In this document: positions 1-64,000 of the stretch, piece after piece
How the letters are laid out: every line of letters begins with the position of its first letter
Position numbering within the stretch: position 1 is the first letter of the stretch
From: Candidatus Eiseniibacteriota bacterium
Lineage (GTDB): Bacteria > Eisenbacteria > RBG-16-71-46 > SZUA-252
Direction: 5' to 3'
Assembly: GCA_043779525.1 (NCBI GenBank)
Contig: JAYWED010000018.1
Location: 20,867-84,866, forward strand
DNA: 64,000 bases
Position numbers and translations under genes: made by a program
The notes under the pieces: model-generated
Told to the model about the DNA's origin: nothing
Seen by the model: the letters and a program-made list of their open reading frames with translations, nothing else
Database searches by the model: none

Positions 1-1059
1 CGCTCGCTCTTGGAGATGAGATCGATCTTCCAGCCCGTGAGCTTGGCAGCGAGCCGCGCGTTCTGTCCGCCCTTGCCGATGGCGAGGGAGAGCTGGTCGT
101 CCGCGACGGTCACCAGCACCTTCTGCTCCGTATCCACGATCTGCGCTTCCAGCACCTTGGCCGGCGAGAGCGAGCGCGTCACGAAGACGACCGGATCCTG
201 GCTCCAGGGCACGATATCGATCTTCTCGCCGCCCAGCTCGCGGACGATCGCCTGCACGCGGGACCCCTTGATCCCCACGCACGCGCCGACCGCGTCGATC
301 TTGTCATCGTTGGACTGGACCGAAACCTTGGCGCGGGAGCCGGGCTCGCGCGCGATTCCCTTGAGCTCGATGATCTTCTCCGCGACCTCGGGCACCTCGG
401 CCTCGAAGAGACGGCGAAGGAACTCGGGGTGCGTCCGCGACAGAATGATCTGCGGACCGCGCGCCAGCTTGTCCACGGCGATGATAAAGGCCTTGATGTG
501 ATCGCCCTGGTGATAGCGGTCGCGCGCGATCTGCTCGCGGGGAGGAAGGATCGCCTCCGAGCGGTCGAGCTTCACGTAGATGTTGCCGCGGTCGACCTGC
601 TGCACCGTGCCGCGAACCATCTCACCCACCCGGTCGTGATAGTCCTCGTAAATCCGCTCGCGCTCCGCCTCCCGGACCCGCTGCACCAGAACCTGCTTGG
701 CGGCCGCGATCGCGTTCCGTCCCAGGTCCTCGAGCGTCAGCTCCTGGACGAGCTCCTGACCCACCCGAGCGTCGGCGTCGGATTGCTGCGCCTCCTCGAG
801 GTCGATCTCCTGCGCGGGATCCTCGGCGTCCTCCACGACGCGCCGCTTGAGCCGCATGAGAATGCGGCCGCTCGGCTCGTCGAACTTCACCTGGATATCG
901 GCGGTCTGGCCGAAGCGTTTCCGCCCGGCGGAGAGAAGCCCCGCCTCCAGCGTCTCCACGAGGATGGACTTGTCCACGCTCTTCTCGCGCGCGATCTGAG
1001 CCATCGCTTCCATCAGCTCGTAGTTGACGCCTCTTGTCTGAGTCTCTTTCGCCACGGCT
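1..1059 (-). CDS. nusA: Transcription termination/antitermination factor NusA (partial; 3' part runs off window start)
   Basis: Manual reverse-complement translation from ATG at 1057-1059 gives MKAVAKETQTRGVNYELMEAMAQIAREKSVDKSILVETLE...VGACVGIKGSRVQAIVRELGGEKIDIV...IGKGGQNARLAAKLTGWKIDL (S1 + KH domains typical of NusA). No stop before position 1, so it is absent from the ORF track. Lies directly downstream of rimP as in the conserved rimP-nusA-infB operon. Confidence 0.85.
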
Positions 1060-1060
1060 T

Positions 1061-1633
1061 TCATCCCTTCGGCCGTCGTTCCTTCGCCCGCAGCCCTTCC
1101 CACGGATCGGCGACGACATGCGCGTTTTTGATCGCACCGTACGGCAACGAAACGACTCCAGCGTTCGGATCTTCGAGCAGGATCGCGTCCTCTCCCGCCT
1201 GGCGCAACTCTCCACGGAACGTGCGGCGGCCCTGGTGGAGGTCGTGCAGCTTGACCTCCACGCCGCCGCCGACGAACCGCGCGAAATGCGCGGGGCGCGT
1301 GAGCGTCCGCTCGATCCCGGGGGACCCGACCTCCAATACATAACTGCCGGGCACCACGTTCTCGGCCTCGAGATACCGGCCGATCTTCTTATTCCAGTAT
1401 GCGCAATCGGCGATCGTAACGCCGGTCGGACGGTCCAGGGATATCCGAACCACCGTCCGACCCGACTCGGTAGCCAGGTCCAGGTCCCAGAGGTCGAACA
1501 GCTCCTCGCCGAGGAGGGCCTGGAGGCGTCGGGTAAGCTCTTCCCTCAGTTGTCCACGTTCCATGCGATCCGTCCCGGGCTTTACCCTGTCCGGGCAAGC
1601 GCCTAATAAAGTTCGAGTGGACTGCGGGTCCAC
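1061..1633 (-). CDS. rimP: Ribosome maturation factor RimP
   Basis: 190-aa ORF; ...GSYVLEVGSPGIERTL... matches the RimP signature region; immediately upstream of nusA. Confidence 0.8.
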   Translation of the reverse strand: MDPQSTRTLLGACPDRVKPGTDRMERGQLREELTRRLQALLGEELFDLWDLDLATESGRTVVRISLDRPTGVTIADCAYWNKKIGRYLEAENVVPGSYVLEVGSPGIERTLTRPAHFARFVGGGVEVKLHDLHQGRRTFRGELRQAGEDAILLEDPNAGVVSLPYGAIKNAHVVADPWEGLRAKERRPKG

Positions 1634-1683
1634 TCGGACCTATCAAATTAGCGCCCGGGAAGGTGTTCGATCAAGCGGAAAGT

Positions 1684-2811
1684 TTAGCGGGAAAGGAAAC
1701 TAGCCTTGGTTGCGAGGCTTACAAGCACCGTTCCGACCGCCTCGAGGCTCCGGGGGGAGCAGGTCGCGGGGGTATCGTGCGTCGTGTGCCACTCCGGAAA
1801 GCTGAAATCGATCAGGTCCACGGCCGGAATGGAGGCGTTCAGGAACGGAATATGGTCGTCGAACACCTGCGGACCCGGAACCGACCTGAAATTCCGGATT
1901 CCCAACTCATGGGCCTCCTGCCAAATCACGTCCACCACATTGGACGCCTGTTTCCGGGAATTGACCTCCCATTGCAGGGTCAGATCCGTCTTTCCGACCA
2001 TGTCGATGACGATCACGAACAGGGGGTGGTCCTCGCCGATCCGGCTCACATAGCGCATGGAGCCGCGGAAAAACCCGTTCGGATTCTCCTCCGTGCCCAG
2101 GTCCTCCCCGTCGAACAGGACGAGATCCACGCCGATCGGCGTCCCCGTCTTCTGGAGCACGCGCGCCATCTCGAGCAGCACCGCCACGCCGGAGGCGCCG
2201 TCGTTCGCGCCCAGGACCGCCCGGGTCCGGAGCGCGGGATTGGGATCCTTGTCGGCCCACGGGCGCGAGTCCCAGTGCGCTCCGATCAGGATCCGCTCCT
2301 TCGCGCGCGGCCGGAAGCGGGCCACGAGGTTCGTGAGTCGGACCTCCTTGCCCAGCTCGGGGGAATCGTACGTGAAGGAGTCCACCTGGACCTCGGGCGC
2401 CATCGCGCGGAATCGGGACGTGAGCCAGGAGAAGCAGGAGTCGTGCGCCGCGCTGCCCGGCACGCGCGGACCGAAGGCGCACTGGCGCTCGAGCATGGCG
2501 AACGCCGCCCTCCCGTCGAATACGGCCGCGGCGGCCTCATGGCGGCACGAAGGCAGAAGGAAGGCGAGCAGGAGTGCCGCGAACGCCCGCGCGAACGCCC
2601 GCGCGAACGCCCGGACGCTAGAAGCGGAACTGCCCGTTGACGGCGATCGTGATCCCGCGCTGCGTGAGGTTCTGCTTGTAGTCTTTCGTCTGGCGGAAGG
2701 CGAGGTCGAATCCCCCGGTGATCGATGGGGTGAAGTTGTAGGTGGTCCCGCTCCCCACGTTGAGCCGCTGGGTGTCGGTTTCGGACTGTGCCGGGAACCC
2801 AGGCGAGACAA
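1684..2811 (-). CDS. M28-family zinc peptidase (glutaminyl-cyclase/aminopeptidase-like), probably secreted lipoprotein; start ambiguous
   Basis: ORF has the M28-like core ...ILIGAHWDSRPWADKD...GANDGASGVAVLLEMARVL...FDGEDLG...DMVG...; signal/lipobox-like AALLLAFLLPSC precedes the core. The only in-frame ATGs are at 2811 (overlapping the giant upstream gene by about 190 nt, with a low-complexity S/T/R N-terminus) or about 2499 (which would remove the signal peptide). No GTG/TTG in between (checked codons). Confidence 0.6.
   Translation of the reverse strand: MSRLGSRHSPKPTPSGSTWGAGPPTTSPHRSPGDSTSPSARRKTTSRTSRSAGSRSPSTGSSASSVRAFARAFARAFAALLLAFLLPSCRHEAAAAVFDGRAAFAMLERQCAFGPRVPGSAAHDSCFSWLTSRFRAMAPEVQVDSFTYDSPELGKEVRLTNLVARFRPRAKERILIGAHWDSRPWADKDPNPALRTRAVLGANDGASGVAVLLEMARVLQKTGTPIGVDLVLFDGEDLGTEENPNGFFRGSMRYVSRIGEDHPLFVIVIDMVGKTDLTLQWEVNSRKQASNVVDVIWQEAHELGIRNFRSVPGPQVFDDHIPFLNASIPAVDLIDFSFPEWHTTHDTPATCSPRSLEAVGTVLVSLATKASFLSR
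2577..2612. repeat. Tandem 12-nt repeat (gcgcgaacgccc) x3 encoding (AFAR)x3 at the N-terminus of the M28 peptidase ORF, 5 nt downstream of the giant gene stop
   Basis: Direct reading: ccgcgaacgccc gcgcgaacgccc gcgcgaacgccc at 2577-2612. Confidence 0.8.
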
Positions 2812-5800
2812 AGTACTGTTTGTCGCGCGCGATTCCCATCGTGAGGTTCAGGTTGACGTCGTTAGGAAGCTTGACACGCCGCTTACTCCAGGGGAAGCGG
2901 ATTCCCTTGCTCGCGGGATAGGTCTTGGTGAGGCGAACGTCGTGGTTCTTCGTGGTATGCGTCCGGACCACGCCGCCGATTCGCTCGTCCAGCGCCTCGC
3001 TCTTCGAGAAGGCGGTGTTCACCTCCGCGCGGATGCCGTTCCGGAACGAGGCCTCCCAGCGGAGGAGCGGCAGCCAGTTGGTGGTCGTGACGTGCGTTTC
3101 GAGCGCTTTACCCGCGGGGCCCTGATCCTCGGTCTTCAAGGAATAGTGCGAGCTCAAGACGAGCGAGCTCAGCATGTCGCCGAGACCCAGGTCTTGCTGA
3201 AGCTGGAGCCAGCGTCCGTTCAGATCCGGCCAGGAGAGCGTGTAGATCCGCCGCGCCCCGAGGGAAGCGTCGGAGAAGGCGATCCGATGATCCGCGCGCA
3301 CGTCCACCGAGAGGTGCGTCAGCGGCTGGATGGTGGTGCTCGCGGTCGAGATGTATTGGCGGTTCTGCACCAGGTTCGAGCTGGGCGCCCGGTAGAGGGA
3401 CGGATCGAGCTTCTGGGTGAAGCCGGCGATGTAGGCGAACCCGGGCTTGCCGACCACGCGCGTGGCCGACGCGGAGCGCTCGAACGAGAACGAGGTCTGA
3501 ATATCCTGTAAACGCCCGAAGAGGAGCCGGAGCGGCACGAGCAGCGGACTCCCGCCTCCTGAATCGCGCGGAGAGCCCGATCCCCGGAAGCGCTGCGCCA
3601 GCCGCGAAAGCGGGATCGCGGTCGTCGCGCGGGCCGAGCCGCGATTGCTGATGTTCTTGAGCCCGAGCGGATCGTTGGCGTTCAAGCGAACGCCCGCATT
3701 CCCGTCCTCGCGATAGCTCCCGGTGAGCGCGACGTTGGGATTCAGGAACAGGACCCGCCGCGGCGTCCAGTTGAGCTCCATGGACTGGTTGTGGGCCACT
3801 TCCGTGCCCACGTTGGAGCCGGTGAATCCGGGCTGCCGCTGCAACATGTCACGCTGCGAGGTGAGCGAGTAATGAGTCGTGACGCCGTTGATCGGAAGGT
3901 AGGACGCGTTGGTCCGGAGCGAGAGGAGCCGGTTCAGAACGTTCGAGCGAATCGCGGCGGAGTCCTGCTGCCCCTGGATGAAGCGGGAATAGGACGTGCT
4001 CCGGGTGGCGTTCCAGTCCACGCCGAAGGAGACGATGTCCGGGAGGTACTTGAACTTCAGGCCTCTCGACAGCGGAATGCCTTTGCCACCGCCGATCGGA
4101 AGGTCGTAGTTCCCCGTGGCGGCGAACGCCCACGAGGAGTCTCTCGACTGAGGCTCGACGTTCGCGGCCCGCGAGTAGGCCATCGAGCCGTTGATCGCGT
4201 CGATGGTCCAGCGCGTGAGCCCTTTTCTCGGCCCGGTCCGGCTGTAGCGGAAATCCACCGATTGGCGGTCGGCTCGCCTGGTCTCCACGTCGGAGCGCCC
4301 CTGGTCCAGCACGACGTCGGACCCGGTCCGATACTTCGGCACGTCGGTGGAGTGCGCAACCGTGACCCGAACCGGGAGCTGGAGCCCGCTCAGCGGAAGC
4401 ATCTTGTCCAGCTGGAGGGTGCTCGAGAACCCCATGGCCGTGTGGTTCAACCCGGTCCCCTGATTGACGCCGCTGCCCACGCGGAAGAAGTCCTGATCCT
4501 GCTTGGCGAAGCTCGCGTTCAGCGCCAGCACGTCCGCGAAATTCGCCTGAACCGCGAAGTTGCCCGTCTTCCCGACGTCCTTGCGCACGCCGTCCAGCCT
4601 TAGCTCGTCGATCCAGACTTCTCCGGGCGTGCCCGAGGCGGAGTCGAGCGCGGTCACGCCGAAGCTGATCCGGTTCACCCGCGTGAAGGACGGCCTGCCG
4701 ACGACCGTGTAGCGCGCGCCGATGTCGGCGGAGGTCAGCGAGTCGATCTTCACGCTCAAGGCGTCGTTGGATTCCTTGAGCCTGGAGAGCACCTCCAGCG
4801 GAATCCGGACGTCCTGCCAGCCGGTGCGCACCGGAAGGCTGTATTCGTAGTAGTTGACCGTGTCGGCCCCGAAGCGCGCCAGCACGCGGATCTTCTGGGT
4901 CTCCACGCCGGGATCCCCGTGCACGTAGAAGCGGATGTCGCGGTACTGGGTGTAGCCGATGCCGCTCCCGTTGTCCGAGAACGTCTTGAAAGCGAAGACC
5001 GAGTCTCCCCCCTGCAGGCGATCGTAGGCCAGGGCGAGCGACTGTTCCCGTCGCGTGGCGCTCTCGCCGACCGCGTTCGGGACGTCGAAAGGGGCCTTGT
5101 AGGTCGCGGCGTCGTCCTTGTTGTTCCGGACCTTCACGTCGAACACGACGCCTCGTTTCTTCATCGCGCCCGAGATCGGCCGCGCCAGCCACCGGCTGCC
5201 GACCAGCTCGATCCCGCCGATCTGGATGTTGGTGGGACCGGTCAAGCCGTCCAGCCAGATCCTCGAGTGCTTGATGTCGTCCCAGCTCGGGCCGCCGACC
5301 GAGACGAAGGCGGGGCTGCTCAGGGGAATGCGGAACAGCCGCCAGCCGTTTCTCTCCGACACGATGCCCGGGTAATCCCGCGGGACGTCCACCGCGACGT
5401 AGGCCATTTTCGAAAGGTCGACCGTCGCCTCGAAGTAGGAGTTGACCTTGTCGAGGTTGCAGTTCAGATCCAGGTCCTCGGTGTCGATGCGCGCGTTTCG
5501 CTCGGTTCCGTTGATCTTGGAGTAGTCCTTGGCTTTGTCCGGATCGTTCGAATAGGCGAAATCGTCCCCGTGCGGATCGGATCCTGAGCCCGTGTATCCC
5601 GCCTCGTCCGGATCCAGGACCCCGTCCAAGCCCGTGTCCTCGCCATCGTCGAGCTTGGTGTCGCAGTTCCTGTCTTCGCTGTCGAACCGGCCGTTCGGCA
5701 AGGAATCCGCCTGCCAGAACGCGTCCTCGCTCACGCGCCCGAAATCGATGTGGAGATTGCCGTGCGTCTGGTCGTGGAAGGGTGTGCGGTCATTGACCCA

Positions 5801-8533
5801 GATCTCGATGAACCGGGTCCGCGAAAGGTCCTCGCCGGTCCTCGACATGGCCTGCGTGAGGCCGGTCCACGTTCTCGGCGTGAAGAAGGTGGCGGTGTCC
5901 CCCTGCGCAGGAATGTTCAGCTCGAGCACGGTGTGCTCGTTGTCCGAGCCCTCCGCTTTCGTGAGCACGGGCTTCAGGTCGCGCTCCTTGGCGCCTCCGT
6001 TTGCCGACGTGGGGTTGTACCACTCGACCCTCGCGTGCTCTCCGACCACCTGCGAGACGGGATTCTGAACGCTGTCGACCGGAATGCTGCTCCAGAACCA
6101 TCCGGTGCGCCCCATGGACAGCGTGTTCGATTCGCGGTTCCCCTCCATGTCGTCCACGTAGGCCTCCCCCTTGGTATTGGGGTTCGGCATGCTCACCGCC
6201 ACGTTGCCCTGGAGATTCATGCTGGAGGGAGCGGAAGTGTGGACACCGGGGATCAGATTGGCGAACTGGGTCATCCAGGATGGCCGGACCGTCACGACCG
6301 ACGCCAGGTCTCCCACCATGGAGCGGGCTGGCTCTTCCCCCAGCTTCGGGTTGACTTCCTGGGCGCCCCGGCTCTCGTAGAGCATGCTGGAGGACACGCT
6401 CAGGTCGGCGCTCGGACTGTACGACGTGGAGAATCCCATCAAGGTGCGCTGGACCTGGCTCACGCCGGGAGCGAAGGAGTAGTCCACCGAGATCACCGCG
6501 TCGGGGCCGGGTGGGCGGGTGAAGGTGATCTGCCCGGTCTCGTAGTCGATGTTGTAGTCGCTGACCTTCCTCTGGAGGACGTTGTCCACCTTCACCTGCT
6601 CGGAGTTTTCCAGGATATTGAACCGGCCGATGAAATACCCCTGCTGGCTGCTCTTGAACTGGGCGTCGATGTAGTAACGGGTCTGGCTCGGTGGATCGGG
6701 ATTCTTCGTGTAGTACACGTTCGGGTTCATCCGGGACGAATCCGCGGCCAGGATGTTCCGCACGGTGTCGTCCAGGCAGAGGAACCTGGGAAAGGGCCTG
6801 CACCCCGGAGAAAACGGGTGGAGGTCGGGGAAGAAGATGATCCCGCTCTCCACATCGAGGAAATGATCGTCCACCCGTCCATCCGGACCGGTTCCCGCCT
6901 GGGTGCCCTGCTGGTCCAGCCCCAGGGCCACGATCAGCGGGGTATCCCCGATCGCCTCCGGATCCACCGCCTGCCCGGCCTGGCGCTGCCGCACCTTGAG
7001 GATCAGGGTCGCGCGCGCGATGTTCCGGGCGGTGAGGTCGTAGAAGTTGCGCAGCTCGTAGGCCAGCGTGGGATACCAGGGATTCGCCGGATCGTAGGAC
7101 CCTCCCGGCAGGACCGTCACAAGTTCAGGACCCGGCTTGATCATCTGGAGGAGCACCGCGCCGACCGGCTTCTTCAGCGCGAGGTTCTCGCTGTTGCGAT
7201 CCGTATCCCCGATCTGAACCGAATCGGCTCCCGCCGAGGACTTTTCGACGTAGGAGACGCCGATGACATCGCTGGCAGTCAGGGGATACCGGAACTTGAT
7301 GACCGGAATCTCGGTCCCCGGCGGCACGCCGGGTGTCGTGACCACGTAGGGGAAGATGATGTCGTAGTCGACCCCCTGGGTCAGGATGTCGAAGGTTCCG
7401 CGGATCTGCGGATTCGTGTCGCTGCTGTCGCGGGTACCGTCCAGGCGGACGAGGCCGACCGGAAGTCCCGTATTATTGGAGCCGTTCCCGTCGTCCCGAT
7501 AGACCTTGAGGGACGCGCGATCCCAGACCATCTGGTGGTTACTGAAGAAGTAGTACTGCCGTTTGATGTAATCCATGTCGCTGATGAACGCCTGGCGCTT
7601 CTCGCCCGACGGGGTGAAGCGCGCGGTTTCGCTCTTCCCTTCCTGCTTGCTCACGATCGTGACCACGTCGACGTTCCCGAGCTTCGCCACGGTCTTGACG
7701 CCGAAGAGCCCCTCCTGCCGGATGGAAGCCCCCTGCAAGGAGAGGTTCGTGTTCCCGAGGTCGATCGACTTGATCATGTCGTCCTCGTCTCCCGCGTAGC
7801 GGAGCTTCACCTTGTTGTCGAGGGAGGTCTGGACGTTGCTCGACTGGTCCACGTCCACCTTGATCTTGTCGCCGATCGAGCCGGTGAGGTTTACTTGCAG
7901 GTCCTGCTTCATCTCCAGCGACGGGAAGGCGCTCGGTCGCTTGTGCTCCTGGTCCGGTATTCCGTTCTTCCGGACCGTCCAGTCGCTCACCCCGCTCAGC
8001 GTGATGGTCTCGCTGCCGGACACGTCGATGTTGGGCTGCGCGTCGCCGAGAATTCCGCGCGTGAACTTGGGGAGCTGGATGGGGATATCGACGTGGAAGA
8101 GACCCTGAGGCTTCTTCGCGATCCCGCGCGTCATCGAGCGGCTCTCGCGGGAGTCGTTGCGCCACAGCCTCCGAACCGTGCGGGTGGTAAGGAGCGTGGA
8201 GTACTGGTCGAGATCCGCGACCATCGGCGGACGCATCTCGACGCCGCCTTGGGTATAGCTCTCGCGGATCCGGCCGATGGTGGGATCGAAGGCGATGTCG
8301 GGGTCCCGCACCGCGGGCACCGTGGCTCCGGTCGGATCCGTGCGGCTCATGAGCCACCCCGGCGGCAGGTCGCTGTGGCTGCCGCCCGGGCTATCCCCGT
8401 AGAAAGAATCGGTCTGGGAGCGGTACCGCCAGTGCACTGCCGAGGCAGTCCCGGCGGCCGCGGTGGACGGCAGGGCGGCCGCTAAGCTGATGCAGAGACA
8501 GAGAATGATGCTCCGCTTGGGGTTTTGAATCAT
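2618..8533 (-). CDS. Giant (1971 aa) secreted outer-membrane beta-barrel-type protein; tentatively SprA/Sov-like (T9SS translocon family) - otherwise uncharacterized
   Basis: Uninterrupted 5.9-kb ORF. N-terminal signal peptide (MIQNPKRSIILCLCISLAAALPSTAAAGTASA). C-terminus ...IAVNGQFRF* ends in Phe with an alternating hydrophobic pattern typical of an OMP beta-signal. Rich in Gly/Asn/Thr/Ser/Tyr, beta-strand-like composition. Size and architecture resemble SprA-class giant barrels. No gld/por/spr partner genes in the window. Confidence 0.4.
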   Translation of the reverse strand: MIQNPKRSIILCLCISLAAALPSTAAAGTASAVHWRYRSQTDSFYGDSPGGSHSDLPPGWLMSRTDPTGATVPAVRDPDIAFDPTIGRIRESYTQGGVEMRPPMVADLDQYSTLLTTRTVRRLWRNDSRESRSMTRGIAKKPQGLFHVDIPIQLPKFTRGILGDAQPNIDVSGSETITLSGVSDWTVRKNGIPDQEHKRPSAFPSLEMKQDLQVNLTGSIGDKIKVDVDQSSNVQTSLDNKVKLRYAGDEDDMIKSIDLGNTNLSLQGASIRQEGLFGVKTVAKLGNVDVVTIVSKQEGKSETARFTPSGEKRQAFISDMDYIKRQYYFFSNHQMVWDRASLKVYRDDGNGSNNTGLPVGLVRLDGTRDSSDTNPQIRGTFDILTQGVDYDIIFPYVVTTPGVPPGTEIPVIKFRYPLTASDVIGVSYVEKSSAGADSVQIGDTDRNSENLALKKPVGAVLLQMIKPGPELVTVLPGGSYDPANPWYPTLAYELRNFYDLTARNIARATLILKVRQRQAGQAVDPEAIGDTPLIVALGLDQQGTQAGTGPDGRVDDHFLDVESGIIFFPDLHPFSPGCRPFPRFLCLDDTVRNILAADSSRMNPNVYYTKNPDPPSQTRYYIDAQFKSSQQGYFIGRFNILENSEQVKVDNVLQRKVSDYNIDYETGQITFTRPPGPDAVISVDYSFAPGVSQVQRTLMGFSTSYSPSADLSVSSSMLYESRGAQEVNPKLGEEPARSMVGDLASVVTVRPSWMTQFANLIPGVHTSAPSSMNLQGNVAVSMPNPNTKGEAYVDDMEGNRESNTLSMGRTGWFWSSIPVDSVQNPVSQVVGEHARVEWYNPTSANGGAKERDLKPVLTKAEGSDNEHTVLELNIPAQGDTATFFTPRTWTGLTQAMSRTGEDLSRTRFIEIWVNDRTPFHDQTHGNLHIDFGRVSEDAFWQADSLPNGRFDSEDRNCDTKLDDGEDTGLDGVLDPDEAGYTGSGSDPHGDDFAYSNDPDKAKDYSKINGTERNARIDTEDLDLNCNLDKVNSYFEATVDLSKMAYVAVDVPRDYPGIVSERNGWRLFRIPLSSPAFVSVGGPSWDDIKHSRIWLDGLTGPTNIQIGGIELVGSRWLARPISGAMKKRGVVFDVKVRNNKDDAATYKAPFDVPNAVGESATRREQSLALAYDRLQGGDSVFAFKTFSDNGSGIGYTQYRDIRFYVHGDPGVETQKIRVLARFGADTVNYYEYSLPVRTGWQDVRIPLEVLSRLKESNDALSVKIDSLTSADIGARYTVVGRPSFTRVNRISFGVTALDSASGTPGEVWIDELRLDGVRKDVGKTGNFAVQANFADVLALNASFAKQDQDFFRVGSGVNQGTGLNHTAMGFSSTLQLDKMLPLSGLQLPVRVTVAHSTDVPKYRTGSDVVLDQGRSDVETRRADRQSVDFRYSRTGPRKGLTRWTIDAINGSMAYSRAANVEPQSRDSSWAFAATGNYDLPIGGGKGIPLSRGLKFKYLPDIVSFGVDWNATRSTSYSRFIQGQQDSAAIRSNVLNRLLSLRTNASYLPINGVTTHYSLTSQRDMLQRQPGFTGSNVGTEVAHNQSMELNWTPRRVLFLNPNVALTGSYREDGNAGVRLNANDPLGLKNISNRGSARATTAIPLSRLAQRFRGSGSPRDSGGGSPLLVPLRLLFGRLQDIQTSFSFERSASATRVVGKPGFAYIAGFTQKLDPSLYRAPSSNLVQNRQYISTASTTIQPLTHLSVDVRADHRIAFSDASLGARRIYTLSWPDLNGRWLQLQQDLGLGDMLSSLVLSSHYSLKTEDQGPAGKALETHVTTTNWLPLLRWEASFRNGIRAEVNTAFSKSEALDERIGGVVRTHTTKNHDVRLTKTYPASKGIRFPWSKRRVKLPNDVNLNLTMGIARDKQYFVSPGFPAQSETDTQRLNVGSGTTYNFTPSITGGFDLAFRQTKDYKQNLTQRGITIAVNGQFRF

Positions 8534-8656
8534 GGATGGGACGGTCGCTCTGGGATCAATAAGGTCAGACCGGGTCCTTGGGTCCCGTCACGTAAACCAG
8601 TGAACCCCTGGATCGGGCGGCGGTTCGGCCTGAAATGTGTTAAAAGGTAGGGCCAT

Positions 8657-10075
8657 ATGAGAATACTCGAACGGTACGTCCTTCGCGAGCATCTCTTCCC
8701 GTTCGTAATCGGCTTCAGCGTCGTTGTTTTCCTGCTCACGCTGGACTTCCTCTTCGATCTGGTCGATCTGGCAATCGGCAAAGGGATCTCGGCTGGAATC
8801 GTACTCGAGCTGTTCGCTCTGTCCATGGGCTGGATGCTGGCCCTGGCGGTGCCCTGCGCCGTCCTCATCGCGGCCCTGGCGACGTTCGGACGGCTGGCCC
8901 AGGACGGCGAGATCGCCGCGATGCGTGCAAACGGGATCAATCTGCTCCGGATCATCGGCGCCCCGATCTTCGCCGCGGCCATCCTGGCCGTCGGGCTCGT
9001 GCTCTTCAACAATCATATCCTCCCCGAGACGAACCACGCGCTCGCGAACCTCATGGTGGACGTGAGCCGGAAGCGGCCCACCACCCAGATCAGCGAAGGC
9101 GTGTTCATCGACGGATTCGAGGGTTACAACATCTTCGTCGAGAAGGTGAACAACCGGACGAACGAGATCCGGGGCGTGAAGATCTACCAGATCAATTCGA
9201 GCGCCCGCCCGACGACCATCCTCGCGGACTGGGGCGTATTCCACAGCTCGCCGGATGGACGCGTGGTGACCCTGGAGCTCCACGACGGCGAGATCCACGA
9301 GATGCCGCCCAACGACCAGGAGCGGATCTACCGGCGGCTCATGTTCAAGACCCACATCATCAATATTCGGAACGCCGGGGCCGATCTGGAGAGGTCTGAT
9401 TCGAGCGCCCGAGGGGACCGGGAAATGAGCCTGGGCATGATGCAGGGCCAGATCCGCAATCTAATGAAGGAGTTGGCCGCGTCCACGGCCGCGCGGGACA
9501 CGCTGATCCACAAGGCGGGATTCCATAGCTATGGCGATTTCCTGAAGGCCGCGGTACCCCGCCAGGCGCCTCGCGGCGTGTGGGGGGCCGTGCGCGGCTT
9601 TCTCCGGACCATCTCGCCCATCCGGCCGCCGGTGTCCCTGCCTGCCGGAAGACCGGCGGGGCTCTTCATCAACCCGGTCACGATGGACATGATCCAGATG
9701 CGGCAGATCGAAGTCGACGCGCTCGACCGGCGGATCAACAGCCTCGACGTCGAGGTCCAGAAGAAGTTCTCCATCCCCGCCGCGTGCATCGTGTTCGTGC
9801 TGGTGGGGGCGCCGCTCGGGATCCGGGCCCGCAAGAGCGGCATCGGGGTCGCGTTCATCTCGATCCTCTTCTTCGTCTTCTATTACCTCTGCCTCGCGGG
9901 GGGCGAGGAGCTGGCCGACCGGCGATTCCTGAATCCGGCGCTCGCGATGTGGACCCCGAACGTCGTGATCGGGCTGATCGGGCTCGTCCTCACCCTCCAG
10001 GCCGCCGAGATCATCCGAAAGCCCCCGCGCCGCGCCCGCCGCGTTCCCGCGGCGCACCGGATGCCCGGCGCGTGA
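8657..10075 (+). CDS. lptF: LPS export ABC permease, LptF/LptG (YjgP/YjgQ) family, with a large periplasmic/coiled insert and a basic C-terminal tail
   Basis: 472-aa ORF, N-terminal MRILERYVLREHLFPF... typical of the YjgP/YjgQ permease family; multiple TM segments; GTGA-coupled to the next permease gene. RBS AAAGGTAGGG upstream of ATG 8657. Confidence 0.75.
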   Translation: MRILERYVLREHLFPFVIGFSVVVFLLTLDFLFDLVDLAIGKGISAGIVLELFALSMGWMLALAVPCAVLIAALATFGRLAQDGEIAAMRANGINLLRIIGAPIFAAAILAVGLVLFNNHILPETNHALANLMVDVSRKRPTTQISEGVFIDGFEGYNIFVEKVNNRTNEIRGVKIYQINSSARPTTILADWGVFHSSPDGRVVTLELHDGEIHEMPPNDQERIYRRLMFKTHIINIRNAGADLERSDSSARGDREMSLGMMQGQIRNLMKELAASTAARDTLIHKAGFHSYGDFLKAAVPRQAPRGVWGAVRGFLRTISPIRPPVSLPAGRPAGLFINPVTMDMIQMRQIEVDALDRRINSLDVEVQKKFSIPAACIVFVLVGAPLGIRARKSGIGVAFISILFFVFYYLCLAGGEELADRRFLNPALAMWTPNVVIGLIGLVLTLQAAEIIRKPPRRARRVPAAHRMPGA

Positions 10076-11154
10076 GGCGCCTCGACCGCTACCTGCTCCG
10101 GGAGCAGCTCCTGTCGCTCCTCATGGGGCTCGTCTTCTTCGTCGCCATCTTCATCGTCGTGGACCTGTTCGAGAAGCTGGATTCCTTTCTGGACAACAAG
10201 GTCCCGCTCCCGGTCGTGGCCCACTTCTACCTGGTCTCGATCCCGGGAATCGTGACGATGGTGCTTCCCATGTCGATGCTCCTCTCCTGCCTTCTCGCGC
10301 TGGGGCAGGTCGGCCGTCACAACGAGCTGACCGCGATGCAGGCCGCCGGGATCGGCCTGATGCGGATCGTCATGCCGCTCTTCCTGTTCGCGTTCTTCGT
10401 CTCCGCGGCGGTGTTCGTGGCCAACGAGACCGTGATGCCCCGGCTGAACGCCGCCCGGAACAAGATCTACCACGGCGATATCAAGCACGAGAATCTCGAG
10501 GGCGCCACGCTGCGCACGAACCTCGCGTATCTCGGCGCCGATGGACGCACGTTCCTGATCCGGAGCTACAACATCCCCGAGAGGACGATGCGCGAGGTTG
10601 TGATCCAGGAGATCCGGCAGCACACGCTGAACGGACGCATCGACGCGGAGTCGGCGACGTGGGAGAAGGGCCGCTGGGTGTTCCATCAGGGATTCGTGCG
10701 CCGGTTCGACCGCGAGGGGGAGCACGCGGCCCATTTCAACGAGCTGGTGATCCCCGGACTCAAGGAGGGGCCCGAGAGCTTCGAGAAGGCCGAGGAGGAC
10801 CCGAAGGCGCTCTCCTACTGGGAGCTGGAGCGATACATCCAGCGGCTCCGCCAGAGCGGAAGCCGCGTGCAGAAGTATCTCGTGGAGCTATACCTCAAGA
10901 TCAGCTTCCCGCTGACCAACCTCATCGTGGTGCTGATCGGAACGGCGCTCGCCATCCGGGTCCGCAAGGGCGGCCTGGCCATCAGCTTCGGCCTGGCGGT
11001 GTTCATCAGCTTCGTCTACTACGCGATCATCCGCACCGGGCAGGCGCTGGGCCACAGCGGAACACTCCCGCCCATGGTCGGGGCGTGGCTGGGAAACATC
11101 GTGTTCGGCGTCCTGGGGCTGGAGCTCCTCCGCCGGGCGCGGCGGGGGTTCTAG
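10072..11154 (+). CDS. lptG: LPS export ABC permease LptG (YjgP/YjgQ family)
   Basis: GTG at 10072 overlaps the lptF stop (GTGA). Translation VRRLDRYLLREQLLSLLMGLVFFVAIFIVVDLFEKLDSFLD... is the canonical LptG/LptF N-terminus; 6 predicted TM segments. Confidence 0.75.
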   Translation: MRRLDRYLLREQLLSLLMGLVFFVAIFIVVDLFEKLDSFLDNKVPLPVVAHFYLVSIPGIVTMVLPMSMLLSCLLALGQVGRHNELTAMQAAGIGLMRIVMPLFLFAFFVSAAVFVANETVMPRLNAARNKIYHGDIKHENLEGATLRTNLAYLGADGRTFLIRSYNIPERTMREVVIQEIRQHTLNGRIDAESATWEKGRWVFHQGFVRRFDREGEHAAHFNELVIPGLKEGPESFEKAEEDPKALSYWELERYIQRLRQSGSRVQKYLVELYLKISFPLTNLIVVLIGTALAIRVRKGGLAISFGLAVFISFVYYAIIRTGQALGHSGTLPPMVGAWLGNIVFGVLGLELLRRARRGF

Positions 11155-11161
11155 GGGCGGG

Positions 11162-11920
11162 TCAACCCGCTTTCTTCGCCGCCACCGGGGCCGTGCCCGC
11201 GGGCGCCATGATGCGCCCCTCCTTCAGGAACGGAACCAAGGGCGCCGAATCCACCGCGGCGCAAACGGGGAGGTCCTCCTCGAAGCCCAGCCCTTCCAGA
11301 TAGCGGCCGTGCTCGCTCCGCCGGAGGATGGCCTCGGGCGACATCCCGTGTGCGATGTCGAAGTCGCGCGCGTAGGCCGCCGCGTCGTTCAGCTCCAGAT
11401 CGGGCGACGCGTCGGCGAGCCTCCGGATCAAAGCGCCCGCGCAGGCTGTGTCCTCGAGCGAGAAGCGTCCGCTCCGTCCCGCGCACACGATCGTCAGATC
11501 CGACTGGGCGGCCGTGACCGCCTTCTGTACGGCGCTCAGGTTCACGTACCCGAGGAGGATCTGGTCGCGTCCGGCCAGCGGGCCCGCCATGAGCGGACTC
11601 AGATTCGTGGAAGCGAAGATCAGCGTGGCGCCGTTCACCTTCTTGCGCGTGTATTCACGTGGCGAATTCCCCAGGGCGAAGCCGCTCACCTTCCGCCCTT
11701 CGCGCTCCCCGCACAGGAGGCTCGTCTTGGGATCCAGCGTCTCGTGGAGGCGCGTCGCCTCCTCGACCGTCTTCACCGGGATGATCTTCACCGCTCCGTT
11801 CAGGAGCGCTGTCGCGATGCTGGTGGAGGAGCGAAGCACGTCCACGACCGCGATTTGCCTCGAGTCGGGCGAGGCGCGCTCCAGCTCGGACGGAATGACG
11901 TAGAGATCGATTCGTTTCAT
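11162..11920 (-). CDS. 2-phosphosulfolactate phosphatase (ComB) family protein
   Basis: The last 252 aa of the 610-aa composite ORF ([16 protein letters not shown]...[12 protein letters not shown]...) read as the ComB family. ATG at 11918-11920 overlaps the accC stop (ATGA). The upstream part of the 610-aa ORF is out-of-frame read-through of accC. Confidence 0.6.
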
Positions 11921-13275
11921 TGGGCCGCCGGCCCCGCCGACAGGAATTCGTCGAGGAACCCGGTGTGGATATCGCCGCGGAGGAACGCGGGATCCTTGAG
12001 GATGCGCAGGTGGAGCGGAATCGTGGTGTCGATGCCCTCGACCACCGTCTCCTCGAGAGCCCGCCGCATCCGCACGACCGATTCCATGCGGTCCCGGCCC
12101 CACGTGATGATCTTGGCCACCATGGAATCGTAGTGCGGCGGCACCGTGTATCCCGAATAGAGATGGCTGTCCACGCGGACGCCGGGACCACCGGGACCGT
12201 GGAAATAGGTCACCTTCCCCGGCGACGGCTGGAAGTTGTGGTCCGGCTTCTCCGCGTTCACGCGGCACTCGATCGCGTGTCCGCGCAGGCGCACCTCGTC
12301 CTGTTTCCAGGGCAGCGCTTCTCCGGCGGCCACCGCGATCTGAGCCTTGATCAGATCGTAGCCGGTCACCTCTTCGGTCACGGGGTGTTCCACCTGGATG
12401 CGCGTGTTCATCTCCATGAAGTAGAAGCTGCGATCCTGACCCAGCAGAAATTCGATCGTCCCGCAGCTCTCGTATCCGATCGATCGGGCCCCGGCCACCG
12501 CGGCCGAGCCCATCTTCGTGCGCAGCTCGTCGTCGAGCGCGACGCTCGGCGATTCCTCGATCAGCTTTTGATGCCGGCGCTGGATGGAGCACTCGCGCTC
12601 CCCCAGATGAATCAGGTTGCCGTGCTTGTCGCCGATGATCTGGAACTCGATGTGCCGCGGCTTCTCGACGTACCGCTCGAGGTAGACCGCCCCGTTCCCG
12701 AAGTTGGCCTCCGCCTCCGCCTGGGCGGTGCGGATCCCGTTCCGGAGGGAGGACTCGTCGGTGGCGACGCGCATTCCCTTGCCGCCGCCGCCGGCCGCGG
12801 CCTTGATGATCACCGGATAGCCCAGCTCGCGAGCCACGGCGGCCGCGTCGTCGGAGGACTCGAGGGTGCCCTCGCTTCCGGGCGTCACCGGCACGCCCGC
12901 CTTCACCATCGTCTTCCGCGCGACCGCCTTGTCCCCCATGAGCCGGATCATCTCCGAGGTCGGCCCGATGAAGCGGATGTTGCACGACTCGCACACTTCC
13001 GCGAAGTGCGCGTTCTCGGAGAGGAATCCGTAGCCGGGATGGATCGCGTCGGCGGCCGTGATCTCGGCGGCGCTGATGATACGCGCCATGTGGAGATAGC
13101 TGACCGCGGAGGGCGGCGGCCCGATGCAGACCGCCTCGTCCGCGAGGCGCACATGCAGCGAGTCCCGGTCCGCCTCGGAGTAGACGGCCACCGTCTCGAT
13201 TCCGAGCTCCCGCGCCGCGCGAATGATGCGCAACGCGATTTCACCTCGGTTGGCGATCAGGATCTTCTTGAACAT
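11917..13275 (-). CDS. accC: Acetyl-CoA carboxylase biotin carboxylase subunit
   Basis: 452 aa, [36 protein letters not shown]... classic AccC ATP-grasp sequence. Confidence 0.9.
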
Positions 13276-13279
13276 CCGG

Positions 13280-14404
13280 CTAGACGGGGCTCTCTTTGTG
13301 CTCGAACGGCTTCCACGACTCGTCCGACGTGGCGTGAATGCCCTTCACGCGGAGCTCGAATTCGGTCGGATTGGAGCAGTAACGGAGCGCCGTCTCGAGG
13401 CTGATCTTCCCCTCCGTGTGTTGCTTCATGATCGCCTGGTCGAAGGTCTGCATGCCGTACTGGGAAACGCCCTCCTGGATCGCGCCCTTGATCAGCGAGG
13501 TCTTCGCCGGATCCAGCAGGTACTCGCGGATCGTGGCGGTCGCGATCATGACCTCGGCCGCGGGAATCCGGCCCGCCTGGTCCGAGCGGGGCATGAGCCG
13601 GAGCGCGATCACCGCCTGGAGCGTCGAGGAGAGCATGTACCGCGTCTCCTCGTGCTGGTGCGGCGGGAAGAAGGAAAGGATCCGGTTGATCGTCTGCGGA
13701 GCGTCGGTCGTGTGGAGTGTGGAGAGCACTAGGTGTCCGGTGTCGGCCGCCATGAGGGCGGTCTGCATCGTTTCGGCGTCACGGATCTCACCGATCAGGA
13801 TCACGTCGGGATCCTGACGAAGGATGTGCTTCAAGCCCTCGGCGAAGGAGGCCGTGTCCAGGCCGACCTCGCGCTGGGAGATGGTGCTTTTCTTGTCCCG
13901 ATAGAGAAACTCGACCGGGTCCTCGATCGTGATGACGTTCTTGGCGACGGTCCGATTCACCGAATCGATCATGGCCGCGAGCGTGGTGGACTTGCCGCTT
14001 CCCACGGTGCCGCAGACGAGAACGAGTCCGCGAGGGCGACTCGCGATCTCCTCGATGGTCCCGGGGAGGTTCAGCTCCTCGAAAGACGGAATCGTCGCCG
14101 GCACCTGCCGGAAGACCATCGCGATGGTTCCGCGCTGCTGGTAGAAGTTGGTCCGGAAGCGCGAAAGACCGGTCACGCCGAATGCGAAGTCCACCTCCCG
14201 CGTGTCCTCGAAGGTTTTCTTCTGCTTGGGCGTCAGGATCTGATCGACGATCGCCTCCAGATCCGCCTGGCTCGGCGCCGGCTCGTCCAGCGTGACCAGG
14301 GCTCCGTTCTGGCGCGCGGTGGGCTTGGTGCCCACCTTGACGTGAAGGTCGGAAGCTTTGAGCTCCACCATTTTTTGCAGCACTCGCTTGATGTTCATCC
14401 CCAC
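13280..14404 (-). CDS. pilT: Type IV pilus retraction ATPase PilT (twitching motility protein)
   Basis: 374 aa; Walker [11 protein letters not shown], Asp box, ...[29 protein letters not shown]..., and C-terminal AIREG-like motif; length and motifs match PilT/PilU rather than PilB. Confidence 0.85.
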
Positions 14405-14418
14405 TCCCCTCGCACGGA

Positions 14419-14874
14419 CTACGCGGCGGTGTCTGATTCCACCAGGAACAGTGTCTGCCCGTACTCCACGGGCTGAGCGTTCTCCACGAGAATCCGGGTG
14501 ATCCTGCCCTCCACCTCGGACTCGATCTCGTTCATCAGCTTCATCGCCTCCACGATGCAGACGGTCTGGCCCACCGTGACCGAGCTCAACTCCTCGACAT
14601 AGTTATCGGCATCCGGCGCGGGAGCGCGATAGAACGTGCCCACCATCGGCGATTTGATCGGAATCAGGTTCTTCGGGGGCTTCGCCTCGATCTCGGGCCG
14701 CTCGCTGGGGGCCGCAACCTCCGCGGGGCGGGGCGCCTGCGCCATGGGCGCCAAGGCGTCCGGGCCGGCGCGCCTTGCGCGTATGGTGGTGAACCACCGG
14801 CGGACCTCGATCTCGGCCAGCTCTTCGTCGCGCATGATCGCGACCATCTCCCGGATTTTCTTGCGCAGGTTCAT
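14419..14874 (-). CDS. accB: Acetyl-CoA carboxylase biotin carboxyl carrier protein
   Basis: 151 aa from ATG 14872-14874 (ATGA overlap with aroQ stop): MNLRKKIREM...; biotinylation motif CIVEAMKLMNEIE. The longer 234-aa ORF is an out-of-frame N-terminal extension. Confidence 0.85.
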   Translation of the reverse strand: MNLRKKIREMVAIMRDEELAEIEVRRWFTTIRARRAGPDALAPMAQAPRPAEVAAPSERPEIEAKPPKNLIPIKSPMVGTFYRAPAPDADNYVEELSSVTVGQTVCIVEAMKLMNEIESEVEGRITRILVENAQPVEYGQTLFLVESDTAA

Positions 14875-15335
14875 CGGTTTCTCCGCGGCGTCCCGGCTCG
14901 ATTCAGCCTGGACGCCAGCTCGTGCAGGCCCAGCTCGTAGCTCCGGGCGCCGAATCCCATGATCACGCCGGAGGCGGCCGCGCCCGTCAGGCTCGCCGCG
15001 CGGGATCCTCCCCGGGCGTACAGGTTCGTGAGATGGACCTCGACGACCGGAATCGTCATGGCCCGCATCGTGTCGGCGAGGGCGACGCTCGTGTGCGAAT
15101 AGCCGCCCGGGTTGATCAGACAACCGTGCGCCGCGCTCATGGCAACGATGAGGCGGTCGATGAGAGCGCCCTCATGGTTCGTCTGGAAGCACTCCACCGT
15201 AAGTCCCAGGCTCTCGCCGAGCGTTCCGAGCCTGCGATCGATCGCGTCGAGGGTTTCCCGCCCGTAGAGATCGGGCTCGCGTTTCCCCAGAAGATCCATG
15301 TTCGGTCCGTGCAAGACCCATACGGTCTTCGACAT
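14871..15335 (-). CDS. aroQ: 3-dehydroquinate dehydratase, type II
   Basis: MSKTVWVLHGPNMDLLGKREPDLYG...LINPGGYSHTSVAL... canonical AroQ; start at ATG 15333-15335 overlapping the upstream stop. Confidence 0.8.
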   Translation of the reverse strand: MSKTVWVLHGPNMDLLGKREPDLYGRETLDAIDRRLGTLGESLGLTVECFQTNHEGALIDRLIVAMSAAHGCLINPGGYSHTSVALADTMRAMTIPVVEVHLTNLYARGGSRAASLTGAAASGVIMGFGARSYELGLHELASRLNRAGTPRRNR

Positions 15336-16279
15336 CAGCCGCGGCCGCCCTTGAGCCTGGTGAGCCATGTCTCGAACGCCGACTTGTTTTGAACGTGCTT
15401 CGGCGGACCGGACGGCTCCGAAGCGGGTAACGGGTTTCTGGGAAGCTCGGTCCAGTGGAAGGAGGCATGGTCGGACGCCACGGTCGCCTGCGCCATGGGT
15501 GCGGGCTCCGCAGCAGGCGCTATGGGCGCGACTTCCCGTGGAAGCGAGGTTTCTCCCGAGGGATCTGGTCGTGGCTTTGAGCCCGAGGGAGATACCTCGC
15601 TTCCACGTGCCTCGGTGCCGGAGGCGCCACGATCGGCCTCACCCGGAGGTGCGGTCGACTCGACGTCCAGACGATCGAAGGCCATCTCCTGGAAATCCTG
15701 GACCCTCACTTCGTAGGGCTTCGGCGCCTGAACGTCGAAGGACTCGATCGTGTGAAGGCCGAGCGAGATCTCCCCCAGATACTCTTCTTCGCGGGGAGGC
15801 GCTACCGGCTGCCAGGTCATGTCGCCTTGGGCGACGACAAGGTCCGGAGGCCGCACCTCCGGAAACTCTCCGGACGTGATCTGATGGAGCGCCGATTGCG
15901 ACTCGAGATCGCCGGGATCGATGCGGCAGACCGCGCGATAGAAATCCGCCGCCGTGCCGTGGCGGCCCTCGTGGGAGAGAATCCCGGCGAGCGCTTTCAG
16001 GGCGACCACGTTCTCACGGTCGAGCGCGACCGCGCTCTCGAACTGCGCGCGAGCCTCGGTCAGGCGGCCGGCCGCGAGATAGCAGCGGCCAAGCACGACG
16101 TGATCCCCAACGCCGTGGCCGGGTCGCCCGCGCCGCTCCTCGCAGAGCCGGATGGCATCGTCCACCCGCCCCTGCTCCCGCATGCGCTCGGCAACGGGCA
16201 GATAGAGCGGCGACGACGGATCCTGCGATACGATCCGTTCCAGAAGCGCGGTTGAATCGTTGTGTGTGTCCTCGGACAT
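15335..16279 (-). CDS. TPR-repeat protein with Pro/Ser-rich disordered C-terminal half
   Basis: From ATG 16277-16279: MSEDTHNDSTALLERIV... contains TPR-like helical repeats (GRCYLAAGRLTEARAQFESAVALDRENVVALKALAG), then a low-complexity tail. Confidence 0.5.
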   Translation of the reverse strand: MSEDTHNDSTALLERIVSQDPSSPLYLPVAERMREQGRVDDAIRLCEERRGRPGHGVGDHVVLGRCYLAAGRLTEARAQFESAVALDRENVVALKALAGILSHEGRHGTAADFYRAVCRIDPGDLESQSALHQITSGEFPEVRPPDLVVAQGDMTWQPVAPPREEEYLGEISLGLHTIESFDVQAPKPYEVRVQDFQEMAFDRLDVESTAPPGEADRGASGTEARGSEVSPSGSKPRPDPSGETSLPREVAPIAPAAEPAPMAQATVASDHASFHWTELPRNPLPASEPSGPPKHVQNKSAFETWLTRLKGGRG

Positions 16280-16286
16280 GACCCCC

Positions 16287-17423
16287 TCAGGGTTTCTGGA
16301 CGAGGCTTGAGATGACCCGCCGGAGCGATGTAAGCGAAGGTAGTTCATAGGTTTTAGCTGCTCCGATCGCGGGGGACAATACCATTCGCGTGAGGAGCCG
16401 TCCACGCTTCTTGTCCCTCTCGAGCGCGCGCCAGAAGGAGGCCCCCGGGCGGCGCGCGAGCCGAACCGGCAATCCCAGATCCCGAAGCAGGTCCTCGACG
16501 TCACGCGCCGCGGATGGATCGAGGCCCGCCATCCGCACGCTCATGCGAAGCGCGGCCACCATTCCGATCGAGACCGCCTCGCCGTGGGTAATGCGCCCGT
16601 AGCCTAACGAAGCCTCGAGGGCGTGGCCCACGGTGTGCCCGAAATTGAGCTCGCGGCGCTTGCCGCGATCCATCGGATCGCGCGACACGTACCACGCCTT
16701 TTCCCTTGCCGCGGCGCGGACCAGGCCGGCGATGCGCGTGCCCCCGGCTCCGTTCGCGCCTCTCGCGCCCGGCCTGCCCGCCCGGCGCTCGTCCGCGGGC
16801 CGCTCGTCCGCGAGCCGCCGCAGGGACGCGAGGATGGATGGGCGATGGATGACGCCGATCTTCGCGATCTCCGCGAGCCCGGACCGGAACGCGCGCGGAG
16901 TCAGGGTCGCGAGGACGTCCGGATCGCAGAACACACCGCGCGGATGATGGAACGCGCCCACGAGATTTTTACCGCGCGGAAGATTCACGCCCACCTTTCC
17001 GCCTATGCTCGCGTCTGCCTGCGCCAAAACCGTGGTCGGGAACGCGTACCAGTCGAGCCCGCGCGCGTACGCGGCTGCCGCGAAGCCCGCAACGTCGGAG
17101 ACCACGCCCCCTCCGAGCGCCAGGACCGGAACCGAGCGGTCCACGCCCCACTTGGACCAGAGCTCGCACAGCCCGCGCACGCGCGCGAGGGTCTTCGAGC
17201 GCTCACCCGGCGAAAGGGCCGTCACGCGCGGCGTGAACCCCGCGCGGCGCAGGCTCGCCAGAAACCGCGTTCCGTGGAGTCGCAGGACGGTGCGGTCGGT
17301 GACCACGAGCAGCGCTCGGGGCGCGCCCTCGGACCGCATCCGCGCTCCGGCTCTCTCGAGAAGCCCGGGGGCGATGTGGATGGGATAGCGAATGCGCTCG
17401 CGCGCGGCGGATACCCGGATCAT
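16287..17423 (-). CDS. aroB: 3-dehydroquinate synthase, with a low-complexity insertion
   Basis: 378 aa; ...GGGVVSDVAGFAAAAYARGLDWYAFPTTVLAQADASIGGKVGVNLPRGKNLVGAFHHP... is canonical AroB; contains unusual insert RRLADERPADERRAGRPGARGANGAGGTRIAG. Confidence 0.8.
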   Translation of the reverse strand: MIRVSAARERIRYPIHIAPGLLERAGARMRSEGAPRALLVVTDRTVLRLHGTRFLASLRRAGFTPRVTALSPGERSKTLARVRGLCELWSKWGVDRSVPVLALGGGVVSDVAGFAAAAYARGLDWYAFPTTVLAQADASIGGKVGVNLPRGKNLVGAFHHPRGVFCDPDVLATLTPRAFRSGLAEIAKIGVIHRPSILASLRRLADERPADERRAGRPGARGANGAGGTRIAGLVRAAAREKAWYVSRDPMDRGKRRELNFGHTVGHALEASLGYGRITHGEAVSIGMVAALRMSVRMAGLDPSAARDVEDLLRDLGLPVRLARRPGASFWRALERDKKRGRLLTRMVLSPAIGAAKTYELPSLTSLRRVISSLVQKP

Positions 17424-18427
17424 CGCGACGCGATCGTCTCCGCGATCGCCTGGAGCTCGCGAAGGTAGGGCAGCTTGGGACGGCCGGGGGCGAAGACGGC
17501 GAGGTCCACGAGGTACCGCCTTCCCCCGCGCGAAACCTCGTAGAAGCGATAGGGCCCGGCGGCGCTCACGTCCGAGTCCTCCCAGCGTCCGTGGATCTGG
17601 CGCCGCGCGCCGGCAAGCTCGCCCGCCGTGAGCGTGGGATCGACCAGGTCCAGGGTGCGCTCGCTCGGACGGAAGGTGCGCGCGAGCGCCTCCCTGGCGA
17701 GTCTCAGATCGGACGCTTGACCTCGGTCCCCTTCGGGAAGGATGCGCAGGAGCCGGGCCGGCGGACCCGGATCGAGAAGAAGCGCCGCGTGCGTCCCGGG
17801 ATCGATATGCACCTCGTATCCACGGGGCACCCGGAGGCTGAATCCCAGGAGCCGCGCGAGCCGCCGCTCCGCCTCCGCGTCATGAGGGAGCGCGTAGAGG
17901 CGTGCGCGCACGGTGGCGAAGGTGGCGCGATCGATCTCGAGAAAGAGGCGGTTCTGGTAGCGCGCCAGGAGCGGAAGGAGGTCTTCTCGCGTATCCGTCC
18001 AGAACATTCCGGAGGCCTGGCCGCGCAGCCAGACGTCGGAGGCGAACACGAACGGCGCGGCGCTTCGCGAGCGGAGCCGGGTCAGCGGCACAAGCGGCCG
18101 GGGGATGGCGCTCTCGGGGCCGTATCCGAGGAACAGGACGTTCCTCGCGCGATACACGCCCGCCTCCTCGGGAGAAGCGACGCGGACCGCGAAGGCTGTC
18201 TCATCCTCGATCCGGATCGCGGGCCGCTCGAGAACGGCGCGAAGGAAGAGGATCTCGGGAGCGTCCGCCGGGAGCGAGGTCACCAGGGTCAGCTCGCGGC
18301 TCCCTCCCTCGGCGAAGGGCCGGCCACCGCACGAACAGCACGCGATCGCGATCGCGATCAGCATGAGCGGAGTCCTGGCGGCCATTCGCGTCATAGATGC
18401 GTCGCAGGCTAACACAGGACCAGCCAA
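17420..18427 (-). CDS. Uncharacterized lipoprotein (signal peptide + lipobox ...AIAIACCSCGG)
   Basis: 335-aa ORF with N-terminal MTRMAARTPLMLIAIAIACCSC; no recognizable catalytic motifs. Confidence 0.45.
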   Translation of the reverse strand: MAGPVLACDASMTRMAARTPLMLIAIAIACCSCGGRPFAEGGSRELTLVTSLPADAPEILFLRAVLERPAIRIEDETAFAVRVASPEEAGVYRARNVLFLGYGPESAIPRPLVPLTRLRSRSAAPFVFASDVWLRGQASGMFWTDTREDLLPLLARYQNRLFLEIDRATFATVRARLYALPHDAEAERRLARLLGFSLRVPRGYEVHIDPGTHAALLLDPGPPARLLRILPEGDRGQASDLRLAREALARTFRPSERTLDLVDPTLTAGELAGARRQIHGRWEDSDVSAAGPYRFYEVSRGGRRYLVDLAVFAPGRPKLPYLRELQAIAETIASR

Positions 18428-18434
18428 GAGCGTA

Positions 18435-18487
18435 GCGTCAGCGGGCGGAGCGGAGCGTCAGCGGGCGGAGCGGAGCGTCAGCGGGAT
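18435..18487. repeat. 20-nt tandem repeat (agcgtcagcgggcggagcgg) x2.6 spanning the HtrA-like gene stop codon and the intergenic space
   Basis: Direct reading of 18435-18454, 18455-18474 and partial 18475-18487; the TCA (TGA on minus strand) in the third copy is the protease stop. Confidence 0.8.
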
Positions 18488-19674
18488 GGCGGACCTTCCA
18501 GGGTCTTGATCCGCTCTTCGACTTTCTTCTTCTCGGTCTCGAGCTTTTCCCGCGCGTGCTTGAGCCGCTCCAGCTCCTCGGCCCGGTCGTCGGGGTGAGG
18601 CATCGCGGGCGCCCGGATGGCAGCATCCAGCGTGGTGCGCACCGGGAAGATCTCCGGTCCGCGCGAGACGGTCATCTCGATCTCGTCCCCCGGACGCAAC
18701 GCGCGGACCAAGGAGGTGATCTCCTCGCTGGAATGGATGGGAGTTCCCTCGAACGCGAGGATTCGGTCTCCCGACCTTATACCTGCCAGGTCCGCGGGAC
18801 TCTTCGGGACGACGCCCTCCACCACGACGCCGAGGCTGTCGGCAAGGATGCCGCGGCGCATCTGGATTCCGAGAAACGCGCGGCGAACGTTCCCGTATTC
18901 CTCGAGGTCGGCCGCGATCCGCTGGAGTTGATCGATCGGAAGCGCGATGAGGAGATCACCCGGCTGCTTCTGGCTCTCTTCGTCGGGCGCTCCGACCGGG
19001 GAGGTCGCGTCGGGCTCGCGGGACTTGGCGGCGCGGCCGACCACGATCGCCACCCATTCCCCCGCCTCGTTCAGGACAGCGCCACCGCTCGCCCCCGGAT
19101 TGGCGGAGGCTTCGATCTCGACGATGTCACCGGAATAAGGGAAATCCACGCGCTCTCCGCGGCCGGCAACCTTCCCGAGCGTGATCTGAGGACGCGTGAC
19201 GTTCACGTTGGAGATCACCGCCACCCAGGATCCGACCGCGATGGACTGCGGCGAGGCCTGCCGGAGCGGCTGGAGCGGGGGTCCATCGACGGAGAAGAGC
19301 GCGATGTTCGACTGGCGGTCCACGCCCCGGATCGTGGCTTCGCGCTTCAGGCCGTCCCCAAAGAGCACGCTGAAGGAGCCCCCGGGAATGGCCATGCTCG
19401 CGGTGGTCAGGAGCCGGTGCGGGTTCAGGACCACCGCGGTGCCGATCAGGCGGCGAAGCGGCCGGTCCGCGCGAGGCCGGGGCTCCGAGGCGGGAAGGGC
19501 GACCATGGTCACGACGCTGGTTCGGGCGGAATCGACGCCCACCAGAAGCGTGGCTTCTTCGGAGCGGAGAGGGAGGATGCTGGCGGCGCCCGCGTGGGAC
19601 AGGAACAGGATGGCCGACGCGGCCAGAGCTGCAAGCGCTGCGAACCTTTGAGGCCGGATCCGGATCACGGGCAT
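18478..19674 (-). CDS. HtrA/DegP-family periplasmic serine protease with PDZ domain and coiled-coil C-terminal tail
   Basis: Signal peptide; trypsin-like core with ...EASANPGASGGAVLN... (catalytic Ser box); PDZ region ...GVVVEGVVPKSPADLAGIRSGDRILAFEGTPI...; C-terminal EELERLKHAREKLETEKKKVEERIKTLE tail. Confidence 0.75.
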   Translation of the reverse strand: MPVIRIRPQRFAALAALAASAILFLSHAGAASILPLRSEEATLLVGVDSARTSVVTMVALPASEPRPRADRPLRRLIGTAVVLNPHRLLTTASMAIPGGSFSVLFGDGLKREATIRGVDRQSNIALFSVDGPPLQPLRQASPQSIAVGSWVAVISNVNVTRPQITLGKVAGRGERVDFPYSGDIVEIEASANPGASGGAVLNEAGEWVAIVVGRAAKSREPDATSPVGAPDEESQKQPGDLLIALPIDQLQRIAADLEEYGNVRRAFLGIQMRRGILADSLGVVVEGVVPKSPADLAGIRSGDRILAFEGTPIHSSEEITSLVRALRPGDEIEMTVSRGPEIFPVRTTLDAAIRAPAMPHPDDRAEELERLKHAREKLETEKKKVEERIKTLEGPPSR

Positions 19675-19698
19675 CGGAACGCGCTCCAGGCGCTCGGC

Positions 19699-20412
19699 CT
19701 AGAAGACGATGTAGACGCCGTCGTCCTGTGTCTCGTTCACGGGAACGACGGAGGGGTCCTGACCCTGGGGACCGTGGTCGAGATAGAACTGGTCGTTGAT
19801 GATCTCGTCCGTGTAGCGCTGGCGCGGCACGCGGCCGTCCACGATCGAATCTCGCGCGGCGGGCGTGGCCTGCGCCATGCTCGCAACCACCGCTCCGGCC
19901 GCGCGGATCGAGGGCGCGACGGCCGGCGGACGAGACGGCGCGGAAGCGGTCCCCTGCGCAACGGCCTGCGGGGCCGAGGCCGCCGGAGCGGTGATGACAC
20001 CCGCGGCGGCTCCCTGGAGCCGGGATGCGCTCATCGGCGACAGGGCCGGACGCAGGAAGCCCTGCCCCACGGGGGAGAGCAGGAGCGCCATGGCGACGGC
20101 GGATGCGCCGGCGCCCGCCATGTAGATCGGTTTCAGCCGGATGGGCGAGAGAAGCTCACGGATCAATTCCAACGCGGTCGGACGCAGCCCCTCTCCGGAG
20201 CGGATTTTGGCATACACGTCCTCGTCGAAATGCGCACTGGGTTCGACCAGCGGCATCCCTTCCAGGATCGACATCGTCGCTCTCACGTCGCTCATCGCGA
20301 CCGAACAGCGGCGACACCCCATGAGGTGCGCCTCGACGTTGCGGCGCTCCTCCTGGCTGATCTCGTCCTCGATGTAGGAGGAGAACAACGATTCGACCGA
20401 CCGGCAATTCAT
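19699..20412 (-). CDS. Membrane anti-sigma factor with N-terminal zinc-finger (HC2 / RsrA-ChrR-like) domain
   Basis: N-terminus ...EAHLMGCRRCSV... (H-x3-C-x2-C motif), central TM segment, Ala-rich periplasmic region. Start overlaps the stop of the ECF sigma gene (20409-20412). Confidence 0.6.
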   Translation of the reverse strand: MNCRSVESLFSSYIEDEISQEERRNVEAHLMGCRRCSVAMSDVRATMSILEGMPLVEPSAHFDEDVYAKIRSGEGLRPTALELIRELLSPIRLKPIYMAGAGASAVAMALLLSPVGQGFLRPALSPMSASRLQGAAAGVITAPAASAPQAVAQGTASAPSRPPAVAPSIRAAGAVVASMAQATPAARDSIVDGRVPRQRYTDEIINDQFYLDHGPQGQDPSVVPVNETQDDGVYIVF

Positions 20413-21032
20413 GCGTCCTCCAGATTCAGATGCGGCTTGAGTCGCTCCTTGAGCATCAACCGGGCGCGGTTGATCCGTGATCTCACGGTGCCGCCCGGGA
20501 TTCGGAGGATCTCTCCCACTTCTTCGTAGCTAAGCCCCTCGATGTCGCGAAGAACGACCGCTTCGCGGTATCGAGCGGGGATCTTCTCGAGCGCTTCCGC
20601 CACGCGCCGGCGGATCTCGCTCCTGTTCAGGTCTTCGTCGGGCAGCGGCCTCAGATCGGGGAACGGGAGCCCCTGCCCACCGGAATCCTCTTCCATCGCG
20701 TCCAGGCTGAACGTTCCTTTGTGCCGGACGCGGCTCCGGATCTCGTTCTTGGTCAGGTTGACCGCGATCGTGAAGATCCAGGTGGAGAACTTGCCGCTCT
20801 TCCGATAGCGCTCCCGGTTCCGGTAGACCCGGAGGAACACCTCCTGGCTGATCTCCTCGGCCCGGTCCCGGTCGTTGATGAACCGGCACACGAGATTCAT
20901 GATCCGCGAGCGGTAGCGCTGGACAAGCGCTCGGAAAGCCGTCTCGGAGCCCAGCGCACAACGCTCCATGACGTCTTCGTCCGTCAGCTCAGCAAGTTCG
21001 GGCTTTTTCACTAGGCGTAGCTCGCTAGGCAT
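20409..21032 (-). CDS. ECF (RpoE-like) RNA polymerase sigma factor
   Basis: 207 aa with sigma-70 region 2 (...FLRVYRNRERYR...STWIFTIAVNLTKNEIR) and region 4 (...VLRDIEGLSYEEVGEILRIPGGTVRSRINRARLMLKE). Confidence 0.8.
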   Translation of the reverse strand: MPSELRLVKKPELAELTDEDVMERCALGSETAFRALVQRYRSRIMNLVCRFINDRDRAEEISQEVFLRVYRNRERYRKSGKFSTWIFTIAVNLTKNEIRSRVRHKGTFSLDAMEEDSGGQGLPFPDLRPLPDEDLNRSEIRRRVAEALEKIPARYREAVVLRDIEGLSYEEVGEILRIPGGTVRSRINRARLMLKERLKPHLNLEDA

Positions 21033-21039
21033 TCACTCT

Positions 21040-21080
21040 CCGTGGTTAGGGGTACACCACGGGTGTTTGCCGGTTCCGAA
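21040..21080 (-). promoter_or_regulatory. Candidate ECF-type promoter (GGAAC -35 element) upstream of the ECF sigma gene
   Basis: Minus-strand reading ...tcGGAACCggcaaacacccgtggtGTacccc... about 40-60 nt upstream of the sigma ATG; GGAAC is the hallmark ECF -35 but the -10 is not a clean match. Confidence 0.25.
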
Positions 21081-21093
21081 ACGGGTTGGATTC

Positions 21094-22735
21094 TCAGGGC
21101 TTGGAGAAGAGGGTGAGCCCGGCCGGGCTCTGAGGAGCGTGTTTTCCGCGCCCCCGGGATTCCGCCGTCCTGGCCTCGCTGTCCAGCCGAAGGGCCCGGC
21201 ACACGCGGCCGAGCGTCAGCTCTGCATCGGATCCGACATCGGGACAGCGCACCGCTCGCCTCAGCAGCTCTCTCGCTAACTCCAGTTGCCCCATATTGTA
21301 ACGTATGGAGCCCAGCAGCGCCAGGGCCCTGCCGTTCGCAGGATCCAGCTCGATGGCCCGGCCCAGCCTCTGGAGCGCCCGGTCCACGACCCCCTGATTA
21401 AGGTCTGATGCCGCCAGGAAGTAAAGGCTCTCGGAATTCTCCCGGCCCAGGCTATTCAGCTTCTGGAAGGCCCACTCCGCGACCAGGCTGTCCCCTATCG
21501 AGGCCGCGGTCTGCCCCAGCTCGGCGTAGAGCATGGGGCTCTCCGACCCCCTCGAAGCGCCTTCGCGCATCAGGGAGACGGCCTCCTCGGGATGATGGAG
21601 GAGCATGTAGCAAAGGGCGCCGCCCAGGACACGGTGGGGGTTGGCGAACAGGCCGTCCCGGAGCTGCTCCAATGCCAGGACCCCGGCCTTCCGGTCCCCG
21701 ACCTTGATCTCGAGATACGCCACGACCAGCGACTCCTCCGCGGAGAGGGTGCGCAGCTCCAGCAATTTCCGGTAGCAGCGCAGCGCGGGCTTTTCGTCCG
21801 AGAGCCCCATCAGGGCGCGTGCCTTGACGGGTAGGGCACCGCGCGTGCCCGCGATCGGCTTCACCGCCTCGAGGGCCGCCCGATAGTCGCCGTCCCGGAC
21901 GAGCGATCGTCCGGCGTCGACGCGGGTGTCGATGGGATCGAAGCCGCGCCGCGCCATCGTCGCGAGGAAGGCTTCGGCCGCGGTCCGCCGACCTTCGCGG
22001 AACAGGTAGGAAGCGTACGCCGCCACCTGCTCGGGGAGCGCGTCCTTGGATTCCGCGCGGCGCCGGAGAAGCCTTTCCTCGAGTGCTAAGTCCCCCGTTC
22101 GGCGCGCCAGCTCGACACCCAGACCCAGCGTCCGAGGATCGTCCGCGGAGAGCGACAGCGCCAGATCCAGAGCCTCCGTGGCCTCCTCGAGGCGCCCATC
22201 CTCGAGCGCCATAGCCAAAACACCGGTCGCCACCCACCCGAAGTCCGGAAGCAACTCCCCTGTGCGTTTCAGATCCGCCAGCGATGCCTCGTAATTCCTG
22301 TCCAGCTCGTGAGCGAGGGCGCGGAGCGCGTAGAGCTCCGGGCGCGCCCCCAGGATGCGGAGCGGCGGGGTGAGCGCCTTGGCGGCGATCGAGGCTTCGC
22401 CCGCGCGAAGACGCATGCGCGCCACGAGCTGTGCCGCGTCCTGGTTCAAGCTGTCGAGCGAGAGGGAGCGGTCTCCGTATTCGAGCGCGCGCGCGTCGTC
22501 CCCCGAGGACTCCAGAAGCTGGGCGAGGCGGCCCGCGGCATAGCTCGATGCGGGATCCAGCGCCGAAAGCGCTTCGGCCCAGCGCTGCGCTTCCTCCATG
22601 TTGCCGTGCTCCAGGGCGACCGCGGAGCGGGACAGGAATTCCAGATTCAGGGGAACGATACGGGGAGCGAGGGTGTCCGCGGAGGAGGGTCCCGCCAGCG
22701 CGGCAAGGAAAAGCAGGGTAAGCACTCCCGCCACC
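21094..22735 (-). CDS. Secreted TPR-repeat protein
   Basis: From ATG about 22733-22735 (MVAGVLTLLFLAALAGPSSA signal peptide) followed by multiple TPR-like repeats; the upstream 133 codons of the 680-aa ORF are antisense to the rnc repeat region and judged not to be coding. Confidence 0.55.
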
Positions 22736-22867
22736 ATCCTTGAGGTAAGGGAAGGAGCCTGGGATCGTCTCACGCGCAGTCGTCTCCGCACCGGAAAAAG
22801 GAATGGAGGAAGACCCGGACGGGCCCTCCTCCCCCTGTCAAGACGACGCGTATGGATTATACCAGGC

Positions 22868-23938
22868 TTATGGCTCTGCCTGCAAGTGAGAGGCGGCCCA
22901 AGGCGACTTATCCCCTTCGGGCTCCACGCGTTCGCGTGGCTCCCGCGGCTCGCTCGGCTCGCGGTCCCTGGGCTCCCGCGGCTCGCGGTCCCTGGGCTCC
23001 CGCGGCCCACGTCCCTCGCGTTCCCTGGGGTTCCGGCCTCCACCGTCCTGCTGGGCCTGCCCCGGACCCTGGCTCCGAGGGCCGCCACCGCGCGTGCGGC
23101 GACCGCGGCCTCCCCTGCGCCGCCGGCGTCTGCCATCCTGCTGCTGCTCCCGGTCGCCGCGGACGATCTTCTCGAAATGGAGGAGCGCGTCGCGGGCGGC
23201 CTCCTGCTCCGCCTCTTTCTTGTTGCTACCGTGCCCGCGTCCCAGGACTTTCTGATTCACGACCACGTCGACGGTGAACACCTTCTCGTGGTCGGGACCG
23301 ATCTCGCTGGAAATGCGGTATTGAGGATGGGTCTTGAACTCCCCCTGCACGTACTCCTGAAGCATGGACTTGTAGTTCGCGAGGTTCGCGTCGCTCAGGA
23401 TTTCGTGCACCTGGCGCAGCAGAAGGCGCTCCGTCAGCCGCCGCGCGGGCTCGAGCCCGCCGTCTAAGTACACGGCTCCGATCACGCCTTCCAGCGTGTC
23501 GGCGAGGATGGACGCGCGATCGCGCCCGCCCGATCCCGTCTCGGCGTCGCTCAACAGGACGAAATCCCCGAGGCCCATTTCCTTCGCGGTGCGGGAGAGG
23601 ATGACGCGGCTCACGAGGAGCGACTTCATCTTCGTCAGCTCTCCTTCGCGAAGCGACGTGAATTTGCGGTACAGAAACTCGTTCACCACGAGCCCGACGA
23701 CCGAGTCTCCGAGGAACTCCATCCGCTCGTTGGACTCCCCACCCTCTTTCTGTTTTTCCGGGAGCGAATGGAGGTAGGAGCGGTGGGTCAGCGCCTGTCG
23801 CGCCAGCTCGGTGTCCTTGAACTTGTAATGCAAGATCGCTTCGAATCCGCGTAGATCGAAATCCCGCGACATGGCGGCCTGCTTCGGCCGCGGCGCGGGC
23901 GCTTTGTCCAGTCCGAACAACTTTCTCAATAGGTTCAC
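22868..23938 (-). CDS. rnc: Ribonuclease III with about 110-aa Arg/Glu/Pro-rich C-terminal extension
   Basis: RNase III signature ERLEFLGDSVVGLVV, dsRBD (...HPQYRISSEIGPDHEKVFTVDVVVNQKVLGRGHGSNKKEAEQEAARDAL...), then RRRRRRGGRGRRTRGGGPRS...PREPRDREPREPRDREPSEPREPRER tail in-frame. Directly downstream of fabF, the usual position. Confidence 0.85.
   Translation of the reverse strand: MNLLRKLFGLDKAPAPRPKQAAMSRDFDLRGFEAILHYKFKDTELARQALTHRSYLHSLPEKQKEGGESNERMEFLGDSVVGLVVNEFLYRKFTSLREGELTKMKSLLVSRVILSRTAKEMGLGDFVLLSDAETGSGGRDRASILADTLEGVIGAVYLDGGLEPARRLTERLLLRQVHEILSDANLANYKSMLQEYVQGEFKTHPQYRISSEIGPDHEKVFTVDVVVNQKVLGRGHGSNKKEAEQEAARDALLHFEKIVRGDREQQQDGRRRRRRGGRGRRTRGGGPRSQGPGQAQQDGGGRNPREREGRGPREPRDREPREPRDREPSEPREPRERVEPEGDKSPWAASHLQAEP
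22957..23028. repeat. Tandem 24-nt repeat (gctcgcggtccctgggctcccgcg, 2 exact + 1 degenerate copy) encoding the PREPRDRE repeats of the RNase III tail
   Basis: Direct reading of 22957-22980, 22981-23004 and degenerate 23005-23028. Confidence 0.7.
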
Positions 23939-23940
23939 GT

Positions 23941-25227
23941 TTATCGGGATCCCTGAGGACCCTCCTTGGCCATCGGTCTCGATAACGCCAGGGTGACGTT
24001 GTGCCCGCCAAAGCCCAGTGAGTTGGAAAGGGCCGCCCGCGCTTCGACCTGTCGCGCGGTGTTGGGGACGTAATCGAGATCGCAGTCGGGATCGGGATGC
24101 TCGTAGTTGATGGTCGGGGGTAGAACCTGCCGCTCGAGCGCGAGGACGCAGATGATGGTCTCCAGTCCTCCGGCGGCTCCGAGCAGGTGCCCCGTCATCG
24201 ATTTGGTCGAGCTGACGGCCACGCGTGGCGCATGATCGCCGAATACCGACTTGATGGCTTGAGTTTCGAATTTGTCGTTGAGTGGTGTGGAAGTGCCGTG
24301 GGCGTTCACGTATCCGAACTCGCTCAAAGGCAATCCGGAATCGTTGATGGCCGCCCGCATGGCCCGCGCTGCGCCCTCACCCTCGGGGGCAGGAGCGGTC
24401 ATATGATGGGCATCTCCCGTGGCTCCGTAACCGACGATCTCGGCCAGAATCGCGGCACCGCGCTTCTTCGCGTGCTCGAGTTCCTCCAGAATCACGATCC
24501 CCGCGCCCTCCCCCATCACGAAACCGTCGCGCTGGGAGTCGAAGGGGCGGGAGGCTCGGGTCGGGTCGTCGTTCCGGGTGGACATCGCCTTCATGGAGCA
24601 GAATCCGGCGAAGGAAACCGGGGTCACCGGCGCCTCGGCGCCGCCCGCGATCATGACTTCCGCTTCGGAGTTCTGGATGATCCGGAACGCCTCACCCACC
24701 GCATGCGCTCCCGAGGAGCACGCCGACACGGTGCAGTAGTTGGGCCCCTTGGCGCCGAACTGGATCGACACCTGGCCCGAGGCCATGTCCGAGATCATCA
24801 TGGGAATGAAAAACGGGCTGACGCGGTTCGGGCCCTTTTCGAGAAGGATGCGATGCTGTTCCTCGAACGTGGAGATCCCTCCGATGCCCGAGCCCACGAT
24901 CACGCCGAATCGAGTCGGATCCACGGCGCCGTCTTTCACCCCGGCCTGCGCCAGCGCCTGGGTGGCGGCGGCCACCGCGAATTGCACGAAGAGATCCGTG
25001 CGGCGGACGTCCTTCCGGTCCATGTACTCTTCCGGTTTGAACCCGCGCACCTCGCCGGCGAACCGCGTGTCGTACGCGGTGGTGTCGAAGCGCGTCACCG
25101 GACCGATGCCGGACTCGCCCGCGATCAACCGTTTCCAGAATTCCTCGACGGTGTTTCCGAGAGGGCAAATCACGCCCTGCCCGGTCACGACCACCCGGCG
25201 AGGACTCCCATTTCTCCGATACGTCAC
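23941..25227 (-). CDS. fabF: 3-oxoacyl-ACP synthase II
   Basis: 428 aa; ...VSTACSSGAHA... active-site Cys region (CTVSACSSGAHAVGEA), HGTSTPLND and GHLLGAAG motifs. Confidence 0.9.
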   Translation of the reverse strand: MTYRRNGSPRRVVVTGQGVICPLGNTVEEFWKRLIAGESGIGPVTRFDTTAYDTRFAGEVRGFKPEEYMDRKDVRRTDLFVQFAVAAATQALAQAGVKDGAVDPTRFGVIVGSGIGGISTFEEQHRILLEKGPNRVSPFFIPMMISDMASGQVSIQFGAKGPNYCTVSACSSGAHAVGEAFRIIQNSEAEVMIAGGAEAPVTPVSFAGFCSMKAMSTRNDDPTRASRPFDSQRDGFVMGEGAGIVILEELEHAKKRGAAILAEIVGYGATGDAHHMTAPAPEGEGAARAMRAAINDSGLPLSEFGYVNAHGTSTPLNDKFETQAIKSVFGDHAPRVAVSSTKSMTGHLLGAAGGLETIICVLALERQVLPPTINYEHPDPDCDLDYVPNTARQVEARAALSNSLGFGGHNVTLALSRPMAKEGPQGSR

Positions 25228-25295
25228 GAACGTTTTCTCGATTTCTTCGCCCAGCTCCCATCCGCGCGGGACGAAGCGTCCGGCGCGGCGCCGAA

Positions 25296-25544
25296 TCAGG
25301 CGTTCTTCGGCACGTGTGATTCCAGGTACTTGATGGCGTCCGCCACCGTGGTCATCTTCTCGGCATCCTCGTCCGGAATTTCGATGTCGAATTCCTCCTC
25401 GAGGGCCATCACGAGCTCCACGGTGTCGAGCGAGTCCGCTCCGAGATCATCGATGAACGAAGCTTCCGCCGTGACCTGCTCGGGCGCTACGCCCAGCTGA
25501 TCCACGATGATCTGCTTGACCCGATCCTCACTGAATGAGGCCAT
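25296..25544 (-). CDS. acpP: Acyl carrier protein
   Basis: ...[29 protein letters not shown]... with phosphopantetheine Ser in DSLD; start probably [11 protein letters not shown]... Confidence 0.85.
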
Positions 25545-25592
25545 TCGCTGCTTCACCTCCCCTTGCGGATTCCCGTCGGGAATCCGACCGAT

Positions 25593-26345
25593 TCACATCC
25601 GCATACCGCCGTCGACGGACAGCACCTGGCCGGTCACGTATCCCGCTTCCTCGGAGCACAGGAACGCCACCGCGTGAGCGACGTCTTCCGGAGACCCCAA
25701 GCGTCCGAGCGGGATCTGCGCCCTCAGTGTCTCGCGCACCTTCTCGTTCAAGGCGGACGTCATCGCCGTTTCGATGAAGCCCGGAGCGACCGCATTCACG
25801 GTAATATGGCGCGACGCCAGTTCCTTCGCAACGGCCTTCGTCAGCCCCACGAGTCCCGCCTTGGAGGCGACGTAATTGGCCTGCCCGGGATTTCCAATCA
25901 GCCCGACCACGGAGGAGACGTTCACGATCCTCCCCCAGCGCTGTTTCATCATAGGCCGGGTGAACGCCCGGATGCAGAGAAAGCTTCCCTTGAGATTCGT
26001 GTCCAGCACCTGATCCCACTCTTCCTCGCTCATCCGCATGACCAGATTGTCGCGGGTGACCCCGGCGTTGTTGACCAGGATGTCCGCCCGGCCGAAGGCC
26101 TCGAGCGTCCTTGCGCAGAGCCGGTCCGCGTCCTCCGGCTTGGAGACGTCCGCCTCCATCGAGACCGCTTCGGTCCCGCCCTGGGCCAGGATCTCGGCGC
26201 ACGCCGTGTCGAGGGCGGCCCGGTCGCGCCCCGAGAGCACGACCCTCGCCCCGCCTCGCGCGAGCTTTTCGGCGATGGCGCGGCCGATGCCCTTCCCTCC
26301 GCCGGTGACCACCGCCACGCGGTCCTTGAAGCCGCCTCCCGTCAC
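25593..26345 (-). CDS. fabG: 3-oxoacyl-ACP reductase
   Basis: 250 aa SDR: VAVVTGGGKGIGRAIA...; NNAG; catalytic YVASKAG. Confidence 0.9.
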   Translation of the reverse strand: MTGGGFKDRVAVVTGGGKGIGRAIAEKLARGGARVVLSGRDRAALDTACAEILAQGGTEAVSMEADVSKPEDADRLCARTLEAFGRADILVNNAGVTRDNLVMRMSEEEWDQVLDTNLKGSFLCIRAFTRPMMKQRWGRIVNVSSVVGLIGNPGQANYVASKAGLVGLTKAVAKELASRHITVNAVAPGFIETAMTSALNEKVRETLRAQIPLGRLGSPEDVAHAVAFLCSEEAGYVTGQVLSVDGGMRM

Positions 26346-27290
26346 GCGGCGACTTCCTCGATCGCAAGCACGGTGGCTTCGACGGAATCCGGATCCTCGC
26401 TCCCGAAGAGGGACGCTTTGCGGTCCACGCTCTTCACGAGGCCGCGGAGCACCCCCCCCTGCCCGACCTCGACGAAACGGCGCACACCTCCCGCAAGAAG
26501 CCCGCGCACCGTCTGCTCCCAGAGCACGGGCGAGAGGAGCTGTTCTCTCAGAGTGACGCGGATCTCGTCGGGTGATTGCGCCGGAAGCGCCGTGGCATTC
26601 GCGTAGATCGGAAACCGCGCGGGACGTATCTCCACCCGCTCCAGCGCCTCGGCCAGCCCGCGCGCGGCGCTCTCCATGAGCGGCGAGTGGAACGCGGCGC
26701 TCACTTGTAACGGCACCACCTTCTTCGCGCCCGCCTTCTTCGCCTCCGCCGTCGCGCGCTCGAGCGCCTCGGGCGTTCCCGAGAGCACGACCTGTCCCGG
26801 AGAGTTGAAATTCGCCGCCGCGAGATCGCGCGGGGCGGATACCGCCTTAAGCACCCTCTCGATCGCGGCCGCATCGAGCCCCAGCACGGCAGCCATGGAT
26901 CCGGGCCGCTCCCTGCCGGCGGCGGCCATCAGCTCACCCCGTCTCCGGATGAGCTTCAGTCCGTCCTCGAACGAGAGCGATCCCGCGGCCACGTGGGCCG
27001 CGAACTCTCCGGCGCTGTGTCCCGCGCCCGCCGAGGGATGCACGCCGCGGCGCTCGAGCACTCGCGCGGCGGCCACGCTCGTGACGAGGAGGGCCGGCTG
27101 CGTGTTCTCGGTGCGCGTCAGATCCTCGATCGGGCCTTCGAAGCAGAGACGGGACAGAGAGAATCCCAGCACCTGGTCCGCGCGCTCGAACACCTCGCGC
27201 GCCTCGGGGTAGCGCTCCGCGAGGGATCGGCCCATGCCCACTGCCTGAGATCCCTGTCCCGGAAAGAGGAACGCGACGAGGCTCACCAGC
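26342..27290 (-). CDS. fabD: Malonyl-CoA:ACP transacylase
   Basis: C-terminal about 315 aa of the 608-aa composite ORF: VAFLFPGQGSQAVGM...AGHSAGEFAAHVAAG (GHSxG active site); the start codon is probably the GTG of the preceding Val. The upstream part of the composite ORF is out-of-frame fabH. Confidence 0.85.
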
Positions 27291-28274
27291 GCACCACCGC
27301 GGCCGCCCAGGTGAACCCGCCGCCGAACGTGACCATCTCGAGCAGGTCGCCCGGCTTCAGGCGGCCCTGCCGCTTGGCTTCGTCGAGAGCGAGCGGGATG
27401 GACGCCGAGGACGTGTTGCCGTAGCGGTCGAGATTCACGAACACCTTTTCCATCGGGAGCCCCAGCCGCCGCGCCGTCGCGTCGATGATGCGGTAGTTCG
27501 CCTGGTGCGGAATCAGGAGGTCCAGCTCCTCGGGCCTTAGCCCCGCGGCCTCGAGCGCCTCGCATGCGACCGACTCCATGGCCCGCACGGCGTACTTGAA
27601 CACGTCGTTTCCGCTCATGCGGATGTAGTGGAGCCTCTTGTCCACCGTCTCGTGAGACGAGGGATTGAGGGAGCCGCCGCCCGGCATCTCGAGCAGATGG
27701 GTGAGCGAGCCGTCGCTGTGGAGCCGCGTCGCGAGGATGCCGCCGGGCTCTCCCGTGGAGCGCAGCACCACCGCGCCCGCGGCGTCGCCGAAGAGGACGC
27801 ACGTGTTGCGATCCGTCCAGTCGGTGATCTTGGAGAGCGTCTCGACGCCCACCACCAGCACCGTGTTCGCCACTCCGGCCGCGACCTGCGTGCGCCCGAT
27901 CGAGAGCGCGTAGAGAAATCCCGAGCACGCGGCGGAGATATCGAAGGCGTGGGCGGAGACGGCGCCGAGCTTGTCTTGCAAGAGGCAAGCCGTCGAGGGA
28001 AAGGGCCGGTCTCCGGTCACCGTTCCCACGATGATCTGGTCGATCTCCTTCCCCTCGATGCCGGCGTCGATCAGCGCGCGCCGGGCCGCCTGGGTGGCGA
28101 GCGCCGAGGAGGGCATGTCGGGACCCGCGATCCGCCGCTCCTTGATACCGGTGCGCGACGTGATCCACTCGTCCGAGGTGTCCACGATCTTCTCGAGATC
28201 CTGGTTCGTGAGCACCCGGTCGGGCGTGTAGGAGCCGACGCCGATGATATGGACGTCACGGGCGGTCGCGATCA
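27283..28274 (-). CDS. fabH: 3-oxoacyl-ACP synthase III
   Basis: ...HIIGVGSYTPDRVLTNQDLEKIVDTSDEWITSRTGIKERRIA...CSGFLYAL...; probable GTG start (V of VIATARDVHIIG) preceded by AAGGGAG RBS, about 24 nt after the plsX stop. Confidence 0.8.
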
Positions 28275-28297
28275 CGGCCGCTCCCTTGATCCAGCCT

Positions 28298-29329
28298 TCA
28301 TGCCGCCTCCGGCGCGAGCCTTTGGAGATCTTCGCGTATGAAATCCGCCACGTGCGCATCGGCGCAGCGCGCGGCCGCGCGGATGGCGTTCTTGATCGCG
28401 CGGGCGTTGCTGCGCCCGTGCGCGATGATGCAGTTCCCGTCCACGCCCAGGAGCGGCGCGCCGCCCACCTCCGCGTAGTCCATGCGGCGCTTGAGCCGGC
28501 GGAACGCGGGCTTCAAGAGCAGTCCCGCGAGCATGCTCAAGGGATCCGCCCGGATCTCGTCCCGGATCATGTTCCCCACGCTGGGGATCACGCTCTCCGC
28601 GAACTTGAGGAGCACGTTCCCCACGAACCCGTCGCACACGACGACGTCGGCCGTTCCCAGGATGATGTCACGTCCCTCCACGTTCCCGACGAAGTGGACC
28701 GGGCTTTGTTTCAAGAGCTGGTGCGCTTCGTAGTACAGCTCGCTTCCCTTCTCCGCCTCCTCGCCGATGTTCAGGAGCCCGACGCGCGGCCGCTCGACGT
28801 GGAGCACGAGCCTCGCATAGATGCTCCCCATCATCGCAAACTGGTGGAGGTGGTACGGCTTGCAGTCCGAGGTGGCGCCGACGTCCAGGATGACGACGTT
28901 GCCCTGCGGGGTTGGGAGCACCGTGGCGATCGCGGGACGTTGCACCGACTCGATGCGCCCCAGGCCGAAGAGAGCCGCCGCCACCACCGCGCCGGTATTG
29001 CCGGCCGACACCATGGCGTCGGTGTGGCGCTCCTTCTCCAGCCGCGCCGCGATGTTGATCGAGGAGTCCTTCTTCTTGCGAACCGAGGTAGCGGCCGACT
29101 CGCCCATCTCGACCCGCTCGGATGCGTGGATGATGGAGGGGAGCGACGAAGTCAGATGGAGACGGGAGGCCTCCTCGCGGATGAGCGCCTCGTCGCCGAT
29201 GAGCACGACGTCGAATGCGCCCGCCGACTCGCGGGTCGCTTCGATGGCGCCCTGTATGACTACGCCCGGAGCCAGATCGCCACCCATGGCGTCCACCCCG
29301 ATGACCGGCCGTCCGGCTTTGTCGCTCAC
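28298..29329 (-). CDS. plsX: Phosphate:acyl-ACP acyltransferase
   Basis: 343 aa; MSDKAGRPVIGVDAMGGDLAPGVVIQGAIEA... canonical PlsX N-terminus; conserved position between rpmF and fabH. Confidence 0.85.
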   Translation of the reverse strand: MSDKAGRPVIGVDAMGGDLAPGVVIQGAIEATRESAGAFDVVLIGDEALIREEASRLHLTSSLPSIIHASERVEMGESAATSVRKKKDSSINIAARLEKERHTDAMVSAGNTGAVVAAALFGLGRIESVQRPAIATVLPTPQGNVVILDVGATSDCKPYHLHQFAMMGSIYARLVLHVERPRVGLLNIGEEAEKGSELYYEAHQLLKQSPVHFVGNVEGRDIILGTADVVVCDGFVGNVLLKFAESVIPSVGNMIRDEIRADPLSMLAGLLLKPAFRRLKRRMDYAEVGGAPLLGVDGNCIIAHGRSNARAIKNAIRAAARCADAHVADFIREDLQRLAPEAA

Positions 29330-29351
29330 CTTGGCCCCGTGCCCGCCGCCC

Positions 29352-29543
29352 CTACGTATTCTTGGACGCCTCCTGCGAGATCACCTCTTCGCCTCCGTAG
29401 TAGCCGCAGTGGCCGCACACGCGGTGCGGCAGCTTCGGCTGGCTGCAGTGAGGGCAGAGTGACCTGGAGGGCATCGAGAGCTTCCAGTGCGTGCGGCGTT
29501 TCTTGCCGCGGGTGCTCGAGTGTCTTCTCTTGGGTACAGCCAT
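29352..29543 (-). CDS. rpmF: 50S ribosomal protein L32
   Basis: 63 aa [22 protein letters not shown]... with CxxC...CxxC zinc ribbon. Confidence 0.85.
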
Positions 29544-29604
29544 CGTTCCTCATTCCCTTCGCTGGTGTTCTGAGCCGGCGTGAGTCTATGGCGACCCGCC
29601 TCGC

Positions 29605-30087
29605 TCAGCCCGTGACCGCGCCGACGCAGCGGCACGATCCGAGGTTTCGATCTTCGCCGCATCGCGGGCAAAGTCCCGCGCATGACTCACGGCAAAGTGG
29701 CCTCATGGGGAGGCCTAGCAGCACCGCCTCCCGTATCTCGCTGTCGATGGAGAGCACGCGGCCGTCGTGGAAATGGACCCCCCCGTCTTCTTCGTCCAGG
29801 GCCTTGGGGCTCATCGTGCGGGCAGCAGGCAACTTAGCACAGAAAACCTCGAACTCCAATTCGAGAATCTGCGAGAAATCGACCAGACAGCGGCTACATT
29901 GTTGCAGCGCAATCGCATGGATGGCCCCGCGGATCCAGATCTCTTCCCCGCGGCGGTCCAGGCTGAGCCCGATGGTGATAGGCCCTTCCAGCACCACGTC
30001 CTTGGCCTGGATCCCGACCGCGCCGGCCGGGACCGTAAGCTCGAGGCGGGTTTGGCCCTCGTCGATCTCATGAAGTTTGAGTTCCAT
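29605..30087 (-). CDS. yceD: YceD/DUF177 family protein (large-subunit rRNA accumulation protein)
   Basis: 160 aa; Cys pairs (QQCSRCL ... CPRCGE); conserved location upstream of rpmF-plsX. Confidence 0.7.
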   Translation of the reverse strand: MELKLHEIDEGQTRLELTVPAGAVGIQAKDVVLEGPITIGLSLDRRGEEIWIRGAIHAIALQQCSRCLVDFSQILELEFEVFCAKLPAARTMSPKALDEEDGGVHFHDGRVLSIDSEIREAVLLGLPMRPLCRESCAGLCPRCGEDRNLGSCRCVGAVTG

Positions 30088-30101
30088 GGCTCTTCTTTAG
30101 A

Positions 30102-30518
30102 CTAGCGACGGGCCGAACCGTCTCCGAAGAAGAATTCGATCTCGGCGCGGGCCGACTCCGGCGAGTCGGATGCGTGGACCGCGTTCCGCCCCTTGCTCTC
30201 GGCGTGGAGGGCCCGGATCGTGCCCGGCTTGGCCTCCTTGGGGTCCGTGGCGCCGATCAGCTCGCGGAGCTTAAGGACGGCCTGGTCGCGCCGGAGCCGG
30301 ACCGGGACCGCGGGACCCGAGGACATGAACAAGACCAGCTCCTCGAGGAAGGGCTTCCCCTCGTGCACCGCGTAGAACAGCCGGGCCTCTGCCGGGGTCA
30401 GGCGCACCAGGCGCAGGTCCAGGACCTCGAATCCGGCCCGCTCCGCCTCGGAGAGAATGGCTCCGATCTTGTGGGCCTGGACGGCATCCGGCTTGATCAT
30501 GAACAGGGTCTCATCCAC
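30102..30518 (-). CDS. ndk: Nucleoside diphosphate kinase
   Basis: ...ETLFMIKPDAV...NAVHASDSPESA... (active-site His in NAVHAS). Confidence 0.85.
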   Translation of the reverse strand: MDETLFMIKPDAVQAHKIGAILSEAERAGFEVLDLRLVRLTPAEARLFYAVHEGKPFLEELVLFMSSGPAVPVRLRRDQAVLKLRELIGATDPKEAKPGTIRALHAESKGRNAVHASDSPESARAEIEFFFGDGSARR

Positions 30519-30531
30519 GTGGAGGTTTCCT

Positions 30532-31542
30532 CTAGCGGCCGTGCCGCCGCGAGGCCTTGGCGGGCACGGAGCGTTTTTTCGAAGTGGGACGAACGCCCCG
30601 TTTCGGAGCGGCGCGTCGCTTGGGTTTCGCGTCGCGCTTCATCCGGAGCAGCGTGAGCTTTGATTTTCGCCTGGGCCGGAGCGCTTCCGCGATGAGGCCC
30701 GGGATTTCGGAGGGAGTCTTTGCGACGGGAATGCCGGCGTCCTGGAATCGCGCCATCTTCTCCTGCGCGGTCCCCGACCCTCCCGAGACGATGGCGCCCG
30801 CGTGGCCCATGCGCTTTCCGGGCGGCGCGGTCTGTCCCGCGACGAACGCCACGACGGGCTTTGAGATGGAGCGCTGGATCAGGAGTGCCGCGTCCTCTTC
30901 ATCGCTCCCTCCGATCTCGCCGATGAGCACGATGGCGGAGGTGGCGGGATCCTCCTCGTAGAGCGCGAGCATGTCCGCGAAGCGGGTGCCCACGATCGGA
31001 TCCCCGCCGATTCCGATACAGGTCGACTGTCCCAGCCCGGCGCGCGTCAGCTGCCAGACCACTTCGTAGGTGAGCGTTCCGCTGCGGCTCACGACGCCCA
31101 CCTTGCCGGGTTTCACGATGGAGCCGGGCATGATGCCGACCTTGCTCTGCCCCGGCGAGATGAGGCCGGGGCAGTTGGGGCCGATCAGCCGCGCGTTCCG
31201 GCCCCGCATGTACGCGGAGACCTCGACCATGTCGCGGACCGGGATTCCCTCGCTGATGCAGACCACGAGCGGGAGGCCCGAATCGACCGCCTCGTAGATC
31301 GCGTCCTGCGCGAGCGCGGCGGGAACGTAGATGACCGAGCAGTTGGCGCCCGTCTTCGACACGGCCTCCTCGACCGAATCGAACACCGGCACCGAATGCA
31401 CCTTCTCGCCTCCCTTTCCCGGCGTCACGCCCGCGACCACCTTCGTGCCGTAGTCGAGCATCCCGCGCGTATGGAAGGAGCCGTCGCGCCCGGTGATTCC
31501 TTGAACCACGACGCGGGTCGAGCGCCCGATGAGAACGCTCAT
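30532..31542 (-). CDS. sucD: Succinyl-CoA synthetase alpha subunit with about 45-aa Lys/Arg-rich C-terminal tail
   Basis: [26 protein letters not shown]...; phosphohistidine loop ...[10 protein letters not shown]...; in-frame tail [47 protein letters not shown]. Confidence 0.85.
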
Positions 31543-32679
31543 GCCGCCTCCGCGGCGCGCGCGATCACCGAGCGGACCGCTTCGTCCATGTCGCTCAGCG
31601 CCATGAGTCCGCGCTGACCCAGGAGCGCCCGCGCTTCCGTCTCGTTCGTCCCGGTGAGACGGATCACGATCGGGATCCGGACGTTCAGGCGGTCAAGCGC
31701 GGTCAGGAGCCCGCGCGCCACATCGTCGCAGCGCGTGATTCCGCCGAAAATGTTGAAGAGCACGGCCTTGACGCGCGCGTCCCGGGTCAGGATGCTCATC
31801 GCCGACTCCACCTTCTCCGGATTGGACGAGCCCCCGATGTCGAGGAAGTTGGCCGGCTTGCCGCCGTGATACTGGATCAGGTCCATGGTGGCCATGGCCA
31901 GGCCCGCCCCGTTCACCACGCAGCCGATCGTGCCGTCCAGCTTCACGTAGGAGAGCGAGCGATCGCGCGCCTCCACCTCGTCCTTGTCCTCGGCCGAGAG
32001 ATCGCGCCACGAGGCCAGATCGGGGTGGCGGTCGAGCGCCGAGTCATCCAGGACGATCTTCGCGTCGAGTGCTTGAACCTCGCCCTTCTTCGTGACGGCG
32101 AGCGGATTGATCTCGGCGAGCGATGCGTCGTGCTCCCGGTACACGCGCGCGAGTTGACGCAGGATCGGCGCGATCTGTTTCTGGATCGCGGGGCTCTTGT
32201 CGAGGAAACGCGCGGCCTCGCGCGCCCGGTACGCCGGAAGCCCTCGCAGGTCCACCGGAACTCTCAGAATTCGATCCGGAGCCGTTCGCGCGACCTCCTC
32301 GATGTCGATCCCGCCCGCGGGGCTCACCATGAGAAGCGGCGTCTCGTTCCTGCGATCCAGCACCATGCCCGCGTAGTACTCGCGGTCGATGTCGGCCGAG
32401 GGGGTGATCAGCACCCGGCTCACCCTAAGGCCGCGGATGTCCATCCCGAGGATGCGCCCGGCCTCGCGCTTCAGTTCTTCGGCGGCGCGCACCACCTTGA
32501 CGCCCCCTGCCTTGCCGCGGCCGCCGATCAGCACCTGAGCCTTCACCACCACGGGGTATCCGAAGCGCTCCGCGGCGGCCACCGCCTCCTCCACGCTCGC
32601 GGCAACGTCGCCCGGGGGCACGGGAATCCCCGCCGCGCGGAAGAGGTCCTTGGATTGGTATTCGTGGAGATTCAATGCT
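31539..32679 (-). CDS. sucC: Succinyl-CoA synthetase beta subunit
   Basis: TTG start (…GAGAGGGAAGCA TTG AAT CTC CAC GAA TAC CAA = [10 protein letters not shown], classic SucC N-terminus) with RBS GAGAGGGAAG. ATP-grasp and ligase-CoA domains follow. Upstream part of the 546-aa ORF is out-of-frame. Confidence 0.85.
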
Positions 32680-34117
32680 TCCCTCTCATGACCCGCGCCG
32701 CTTTTCTCGCCGCCTTCTTCATGCCGCCCGTGGCGGGCGAGGCCGCGTCCCGCCGCGCGCGTTTCTTCGCGCCCGAAGCTTCGAGCAGTCCGAGGCAGTC
32801 CTTGATCAGATCCTCGAGCTTCGGCCGGCCGATCTCTTCCAGCTCGTAGCCGACGCGGACGGCCGGGCGCTTCATGTTCACGAGCTTCCGGAGATCGATG
32901 GGCGTGGCGACCACGATCACGTCGCAAACGCACGCGTTGATGGTCTTCTCCATGTCCCGGATCTGGTCCTTGGAATAGCCCATTGCCGGGAGGAGCGCTC
33001 CGATGGCGGGATACTGCTTGAACGTATCCTTCATTCCGCCCACCAGCCACGGCCTTGGATCCACGATCTCGCTCGCGCCGTGCCGGCGCGCGGCGATGAC
33101 GCCCGCGCCGTACTTCATCTCGCCGTGCGTGAGCGTGGGGCCGTCCTCGATCACGAGCGCCCGCTTGCCCCGGATCCATTCGGGCCGGTCCACCGTGATC
33201 GGCGAGGCGGCGTCCACGATGATCGCGCGGGGATTGAGCTCTTCGATGGAGTGGCGGACCGCCTCGACGTTCTCGTAGTCGGTGGTCGTCTCCTTGTTGA
33301 TCACCACCACGTCCGCGAGCCTCACGTTGGTCTCGCCGGGATGGTACGTGCGCTCGTGGCCCGGACGGTGCGGATCGGCCACGACGATCTGGAGGTCGGG
33401 TTTGAAGAAGGAGAGGTCGTTGTTCCCGCCGTCCCAGACGATGACGTCCGCTTCACCCTCGGCCTTGCTCAGGATCTCGGCGTAATCGACCCCGGCGTAG
33501 ACGATGGTGCCGCGATCCAGGTGCGGCTCGTATTCCTCGCGCTCCTCGATCGTGCACTTGTGGCGGTCCAGGTCGGCGTAGGTCTCGAAGCGCTGCACGC
33601 CCTGCCGGGAGAGCTCCCCGTACGGCATGGGGTGACGGACCGCGACGACGCGCTTGCCCATCGCCTTCAGCACCTCGCACACCTTGCGGGTGGTCTGGCT
33701 CTTGCCCGCGCCGGTGCGCACGGCGTTCACGGCGATGACCGGAGTGCGGCTCCTGAGCTGGGTCGTCTTCGGACCCATGATCGTAAAATCGCATCCGAGG
33801 CTCGCGATCCAGGAAGCCTTGTGCATCACGTACTCGTGGGACACGTCGCTGTACGCGAAGACCACCTCGTCCACCTCGTGCTCCCGGATCAGCTCGGGAA
33901 GCTCCAGCTCGGAGTAGATCGGGATGCCCTTGGGATAGCGCGCGCCGGCCAGAGAGGGCGGATAGCGCCGGTCGTCGATTCCGGGAATCTGCGCCGATGC
34001 CGTGAATGCCACCACCTGGTACTCGCTGCGACGCTTGAAGAACATGTTGAAGTTGTGAAAATCGCGCCCGCCGGCGCCCATGATGACTACTCGTCTCGGC
34101 TTACTCACTCGAGGCAC
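32672..34117 (-). CDS. Two-domain P-loop protein (Rossmann-like N-domain + Walker-A NTPase domain), resembles cyclic 2,3-diphosphoglycerate synthetase-family proteins; basic C-terminal tail
   Basis: 481 aa; N-terminal VVIMGAGGRDFHNFN; internal Walker A AVNAVRTGAGKSQTT; ...VIVWDGGNND...; tail [35 protein letters not shown]. Family assignment is from memory of the domain order, not a search. Confidence 0.4.
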   Translation of the reverse strand: MPRVSKPRRVVIMGAGGRDFHNFNMFFKRRSEYQVVAFTASAQIPGIDDRRYPPSLAGARYPKGIPIYSELELPELIREHEVDEVVFAYSDVSHEYVMHKASWIASLGCDFTIMGPKTTQLRSRTPVIAVNAVRTGAGKSQTTRKVCEVLKAMGKRVVAVRHPMPYGELSRQGVQRFETYADLDRHKCTIEEREEYEPHLDRGTIVYAGVDYAEILSKAEGEADVIVWDGGNNDLSFFKPDLQIVVADPHRPGHERTYHPGETNVRLADVVVINKETTTDYENVEAVRHSIEELNPRAIIVDAASPITVDRPEWIRGKRALVIEDGPTLTHGEMKYGAGVIAARRHGASEIVDPRPWLVGGMKDTFKQYPAIGALLPAMGYSKDQIRDMEKTINACVCDVIVVATPIDLRKLVNMKRPAVRVGYELEEIGRPKLEDLIKDCLGLLEASGAKKRARRDAASPATGGMKKAARKAARVMRGKH

Positions 34118-34367
34118 ACCTCCTTCAGGGGTCTCCGTGCAAGGACCGGCAGGGTCCTGGAAGATGCGCGCGTAGCTTCGAGCCGCTCGCCCGCAATCGA
34201 GCCGCGCCGGTCAGGGTCGCACTAGATGCACTACGTTGAAAGAACGCAACAGGTTAGCGAATACGCAGGGGACCTGTCAAGGGGACGCGGGGGAACGAGG
34301 GCTTCCCTCTCGGTCTCGAAGGCGAAAGATCAGAGCCCTCGAGGGAACTCTCGCTCCCCCGCTCCCA

Positions 34368-34843
34368 TCAACCGATGCTCTGGCGGATTCTCTGGGCGAT
34401 CTGGGAGGAGGAGAAACCGGGCACGAGCGGGATCACCTGGACCCGCCCTCCGGCACGCTCGACCTCGGCCCTTCCGACGACGCTCTCGGGAGTGTAGTCG
34501 CCTCCCTTGACCAGGATGTCGGGAAGTAGCTCCTGGACGATCCGGAGCGGCGTGTCCTCGTCGAAGAGCACGACGTAGTCCACGCTCCCCAGCGCCGCCA
34601 CGACCGTGGCGCGCGCCTGTTCTGCCTGGACCGGACGGCTGGGGCCCTTGATCGCGCGCACCGATCGATCGGTATTGACCCCGACGAGCAGGTAATGGCC
34701 CAGGCTCCGCGCCTGGCGCAGGAACTCGGTGTGGCCGGCGTGGATGAGATCGAAGCAGCCGTTCGTGAACACGAAGCGCCGTCCCATGGCGCGCGCGGCC
34801 TCGCGCCGCCGCTTCGCATCCTCGAGTATCAGGATTTCACCCA
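34368..34843 (-). CDS. hldC: D-glycero-beta-D-manno-heptose 1-phosphate adenylyltransferase (RfaE/HldE domain II, stand-alone)
   Basis: ...RFVFTNGCFDLIHAGHTEFLRQARSLGHYLLVGVNTDRSVRAIKG... cytidylyltransferase fold with HxGH; probable TTG start (LGEILIL) 8 nt after GGAGGA. Confidence 0.7.
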
Positions 34844-35880
34844 ACGGGCAGGTCCTCCAGCGATTCGACGAGCGCCGCGGCGGAAGCCGCGGCGGTTCCC
34901 AGCTCGGCCACGACCAATCCCGCGGCATGGTTGGCGAGCACGCACGCCTCGGGCAGAGGCGCTCGCGCCGCGAGCGCTGCCGCGATGGTCGCGACCACCG
35001 TGTCCCCCGCGCCCGTCACGTCGTAGACGCGGCGCGCCCGGGTGGGAAAGTGGGCGTGTCCCTCCTCCGTGAAGAGCGACATTCCTTCCTCCCCGCGCGT
35101 GATCAGCACCGCTTCCAGATCGAGCTTCTGTCTCAGGCCGAAGCCCGCCTCGATCAGATCCTCCTGGCTCCGGATCCTCCGGCCCCAGGCCTGCGACGCC
35201 TCCGCGAGATTCGGAGTGATCACGGTGACCCCGCGGTACCTCTGGAAGTGCTCCTCCTTGGGATCCACGGCGGCTGGAATCCGCCGGCGCGTAAGCTCGG
35301 GCAGGAGCCGGTCCAGGAGAAGCGGGGATATGACTCCCTTGCCGTAGTCGGAGATCAGGACCGCGTCGGCATCGGGCAGCGCGCGCTCCACGCGCCGCCA
35401 GAGCTCCTCCACGACCTCGCTTGCCAGGGCCTCGCGCGTCTCTTCGTCCGCGCGCAAGACTTGCTGGTGATGGGCGATGATGCGGGTCTTGAGCGTGGTG
35501 CGGCGATCGGTGCCGGGCACGATGCCGAAGTCCGCGTCGACGGCCCTCGCGTGAAGCTCACGCCTCAGGAGCTGGGCCGCGGCGTCGGATCCGACGACCC
35601 CGATCAGGACCGGGGTCGCGCCCAGCGCGGTGACGTTCTGCGCCACGTTGGCGGCGCCGCCCAGGCGCAGCTCCTCGCGGTCCACGTCCACGATCAGGAC
35701 CGGCGCCTCGGGCGAGACGCGGGTCGCGCTCCCCCAGAGATAACGGTCCAGGATCACGTCGCCGATCACGACGACGCGGCGGCCGCGGAAGCTCTGGACG
35801 AGCTTCGTGAGCGCGCCTCGGGTGAAGCGCGGCGTCGCCGGCGACTTGGTCCCGCTCTTGCCCAGGGACCTCAGGCGGTC
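34837..35880 (-). CDS. hldA: D-glycero-beta-D-manno-heptose-7-phosphate kinase (RfaE/HldE domain I, stand-alone); start uncertain
   Basis: ...RGRRVVVIGDVILDRYLWGSATRVSPEAPVL...DVTGAGDTVVATIAAALAARAP... ribokinase/pfkB-like HldE N-domain. No canonical start codon near the expected N-terminus, so the 5' end is approximate. Confidence 0.65.
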   Translation of the reverse strand, partial: DRLRSLGKSGTKSPATPRFTRGALTKLVQSFRGRRVVVIGDVILDRYLWGSATRVSPEAPVLIVDVDREELRLGGAANVAQNVTALGATPVLIGVVGSDAAAQLLRRELHARAVDADFGIVPGTDRRTTLKTRIIAHHQQVLRADEETREALASEVVEELWRRVERALPDADAVLISDYGKGVISPLLLDRLLPELTRRRIPAAVDPKEEHFQRYRGVTVITPNLAEASQAWGRRIRSQEDLIEAGFGLRQKLDLEAVLITRGEEGMSLFTEEGHAHFPTRARRVYDVTGAGDTVVATIAAALAARAPLPEACVLANHAAGLVVAELGTAAASAAALVESLEDLPVG

Positions 35881-36200
35881 TCCTCTCCGGGGCCGGGCTC
35901 CGGGGTCGCCGCCATGTAGTCCGCGATGAGGGCGCGCGCGCGGTCGGCGTCTTTCCCCAGCACCTCGACCCGTCCCCAGTATCCGTGGTGCAGCGATTCC
36001 AGCGTGCTGAACCATGGCATCTGGACCGGCGCCGCCATGGCCTCGATTCCTTGAGCTCTCAGGAAGTCGCAGAGCAGAGTCGCCGTCGGCTCGTCCTGGA
36101 CTTCCCGGACGGAAACCAGCGAGTCCTTGTCCAAGCCCTCCTGCTCCGTTCCCGGGTCGCCCGGCTTCGGCCCTCCGCGCGCTTCGTCCTCGACGCTCAT
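35871..36200 (-). CDS. DUF2007-like small protein (putative signal-transducing protein fold)
   Basis: From ATG 36198-36200: MSVEDEARGGPKPG...SVREVQDEPTATLLCDFLRAQGIEAMAA...; ATGA-coupled to galE upstream. Confidence 0.45.
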   Translation of the reverse strand: MSVEDEARGGPKPGDPGTEQEGLDKDSLVSVREVQDEPTATLLCDFLRAQGIEAMAAPVQMPWFSTLESLHHGYWGRVEVLGKDADRARALIADYMAATPEPGPGEETA

Positions 36201-37180
36201 TCCTTGTATCCCTCCGGGTGGCGCGCGCGCCAATCCCAAGCGGTTTCCAGAATCACGCGGAGATCCGTGAACTGCGGGTTCCAGCCTAGCACGCGCCGCG
36301 CCGCTTCCGAGGAGGCAATGAGCGTGGGAGGATCGCCGGCTCTCCGGGGCGCATCCACCGTGGGCACGGGGCTTCCCGCCACGCATGCGACCGCGGCCAC
36401 CGCCTCCTTCACGGAGACGCCGCGCCCGGAGCCCAGGTTCAGGGCCAGGCTCCGGCCTTTCTCCGCGAGATAGCCGAGCGAGCGCACGTGCGCCTCCGCG
36501 ATATCCACGACGTGCACGTAGTCGCGAACCGCGGTCCCGTCCGGGGTCGGATAGTCGCGCCCGAAGACCGGCACCGGCCCGCGGGCGCCGCGCGCGGCGT
36601 CGATGAGGAGCGGGATCAGATGGGTCTCGTTCCGATGGTCCTCGCCCTTGTCGATGCTCGCCCCCGCCACGTTGAAGTAGCGGAGCGCGATGTAGCGCAG
36701 CTCTTCCTGTTCCGCCCGCTCCGCCAGCATCCGCTCGAACCGGAGCTTCGTCTCGCCGTAGGGGTTCGTGGGCCGGAGCGCCGAGGATTCGGTGAGCGGC
36801 ATCGACGCCTCCGGGTCGTACACGGCGGCCGAGGAGGAGAAGACGATGTCGCGCACCCCGTGCCGGCGCATCGCGTCCAGAAGGAGCGCGCCCTGCTCGA
36901 CGTTCGCGTTCTCGTACAGGCCGGGCTTCTCGACCGACTCCGAGACCAGCGATCTCCCGGCCAGGTGGACCACGCAGTCGATCTCCTTCGTCTCGAACGC
37001 CTCCCGGACCTTCTCCGGATCGCGGAGCGAGCCCTCGATGAGGAGCGACAGCGGGTGGACCGCGTCCCGGTGTCCGGTGGAGAGGTCGTCGAGCACGATC
37101 ACCGAATGCCGCGCGCGGACCAGCTCCTCCACGACGACGCTTCCGACGTAGCCCGCGCCGCCGACCACGAGCGCGTTCAT
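36197..37180 (-). CDS. galE: UDP-glucose 4-epimerase
   Basis: From ATG 37178-37180: MNALVVGGAGYVGSVVVEEL...; YxxxK (YGETK) catalytic motif. Confidence 0.8.
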   Translation of the reverse strand: MNALVVGGAGYVGSVVVEELVRARHSVIVLDDLSTGHRDAVHPLSLLIEGSLRDPEKVREAFETKEIDCVVHLAGRSLVSESVEKPGLYENANVEQGALLLDAMRRHGVRDIVFSSSAAVYDPEASMPLTESSALRPTNPYGETKLRFERMLAERAEQEELRYIALRYFNVAGASIDKGEDHRNETHLIPLLIDAARGARGPVPVFGRDYPTPDGTAVRDYVHVVDIAEAHVRSLGYLAEKGRSLALNLGSGRGVSVKEAVAAVACVAGSPVPTVDAPRRAGDPPTLIASSEAARRVLGWNPQFTDLRVILETAWDWRARHPEGYKE

Positions 37181-37896
37181 CCCGGACCGGCGCTCCGCCT
37201 CAGCGCGTGGAGCGCCTCGGCCGGATCCGGCGCCAGGAAGACCGAGTTTCCCGCGATGAAGGTATCCGCTCCGGCGCGCGCCGCGACCCGCGCGGTCTCG
37301 GGATTGATACCGCCGTCGACGCCGAGCAGACAATCGAGGCGCTCCCGGTCGATCGCCTCACGAACCGCCGCGATGCGATCCGGCGAGCCCTCGAGGAACG
37401 GCTGCCCTCCGCGGCCGGGCTCCACCGTCATCACGAGCGCCACGTCGCAGTCCGCGAGGGCGGGGAGATAGCGCGTGAGGGGCGTCCCCGGCTTGATCGA
37501 GAGCCCCGCGCGGAGTCCGCGCGCGCGGATCTCGCGCAGGGCGCGCGCCGGATCCTCCACCGCCTCGAGGTGCACGATGAGGTGATCCGCCCCGGCGCTC
37601 GCGAAGTCCTCGAGGAATCGCATCGGTTCCGCCACCATGAGATGGACGTCCAGCGGGAGCGAGGTGAGGCGGCGCATCGCCCGGACCAGGATCGGGCCGA
37701 AGGTGAGATTGGGAACAAACCGGCCGTCCATGACGTCCACGTGGAGGAAATCCGCCCCGGCGCGCGCGACGCGCGCTATCTCGTCGCCGAGACGGGAGAA
37801 ATCGGCGGAGAGGATGGACGGGCAGATCCGGTTACGGCGCGGGATCGCCCACTGCCGGGCCTGAGAGGAGGTGGTGGCCTCCTGCCGAACGCTCAC
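37177..37896 (-). CDS. rpe: Ribulose-phosphate 3-epimerase
   Basis: ...ICPSILSADFSRLGDEIARVARAGADFLHVDVMDGRFVPNLTFGP...; GTG start at 37894-37896 overlapping the stop of the PASTA gene (GTGA). Confidence 0.8.
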   Translation of the reverse strand: MSVRQEATTSSQARQWAIPRRNRICPSILSADFSRLGDEIARVARAGADFLHVDVMDGRFVPNLTFGPILVRAMRRLTSLPLDVHLMVAEPMRFLEDFASAGADHLIVHLEAVEDPARALREIRARGLRAGLSIKPGTPLTRYLPALADCDVALVMTVEPGRGGQPFLEGSPDRIAAVREAIDRERLDCLLGVDGGINPETARVAARAGADTFIAGNSVFLAPDPAEALHALRRSAGPG

Positions 37897-38720
37897 GGGT
37901 GCTCGTAGAGCACGATCGAATCACGGGGCGACACGCGGTGCCCCGGCGACGGCTCCTGCGCGGATACCAGACCCGACTTCTGCTTCGGCCCCCCCTCGCG
38001 GACCAGGACCAGGAATCCCTCCTCGCGGAGACTCCGCGACACGTCTTCGACCTGCTTCCCGCCGAGATCGGGGAGAAGGTAGCTCTGCGGCCTGGGGCCC
38101 AGACTCACGAGGAGATTCACGACCGTGCCCTGCTCGACGAGCGTTTCGCCGGGAGGGTCGGAGGCCACCACCAGGTCCTTGCTGGTGTCCTCGGTGTAGA
38201 CCTTCGCGATGCGGCCCGAACGCAGGCCCGCGCCTTCCAGGAGGAGCTGGGCCTGGCGCGCGCTCGAGCCCTCGAGGAGCGGCACGCTGGTGCCCTGCGC
38301 GCCGAGGCTCACGATCACCGAGATCCGGCGCCCGCGCTTGACCACGCCGCCGCCATCCGGATCCTGCGAGATCACGAAGCCGCGCGGCACATCGGGGCTC
38401 CATTGCTCGGAGATCTTGGATAGCTTGAGCCCCTCGGCGGCCAGCGCGCGCTCGGCTTCGTTCTCGCTCTGCCCCGTCACCTCGGGCACCTGAACCTCGG
38501 CACCCTGATGCGTGAAGCTGGGCATGAGGACGAGGTTCATGACGAGGAAGCCTCCGAGAAGCGCCACGGCGGCGAGAGCGAGGGTGCCCGACCAGAAGGA
38601 AAAACGAGGGCCGCGACGGCGCTCGGCGGACGGCGGCGACGATGACGGCTGCGGCGCTGGCGTTGCCGTGGGCGTCTCCTGGACTGGCTCGTCCACCTCC
38701 ACCTCCATGGACCCACTCAC
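37893..38720 (-). CDS. Membrane protein with three extracellular PASTA domains and short cytoplasmic N-terminus (no kinase domain)
   Basis: 275 aa: about 60-aa Pro/Ser-rich N-terminus, TM (FWSGTLALAAVALLGGFLVMNLVL), then three about 65-aa PASTA-like repeats (…VPEVTGQSENEAERALAAEGLKL…; …VPLLEGSSARQAQLLLEGAGLRS…; …LPDLGGKQVEDVSRSLREEGFLV…). Confidence 0.6.
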   Translation of the reverse strand: MSGSMEVEVDEPVQETPTATPAPQPSSSPPSAERRRGPRFSFWSGTLALAAVALLGGFLVMNLVLMPSFTHQGAEVQVPEVTGQSENEAERALAAEGLKLSKISEQWSPDVPRGFVISQDPDGGGVVKRGRRISVIVSLGAQGTSVPLLEGSSARQAQLLLEGAGLRSGRIAKVYTEDTSKDLVVASDPPGETLVEQGTVVNLLVSLGPRPQSYLLPDLGGKQVEDVSRSLREEGFLVLVREGGPKQKSGLVSAQEPSPGHRVSPRDSIVLYEHP

Positions 38721-40093
38721 CGCTTGTGAAACCTGGCAGCGAAGACGCCGTCGGTCCCGTTCCGCTGCGGCGTCGCCTGCCAGTACATGCCGCCCGTGCG
38801 AAACGCGACGGGGAGGCAGCGATCCGCTCCTTGAAGCGTGAATTCCGGATGAGACCTGAGAAAGGATTCCACGACGTCCACGGTCTCCTCAGGCTCCAAA
38901 GAGCAGACACTATACACCATGACGCCGCCGGGCTTGAGGAGCGGCGCGGCGCCATCGAGGAGCTTCGGCTGGAGCGCGGCCATCGCGAGAACGTTCGACA
39001 CTTCCTTGCGCCAGCGAGCGTCCGCGCGGCGCCTCAGCACGCCCAGCCCCGAGCAGGGCGCGTCGACCAGCACGCGGTCGAATCCCTCCCGGAACGGCGG
39101 ATGCGCTCCGTCTCCGCAGACCACGCGAACGTTCGGCAGACGGAGCCGCTCGAGGATGTTCGCGCGGAGCGCCTTGGCGCGGCTTCCGTGCCGCTCGAGC
39201 GCGACCACGCGCCCTTCGGGACCGACCACCTCCGCGATCTGCGCCGTCTTCCCTCCCGGCGCGGCGCAGAGGTCCAGCACCCATTCTCCCGATCGCGGAT
39301 CGAGGATCGAGACGACGGAGGCTTCCGCTTCGTCCTGGAGCGAGATCAGCCCTTCGCGAAACGCCGGAGAGCGGGAGGGAACGAATCCTCCGCCCATGAC
39401 CCACACGGGCCCTCCGTTCCGCGCCGGCTGGGGCGGAAATCCTTCGTCGCGCAGCCTGGCTCTGATCTCGGCCTCATCGGCGCGGGCCAGATTCGGGCGG
39501 ACCGAGACCACCGGCTCCTCGTTGTCCGCCGCCAGCAGCCGTTCCGCCTCCTCCAATCCGAGCCGCGTGGTCCAGCGCTCCACCATCCAGCGCGGATGGG
39601 AATACAGGACTTCCAGATTTCCGACAGGGTCGGAAACCGGATCGGGCAGCGGCGCGCGCTCGCCCGCCGCCAGGCGGCGAAGGATCGCGTTCGCAAGGCC
39701 CGCGGTGCCGGGATGGCCGTACTTCTTCGCAAGCTTCACGCTTTCGTCCACGGCGGCGCGGGCGGGAATCCGGTCCATGAAGAAGATCTGAAACGCGCCG
39801 AGCCTGAGCGTCCCCTTGATCCACGCGGGAAGTCCGCCCCAGTTCTCGCGGGCGAAATAGGCCAGGTGGTGATCCAGCGTGGCGCGGCGGCGCAGCGTGC
39901 CCTGGACCAGGGCCGTCACGAGATGCGCGTCCTCGGCCGAAAGCTCGGAGTCTTGCAAACGGGATTCGAGCAGCCGGTCGGAGAAGGCGCCGCGGCTCTC
40001 GATCGCCGCGAAGATCTGGAGCGCCAGCTCCCGCGCTCCCGGCGGCTGCTTGCCCGCCCAGGGCTTCCGGCGCTTGCCTTTCTGGGCCGTCAT
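38717..40093 (-). CDS. rsmB: 16S rRNA (cytosine967-C5)-methyltransferase RsmB/Sun
   Basis: N-terminal NusB-like domain; SAM-MTase motifs DLCAAPGGKT and DAPCSGLGV...PCS; downstream of fmt as in many bacteria. Confidence 0.85.
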   Translation of the reverse strand: MTAQKGKRRKPWAGKQPPGARELALQIFAAIESRGAFSDRLLESRLQDSELSAEDAHLVTALVQGTLRRRATLDHHLAYFARENWGGLPAWIKGTLRLGAFQIFFMDRIPARAAVDESVKLAKKYGHPGTAGLANAILRRLAAGERAPLPDPVSDPVGNLEVLYSHPRWMVERWTTRLGLEEAERLLAADNEEPVVSVRPNLARADEAEIRARLRDEGFPPQPARNGGPVWVMGGGFVPSRSPAFREGLISLQDEAEASVVSILDPRSGEWVLDLCAAPGGKTAQIAEVVGPEGRVVALERHGSRAKALRANILERLRLPNVRVVCGDGAHPPFREGFDRVLVDAPCSGLGVLRRRADARWRKEVSNVLAMAALQPKLLDGAAPLLKPGGVMVYSVCSLEPEETVDVVESFLRSHPEFTLQGADRCLPVAFRTGGMYWQATPQRNGTDGVFAARFHKR

Positions 40094-41049
40094 CGCGCGG
40101 GGTCCTCCGCGGCGAGGCGCGCGCCGGGCGTGAGCCGCGCGCCGTTCGCGTAGTCCTTGCCTCCCATTTCCTTCCTTCCGCCGGGACGAATCCTACGCAG
40201 CCAGACCGAGCCCTGGCCGAGGGCCAGCTTGATCCCGAGCTCCCGGTCCAGGGCCAGCACGGTGCCCGGCAATGGCGCACCCGCGGCGGCGGCGCTGCCG
40301 GGCGTGGCGGCCAATACCTGCAACGAATCCCCGCCCCCGAGAGCTAAGTGGGCGCCCGGCTTCGGGGAAAACGCGCGCACCTTGCGCGAGAAGAGGACCG
40401 GATCGTCCCAGAGCGAGAGCCTCGCGCTTTCGCGCGTGATCTTGGGAGCGTAGGTGGCGCGTGAAGAATCCTGAGCATCGCGAGTTGCTTCGCCGCTCTC
40501 GATGCGGGTGAGCGTTTCCGAGAGGCAGGCCGCGCCCAGCTCGGCCAGGCGAGCGGTCAGGGAGCCCGCGTCCTCGTCGGGTCCGATCGGCGTCGGACAG
40601 GAGGCAAAGAGAGGACCCTCATCGAGCCTCTCGGTCATCCACATGGTGGTCACTCCGGTCTCCGCGTCTCCCGCCAGGATCGCCGCCTGGATCGGCGAGG
40701 CTCCCCGGTGGCGCGGCAGCAGCGAGAAATGAAGGTTCAAGGCGCCGATCCGCGGGACCGCCAGCAACTCGGCGCTCAGGATCTGCCCGTACGCGGCGAG
40801 AAGAAGAAGGTCGGGCTTGAGCGCGCGGATCCGCTCGATCTCCTCGGGCGCGCCTGCCCTGGCCGGGGTCGCGACCGGGATGCCACGCGACTCCGCCGAT
40901 TTCCGGATTGGAGAAGGAATCACCGCGAGACCGCGCCCCTTGGGGCGGTCTCGGCGCGTCACCACGAGCAAGGGAGCCTTTCCCTCATCCACGAGCCGGT
41001 TCAGGGCGGGCACGGCGAGGGCGGGAGTGCCGTAGTACACGAGGCGCAT
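40090..41049 (-). CDS. fmt: Methionyl-tRNA formyltransferase
   Basis: MRLVYYGTPALAVPAL...; formyltransferase HxSLLPxxRG motif (LNLHFSLLPRHRGASPIQ). Confidence 0.9.
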   Translation of the reverse strand: MRLVYYGTPALAVPALNRLVDEGKAPLLVVTRRDRPKGRGLAVIPSPIRKSAESRGIPVATPARAGAPEEIERIRALKPDLLLLAAYGQILSAELLAVPRIGALNLHFSLLPRHRGASPIQAAILAGDAETGVTTMWMTERLDEGPLFASCPTPIGPDEDAGSLTARLAELGAACLSETLTRIESGEATRDAQDSSRATYAPKITRESARLSLWDDPVLFSRKVRAFSPKPGAHLALGGGDSLQVLAATPGSAAAAGAPLPGTVLALDRELGIKLALGQGSVWLRRIRPGGRKEMGGKDYANGARLTPGARLAAEDPAR

Positions 41050-41057
41050 GGCGCCCT

Positions 41058-41612
41058 CTAGAACGATGGAGAGACGGAGGCGCTGGACGAGGAATCGTCG
41101 GCATCCCCGATCTGCATCCGCGCGAGCTTGGGCTCGAGGAGTTTTCTCCGGATCGCGCTCAGCCGATCGACGAAGAGCACGCCGTCCAGGTGGTCCAGCT
41201 CGTGCTGCAGCGCGCGCGCGAGGAGACCCTGCGCGTGGACGGTGATCCGCGCGCCCGACTCGTCCAGCCCCTCGAACATGACGTCGGAGTAGCGTCTCAC
41301 GTCGGCATGGATGCCGGGGATGCTGAGGCAGCCCTCCTCGCCCACGACGCTCCCTGTGAAACGCACGAGCGTGGGATTCACCAGCGCGAGCTTCGCGCGC
41401 TCGCCATCCTCTCCCTCCACGTCCAGGACGAAGATGCGCTGCGAGATGCCGACCTGGGGCGCGGCGAGCCCGATGCCGCGCTCGCGGTACATCGTGTCGA
41501 AGAGGCCCGCGATCACCGCGCGGATCTCCGACGTGACCGACGCGACGGGCTCGGCTTTCTTGCGGAGGACGGGGTCCCCGTAATAACGCAGCGCGAGCGG
41601 CTTCTTATCCAC
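41058..41612 (-). CDS. def: Peptide deformylase
   Basis: GIGLAAPQVG, EGCLSIPG, HELDHLDG motifs. Confidence 0.9.
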   Translation of the reverse strand: MDKKPLALRYYGDPVLRKKAEPVASVTSEIRAVIAGLFDTMYRERGIGLAAPQVGISQRIFVLDVEGEDGERAKLALVNPTLVRFTGSVVGEEGCLSIPGIHADVRRYSDVMFEGLDESGARITVHAQGLLARALQHELDHLDGVLFVDRLSAIRRKLLEPKLARMQIGDADDSSSSASVSPSF

Positions 41613-41931
41613 TGCGCTCCTTGACCTGGACGATGGACTCGCGGGCGAACTCCAGCTTCACGTCGTCCGCCACCTTGAGCACCACGATGCCTTCCCGCTC
41701 GCCCACCACGGTGCCGTAGAGGCCGCCGGTCGTCAGCACGCGGTCCCCCTTGCGAATGGAGGCGCGCATGGCGTCGGTCTCCTTCTGCTTCCGCTGCTGG
41801 GGGCGGATGATCATGAAGTAGACGATCCCCACGGTCACACCCAGCAGCGTGACCATGTGGATCATCTGGTCCATCGGTGAAGCCGCCTCGGGCACGGCCT
41901 GAGCCGCTTGCGCGAATACGACTGCGAACAT
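41605..41931 (-). CDS. yajC: Preprotein translocase subunit YajC
   Basis: 108 aa, single TM, conserved ...KGDRVLTTGGLYGTVV... YajC core. Confidence 0.75.
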   Translation of the reverse strand: MFAVVFAQAAQAVPEAASPMDQMIHMVTLLGVTVGIVYFMIIRPQQRKQKETDAMRASIRKGDRVLTTGGLYGTVVGEREGIVVLKVADDVKLEFARESIVQVKERSG

Positions 41932-41947
41932 GGATTCTCCTAAGGAC

Positions 41948-43063
41948 TCACGGGGGCGCGGGGGAATCCGCGCCCCGATCGCGGTAGCGCTCCGAAAATT
42001 CCCGCGCGTACGCGCGCAGATCGCCGCGCTCGATCGCGCGGCGTGCGGCTTCCATCAGTGTCTGGTAAAACGTCACGTTGTGCAAGGTCAGCATTCGGTG
42101 CGCGAGGATCTCTCCCGCGAGATGCAGGTGCCGGAGATACGCGCGGGTGAAGAGGGCGCACGCCTCGCATGGGCACGCGGGATCCAGGGGCCGGTCCGAG
42201 CGCGCGTGCGCGGCGTTCCGGATGTTGACCGGACCCTCGCTCGTGAAGGCCATGCCGTTCCGCGCGTTCCTCGTCGGAAGCACGCAGTCGAAGAGATCGA
42301 TGCCGCAGGCGATCCCGTCCAGTAGATCGAGCGGCGTTCCCATCCCCATGAGGTAACGGGGCTGGTGCGGCGGAAGGGCCTCGGCCGCCGCCCTGGCCAG
42401 CTCCCAGGTCTCGCTCTTGGTCTCCCCGACCGACAGGCCGCCGATCGCGAAGCCCTCGCACTCAAGCTCGGCGGTCCGCTCGGCCATTTCCCGGCGCAGC
42501 GCCGTGTCGCCTCCGCCCTGCACGATCGCGAAGTGGATCTGGCGGTACCCGCCGGGCGTGGAGAGGGTCCTCGCGTGGCGAAGCGAGCGCTCCGTCCAGC
42601 GGAGCGTGCGCTCCCCCGCCTCGCGCTGCGCCGCGGCGTCGAGCGGGAGGAGGACGGCATGGTCGAGCGTCACCGCGAAGTCGGAGCCCAGATCCGCCTG
42701 GACCTCCATCGCGCGCTCCGGTGTCAGGAACTCGAGCGTCCCGTCCAGGTGGGACCGGAACTGAACGCCCTCCTCGGATACCTTCACCAGCTCTTTCAGG
42801 CTCAGCACCTGGTAGCCGCCGCTGTCGGTCAGGATCGGACGGTCCCAGGCCATGAAGCGATGCAGCCCGCCCAGGCTCCGGATCGTGTCCGAGCCGGGGC
42901 GAAGCATCAGGTGGTAGGTGTTCGACAGGAGGATGCGGGTTCCGGACGCGCGAAGGTCCGAGGGCGTGAGCCCCTTCACGGTGCCCTGGGTGCCGACCGG
43001 CATGAACGCGGGCGTGGGCACCTCTCCGTGCGGCGTCGCTAGCGAGCCCGCGCGCGGTCCCAA
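41948..43063 (-). CDS. tgt: Queuine tRNA-ribosyltransferase
   Basis: 371 aa; ...TPAFMPVGTQGTVKG..., zinc site CxCxxC (CPCEAC)...H. Confidence 0.9.
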   Translation of the reverse strand: MGPRAGSLATPHGEVPTPAFMPVGTQGTVKGLTPSDLRASGTRILLSNTYHLMLRPGSDTIRSLGGLHRFMAWDRPILTDSGGYQVLSLKELVKVSEEGVQFRSHLDGTLEFLTPERAMEVQADLGSDFAVTLDHAVLLPLDAAAQREAGERTLRWTERSLRHARTLSTPGGYRQIHFAIVQGGGDTALRREMAERTAELECEGFAIGGLSVGETKSETWELARAAAEALPPHQPRYLMGMGTPLDLLDGIACGIDLFDCVLPTRNARNGMAFTSEGPVNIRNAAHARSDRPLDPACPCEACALFTRAYLRHLHLAGEILAHRMLTLHNVTFYQTLMEAARRAIERGDLRAYAREFSERYRDRGADSPAPP

Positions 43064-43117
43064 GGTCCCGCTCCCGGATGTGATCGAGAAGAGGCTCAGG
43101 GATCCGCGCCGGCCCGT

Positions 43118-44539
43118 TCAGCCGCCATGACCCCCGGCCGATTCGATCCGGTATTCCTTGAGCTTGGTGCGCAGGGTCTGTCTCGAGATGCCCAGCCACT
43201 CCGCCGCCTTGGTCTTGTTGCCTCCCGCCTTCCCCAGCGCCATCTCGATCGCGATCCGCTCCGCCTGCGCGAGGGTCGTGATCCCCCCTTCCCCCTTGAG
43301 CCGCGTTTCCAGAACCACCGCGCCTCCGCCGGTCGCGCCCACGATCTCCATCGGAAGGTGCTCGGGCAGGATCCACTCCTCGCTCTCGAGCAGGATGGCG
43401 CGCTCGATCACGTTCTTCAGCTCGCGGACGTTTCCGGGCCAGCGGTAGGCCAGGAGAAGCTCCAGCGCCCGGTCGTTCGGACCCTTCACGCTCCGGCCCA
43501 GGTCGCGGTTCCACATGCCGACGAAGTGGTCGATGAGCGGCGGAATGTCCTCGGGACGCTCGCGGAGCGGCGGCACCACGATCCGGATCACGTCGAGCCG
43601 GAAGTAGAGGTCCTCCCTGAATTTCTCCTGAGCCACGAGCGCCCTGAGATCGCGGTTCGTCGCGGCCACGATGCGGGTCTCGACCAGGATGTCGCTCGTT
43701 CCTCCGAGGCGCCGGAAGCGCTTCTGATCGAGCGCGCGCAGCAGCTTCGACTGGAGGCCGAGGCTCATCTCCCCGATCTCGTCCAGGAAGAGGGTGCCGC
43801 CGTTGGCGACCTCCATGAGCCCCTTCTTCATCCGCTTCGCGTCGGTATGGCTGCCGCGCTCGAACCCAAAGAGCTCGCTCTCGAGCAGGGTCTCGGGGAT
43901 CGCGCTGCAGTTCACCTCGACGAAGGGGCCGTCGTGCGAGGGCCCCAGGTCATGCACCTCGCGCGCGAGAAGCTCCTTCCCCACGCCCGTCTCCCCCTGG
44001 AGCAGCACGGTGGAGCTTCCGCTGGTCGCGACCTTTCGCACTGTCTCGAACACCTTCGCGAGCTTCGAGCTTCCGCCCACGATGAGCGTCGAGCCCGCGC
44101 GGCGCCGCTCGGCGGCGCGGAGCCGCTTGACCTCCTCGGAGAGTCGCGTCTGGGAGAGCGCGTTCTTGATCACGAGCTTCATGTGATCCAGCTCGAACGG
44201 CTTGCCGATGTAATCGAAGCAGCCGGCCTTCGTGGCCTCGACGGCCGATTCGAATTTCCCGAACGCCGTCATGATCACGACCTGCGTCTCCGGGTATCGG
44301 GAGCGTATCTCCTTCAGGAGCTGGAGCCCGTTCCCATCGGGAAGCTTCTGGTCGAGCAGTGCGAGATGGAACTCCTCGCGGCTCAGGATCGCCAGCGCCG
44401 AGGACACGTCCCCCGCCGTCTCCACCCGATACCCCTCCTCCGAGAGACCCTCCTGAAGCGCGAAGCGGAGCGTCTTCTCGTCGTCCACGACCAGAATCCC
44501 GAATGACTGCCTAGCGAGGATTACCACGCCTGTCTCCAT
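43118..44539 (-). CDS. Sigma-54-dependent response regulator (receiver + AAA+ sigma-54 activator + Fis-type HTH), NtrC family
   Basis: Receiver ILVVDDE...LDQKLPDGNG; Walker A GETGVGKE; GAFTGA-equivalent ESELFGFERGSHTDA; C-terminal HTH ...AAEWLGISRQTLRTKLKEY. Confidence 0.85.
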   Translation of the reverse strand: METGVVILARQSFGILVVDDEKTLRFALQEGLSEEGYRVETAGDVSSALAILSREEFHLALLDQKLPDGNGLQLLKEIRSRYPETQVVIMTAFGKFESAVEATKAGCFDYIGKPFELDHMKLVIKNALSQTRLSEEVKRLRAAERRRAGSTLIVGGSSKLAKVFETVRKVATSGSSTVLLQGETGVGKELLAREVHDLGPSHDGPFVEVNCSAIPETLLESELFGFERGSHTDAKRMKKGLMEVANGGTLFLDEIGEMSLGLQSKLLRALDQKRFRRLGGTSDILVETRIVAATNRDLRALVAQEKFREDLYFRLDVIRIVVPPLRERPEDIPPLIDHFVGMWNRDLGRSVKGPNDRALELLLAYRWPGNVRELKNVIERAILLESEEWILPEHLPMEIVGATGGGAVVLETRLKGEGGITTLAQAERIAIEMALGKAGGNKTKAAEWLGISRQTLRTKLKEYRIESAGGHGG

Positions 44540-45770
44540 GTCGTTTCTCCACGGGTAAGTCGATGAGCACGCTCGTCCCCTGCCCGACCACGCTTTCGAT
44601 CGAGATGGATCCTCCGTGCTCCCTGATGATCGTCTGGCAAATGCTGAGACCGAGCCCGGTCCCCTGCGTACGCGTCGTGTAGAACGGATCGAAGACGCGC
44701 GCGAGAACGGCCGCGGGAATCCCCGGGCCGTTGTCCTGGATCCGCACCTCGACCAGGTCGAGCAGCGGCGCGGGCCGGCGCTGGCCCAGCCGGTCTTCCG
44801 CGCGGCGCCCGAGCCGCGAGCGCTCGGCGAGGCGCTTGCGGACCGGGCCCACCGTGACCGAGAGCTCGCCCCCCTGATCCAGCGCCTGGAGCGCGTTCAT
44901 GATCACGTTGAGCATCACCTGGAGGATCTGGTCCAGGTCGACGTAGACGTCGGGAACGGTGTCCGCCCGCTCGATGGAGATGAGGACGTTCTGGCGCACC
45001 GCGACTTCGTGCACGAGCGTGAGCGCCCGCTCCAGAGCCGGAAGGATGGACTGGCGCTGGAGCTTGGGCGTGTTGGGACGGGCGAACTGGAGCAGACCGG
45101 TCACGATGCGGTCCAGGCGCGAGACTTCCTCGAGGATGAGATCGATGAACTGGGCGCGCGGGTCTCCGACCTCGAGGCGCCGCTTCATGACCTGGGCCGA
45201 TGTGCCGATCCCCGCGAGGGGATTGCGGATCTCGTGGGCGACCCCGGCGGCCAGGGCGCCCAGGGAGGCGAGCCGGTCCCGGCGCCGCCATTGCTCCTCG
45301 AGCGCTTTCTGCTCGCGCAAATCCTGAAACAACGCGAGCGTGCCCTGGAGCGCTCCGTCCATCCCCTCGAGGGGAAGAAGCCTGAGGCCCACGGGCAGCA
45401 CGTCCCCCGACCGGGTGACGACCTCCACCTCGCGCGCCTCCTCGGGCGCCGCGCACGCGCCGGGAGAGACGTGCGACTCGCCGCGCGGAGCACGAAGGAT
45501 CTGCGCGACCGCCTCCCCTTCCACTTCCTCGCTCGGATAGCCCAGGAGCTTCGAGGCGGCGGGATTGATCGCGAGGACCGTTCCGTCACGGCCGATCGCG
45601 ATCACTCCGAGGGGAGCGTGGCGGAGAAAGCTCCAGGCTGCCTCGAGAGCATGCTGGCCGGGAGGGGATGGCTCACGGCCCGCGTGAAGAACGCCGCGGG
45701 ATCTCATGCGCGGGCCGCCTCGATGCGCCGGACGGCGTTCGACGCCAGGGACTCGGAAAGGGAATCGCAC
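44511..45770 (-). CDS. Soluble PAS-domain sensor histidine kinase
   Basis: PAS (…GVIAIGRDGTVLAINPAASKLLGY…), H-box AAGVAHEIRNPLAGI, N/G1/G2 boxes (…IRIQDNGPGIP…GTGLGLSI…). Confidence 0.8.
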   Translation of the reverse strand: MRFPFRVPGVERRPAHRGGPRMRSRGVLHAGREPSPPGQHALEAAWSFLRHAPLGVIAIGRDGTVLAINPAASKLLGYPSEEVEGEAVAQILRAPRGESHVSPGACAAPEEAREVEVVTRSGDVLPVGLRLLPLEGMDGALQGTLALFQDLREQKALEEQWRRRDRLASLGALAAGVAHEIRNPLAGIGTSAQVMKRRLEVGDPRAQFIDLILEEVSRLDRIVTGLLQFARPNTPKLQRQSILPALERALTLVHEVAVRQNVLISIERADTVPDVYVDLDQILQVMLNVIMNALQALDQGGELSVTVGPVRKRLAERSRLGRRAEDRLGQRRPAPLLDLVEVRIQDNGPGIPAAVLARVFDPFYTTRTQGTGLGLSICQTIIREHGGSISIESVVGQGTSVLIDLPVEKRHGDRRGNPR

Positions 45771-46210
45771 GCGCGCGGCGGACGGAGCGTCGCGATCACA
45801 GCCAGGTAGCGGGTCTCGGGGTCCGGATCGAATACGCGATCCTCGAGAGCACAGCTTGCCGAGGCACCGAGACCCTCCGTCCTGGGTCTCTGCGCCTCGC
45901 GGTCCTTCGCACTCGGATCCGCGCGTTGAAGCAAGTCTGCGGCATTCCAGCCGGTTTCCGGCATGTGGTCCGCGCTCGACTCCGCATCCGGGTGTGGAGG
46001 GAACTCAGGGCACCGGTAATGTTCTTACCAGCGACCTTTCGACCCGGTCAAGCGGTTTCAGGCGTCCCGGCCCTGGACGCCCCGCCCTGCCGCGCGAGCC
46101 GGCGCAGCAGGAGACGGCTCAGGACCCTGCGAACCTCGGGGCGATCGTAGTAGCGGTCCCGGATGCGGCGCCGGATCTCCTCCATCCGCGAGGAGGCCAG
46201 TACAGGAGGC

Positions 46211-46546
46211 TCAATTGAGGTTAGCGGCACGGCTGCGGTCCCTCCGGATCGATGCGATTGCTTCGGTCCAGCTCTCTTTCAGATCGACGAGCGCTTCGGC
46301 CGCTTCGTCGAAGCGGCCCTCCGCCGATTCCGCCATGCAGAAGTCGATGATCCCGAGCACCCGCCCCGCCACGTCCTCGCTCGCGAGCTCCAGGCACTGC
46401 ATGGATTCGAGCAGCGCCTCCTCGACCACCGGCCGGCTTCCGTTCCGGCATCCCCGGAGCGCGCAGTCCAGCAAAGCAAGGACCTCGTCGCAGCGGCGGA
46501 GCCAGCGGTCCAGCTCCGCCGGACCCTGCTCGTAGAGTTGACTCAC
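46211..46546 (-). CDS. fliS: Flagellar export chaperone FliS-like protein
   Basis: 111 aa; by-eye alignment to Bacillus FliS: AELDRWLRRCDEVLALLDCAL ~ PGELTLMLYNGCLKFIRLAAQAI; VLGIIDFCMAESAEGRFDEAAEALVDLKESWTEAI ~ AMYDYMYRRLVQANIKNDTGMLAEVEGYVTEFRDAWKQAI. GTG start overlapping csrA stop (TAGTG). Confidence 0.55.
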   Translation of the reverse strand: MSQLYEQGPAELDRWLRRCDEVLALLDCALRGCRNGSRPVVEEALLESMQCLELASEDVAGRVLGIIDFCMAESAEGRFDEAAEALVDLKESWTEAIASIRRDRSRAANLN

Positions 46547-46767
46547 TAGGAGCCGCTTCCCACGCCATCGGACCCCTCCGGCTTGACCGCCTGGGCCCTG
46601 CGGTTCTCCTCCTGGATGCGCTCGTAGATCTCCTCCCGATGGACCTTCACGCTCGGCGGAGCGTCGATTCCCAGCTTCACGTGATTACCCTTCACTTCCA
46701 CGATCGTGATCTTCACGTCGTCTCCGATCCGGATATTCTCGCCGAGTTTTCGGGTCAGGAGGAGCAT
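46546..46767 (-). CDS. csrA: Carbon storage regulator CsrA
   Basis: From ATG 46765-46767: [58 protein letters not shown]... canonical CsrA; RBS AAGAGGG. The 127-aa ORF's upstream 53 codons are judged non-coding. Confidence 0.8.
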
Positions 46768-46997
46768 CGTGCCCTCTTGTCTCTCTCCGGCGTCCTGCCG
46801 GCCAGGACCGCGTTTGGCGGTCGCGCCTCGTGCGCTTCCACTCGCGGCTCGTCCTGATTTTTCTTCGGCAGGACCCTCCACCTTCTGAACCGGAATGCCC
46901 CGACTCCGCTCGTTCCAGACGCGCATTCTCGGCGAAGGCCGGATCGAGCCAGCGCGTTCGTTGCCGCGTGCCGCGCGTGCTGTTAGGATCGGCGTCC

Positions 46998-47376
46998 ATG
47001 AGGAAAAACACCCGTTTCGCGGCGGCTCGCTGGGCGGTTATCGTGCTCGCCTCAGCGCTTCTCTGCGGCTGTGGGCACCGCGGAGGCAACCTGGCTTCCG
47101 CGGCCGGAGGGTCTGGGAGCGCATCACGCCGGCCTTGGTAATCGCGCCGGACCGGCCCGACTGGTGCGCGGATTCGATCGCGTTTCAGGTGATGGCCGCT
47201 GGGGAGTCTGGACCGTGAGCCCGATCGGCGAGGCGCGGGAATTCGACGTTCTGGCGCAGGACATCGATGGCGCCGAGATTCGCCACCCGTGCGGGTCGCC
47301 GGACGGTGCCCGAATCTTGTTATCGTCGGATCGGAGCGGAGACCGGGCGCTCTGGAGGCTTTCCAGCCTCCCCTGA
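46998..47376 (+). pseudogene. Possible frameshifted remnant: lipoprotein signal peptide (frame 0, 46998-47141) followed in another frame by a TolB-like beta-propeller blade fragment (47071-47376)
   Basis: ATG 46998: [27 protein letters not shown]... stops after 47 codons; overlapping +1 frame reads ...GDGRWGVWTVSPIGEAREFDVLAQDIDGAEIRHPCGSPDGARILLSSDRSGDRALWRLS (SPDG/DRSG blade-like). Confidence 0.25.
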
Positions 47377-47377
47377 A

Positions 47378-48193
47378 TCAGACGAAGCCCAGACCGGGCA
47401 GCTTCTTTCGGAACGCGCGCGCGAATTGCCGCGCGGCCTCCTCGCGCGCGTCGGCGGTCCGGGCGTCGAGAATCGCCTCGAGGAGCGCGCTCCCGACGAT
47501 CACGCCTTCCGCCTTCCCCCGGTAGCGCTCGATCGGCGTCTTCAGACCGATGCCGAACCCGAGGCAGCGCGGCGCCGGGGAAAGCTCGCGGCAGCGCGCG
47601 AGGAGCGAGTCGACCGCGGCGTCCTCCCCGCCCTTCCCGGTGACGCCGAGCCGCGCCACGACATAGATGTACCCGCGTGCCCCCTCGAGCAGCCTGGGCA
47701 GCCGTTCCGGATCGGTGGTCGGCGCCACGAGCGGGATTGTGTCGATCCCGCTCCCGCGCAGATCCTTCCAGAGCCCCGGCTCTTCCTCCGGCGGCAGGTC
47801 CACGAGCACGAGGCCGTCCACGCCGGCATCCGCGGCGTCGGCGGCGAATCGCGCCGCCCCGTAGCTCAGGATCGGGTTCAGGTAGGTCATGAGCACGAGC
47901 GGCGTCTCGTGGCGCGCCCGGAGCCTCATCGCCTGCCCCAGCACGTGCGCGAGGGTGGTGCCCGCTCGAAGGGCGGTCTCCGTCGTGCGCTGGATCACCG
48001 GCCCGTCGGCGACCGGGTCGGAGAAAGGCACGCCGAGCTCGAGCAGGTCCGCGCCCTCCTCGCAGATGGACGAGGCAAGCCGGTCGGATTCGACGAGATC
48101 GGGAAATCCGGAGGTGAGAAACGGGACGAACGCTCCGCGGCGTTCCCTGCGGGCGGTCTCGAACGCACGGCCGAGCCGGCCGGCCGTGCTCAA
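47378..48193 (-). CDS. trpA: Tryptophan synthase alpha chain (no adjacent trpB)
   Basis: 271 aa; ...GADLLELGVPFSDPVADGPVIQ... and ...GFGIGLKTPIE... TrpA motifs. Confidence 0.85.
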   Translation of the reverse strand: MSTAGRLGRAFETARRERRGAFVPFLTSGFPDLVESDRLASSICEEGADLLELGVPFSDPVADGPVIQRTTETALRAGTTLAHVLGQAMRLRARHETPLVLMTYLNPILSYGAARFAADAADAGVDGLVLVDLPPEEEPGLWKDLRGSGIDTIPLVAPTTDPERLPRLLEGARGYIYVVARLGVTGKGGEDAAVDSLLARCRELSPAPRCLGFGIGLKTPIERYRGKAEGVIVGSALLEAILDARTADAREEAARQFARAFRKKLPGLGFV

Positions 48194-49215
48194 CCGATCA
48201 GGGCCGCGGCCCGCCGATAGGCTTCGCGGGCACGGGACGGCAGCTCCTTCTTGTCGAAGGCAACGCCCAGGAGGCGATGGATGCGGGGATCGTCGGGGTT
48301 CAAGCGCGCCGCGGTCTCGAGCGCGAGGATGGCCTGGTCCACGGCCTCCTGGCTGTTGTAGGCGACGCCCAGATAAAAATGGAGGCGCGCTTCGTCGGGC
48401 CGCCTCTCGATCGCCTGCTTCAGCTCCGCGACCGCGCTGGCATAGGCCCCGGTCCGCTGATGCAGGAGCGCCAGAGCGTAGAGCCCCTCCACGTTCCCCG
48501 GGTCCAGCCGCACCGACTCGTGCAAGGTCGTCTCCGCCTGAGCCAGCTCGTCCTCGGCGAGGAGCGCCCAGCCGAGATTGAAATGCGATTCCGAGGATTC
48601 CGGATCCAGGTCCACGGCGCGCCGGAATTCCGCCAGCGCCTCCTCGCGGAGCCCTTCCTCGGCGTAGAGCGCGCCCAGGTTCGAGTGCGCCTCGGCGCAG
48701 CCGGGGTCCGCCGAGATGGCGCGCTTGAGCGCGCTCACGGCGCCGACCCGGTCGCCTCCGTCGGCGCGCGCGAGCCCGAGGTTCACCCAGGCCTTCACGT
48801 GATCGGGCTTGAGCCGCACGGCTTCCTCGTAGGACGCCACGGCTTCGGCGGTCCGTCCCTGGCGCCCCTTGTGGAGCCCGCGGAGGTACCAGACGTCCTC
48901 GGCCTCCGCGCTGGCCTCGAGCGCTTTCTGGAAGTAGAGATCCGCCTCCTCGAAGGTCCCGGAGCGCGAGAGAAGGTCCGCGAGCGAGACCAGGAGGCCG
49001 GCGTGACGGGAGTGCGTGAGGATTCCCTGGCGGAGGACGTCGATCGCTCGGTCGCGGCGGCCCTCGAGCGCGAAGATGCGCGCGGCCTCACGGATTTGCT
49101 CGGGCTCGGAAGAGCCGCGCGCGAGATTTTCGGCGAGGGCGAGGCTCTCTTCGCTCCCTGCCTGCGACGCTCCCAGCGGAGCGTCCGACATCGTCATCGG
49201 CATGGCACGATCCAC
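48190..49215 (-). CDS. TPR-repeat protein
   Basis: 341 aa with about 8 TPR-like repeats (…AWVNLGLARADGGDRVGAVSALKRAISADPG…AHSNLGALYAEEG…). Confidence 0.6.
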   Translation of the reverse strand: MDRAMPMTMSDAPLGASQAGSEESLALAENLARGSSEPEQIREAARIFALEGRRDRAIDVLRQGILTHSRHAGLLVSLADLLSRSGTFEEADLYFQKALEASAEAEDVWYLRGLHKGRQGRTAEAVASYEEAVRLKPDHVKAWVNLGLARADGGDRVGAVSALKRAISADPGCAEAHSNLGALYAEEGLREEALAEFRRAVDLDPESSESHFNLGWALLAEDELAQAETTLHESVRLDPGNVEGLYALALLHQRTGAYASAVAELKQAIERRPDEARLHFYLGVAYNSQEAVDQAILALETAARLNPDDPRIHRLLGVAFDKKELPSRAREAYRRAAALIG

Positions 49216-49261
49216 GGCCGGAGCCTAGGGATCGCGCGAAGCTCGTGTCAACGAAAAAGGG

Positions 49262-50563
49262 CTACGGAATGGGTTCCAGGTCTCGCGTGAAGGACTCGTC
49301 GAAGCCATCGGTTTTCTTCCGGCTCCCGGATTTCCTGGCGGGAGCGTCGTCCGAATGGACCTGGATCGAGACTTCCACGGTGAGCGTGATGCGCCCGGAG
49401 CCCGGAAGGGCGCCCAGGTCGATCGGAATCGAGATCCGCCGCGAGTCCCCCGTCCCTGTGCCTTCAGCGCTGCGATGGGTCGAAGCGCTCGAGGAGGGAA
49501 CGCCCGGGTCGCGCTCGAAATCGCCGATCGATTCCTCGTCGGCCACGCTGGGCGCGGCGGCGGAAGCGCGAATCGGCTCCGGCCGGGCCGGAGCGCCGAG
49601 GGGCGGGTGCGGGATCATGTCTTCCTCGGTCAGCACCAGTTCCTCTTCGGCGTTCAGCTTCTGAGGGATCTCCGTCAGGGGCGTGTCGTCGATCAGGGCG
49701 TCATCGCTCAGAAGGGGCGTGGGCTCGAACGCCGCGGCCTGGGCGGCGCCTCGAGATTGCGGATCCGCGGGGGCCCCGGGGGCCTCGGCCCCCATGGCGT
49801 CGGATTCGGCCGGCTCGTTCTGCTCCCCCTTGCCGCGCTTCAGGTATTTCAGCAGCTTTCCGCCCGTGTGCGCGCCACGCTCCGCTTCCTTCCTGGATGC
49901 GGCGTTTGCGGCCTCGGCCCTCGCGGCCTTGTCCTTCGCGCGCGCGAGACCCTGCACGGCGCCCTTGTCCTTCTCGAGCACGTCCTTCGTGATCTTCGCG
50001 AGCAAGAGCTTCGAGACCCCACGCAGCGTCTCGAACACGCCTGTGCCGTTGGCCGCCTGAGCCTCGAAGTACGGGACGTTCAGACGGTTCAGCTCCTTGT
50101 TCAAATCCGCGATCGAGACGGCGCTCGGGAGATCGCGCTTGTTGTATTGAAGCACCAGGGGGATCGTCTTGATGTCGATCCCGTACGCCTTGAGGTTCAA
50201 CTCGAGGTTGGCGAAGCTCTCGCGGTTTTCCGCCATCTTGTCCACCGCGGAATCCGCGACGAAGACGACGGCGTCGACGCCCTTCAGCACGAGCTTTCGC
50301 GTCGCGTTGTAATACACCTGTCCCGGCACGGTGTAGAGCAGGAGCCGGGTTTTCATGCCCTGGAGGTCGCCCAGGTCGAGCGGAAGCAGATCGAAGAAGA
50401 GCGTACGGTCGGTCTGTGTCTTCATCGAGACCATGCGTCCCCGGTTCGTCTCGGGAACACTGTCGTAGATCTTCTCCAGATTGGTCGTCTTGCCGCTCAG
50501 ACCGGGCCCGTAGTACACGATCTTCGCGTTGATCTCGCGCCCCGAATAACTCACCACCACCAT
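49262..50563 (-). CDS. mglA: MglA-family small Ras-like GTPase with about 235-aa low-complexity/acidic C-terminal extension
   Basis: N-terminal 195 aa align residue-by-residue with Myxococcus MglA as recalled from memory: MVVVSYSGREINAKIVYYGPGLSGKTTNLEKIY...RTLFFDLLPL...LYTVPGQVYYNATRKLVLKGVDAVVFVADS...IPLVLQYNKRDLP... including the MglA-specific TVPGQ G3 motif. ORF then continues in-frame for 235 aa (KDKAARAEAANAASRKEAER...LTEEDMIPHPPLGAPARPEP...) to stop at 49262. RBS GAGGAG 7 nt upstream. Confidence 0.75.
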   Translation of the reverse strand: MVVVSYSGREINAKIVYYGPGLSGKTTNLEKIYDSVPETNRGRMVSMKTQTDRTLFFDLLPLDLGDLQGMKTRLLLYTVPGQVYYNATRKLVLKGVDAVVFVADSAVDKMAENRESFANLELNLKAYGIDIKTIPLVLQYNKRDLPSAVSIADLNKELNRLNVPYFEAQAANGTGVFETLRGVSKLLLAKITKDVLEKDKGAVQGLARAKDKAARAEAANAASRKEAERGAHTGGKLLKYLKRGKGEQNEPAESDAMGAEAPGAPADPQSRGAAQAAAFEPTPLLSDDALIDDTPLTEIPQKLNAEEELVLTEEDMIPHPPLGAPARPEPIRASAAAPSVADEESIGDFERDPGVPSSSASTHRSAEGTGTGDSRRISIPIDLGALPGSGRITLTVEVSIQVHSDDAPARKSGSRKKTDGFDESFTRDLEPIP

Positions 50564-50808
50564 GGCGTCGCTCCTCGATTCGCTTTGGTTTCGTATCCGG
50601 ACCCGGGCTCGCGGCGGAACGCGTGGCGCGACCGGGTAGCCGCCCTGCCTCGGGAAAGAGAACGGAGGATGGAGGCCTAATCTTTAGGAGAAATGCTGCT
50701 TCCGCGCCGGGGCCGGGCGGAGAAGCTGGGACAACGACTTCGCGGACCGTGGGTGGCGCGCCATGCAGGTTGCACGGCAGCCGGCCCATGGAGGCCGGCG
50801 AGGGACCG

Positions 50809-51222
50809 TCAGGCGCGCGGGTCCCGCCGGATCCAGATCCCCTGGCGCTCCTTGATCTGGAGGCCTGGACCGCCGGGGTCGTTCACGCCCTCGTAATGGC
50901 GGAGCAGGAGCTCCTTGAGCGCGGGGTACTCGATGGTGGGAAAGTAGCGGCTCACCCGGCTGAACATGCCGTCGCGATCCGAATAGCGCAAGAGCTCCAC
51001 TTCGGTGACTCGCTCGTACTGGTTCTCGCCGTACGCCACCTCGGGCGTCTCATCCACGTCGATCCAGAGCGACGCCACGCTCTGTAGCACGTCGAACCGG
51101 TGCTTGGATCGCATGAGGAACTCCCAGAGGCCGAAGATCTCGAGCGGCACGTAGCGCACCGTGGCGTCACTCTCGGAATCCGGCCTTCGAATCTCGCAGC
51201 GCACCAGCTTCTGACTCGCCAT
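50809..51222 (-). CDS. Hypothetical 137-aa protein upstream of and co-oriented with mglA
   Basis: ATG 51220-51222 preceded by GGAGGTG RBS: MASQKLVRCEIRRPDSESDATVRYVPLEIFGLWEFLMRSKHRFDVLQSVASLWIDVDETPEVAYGENQYERVTEVELLRYSDRDGMFSRVSRYFPTIEYPALKELLLRHYEGVNDPGGPGLQIKERQGIWIRRDPRA; no recognizable family (not Roadblock/LC7-like by composition). The 279-aa ORF's first 142 codons have implausible Arg/Pro-rich composition. Confidence 0.45.
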   Translation of the reverse strand: MASQKLVRCEIRRPDSESDATVRYVPLEIFGLWEFLMRSKHRFDVLQSVASLWIDVDETPEVAYGENQYERVTEVELLRYSDRDGMFSRVSRYFPTIEYPALKELLLRHYEGVNDPGGPGLQIKERQGIWIRRDPRA

Positions 51223-51353
51223 CACCACCTCCGAATGGATCACCGCCCATGGCATGCGCGTTGCACGTGAACAAGGTCGAGAAGCGATGGCTTGAGCCCG
51301 CGTGGGGGCGCGGACACGACGGTCACCCGAGAATCTAAGCCTTGGAGGACGCC

Positions 51354-51551
51354 ATGAAACCCAATCCGCACCCCCCAGCCGTACGAAGCGTCGCGCGCCG
51401 CGCCACGGAAGTCTATTGCCGGCGCGATAATCGCGTGTACGCGGTGTGTCCCCACGTCGCCCAGGGCTCGGCATGCCGCTGCCTCTCCGAGCTGGAAACG
51501 GCCGATGCCCTGTTTGAATCGGATGGCGCCGACGCCGGAGCCGGCCACTGA
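51354..51551 (+). CDS. Candidate small 65-aa protein with four Cys (CRRDNRVYAVCPHVAQGSACRC)
   Basis: ATG 51354 five nt after GGAGGA; lies in an otherwise empty 517-nt intergenic region between divergent units. Confidence 0.3.
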   Translation: MKPNPHPPAVRSVARRATEVYCRRDNRVYAVCPHVAQGSACRCLSELETADALFESDGADAGAGH

Positions 51552-51739
51552 CCAGCCGCTGGGGATGGCTGTTTCCATCCCACATGTGGGCAAAATGACG
51601 CCCTCCTGAGCCGGACTCTAGGGTCAGGCGCTGCGGCAAGTCAAACAAAAGACCTTCCCGATTTCTTGACGGTTCACGGAGCGCTCGTGTAGCGTCACCG
51701 CGTGCCGTTTTCTCCCCGAGTATTTCGCGCGACGCGCCC

Positions 51740-52621
51740 GTGATTCAGGACCTCCTGATCGAGGCGGCTCTAGCACTCGTCCCCACACTTCCCCGGCAGG
51801 CCGCCGAGTCCCTGGCGCGCGCGACCGCGCGCGTGGAGTTCGCCTTCCATTCCAAGCGCAGACGCGCGGTCGAATCGAATCTGACCTCGATCGCCGCATC
51901 CGGTCGGCACACGGCCGACCGGCCCGCCCTGGACCGCACGGCCCGCTCGATCTTCGAGAACTACCACCGGTTCGTCCTGGAATACCTCGGGCAGCGATCG
52001 CTCGACGCGCGCGCGCTGGATTCCCGGTTCCGGTTTCACGGCATGGAGATCCTCTACCGGGCCCTCGAGCGCGGCCGCGGCGCCGTGGTGTCGGCGCCCC
52101 ATGTCGGAAACTGGGAGCTGGCGGGGCTCGCGCTCGCGCGGCTTGGCTTTCGGGTCCACGTGGTGACCGGCGTGCAGTTCCACGCAAGGCTCACGAAGAC
52201 GGCGCGCCTACTCAAGGAGCGCGAGCGGATCCTGGTCAGCACGCCGCGCGAGGGGTTCCGCCCCCTGCTCCGAACGCTCCGGCGATCCGGAATCGTGGTG
52301 CTGCTCACGGACGGCGATGTGTTCGCGCGCTCGCTCGACGCGGAGTTCTTCGGGCGCCGGGTGCCTTTCCCGGTGGGGCCGGCGCTCCTGGCGCGCCGAG
52401 CGGGCGCAGTACTCCTCCACGCGCACGCCGAGCGGCGCGGCTCGGGCGGGCACATGGTCGTGTTCGACGGGTCCGAACTTCCCGATCCCGGGCTCACGCT
52501 CGAGGAGGACCTCCGCCGGCTCACGCGGCGGGTCGCCGAGGCGCAGGAGCGCACCATCACCCGCCATCTCGACCAGTGGTGCATCTTCCGACCCGTCTTT
52601 CCGAGCCGCGATGCCGCTTAA
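51740..52621 (+). CDS. Lysophospholipid/lipid-A-type acyltransferase (LPLAT, HtrB/PatA-like)
   Basis: 293 aa; ...YRALERGRGAVVSAPHVGNWELAG... (HX4D-equivalent acyltransferase box region); ...LLTDGDV.... Confidence 0.7.
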   Translation: MIQDLLIEAALALVPTLPRQAAESLARATARVEFAFHSKRRRAVESNLTSIAASGRHTADRPALDRTARSIFENYHRFVLEYLGQRSLDARALDSRFRFHGMEILYRALERGRGAVVSAPHVGNWELAGLALARLGFRVHVVTGVQFHARLTKTARLLKERERILVSTPREGFRPLLRTLRRSGIVVLLTDGDVFARSLDAEFFGRRVPFPVGPALLARRAGAVLLHAHAERRGSGGHMVVFDGSELPDPGLTLEEDLRRLTRRVAEAQERTITRHLDQWCIFRPVFPSRDAA

Positions 52622-53807
52622 AATCGGAATCCTGAGCCAGGCCTACCACCCCGCCGTTGGGGGCGTGACGGAGCACGTGGATGCCACGGCGCACGCGCTC
52701 TGCGCCCGCGGGCACGAGGTCGGGGTGATCACGGCCCACTTCACCGAGGGAGAATCGGAGGGCCTGAAGCGGAACGGCTATCCCGTGCATCGCATCGGGC
52801 AGAACCTCACGGTGCCCTACAACGGCGCGGAGAGCAACCTGACGATCGGATTCGGGCTCCGCAGGAAGCTGGAGGAGCTTTTCGAGCGCGAGCGATTCGA
52901 TATCCTCCACGTCCACTGTCCGGTCTCCCCGTTCCTGCCGCTCCTGGCGCTGCGGATCGCGAAGCAGCCGGTCGTCGGCACCTTCCACTCCACGGTGATG
53001 TCGGACCTGGCGTTCCGACTCTTCCGCCGTGTTCTCCTGCCCTTTTACCGGCGCCTCGACCGGACGCTGGCGGTTTCCGAGGAGGCGCGCGCCTGCGTGC
53101 TCCGCCACTTCCCGGGGCCCGTCGATATTCTCCCGAACGGCGTGAATCTCGAGCGGTTCCGACCGGGCCTCGCGAGGCTCGAGCGCTTCGACGACGGCGC
53201 GCCGAACATCCTCTTCGTCGGGCGCCACGATCCCAGGAAGGGGCTGCCCGAGCTGATGCAGGCCTGCCGGGCGCTCGCGCTGGACGGCGTTCCCTTCCGG
53301 CTCATCATCGTCGGGGACGGAAGCCTGAGGCGGCGGATCGAGGGGATGGCGCACGGGCCGCTCGCGGGCCGCGTCCACTTCGAGGGCAGGGTGAGCAACG
53401 AGAACCTGCCGCGGTACTACGCCTCCTCGGACATCTTCTGCTCCCCCGCGCGGGGGGGGGAGAGCTTCGGAATCGTGCTCCTCGAGGCGATGGCCTCGGG
53501 AGTGCCGATCGTCGCGACCGACCTCCCCGGCTATCGCACGGTTCTCACGCCCGGAGCGGAGGGATTGATGGCGCGTCCGCGCGATCCCGTGTCGCTCCAC
53601 GCCGCGCTCAAGACCCTGCTCGCGCGTCCGGACCTGAGAGCGGAGATGGGAGCACGCGGAATCGAGACGGCCCGGCGCTACGCATGGCCCAGGATCGCCG
53701 GGCGCCTCGAGGAGATCTATGGCTCGCTGGTCGGTCCCGGACGCGTCGCCGAGGGGATCGAGGATCCGGGCGGGAGACCCGCGCTCCTCCGGACCGCGAA
53801 GGCTTGA
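52611..53807 (+). CDS. GT4-family glycosyltransferase, PimA-like (phosphatidylinositol alpha-mannosyltransferase-like)
   Basis: ATG 52611 overlaps the acyltransferase stop by 11 nt: MPLKIGILSQAYHPAVGGVTEHVDATAHALCARGHEV...; C-terminal GT-B ...ESFGIVLLEAMASGVPIVATD... EX7E motif. Confidence 0.8.
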   Translation: MPLKIGILSQAYHPAVGGVTEHVDATAHALCARGHEVGVITAHFTEGESEGLKRNGYPVHRIGQNLTVPYNGAESNLTIGFGLRRKLEELFERERFDILHVHCPVSPFLPLLALRIAKQPVVGTFHSTVMSDLAFRLFRRVLLPFYRRLDRTLAVSEEARACVLRHFPGPVDILPNGVNLERFRPGLARLERFDDGAPNILFVGRHDPRKGLPELMQACRALALDGVPFRLIIVGDGSLRRRIEGMAHGPLAGRVHFEGRVSNENLPRYYASSDIFCSPARGGESFGIVLLEAMASGVPIVATDLPGYRTVLTPGAEGLMARPRDPVSLHAALKTLLARPDLRAEMGARGIETARRYAWPRIAGRLEEIYGSLVGPGRVAEGIEDPGGRPALLRTAKA

Positions 53808-55123
53808 CCCGGGGGACGCCCGCCGGGCTTTCGGGCGCCGGCTCGCGCCTCTTCCGAAACAGGAATTTCAGGGCGCTCTGGCTGGGGCAATTCGTCTCCA
53901 TCTTCGGCGACCGTCTCACGTACCTTGCCCTCCTCGCGCTCATCGTGGAGCGCGCGCGCGACCCACGGAATCCCGCTCCCGAGCTGGCGCTCGTGCCCGC
54001 CGTGAGCTTTCTGCCCACCATCCTGTTCGGTCCCCTGGCGGGGGCCCTGGTGGACACCTGGGACACGCGGCGCGTGCTCGTGATCTCCGATTTTCTCCGC
54101 GGATGCGTCGTGCTTCTGATGATTCCCGCCGCCGTTCACGGGGGACTTCCGGCCGCCTTCGCGCTCCTCTTCCTCCTGTATCTCGTGAACTCCTTCTTCC
54201 TGCCGGCGCGCTCGGCGGTCCTTCCGGACCTGGTGGAGGCCGACGAATTGGTGGAGGCGAACTCGCTCGCAACGCTCGCGGGCGTCGCGGCGACGATCGC
54301 GGGCGCGGCGCTGGGAGGGATTCTCGTGGAGCGCGCGGGATGGCGGTGGGGACTCGCCATCGACGGCGTCACCTATTTCGTCTCGGTGGGATTCCTCTCC
54401 GCCTTGCGGCCCCGTCCCCACGAGCGTCCACCGAGGCCGGGCACGTGGACCGGCGTCTACCGCGCGCTCGGACGCGACGTGAAGGAAGGGGCGCGGCTCA
54501 CCGTCCGCGATCGGGCGGTCCTGGGGCCCATCCTGACCCTGGTGCTCCTCTGGATCGCTGGCGGAGCGCTCCAGGTGGCGGGAACGGTGCTCCTCAAGCA
54601 GCGCGTGAGCGCCTTCGTCTCGGGAACCGGCGGCGTGCTCGCGGCCGTGGGGTTCGGGATGGTCGCGGGCACCCTGCTCACGGCGCGGCGCGGGAGTCGC
54701 GCGACGCCTCACGCAATGATGGCGACGGGATTGGCAGGGACCGGCGTGGCGCTCGTCCTCTTCGCGCGCGCGGTCTCCCTCCCGGCGCTCCTCGCGGTGG
54801 CCTTCACGGCCGGAGTCTTCGTCGCGATTCTCCTGGTCACGACCGAAGCGGCGGTCCAGGCGGCCGTGGCGAAGGAGGCCCGCGGACGCGTCTTTGCGCT
54901 GCGCGATTTCGCCACGCGGGTCGCGGTGTTGATCGCGGCGGGTCTTCTGGGGGTCGCGCTCGGCAGGGGGATCTTGTCGCCGGCGTGGACGGTCGCGGCT
55001 GCGGGGGCGCTCCTGATCGCGGCTGGAGGGCTGGGCTTTCTTAGAAGACCTTCTTCCCCTCCGCCAGCATCTCGTTCAGGGCATCGCGAAAGTAGGGAGT
55101 GGAGTTCGCCATCTCAGGCGTGA
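53804..55123 (+). CDS. MFS transporter (12 TM); start approximate
   Basis: ...FRNRNFRALWLGQFVSIFGDRLTYLAL... typical MFS N-terminus; possible TTG 53804; the 479-aa ORF's first about 40 codons overlap the glycosyltransferase gene. Confidence 0.7.
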   Translation: MTRGTPAGLSGAGSRLFRNRNFRALWLGQFVSIFGDRLTYLALLALIVERARDPRNPAPELALVPAVSFLPTILFGPLAGALVDTWDTRRVLVISDFLRGCVVLLMIPAAVHGGLPAAFALLFLLYLVNSFFLPARSAVLPDLVEADELVEANSLATLAGVAATIAGAALGGILVERAGWRWGLAIDGVTYFVSVGFLSALRPRPHERPPRPGTWTGVYRALGRDVKEGARLTVRDRAVLGPILTLVLLWIAGGALQVAGTVLLKQRVSAFVSGTGGVLAAVGFGMVAGTLLTARRGSRATPHAMMATGLAGTGVALVLFARAVSLPALLAVAFTAGVFVAILLVTTEAAVQAAVAKEARGRVFALRDFATRVAVLIAAGLLGVALGRGILSPAWTVAAAGALLIAAGGLGFLRRPSSPPPASRSGHRESREWSSPSQA

Positions 55124-55820
55124 CCCGCTCCTTGTAGACCTCCCACGATTTCTTGATCTCGTATCCGAGCACAGCGACCAGATTGCCATCCTGGATGCCG
55201 CGGTCGCGCTTTTCCTTATTGTAGATGGCGATGTCGGACGCGAGCACGCGCGCGAGGCGGCGGGCGCGCTCGTGCTTCAAGCGCTCGGCCTCCGGAAGTC
55301 CCTGGGGGATCCCGGCGGAAGGCGAAAACGGGCTCACGGCAGGGGACGCGGCCTCGGGCGCTGCGGCCATGCCCTGCGCTCGCGTGACCCCGGGCGCGCG
55401 AGCGACATCCGGCGCGGGCGTTGCCGCGGCAGGGGTCTGCACCGCGCCGGGCGCAGCGGATGAGAAGGCGGTGGCGAACCGCTCGAATTGAGGCGACGCC
55501 TGCTCCCGCGCGGGCGCGGGCGCCGGCGATGAAGCGGGTCGCGGGTCGAACGGCGACGAGTCGAATGCCGGCTGCGACGCGGGTCCAGGCGCAAACGCCG
55601 GCGCCTGGGCCTGAGGCGTCGGCGGAATCAAGGGAAGCTCGGACGGCGCCGGAGACGCCGATGCCGGAGACGCCGATCGCTCGATGGAGAATACGCCCAG
55701 GCATTTGCGGCAGCGGACGCGAGCACCCTGTATCGGTATCTTATCGTCCGCGATGACGTAGCGAGCGCCGCATGCGCTGCATTCGACGTGCATCCATGCC
55801 CTCATTCCGTTGATGTGCAC
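55041..55820 (-). CDS. MJ0042-type zinc-ribbon protein with long Pro/Ala-rich linker and conserved C-terminal domain
   Basis: N-terminus M(RAW)MHVECSACGARYVIADDKIPIQGARVRCRKCLGVFSI (two CxxC pairs); about 130-aa P/A/S-rich linker; C-terminal ...RLARVLASDIAIYNKEKRDRGIQDGNLVAVLGYEIKKSWEVYKERV.... 3' end overlaps the convergent MFS gene by 83 nt. Confidence 0.6.
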   Translation of the reverse strand: MHINGMRAWMHVECSACGARYVIADDKIPIQGARVRCRKCLGVFSIERSASPASASPAPSELPLIPPTPQAQAPAFAPGPASQPAFDSSPFDPRPASSPAPAPAREQASPQFERFATAFSSAAPGAVQTPAAATPAPDVARAPGVTRAQGMAAAPEAASPAVSPFSPSAGIPQGLPEAERLKHERARRLARVLASDIAIYNKEKRDRGIQDGNLVAVLGYEIKKSWEVYKERVTPEMANSTPYFRDALNEMLAEGKKVF

Positions 55821-55878
55821 CAGCCAGGCCGCCGTAACTCTCTATCGGCCACCGGAGGACCATCTTTCGAGGAATCGT

Positions 55879-57987
55879 CTAGCCGCTCTGGAGGTAAAGC
55901 TCGGCGCCCGCGAAGTGGGCCTCGATCCAGCTCTTTAGCTCGGCCTCTCCGCCTCGGGCCATCTCCCCGGACATGAGCTCTTCGGCCAGCGCGCGAGCGC
56001 TCTCGATCAGGTCCAGATCGGAAGCGGCATTCACGGCGTGGAACTCGGGAAACCCATGTTGCGACGTTCCCAGGAGCTCGCCCGGTCCGCGAAGCTTGAG
56101 GTCTTCCTCCGCCAGCTCCTGTCCGTTCTCGATCCGTCTGAACGTCTGGAGCCGGCGCCTCGCCATCTCTCCCATCCCCTTCCCGACGAGAAGCACGCAG
56201 CGCCCGGGACGGTCGGCTCGCCCGACCCGTCCCCGGAGCTGGTGAAGCTGGGCCAGGCCGAAGCGCTCCGGATGCTCGATCACGATCAGCGTGGCGTCCG
56301 GGATGTCCAGACCCACTTCGACCACGGTTGTCGCGACCAGGATGCGCGCCTGACCGGACCGGAACCGCTCGATCGCGAGCCGCCGCTCGGGAGCCTTGAG
56401 GCGCCCGTGCACCAGGACCACGCCCGCCTCGGCGAGGCGCGGCACGCTGCCCAGCTCCTTCGCCATCGCCACCGCGGACTTGAGCTCCTGCGTCTCCCCC
56501 TCCTCCACGACCGGGTAGACCACGAAGGCGCTCCCGCCCTGATCCATCTCCGTGCCCAGCACGCGCGCCAGTGAATCGATCCCGCCGGCCCGGACGAATT
56601 CGGTCTTCACGGGGGCGCGTCCCGGCGGCCGCTCGGTGAGGAGCGAGAGATCCAGGTCGCCGTACAGCGCGAGCGCCAGACTGCGCGGAATCGGCGTCGC
56701 GGTGAGCACCAGAAGATGCGCGTCCCGGAGCCCGCTCGACTTCGAGGCGAGCGTGACCCTCTGGCGCACCCCGAAGCGGTGCTGCTCGTCAACGACCACG
56801 AGCCCGAGCGCGTGAAAGCGCAGATCCCGCTCGAGGAGCGCGTGCGTCCCGATCACGAGGGAGATCTTGCCCTGGGAAATCCCTTCGAGAACGCGCGCCC
56901 GCTCCTTGGGCGGCGTGGCCGCGGTCAGGAGCGCGTAGCGAATGCCCGCGGGTCCGAAGAGCCGCGCCGCGGTGTCCGCGTGCTGCTCCGCGAGAAGTCC
57001 GGTCGGGGCCAGGATGGCGGTCTGGGCCCCGGCGCCTGCCGCCCGCACGGCAGCCGCGAGGGCAAGCACCGTCTTTCCGGATCCCACGTCGCCCAGGAGC
57101 AGCCGCCGCATCGGAAGGTCGCGGTCCAGATCCAGGTCGATCGCGGCGAGCGCTTCGCCCTGCGTTCGCGTGAGCGCGAAAGGCAGCGACGCGCGAAACC
57201 GGGCCGCCGCCTCGGCCCCGGAAAGGAGCGGATGCGCCGCGCGCCGGCCCCGATGGCGCGCGCGGGCGTAGAGAAGCGAGATCTGGATGCGCAGCAGCTC
57301 CTCGAGGGCGAGCCGCCGCCTGGCGGGCTCGGCGTCCTCCGGGCGCTCCGGAGCATGCACCCGCTCGAAGGCCTCCCGCAGCGAAGGCAGCCCGCGCTCG
57401 CGCCGCCACGCCTCGGGAACGGGATCGTTTACCTCAGGCATCGCGCGCACGAGATCCAGAACCCGCGCCCTGAGCCAGCGCTGCGTCACCCCTTGCGTGA
57501 GTCCGTAGATCGGGGTCACCCGGGCGAGTCGGGGGGTTTCCTCGCCTAAGTCTTCCGCCTCGAACTCCGGATTGTGCATCTCCAGCCCGTGGTAGGGCTC
57601 GACCGGTCCCGAGAAGCAGTAGCGCTCCCCGGGCCTGAGCGCCTTCTCGACGAAGGGCTGATTGAACCAGACGACGCGGAGGGCCCCCGTGTCGTCCTGA
57701 ACGATGGCGGAAACGTCGCGTCTTCCGCGGAACCGCCGCTCGACACGAACGCTCCGGAGCGCGCCCACAACCGAGGCCTCCTGACCGGGCTGAAGGCGCG
57801 CGACGGGCGTGATCAGGCGCCGGTCGCGGTAGCCGCGCGGCACATGGAAGAGGAGATCGCGGAGGGTGCGGATCTCAAGCCTGGCGAGGCGCCGGGCCAT
57901 CTCGGGGCCGACGCCGCTCAGGAAGCGCACCGGATCGCTGAGCTTGGGCATCGGAGGGATGCTAGGGGCGCGCGCGGCCGGCGTCAA
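55879..57987 (-). CDS. recG: ATP-dependent DNA helicase RecG
   Basis: 702 aa; wedge/OB N-domain, helicase motifs GDVGSGKT (Walker A), DEQH (motif II), ...HGRLK..., QLRGRVGRA (motif VI). Confidence 0.9.
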   Translation of the reverse strand: MTPAARAPSIPPMPKLSDPVRFLSGVGPEMARRLARLEIRTLRDLLFHVPRGYRDRRLITPVARLQPGQEASVVGALRSVRVERRFRGRRDVSAIVQDDTGALRVVWFNQPFVEKALRPGERYCFSGPVEPYHGLEMHNPEFEAEDLGEETPRLARVTPIYGLTQGVTQRWLRARVLDLVRAMPEVNDPVPEAWRRERGLPSLREAFERVHAPERPEDAEPARRRLALEELLRIQISLLYARARHRGRRAAHPLLSGAEAAARFRASLPFALTRTQGEALAAIDLDLDRDLPMRRLLLGDVGSGKTVLALAAAVRAAGAGAQTAILAPTGLLAEQHADTAARLFGPAGIRYALLTAATPPKERARVLEGISQGKISLVIGTHALLERDLRFHALGLVVVDEQHRFGVRQRVTLASKSSGLRDAHLLVLTATPIPRSLALALYGDLDLSLLTERPPGRAPVKTEFVRAGGIDSLARVLGTEMDQGGSAFVVYPVVEEGETQELKSAVAMAKELGSVPRLAEAGVVLVHGRLKAPERRLAIERFRSGQARILVATTVVEVGLDIPDATLIVIEHPERFGLAQLHQLRGRVGRADRPGRCVLLVGKGMGEMARRRLQTFRRIENGQELAEEDLKLRGPGELLGTSQHGFPEFHAVNAASDLDLIESARALAEELMSGEMARGGEAELKSWIEAHFAGAELYLQSG

Positions 57988-58047
57988 ACGCTGGGCAGGG
58001 CCGGCGTTCCACGGCGGCGGACCCGAAGCGGCTCCGCGTCAAACCGC

Positions 58048-58077
58048 TTGCCCGCCGGGGGACGTCCGGGGTACAAT
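58048..58077 (+). promoter_or_regulatory. Sigma-70-type promoter for rpmB (TTGCCC-18 nt-TACAAT)
   Basis: -35 TTGCCC 58048-58053, 18-nt spacer, -10 TACAAT 58072-58077, followed by RBS AGGAGGA 58098-58104 and rpmB ATG 58113. Confidence 0.5.
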
Positions 58078-58112
58078 CCGACGCTCGTTTCGAACTCAGG
58101 AGGATTTCTTCA

Positions 58113-58337
58113 ATGGCTAGAGTCTGCGACATCTGCGGCAAGGGCGTCCAGCACGGACAGAACGTGAGCCACGCCCACAACGTCACCAAACGCCGCTGGG
58201 AAGTGAATCTGCAGACCGTGCGCGCGTTGGTCGAGGGAAAGCCGCGCAGGCTCCGGGTCTGCACCCGCTGCATCCGCACCGGCGCCGTCCGTAAGAAAAT
58301 GCCCCAGGGAGAAGCGCAACGCGCCCGGGCCGTCTAG
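58113..58337 (+). CDS. rpmB: 50S ribosomal protein L28
   Basis: MARVCDICGKGVQHGQNVSHAHNVTKRRWEVNLQ... matches L28 (SRVCQVTGK..NNVSHA.N.TKRRF.PNL) pattern. Confidence 0.85.
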   Translation: MARVCDICGKGVQHGQNVSHAHNVTKRRWEVNLQTVRALVEGKPRRLRVCTRCIRTGAVRKKMPQGEAQRARAV

Positions 58338-58370
58338 GCCAGGACGCGCGCGCCGCTTCTCCGCTGTAGC

Positions 58371-58395
58371 GAAGCCCGCCTGTCGCGCGGGCTTC
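58371..58395. terminator. Candidate bidirectional stem-loop between convergent rpmB and ftsZ (gaagcccgc-ctgtcgc-gcgggcttc)
   Basis: Perfect 9-bp inverted repeat with 7-nt loop, overlapping the ftsZ stop codon; GC-rich stem, no clear U-tract (common in high-GC genomes). Confidence 0.4.
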
Positions 58396-59656
58396 AGTCC
58401 ATCTGCTTCCGCATGAATGCCGGAACGTCCATGTTGTCCCGCGTGATCGCGCGTCCCCCGAACGGGCGGCGCGGCGAGGCCGACGCCATCCGATAGCCCG
58501 GACGGGCGGATGCCACCGCGGACTCTTCCTCGGACGAAGGCTCTTCCAGAGTCGGCGCCGAGGCCGGCACCGGCGCCGGCTGGCGCGCCATGATCCGCTC
58601 CCGCGGCTCGACCATCGGGTAGATCCGAGGCTGCGACGGATGCGCTGCCGCGGGCATCCCCATGGCCCGCTGCTGCATCTGTTGCTTCGGCTCACCCTTC
58701 CCGAATCCGGTCGCGATGACCGTGATCGAGAGCCCGTCTCCCATGCGCTCGTCGATCACCGCGCCGAAGATCACGTTCGCGTCGTGTCCTGCCGCGTCCA
58801 CAACCACCGTCACCGCCTCGTTGATCTCGTGGAGCGTCATCGACTCTCCGCCCGTCACGTTCACGAGCAGAGCCTCCGCCCCCGAGATCGAGATGTCGTC
58901 CAGGAGGGGGCTCGAGACGGCGGCCTGCGCGGCCTCGTACGCGCGATTGGGGCCGGTCGCGTGCCCCGCCCCCATGAGCGCGTTTCCCCGCTCCGCCATG
59001 ACCGTCTTCACGTCCGCGAAGTCCAGGTTCACGAGACCCGGGACCGTGATCAGATCCGAGATCCCCTTCGTGGCGTGGTGCAGCACCTGATCCGCCACCC
59101 GGAACGCCTCCTTGAGCGGCGTGGTGCGGTCCACGATCGTGAGGAGACGCTGATTCGGAATCACGATCAGCGTGTCCACGCGCTCCTTCAGCTCGCGCAG
59201 CCCGTCCTCGGCGAGCTGATTCCGGCGCCGGCCCTCGAACTCGAAGGGCCGTGTCACCACCGCGACCGTGAGCGCGCCCTGCGCCTTCGCGATCCGAGCC
59301 ACGACGGGAGCGGCGCCGGTGCCGGTCCCGCCCCCCATGCCGGCGGTCACGAACACCATGTCCGCCCCGTCGAGCAGCTCCGCGATCTGCGCCTCGTCCT
59401 CCTCGGCCGCGTCCCGTCCGACGTTCGGGTTCGCGCCCGAGCCCAGCCCCTTCGTGACACCTGTTCCAAGCTGGAGCTTCTTCGGACTCAGGGACTGATC
59501 CAGCACCTGCGCGTCGGTGTTGGCGGCGATGAACTCGACGCCGCCCAACCCGGACTGGATCATTCGATTGACCGCGTTTCCACCCGCTCCTCCGACACCG
59601 ATCACCTTGATCGAGGCCCCCAACACCGCATTCCCGTCATCGATCAACTCGAGCAT
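58394..59656 (-). CDS. ftsZ: Cell division protein FtsZ
   Basis: GGGTGTG tubulin signature ([14 protein letters not shown]), C-terminal conserved peptide DVPAFMRKQ. Confidence 0.95.
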
Positions 59657-59684
59657 CGCCTGATTCCTCCCCTCGTCCCGCTGC

Positions 59685-60914
59685 TTAGACCAGCTCCTCG
59701 ATCCACCGCTTCAACCCGAACGATAAACGGCTCAACACCCCCCGCTCGGCCGTGCTCGGCCGCGCACCCAGCATGTGGGCGTGGATCGCCAACCCCACGC
59801 CCGTCGCAAATCGTGGATCACTCACCGCCTCCGTCAGCCCCGAGATTCCCATCGGAATGCCGCGCCGCACCGGCAGGTCGAACACCTGCTCCGCCAGCTC
59901 CGGCATCCCCTCCAGCGACGACGCGCCGCCGGTCAGCACCACGCCGGCGCCCAGGAGATCGGCGATGTGGTTCTTGCGGATCTCCTTCTTGCCCAGCTCG
60001 AAGATCTCCTCGATGCGCGGCTCGATCATCATGGCGAGCATGTGCCGCGAGACCTCGCGATCCGACCTGCCTCCGACGCTCGGCACCTGCACGACCTCCT
60101 CGGGACGCACCATCGACGTGAGGGCGCATCCGCTCTGGAGCTTGAGCTGCTCGGCGCGCTCCACCGGCGTCCTGAGCCCGATCGCCAGATCGTTCGTCAC
60201 GTTGGCGCCCCCGAGCCCGATGACCGCGGTGTGACGCACGCTGCCTTCGTAGAAGATCGCGACGTCGGTTGTGCCTCCGCCGATGTCGAAGAGCGCCACG
60301 CCCAGATCGCGCTCGTCCTGGGTCAGCACCGCGTCCGCGGACGCGAGCGGCTCCAGCACCAGCTCCTCGACCTCCAGTCCCGCGCGCTCGGCGGCTCGGA
60401 TCACGTTCCGGCACGCCGACGCGGCGCCCGTGATGATGTGGACCTCGGCCTCCAGCCGTACCCCCGACATCCCGACCGGATCGCGGATCCCGTCCTGGTC
60501 GTCCACGATGAACTCCTGGGGCAGGACGTGGAGGATCTCCCGGTCCGTCGGGATCGCCACGGCCTTCGCCGCCTCGATGACGCGCTCCAGATCGTTGGGT
60601 CGGATCTCGGCGTCCTTCCGCGAGACCGCGATCACCCCGCGGCTGTTGATACCCCGGATGTGGTCCCCCGCGATCCCGGCGAAGACGCTGCGGATGGTCC
60701 GGCCCGACATCCGCTCCGCCTCCTGAACCGCGACCTGGATGGACCGCGTCGTCTTCTCCAAGTTCACGACGACGCCGCGCTTGAGCCCGTCCGAGGGCGC
60801 GCTCCCCACGCCGATGATGCGGATCCCCTCCCCGCTCTCGTCGGCCTCGGCAACAATGGCGGTGATCTTGGTCGTCCCGATGTCCAGTCCCGCGTAGATT
60901 CTGGTTTCCGCCAT
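59685..60914 (-). CDS. ftsA: Cell division protein FtsA
   Basis: 409 aa actin-fold; [23 protein letters not shown]...; DIGGGTTD phosphate-2 motif. Confidence 0.9.
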
Positions 60915-60928
60915 CAGGTCCCCTCCGG

Positions 60929-61762
60929 TTACACCTTGTCCCGCACAGCCGGCGTCTCACTCAGACTGTCTGGAGCGCACCGGACGATCACCTGCCCCGT
61001 ATATCGAGCGTCCAACACCAGCACGCGCCGATCGTGATCGCGCAGATCGCGGAGCGTGGCCGCCAGCGCGAGCAGGCATCGCGGCGTCACGCGCTCCGGG
61101 TCGATCAGGATCGGAACCTGATCCCGGGAGGTTCGGAGCACGAACCACCGTGGATCGCTCGCGACGATCTCGGAGATATCGGGAAGGAGCCCGACCTCGG
61201 GGGATTCGAGAAGCGTCACGACCCGGAGCACGTCGGCGAACCGCGAGGCGAGAATCCGCGTACCGGGCCTCTTGTTCCCGATGGGCAGCCCGGTCACGAC
61301 CGGCCGGTCGGCGATCAGGCCCCCCGCGAGCGGCGGGAGGATCGTTCCGGTCGAATCCACCTCGAGAAGATTCCCCGCGTTCACCAGCACGAACGGCCTC
61401 CGCTCGCGGACGGAGACCCGGACCGCGGCGGGCAGGAGCGTCACCGACGCGCTCTCGATCCGGAGATTCCGCGTCAGCGAGGCCACGATCTCGGCCGGAC
61501 GGACGTCGAAGAGGCTCTCTCCGGAGCGGACCGGGATCGAAAGGCGCACCTCGTCGGGCGAAAGGTAGAGAAGTCCGGTCACCTCGACGCGCCCGGCCTG
61601 GAAGATGGGGAGCCGTCCCAGGACGCGCGCCGCGCGGGGCGCAATCCTGGCAAGCCCTGCGAGCAGGACGAGAAGCAGCGCCGCGGAGAGGAGAATTCTC
61701 CGGTTCCTGCGCCGGCGCTCCGGCAGCTTGAGACGCGTGGTCGTACGGCAGCCTGCCCTCAC
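60929..61762 (-). CDS. ftsQ: Cell division protein FtsQ (POTRA domain)
   Basis: 277 aa; N-terminal basic region + single TM (ILLSAALLLVLLAGLA), then POTRA-like region; located between murC and ftsA. Confidence 0.7.
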   Translation of the reverse strand: MRAGCRTTTRLKLPERRRRNRRILLSAALLLVLLAGLARIAPRAARVLGRLPIFQAGRVEVTGLLYLSPDEVRLSIPVRSGESLFDVRPAEIVASLTRNLRIESASVTLLPAAVRVSVRERRPFVLVNAGNLLEVDSTGTILPPLAGGLIADRPVVTGLPIGNKRPGTRILASRFADVLRVVTLLESPEVGLLPDISEIVASDPRWFVLRTSRDQVPILIDPERVTPRCLLALAATLRDLRDHDRRVLVLDARYTGQVIVRCAPDSLSETPAVRDKV

Positions 61763-61793
61763 TCGATGCCTCCCTGGTCGATGCCGCGCGCCC

Positions 61794-63161
61794 TCATCCC
61801 CTGCCCCCTCGGGCCAGCTCGCCCACCCGGTAGACGTCTCCCGCGCCGATCGTCACGAGGAGATCCCCCGGACGCAGAATCTCGCGTGCGATCGCCGCGG
61901 CCTGCTCGAAATCCGACGCCATGCGAACCGAGGCGATCCCGTTCGCCTTGATGCTTTCGATCAGGCCCTCCGAGGCGACGCCCGGGATCGGCTTCTCGCC
62001 CGCCGGATAGATGGGCAGGAGCACCAGCTCGGATACCCCGGCGAAACAGGCCGCGAACCGGTCCCGGAGCGCCTGCGTCCGCGAGAACCGGTGCGGCTGA
62101 AAGACCGCGACAATCCTGCGATTGTAGGTGTCGCGGAGGGCCTGGATGGCTGCCTCGATCTCGGTGGGGTGGTGGCCGTAGTCGTCCACCCACAGTGCGC
62201 CCCGCACCTCGCCGCGCACCTCGAGCCTCCGGCTCACGCCCGTGAACTCGTGGAGCCCTTCGCGGATCTTCGCGATCGGGATGCCCAGCTCCCATCCCGC
62301 CACGGTCGCGGCAAGCGCGTTCCGGGCGTTGTGCTCTCCGTTGACGCGGAGCTCGAAGGTTCCCTCGTCGCGTCCGCGGACGCTCAGCCGGTAGCTCACG
62401 CCGCGCGCGTTCACCTCCAGCTCGGAGCCCTCGAAGTCCGCCCCTTTCGTGAAGCCATAGGTCAGGAGCCGGCGCTTCACGTGGGAGCGAAGCGGCGTGA
62501 CGTTCGGATCGTCGTGCGGCAGGACCACCGCGCCGTAGAAGGGCACCCGGTTCACGAAGTTGAGGAAGGTCTCCTGCACGTGCGCCAGGTCCCGGTAGTA
62601 GTCGAGATGCTCGGCGTCGATGTTGGTCACGACCGCCACCGTGGGCGTGAGCAGGAGAAAGCTTCCGTCGCTCTCGTCCGCCTCCGCGACCAGGAACGGC
62701 CCATGCCCGAGCCGGGCGTGCGCGCCGACCGCCCTCACGCGTCCTCCGACGATCACGGTCGGATCCAGCCCGCCGTGCGAGAGGATCTCGCCCACCATCG
62801 AGGTGGTGGTCGTCTTGCCGTGGGCCCCCGCGACCGCGACGGAGTACTTGATGCGCATCAGCTCGGCCAGCATCTCGGCGCGCGGGATGACCGGGATCGC
62901 CCGGTCGTGAGCCTTCTGGATCTCGGGATTGGCTTCCGCGATGGCGGTCGAGGCGACCACCACGTCGGCCCCCTCCACCTGATCCGCGCGGTGTCCGATG
63001 AAGATGCGCGCGCCGAGGGAGCGCAGGCGCGCCACGGCCTCGGACTCCTTCGCGTCCGATCCGGAGACCTGGTAGCCCAGATTCAAGAGTACCTCCGCGA
63101 TGCCGCTCATGCCGCTGCCCCCGATTCCCACGAGGTGAATCCTCCGGATCCTTCCGTACAT
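61794..63161 (-). CDS. murC: UDP-N-acetylmuramate--L-alanine ligase
   Basis: 455 aa; HLVGIGGSGMSGIAEVL; ...VAGAHGKTTTTSM... Confidence 0.9.
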   Translation of the reverse strand: MYGRIRRIHLVGIGGSGMSGIAEVLLNLGYQVSGSDAKESEAVARLRSLGARIFIGHRADQVEGADVVVASTAIAEANPEIQKAHDRAIPVIPRAEMLAELMRIKYSVAVAGAHGKTTTTSMVGEILSHGGLDPTVIVGGRVRAVGAHARLGHGPFLVAEADESDGSFLLLTPTVAVVTNIDAEHLDYYRDLAHVQETFLNFVNRVPFYGAVVLPHDDPNVTPLRSHVKRRLLTYGFTKGADFEGSELEVNARGVSYRLSVRGRDEGTFELRVNGEHNARNALAATVAGWELGIPIAKIREGLHEFTGVSRRLEVRGEVRGALWVDDYGHHPTEIEAAIQALRDTYNRRIVAVFQPHRFSRTQALRDRFAACFAGVSELVLLPIYPAGEKPIPGVASEGLIESIKANGIASVRMASDFEQAAAIAREILRPGDLLVTIGAGDVYRVGELARGGRG

Positions 63162-63167
63162 GCCTGC

Positions 63168-64000
63168 TCAGCTCTCGAGCGGAATGGGACTGACATGGAC
63201 CAGCGCCTCCATGGAACGCGCGATGCGCTGGGCCGCGTCGACCCTGGCGAACGCCCGAGAGTTCCTCCCAAGGCGCCGAAGCCGGGCTTCTTCCTGGAGG
63301 AGCGATTGAATCGTCGCGGCGAGCGTCTCGGGCGATAGGTCCTTATCGGCGATGACCAGGGCCGCGTCCCGCTCCAGGAGGCCGTGCGCGTTGTGCGTCT
63401 GGTGGTCGCGCGTCGCGTGCGGGTACGGAACCAGAATCGCGGCCACGCCGCAGGCGGTCAGCTCGGCGATGGTCATCGCGCCCGCGCGGCACACCGCGAT
63501 GTCGGCGATCGCGTACGCCTTCTCGATCGCCTCCAGATACGCGAAGACGCAAATCTTGAGCGGGAAGCTCCGGAACCGCTGCCGGATCGCCTCGAAGTCC
63601 TCCGCTCCCGTCTGCCAGATCACTTGCAGCTGCGACTGCCCCTTGAGGCGCTCCAGCGCTCCCTCGGTCGCGCGGTTGATGCTCGCGGCCCCGCGGCTTC
63701 CCCCGAACACGAAGAGGGTGCGCTTCCCGGGGTCGAGCCCGAACGTCTCGTAGGCGCCCGCCTTGTCTTGCAAGAGGAGCGACCGGCGAATCGGATTCCC
63801 CGAGACGCGCAGGTTGTTCTTGCGCCGGAAGTATCCCCGCGACTCCAGGAAGCTGATGTGCACCTCGTTCGCGACCAGGTTGAGCCACCGGTTGGTGGCG
63901 CCTGGAATCGAGTTCTGCTCCTGGAGGACCACCGGCAGGCCGAAGAGTCTCGCGATCAGCACGGCCGGCGCGCTCACGTACCCTCCGGTTCCCACGACGA
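63168..64000 (-). CDS. murG: UDP-N-acetylglucosamine--N-acetylmuramyl-(pentapeptide) pyrophosphoryl-undecaprenol GlcNAc transferase (partial; N-terminus beyond window end)
   Basis: C-terminal about 275 aa ...GGSRGAASIN...CRAGAMTIAELTACGVAAILVPYPHATRDHQTHNA... typical MurG C-domain; frame stays open past position 64000. Confidence 0.85.
   Translation of the reverse strand, partial: VVGTGGYVSAPAVLIARLFGLPVVLQEQNSIPGATNRWLNLVANEVHISFLESRGYFRRKNNLRVSGNPIRRSLLLQDKAGAYETFGLDPGKRTLFVFGGSRGAASINRATEGALERLKGQSQLQVIWQTGAEDFEAIRQRFRSFPLKICVFAYLEAIEKAYAIADIAVCRAGAMTIAELTACGVAAILVPYPHATRDHQTHNAHGLLERDAALVIADKDLSPETLAATIQSLLQEEARLRRLGRNSRAFARVDAAQRIARSMEALVHVSPIPLES

Follow-up and report, generated by a model that had tools for sequence, protein, structure and literature searches.

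In the uncultured phylum Eisenbacteria, the known bacterial switch MglA occurs in a variant not described before: as judged from sequence, a catalytically complete Group 1 MglA G domain continues into a flexible arm some 240 residues long. This long tail is present throughout the phylum, is by the same measure unique to the lineage, and is not an artefact. Among the Ras-like switches of bacteria, MglA is the one understood best, and the current models describe a bare G domain whose position and activity are determined wholly by other proteins, namely MglB, RomR/RomX and MglC. The gene described here lies in a stretch of DNA of 64 kb, referred to below as the window. Its 433-aa ORF fills positions 49262-50563 exactly, starts with ATG and is preceded by the Shine-Dalgarno sequence GAGGAG 7 nt upstream.

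49262-50563, minus strand: long-tailed mglA ORF, 433 aa, with the stop codon at 49262-49264.
49979..50563, minus strand: MglA G domain, residues 1-195, supported by PDB phmmer, residue check, family conservation and dN/dS.

The earlier note had placed the protein in the MglA family, and this placement holds, with Group 1 as the type. In a phmmer search of PDB sequences, residues 3-193 align without gaps to Myxococcus xanthus MglA (6h17, 6hjh and 5ymx, E ~2e-72), and Thermus thermophilus MglA (3t12) matches over the same residues with E 3e-65; the next-best families after MglA are Sec4 and Arl, with E > 1e-4. Identity to M. xanthus MglA is 57% (109 of 191 residues, no gaps), and the Arf model of Pfam matches the long-tailed protein at 1.7e-5, over the cut-off. 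The P-loop GPGLSGKT at residues 19-26 (GPGLSGKTT in full) corresponds to the G1 motif GxxxxGK[ST], and NKRD at residues 141-144 to the G4 motif NKxD. R53-T54, the intrinsic Arg finger and the G2 Thr, are placed as in M. xanthus MglA, and the G3 motif is T78-V-P-G-Q82, with TVPGQ replacing DxxGQ; both are invariant in 110 homologues. The G domain as a whole is nearly invariant among these 110 family members, and its dN/dS of 0.02-0.09 indicates extreme constraint. All the residues required for MglA-type GTP binding and hydrolysis are kept, and so is the allosteric pocket formed by alpha5 and beta2-beta3, with its residues L64, L67, R181 and K185 invariant in the family. The criteria for Group 1 are those of the 2014 family survey by Wuichet and Sogaard-Andersen (PMC4316618); the length of 433 aa exceeds the limit of 240 aa in that survey, which is an operational and not a biological criterion.

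The sequence after the G domain continues in frame, as had been noted, and measures 238 residues instead of the 235 given before. A frameshift or a separate tail gene had been named as possible objections to the fusion, and the fusion proved real. Orthologues are carried as a single ORF in about 34 genome loci or GTDB species, with one copy found per genome by means of the subfamily peptide patterns GKTTNLEK and NRGRMVSM, which a canonical MglA would escape. In none of the approximately 34 orthologous loci is the tail a separate gene, and the full-length architecture recurs with 100% coverage in more than 100 protein clusters from independent assemblies, far beyond what chance would give. The GC3 in frame is 0.83, which is coding-like. 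The dN/dS of the tail is 0.19-0.43, and the motifs lie below the linkers in every pair, down to 0.11; invariant residues are scattered along its whole length. On this evidence the tail is translated and under purifying selection, and is built from short conserved motifs that are separated by variable linkers. That a sequencing or assembly frameshift joined two genes, or that the tail arose by read-through into low-complexity sequence that drifts neutrally, is hardly conceivable: its A/E/P/G/S/D-rich, low-complexity composition and the long spurious ORFs that arise in high-GC genomes would speak for such an origin, but orthologue architecture, GC3 and dN/dS effectively refute it.

Six residue types (A, E, P, G, S and D) account for 60% of the tail, which carries a net charge of -13. 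The composition reported earlier was confirmed: a helix rich in K and A, acidic segments (LTEEDMIPHPP is one of them) and a stretch rich in S and G. The description of the tail as disordered and acidic/Pro-rich is correct in part. The AF2 pLDDT is below 50 over most of residues 230-375 and charge-hydropathy falls on the disordered side, but the tail also holds strongly conserved islands and a lineage-wide beta-hairpin-like end. The AF2 model of the full-length protein is poor (mean pLDDT 58), and the score is low in the first half of the G domain too, probably because the MSA hardly varies in that part. The segments of the tail are as follows.

49886..49978, minus strand: K/A-rich continuation of helix alpha5, residues 196-226 (AF2).
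49826..49864, minus strand: basic amphipathic island GGKLLKYLKRGKG, residues 234-246 (conservation, hydrophobic moment).
49685..49729, minus strand: acidic-hydrophobic island FEPTPLLSDDALIDD (PLLSDDALIDD), residues 279-293 (conservation).
49613..49654, minus strand: acidic amphipathic island NAEEELVLTEEDMI, residues 304-317 (conservation, AF2).
49505..49528, minus strand: island IGDFERDP, residues 346-353, conserved as GDFERE/GEIERE in the family.
49358..49444, minus strand: C-terminal beta-hairpin-like motif SRRISIPIDLGALPGSGRITLTVEVSIQV, residues 374-402 (conservation, regex).
49265..49303, minus strand: terminal motif FDESFTRDLEPIP-COOH (SFTRDLEPIP), residues 421-433 (conservation).

In the AF2 model, residues 174-226 form a single helix (pLDDT ~60-76), and D199 and G201 in the continuation of alpha5 are near-invariant. 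The basic island GGKLLKYLKRGKG has invariant G235, K236 and K242, and conservation is 90% or more at L237, L241, R243, G244 and K245 (110 sequences). Its helical hydrophobic moment of 0.73, with a net charge of +4, is the maximum of the tail. It has the character of a short basic helix with a hydrophobic face, as in MinD and FtsA, although its internal position (234-246 of 433) is atypical, and it may be regarded as a candidate helix for membrane or partner binding. In the first acidic island, FEPTPLLSDDALIDD, conservation reaches at least 90% for P283 in both alignments (21 and 110 sequences) and for L285 in the 21-sequence alignment. In the second, NAEEELVLTEEDMI, L311 and D315 are invariant in 21 sequences, and L311, D315 and E308 reach at least 90% in 110. 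Here the AF2 pLDDT rises locally to 67 (~311-320), with a short helix at 313-315, and this island may be an in-cis counterpart of the D/E-rich helices that bind the allosteric pocket of MglA.

The hairpin motif has the family form RRISIPIDLGALPxSGRITLTVEV, with P380, L383, L386, P387 and G390 invariant, and shows the highest beta hydrophobic moment of the tail and the AF2 pLDDT peak (74-78). A regex for it matches 33 of 36 proteins of the Eisenbacteria lineage and none of 46 out-group MglAs. The deep branches L034, L035 and L082 have it too. In these branches the basic island and a number of the acidic ones are absent or cannot be recognised; the linker and the hairpin alone are universal. For the GDFERE island, L034 has a GDFEPSP. 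The terminal motif, with R427, D428 and E430 at least 90% conserved, is conserved among the shallower clades; L034, L035 and L082 lack it.

No Pfam domain is found in the tail at E <= 10. A tail-only profile searched against 1.84 billion proteins gave 19 matches, of which 17 are members or fragments of the family itself. The other two are weak matches to the hairpin pattern in DUF11/CARDB-type repeats of giant proteins (E 1.7e-4 and 5.8e-4). An identity of the hairpin with a DUF11/CARDB Ig-like repeat was rejected, since just ~20-35 residues match, against a beta-sandwich of ~100 residues, and AF2 shows no domain.

Canonical MglA proteins had been stated to end at about 195-200 aa. This is true of the M. 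xanthus and T. thermophilus proteins, but long tails of different kinds also occur in relatives from Planctomycetota and Thermoanaerobaculia. As in Eisenbacteria, the extended MglAs of other phyla have a G domain followed by a low-complexity linker of 110-200 aa and a short terminal element. In place of the Eisenbacteria hairpin, Planctomycetota have a TM-like helix as this element, and Thermoanaerobaculia a C-terminal helix of amphipathic or coiled-coil-like character. Seven planctomycete MglAs have TM-grade C-terminal segments, with 19-residue Kyte-Doolittle averages of 1.95-3.48, indicating that elsewhere MglA has evolved to attach to the membrane. In one planctomycete locus, L036, Roadblock genes flank mglA on both sides. 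Canonical MglA seems uniformly short, and localisation through a tail has been overlooked, because the 2014 survey left out sequences longer than 240 aa (PMC4316618). In the literature library searched, nothing relevant turned up on MglA tails that are extended or disordered, on the cell biology of Eisenbacteria or on planctomycete MglA.

The genes around mglA are arranged in a conserved order, with orf137 always upstream and a TPR gene always downstream, and no RNA elements, tRNAs or terminators were detected around mglA.

50809..51222, minus strand: orf137, conserved, 137 aa, 245 nt upstream of mglA.
48190..49215, minus strand: TPR protein, cytoplasmic, 341 aa, 46 nt downstream of mglA; Pfam TPR models match down to 1e-40.
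47378..48193, minus strand: trpA, with a 4-nt overlap with the stop of the TPR gene; Pfam Trp_syntA 2.8e-75.

The M. xanthus and T. thermophilus MglAs (6h17, 5ymx, 3t12) share with the Eisenbacteria protein the co-linear G domain, Arg53, TVPGQ with the catalytic Gln82, NKRD and the pocket. They are single-domain proteins of 195-203 aa encoded beside mglB, whereas the Eisenbacteria gene has the 238-aa tail, no mglB in the window and other conserved neighbours. With three out-group seeds, jackhmmer found no Roadblock/MglB match in the 64-kb window or within 6 kb of mglA in 35 Eisenbacteria loci, while the same probes match beside mglA in 19 out-group loci; Robl_LC7 is likewise absent among the mglA neighbours. 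Coupling to MglB within four genes, which is typical but not universal for Group 1, was thus found neither in the window nor at the 35 loci. The place of mglB in the Myxococcus mglBA operon is occupied by orf137, for which no Pfam match was found at E <= 10 and whose family profile matched no PDB sequence. Its identification as MglB/Roadblock was rejected: against 45 out-group Roadblock ORFs the hhalign probability is 0.06%, and the alpha-beta-alpha sandwich fold is not found. orf137 is a new fold and not a Roadblock.

A TPR gene follows mglA in all loci with sequence at that position, with identities of 60-94% in the main clade and 35% in L035; in L082 it is present after one inserted gene. 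The scores of its product lie far under all NCBIfam equivalog cut-offs for MamA, PilW, GltE, Tgl and others, and it is a candidate effector or adaptor. The next gene, trpA, is syntenic with the mglA module and probably functionally unrelated. Since trpA, an acyltransferase and a glycosyltransferase are as syntenic as orf137 and the TPR gene, a region that rearranges slowly, with its gene order frozen, may account for the synteny of the latter two. The designation of this MglA as the master regulator of gliding/T4P polarity could not be upheld, as it carried Myxococcus biology over to an uncultured phylum; the window does encode a PilT-family ATPase and a SprA T9SS translocon.

On balance, we lean towards the tail being a tether and docking arm that serves the nucleotide-dependent recruitment of a TPR effector, by analogy with known MglA systems; possibly it is also auto-regulatory. 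Such an arm would be comparable to the FtsZ linker with its terminal peptide or to the Ras/Rho hypervariable region. The basic island GGKLLKYLKRGKG would hold the switch at the membrane or at an acidic surface. Docking on a partner, most obviously orf137 or the TPR protein, would fall to the beta-hairpin at the end of the tail and to the C-terminal peptide. The acidic amphipathic islands would bind the TPR protein or fold back on the basic allosteric pocket of the G domain. The output would be a TPR effector recruited, depending on the nucleotide, to a defined cell site, as with MglA and SgmX in M. xanthus, and type IV pili are a plausible target; the PilT-family ATPase in the window counts in favour of this reading. 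SgmX has about 1,060 aa, which is much larger than the 341-aa TPR protein, and is not encoded beside mglA; Bd2492 of Bdellovibrio is another TPR effector of MglA. The Eisenbacteria TPR protein matches generic TPR models alone, and is likened to SgmX and Bd2492 by analogy. TPR effectors for MglA have a precedent in the MglA-SgmX system, where a TPR protein is coupled to MglA-GTP (PMC7519303, PMC7668184); here the TPR gene lies directly downstream of mglA. Localisation through a tail would have a precedent in the TM-grade C-terminal segments predicted in planctomycete MglAs. The earlier note had suggested that the extension could tether the protein to a scaffold or auto-regulate GAP/GEF access, and this is compatible with the conserved linear motifs, the TPR and orf137 neighbours, the lack of a nearby mglB and the conserved pocket.

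Regulation in cis might also be the main function of the tail, which we consider unlikely. An acidic island, with NAEEELVLTEEDMI as the best candidate, would dock in the protein's own alpha5/beta2-beta3 pocket and replace the D/E-rich helix that MglB (or RomR) gives in trans in M. xanthus. Docking would set nucleotide exchange or the beta2 'screw' state, and the island would come free once a partner binds the tail. In MglA, D/E-rich helices bind a pocket formed by K181 and K185 on alpha5 and L64 and I67 in the beta2-beta3 loop (PMC6785124), and the equivalent residues are those invariant in the Eisenbacteria family. The C-terminal helix of MglB and the Glu-rich helix of RomR are, as here, D/E-rich amphipathic segments on a flexible extension (PMC6785124); there the regulator gives the helix in trans, whereas the candidate segments in Eisenbacteria would lie, by analogy, within the GTPase itself. 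The lack of a Roadblock gene in the window and at the 35 loci and the short helix with its pLDDT rise at 311-320 agree with such docking, as does the resemblance in character of out-group MglB C-termini (...DD[LV]F) to ...EED[MLF][IV]. However, short tail-less relatives keep the pocket residues too (e.g., Terriglobia ...TLKEISRLVL...), so conservation of the pocket is not specific to the long-tailed family. In addition, L034 and L035 have no recognisable acidic islands, several acidic islands compete as the docking candidate, and an MglB may lie elsewhere in the Eisenbacteria genomes.

It is also improbable, though conceivable, that the long-tailed protein is a specialised paralogue like SofG, with a short MglA-MglB pair elsewhere in the genome and another job, such as positioning a machine via the TPR neighbour. 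The limited reach of the subfamily peptide patterns leaves room for such a canonical MglA. The extra sequence of SofG reportedly lies chiefly at the N-terminus, an extension that is missing here; the extra sequence of the Eisenbacteria MglA is C-terminal and without similarity outside its own lineage. SofG, the second MglA homologue of M. xanthus, is likewise longer than canonical MglA, is not stimulated by MglB and positions T4P ATPases (PMC4316618). The G domain in Eisenbacteria, at 57% identity to M. xanthus MglA without indels and under extreme constraint, is closer than would be expected of a diverged paralogue, and the single copy found per genome with the subfamily patterns lies in a fixed housekeeping neighbourhood.

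Quite unlikely is that the tail is simply a membrane anchor, the prokaryotic counterpart of the Ras/Rho hypervariable region, in which the basic helix would bind anionic lipids, the hairpin would lie in or on the membrane and the rest would be a spacer. The Ras/Rho hypervariable region with its polybasic or lipid anchor, the FtsZ linker with its terminal peptide, and the MinD and FtsA helices all join a folded NTPase to a disordered linker and short targeting or docking motifs. The Eisenbacteria tail shares this design logic and has a basic amphipathic island, but there is no homology and no lipidation signal, and its basic helix is internal. GGKLLKYLKRGKG is the most amphipathic and most basic segment of the tail and among the most conserved, and the TM-grade hydrophobic helices at the ends of planctomycete MglA tails add to the case. 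On the other side, the helix has only ~8-9 residues between Gly caps and lies mid-tail, it is absent from L034, L035 and L082 whereas the hairpin persists, and no tail segment is hydrophobic (maximum 19-residue Kyte-Doolittle average 0.83). Anchoring would also leave the conserved acidic islands and the terminal peptide unexplained.

Next to the tether and docking arm that we favour, a more far-reaching scheme can be drawn, which is rather doubtful: an MglB-independent polarity switch that brings its own regulatory and targeting elements, with an acidic helix in the cis pocket, the basic helix and hairpin at a membrane or scaffold, orf137, whose fold would have no known relatives, as a new class of GAP/GEF, and the TPR protein as effector. 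If true, and taken with the TM tails of Planctomycetota and the helix tails of Thermoanaerobaculia, it would mean that bacterial Ras-like GTPases have repeatedly evolved targeting tails similar to hypervariable regions, in parallel to eukaryotic Ras/Rho/Rab. The TM and helical tails elsewhere suggest that small GTPases of prokaryotes are commonly localised by means of a tail. With orf137 as a candidate new regulator family, the combination of a constrained tail throughout a phylum, no adjacent MglB and two locked neighbours makes the Eisenbacteria MglA a natural experiment on targeting and regulation in cis.

The mglA gene of the window (GC content 67%) occupies 49262-50563 on the minus strand, 433 codons with exactly the ends given in the earlier note. 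Its start is the first possible one past an in-frame stop, an ATG with GAGGAG 7 nt upstream. Residues 3-193 align without gaps to the crystal-structure sequences of MglA from Myxococcus xanthus (E about 2e-72; 57% identity between the G domains) and T. thermophilus (E 3e-65), and the next-best solved proteins are Sec4, Arl and Sar1 (E > 1e-4). The following elements are in register with M. xanthus MglA:

P-loop, GPGLSGKT
Intrinsic arginine finger, R53, adjoining T54
G3 motif, T78-V-P-G-Q82
G4 motif, N141-K-R-D144

The P-loop, arginine finger, TVPGQ and NKxD are the defining features of Group 1 MglA in the reference survey of the family (PMC4316618). All Group 1 sequence features are found in the window's G domain, and the protein departs from the group only in its length, by an operational criterion, and in the typical, non-universal coupling to mglB; it is therefore classed within the MglA family, as a new architecture, and not as a family of its own. 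Judged from its residues, the protein is a catalytically complete MglA switch, in agreement with the MglA match claimed earlier. The in-frame extension described in the earlier note is also present, with all the segments named there, and measures 238 residues instead of 235. The tail has a net charge of -13, and 60% of its residues are A, E, P, G, S or D.

The earlier note had raised the possibility of a frameshift, or of a tail that is a separate gene in relatives. Orthologues carry a single reading frame, and the tail was never found as a separate gene among the loci compared. In a search of 5.8 billion protein clusters, more than 100 clusters of 393-455 aa match the query over its full length, with overall identities as low as about 53%. 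When one genome per GTDB species was scanned, about 32 species proved to have the full-length gene, and almost all of these are labelled Candidatus Eisenbacteria; the deeper relatives L034 and L035 are likewise long. Third-position GC is 0.83 in the tail and 0.87 in the G domain, and position-2 GC in the tail is much lower than position 3, as expected of translated sequence in this genome. Pairwise dN/dS between the window gene and ten orthologues is 0.02-0.09 for the G domain and 0.19-0.43 for the tail, with 0.11-0.35 in its conserved islands and 0.29-0.52 in its linkers. Together, the clusters, species scan, third-position GC and dN/dS exclude a frameshift or read-through artefact for practical purposes. 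Several loci bear NCBI labels (Binatia, Dormiibacterota, Omnitrophota, Hyphomicrobiales, Bacteroidota) at odds with an otherwise uniform Eisenbacteria assignment, a conflict that probably reflects binning or labelling noise. One MAG, assembly DASQAV01 (labelled Dormiibacterota), holds two long-tailed mglA contigs, L011 and L019, whose proteins share 68% and 91% identity with that of the window. The two loci and the non-Eisenbacteria labels are likely due to mixed bins or mislabelling, not horizontal transfer.

Tail conservation was derived from two family alignments of 21 and 110 members, in which a nearly invariant G domain is followed by conserved islands between variable, indel-rich linkers:

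Residues 196-226, K/A-rich continuation of alpha5, modelled by AF2 as a single helix from 174 to 226
Residues 234-246, basic island GGKLLKYLKRGKG, with G235, K236 and K242 invariant
Residues 279-293, island FEPTPLLSDDALIDD
Residues 304-317, acidic island NAEEELVLTEEDMI, where pLDDT rises locally and AF2 predicts a short helix
Residues 346-353, island IGDFERDP
Residues 374-402, hairpin element SRRISIPIDLGALPGSGRITLTVEVSIQV, with P380, L383, L386, P387 and G390 invariant
Residues 421-433, terminal motif FDESFTRDLEPIP-COOH

No other tail segment has as high a helical hydrophobic moment as the basic island (0.73; net charge +4), and L311 and D315 of the acidic island are invariant among the 21 sequences and at least 90% conserved among the 110. 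The strictly alternating pattern of the hairpin element gives the highest beta moment of the tail, and the tail's pLDDT peaks there at 74-78. Elsewhere in the tail the pLDDT stays under 50, and the charge-hydropathy criterion classes the sequence as disordered. Conserved islands thus stand amid low-pLDDT linkers, and the label "disordered acidic/Pro-rich" used previously fits these linkers and not the whole tail, which is constrained and motif-bearing and otherwise disordered. The full-length AF2 model is poor and not fit for use, with a pLDDT below 50 over the N-terminal 100 residues of the G domain (49979-50563, minus strand). This is likely due to the near-invariant 110-sequence alignment, and the two beta2 registers of MglA could also cause it.

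No Pfam match to the tail was obtained, even at E <= 10. When a tail profile built from 19 diverse sequences was searched by HMMER in 1.84 billion representative proteins, 17 of the 19 matches were members or fragments of the long-tailed MglA family. The two remaining matches, at E 1.7e-4 and 5.8e-4, were giant repeat proteins of the DUF11/CARDB type, whose repeats finish with "…VDLGTLPxxxxATITFxVTV", which is the last hairpin in an Ig-like sandwich. This likeness supports a predicted strand-turn-strand conformation of the hairpin motif, not homology. Since a lone hairpin cannot fold alone, pairing with a beta-sheet edge is proposed, probably one in a partner, in the G domain or in a second copy.

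The hairpin was also searched as a pattern (hydrophobic-x-hydrophobic-P-hydrophobic-x-hydrophobic, a turn of 5-14 residues and four alternating hydrophobic positions), which matched 33 of 36 lineage proteins and none of 46 out-group MglAs, from outside the Eisenbacteria lineage. Two of the three misses are cut by contig ends, and the third, L035, carries a looser version, RVVVPLAIDASQLVNGQTVEIVLQV. On the deepest branches, L034 (392 aa), L035 (398 aa) and L082 (468 aa; marine "Latescibacteria DG_63" lineage, with an extremely Glu-rich linker), the tails of 197-273 residues can be aligned to the window tail at the hairpin element only. The lineage-wide constant is therefore the G domain, a long acidic/Pro-rich linker and a terminal hairpin; on these alignments, the shallower clades gained or fixed the basic island, acidic islands and terminal RDLE peptide.

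The genes around mglA are as follows:

50809-51222, minus strand, orf137, encoding a conserved 137-aa protein, followed by a 245-nt gap and mglA
48190-49215, minus strand, TPR protein of 341 aa, after a 46-nt gap downstream of mglA
48190-48193, minus strand, 4-nt overlap of the TPR gene with trpA, which follows it

Upstream of these genes lie divergent genes for an LpxL-like acyltransferase and a GT4 glycosyltransferase. This local order, with orf137-mglA-TPR as a fixed three-gene neighbourhood, is kept in every Eisenbacteria locus with sequence at the relevant positions, including L035, and in L082 with one gene inserted. The TPR protein matches generic TPR models only. Across the phylum trpA follows the TPR gene, whose stop overlaps the trpA start; given this overlap and the lack of trpB beside trpA within the window, it is apparently transcribed together with mglA and the TPR gene. 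Intrinsic terminators seem to be scarce in this DNA: no terminator-like site was found between 47 and 52 kb, a lower count than shuffled sequence gives. No tRNA, or Rfam family at gathering threshold, was found in window 1-64000. Neither Pfam nor NCBIfam matches two further minus-strand reading frames whose GC3 is coding-like: 46211-46546 (111 aa; in conserved position after trpA in most Eisenbacteria loci, at 43-98% identity) and 32672-34117 (481 aa).

Orf137 is 70-92% identical across the main clade, and its roughly 400 homologues all carry the annotation "hypothetical". It occupies the position of mglB in the Myxococcus mglBA operon and was rejected as an MglB, having no match in Pfam, NCBIfam or PDB sequences and a probability of 0.06% in hhalign against 45 out-group Roadblock ORFs. 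A jackhmmer search seeded with three Roadblock/MglB genes flanking out-group mglA genes matched in 19 Planctomycetota and Verrucomicrobiota loci, and found no such gene in the 64-kb window or in 35 Eisenbacteria loci.

On balance, we lean towards a tail that serves as tether and as docking arm. Attachment to the membrane, or to some other acidic surface, would fall to the basic amphipathic island, and docking onto a partner to the hairpin and terminal peptide; orf137 and the TPR protein are the obvious candidates for that partner. The G domain would signal via the TPR protein, as MglA-GTP does via SgmX. In M. xanthus, MglA-GTP acts through this TPR protein to activate type IV pili (PMC7519303, PMC7668184).

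More specifically, the tail could itself supply, in cis, the ligand of a known MglA pocket. In M. xanthus, this pocket is formed by alpha5 (K181, K185) and the beta2-beta3 loop (L64, I67), and is bound by D/E-rich helices on flexible extensions of MglB and RomR (in MglB D150, D151, D152, D154 and F157), favouring the flipped beta2 state and nucleotide exchange (PMC6785124). The equivalent residues R181, K185, L64 and L67 are invariant in the family, no MglB is encoded nearby in the window or the 35 loci, and the best-conserved acidic amphipathic island ends in …EED[MLF][IV], similar in character to the out-group MglB ends …DD[LV]F. However, the pocket residues are conserved in tail-less relatives too, and the acidic islands are unrecognisable in the deepest branches; we regard this as an unlikely main function.

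The tail resembles in design, without homology, the hypervariable region of Ras/Rho and the linker and terminal peptide of FtsZ. SofG is likewise a long MglA homologue without MglB; unlike SofG, the window MglA has no N-terminal extension. Two further window genes belong to pilus and secretion machinery:

13280-14404, minus strand, PilT/PilU-family type IVa pilus ATPase (TIGR01420, 444 bits, cut-off 319)
2618-8533, minus strand, T9SS outer-membrane translocon Sov/SprA, 1,971 aa (TIGR04189, 498 bits, cut-off 200; Pfam SprA_N)

From these two genes, the organism plausibly has type IV pili and, like Bacteroidota, probably a type IX secretion system. The pilus motor gene lies between accC (11917-13275) and a biotin carboxyl carrier protein gene (14419-15123), an unusual placement.

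Out-group mglA genes were read through to their stop codons. Seven Planctomycetota MglAs (L036, L037, L038, L041, L043, L044, L054) of 320-397 aa have a Pro/Ala-rich linker and end in a TM-grade hydrophobic segment or helix (19-residue Kyte-Doolittle averages 1.95-3.48), and therefore look tail-anchored; the L036 gene (6001-7074) has Roadblock-type genes on both sides (5584-5952 and about 7105-7621). About 19 MglAs of Thermoanaerobaculia and other Acidobacteriota (among them L055, L057 at 6001-7035, L059, L060, L064-L066, L068, L069, L071-L073, L075, L076, L078, L080, L081), of 299-389 aa, have an acidic DPFG-rich linker, a conserved segment 'PDMSAKSGV…SAGTPKLSMK' and an amphipathic or coiled-coil-like final helix (…AERAELQSLLASASAVVQALEAAL…), with no Roadblock gene detected within 6 kb of these loci. 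Relatives in Terriglobia and Verrucomicrobiota have 189-205 aa. With different tails in Planctomycetota, Acidobacteriota and Eisenbacteria, long tails have been added to MglA repeatedly, in lineage-specific forms. The reference survey left out all sequences above 240 aa (PMC4316618). No description of long MglA tails, including the planctomycete tail-anchored form, was found in the literature searched.

None of the following appears to have been described before: the Eisenbacteria tail, the hairpin motif within it, the orf137 family, and the module of three genes. General interest is limited by a tail function reached by inference, an uncultured phylum and a familiar core protein; for specialists, the protein is a useful natural variant in which peptides could be used to test how MglA is regulated in cis and targeted.
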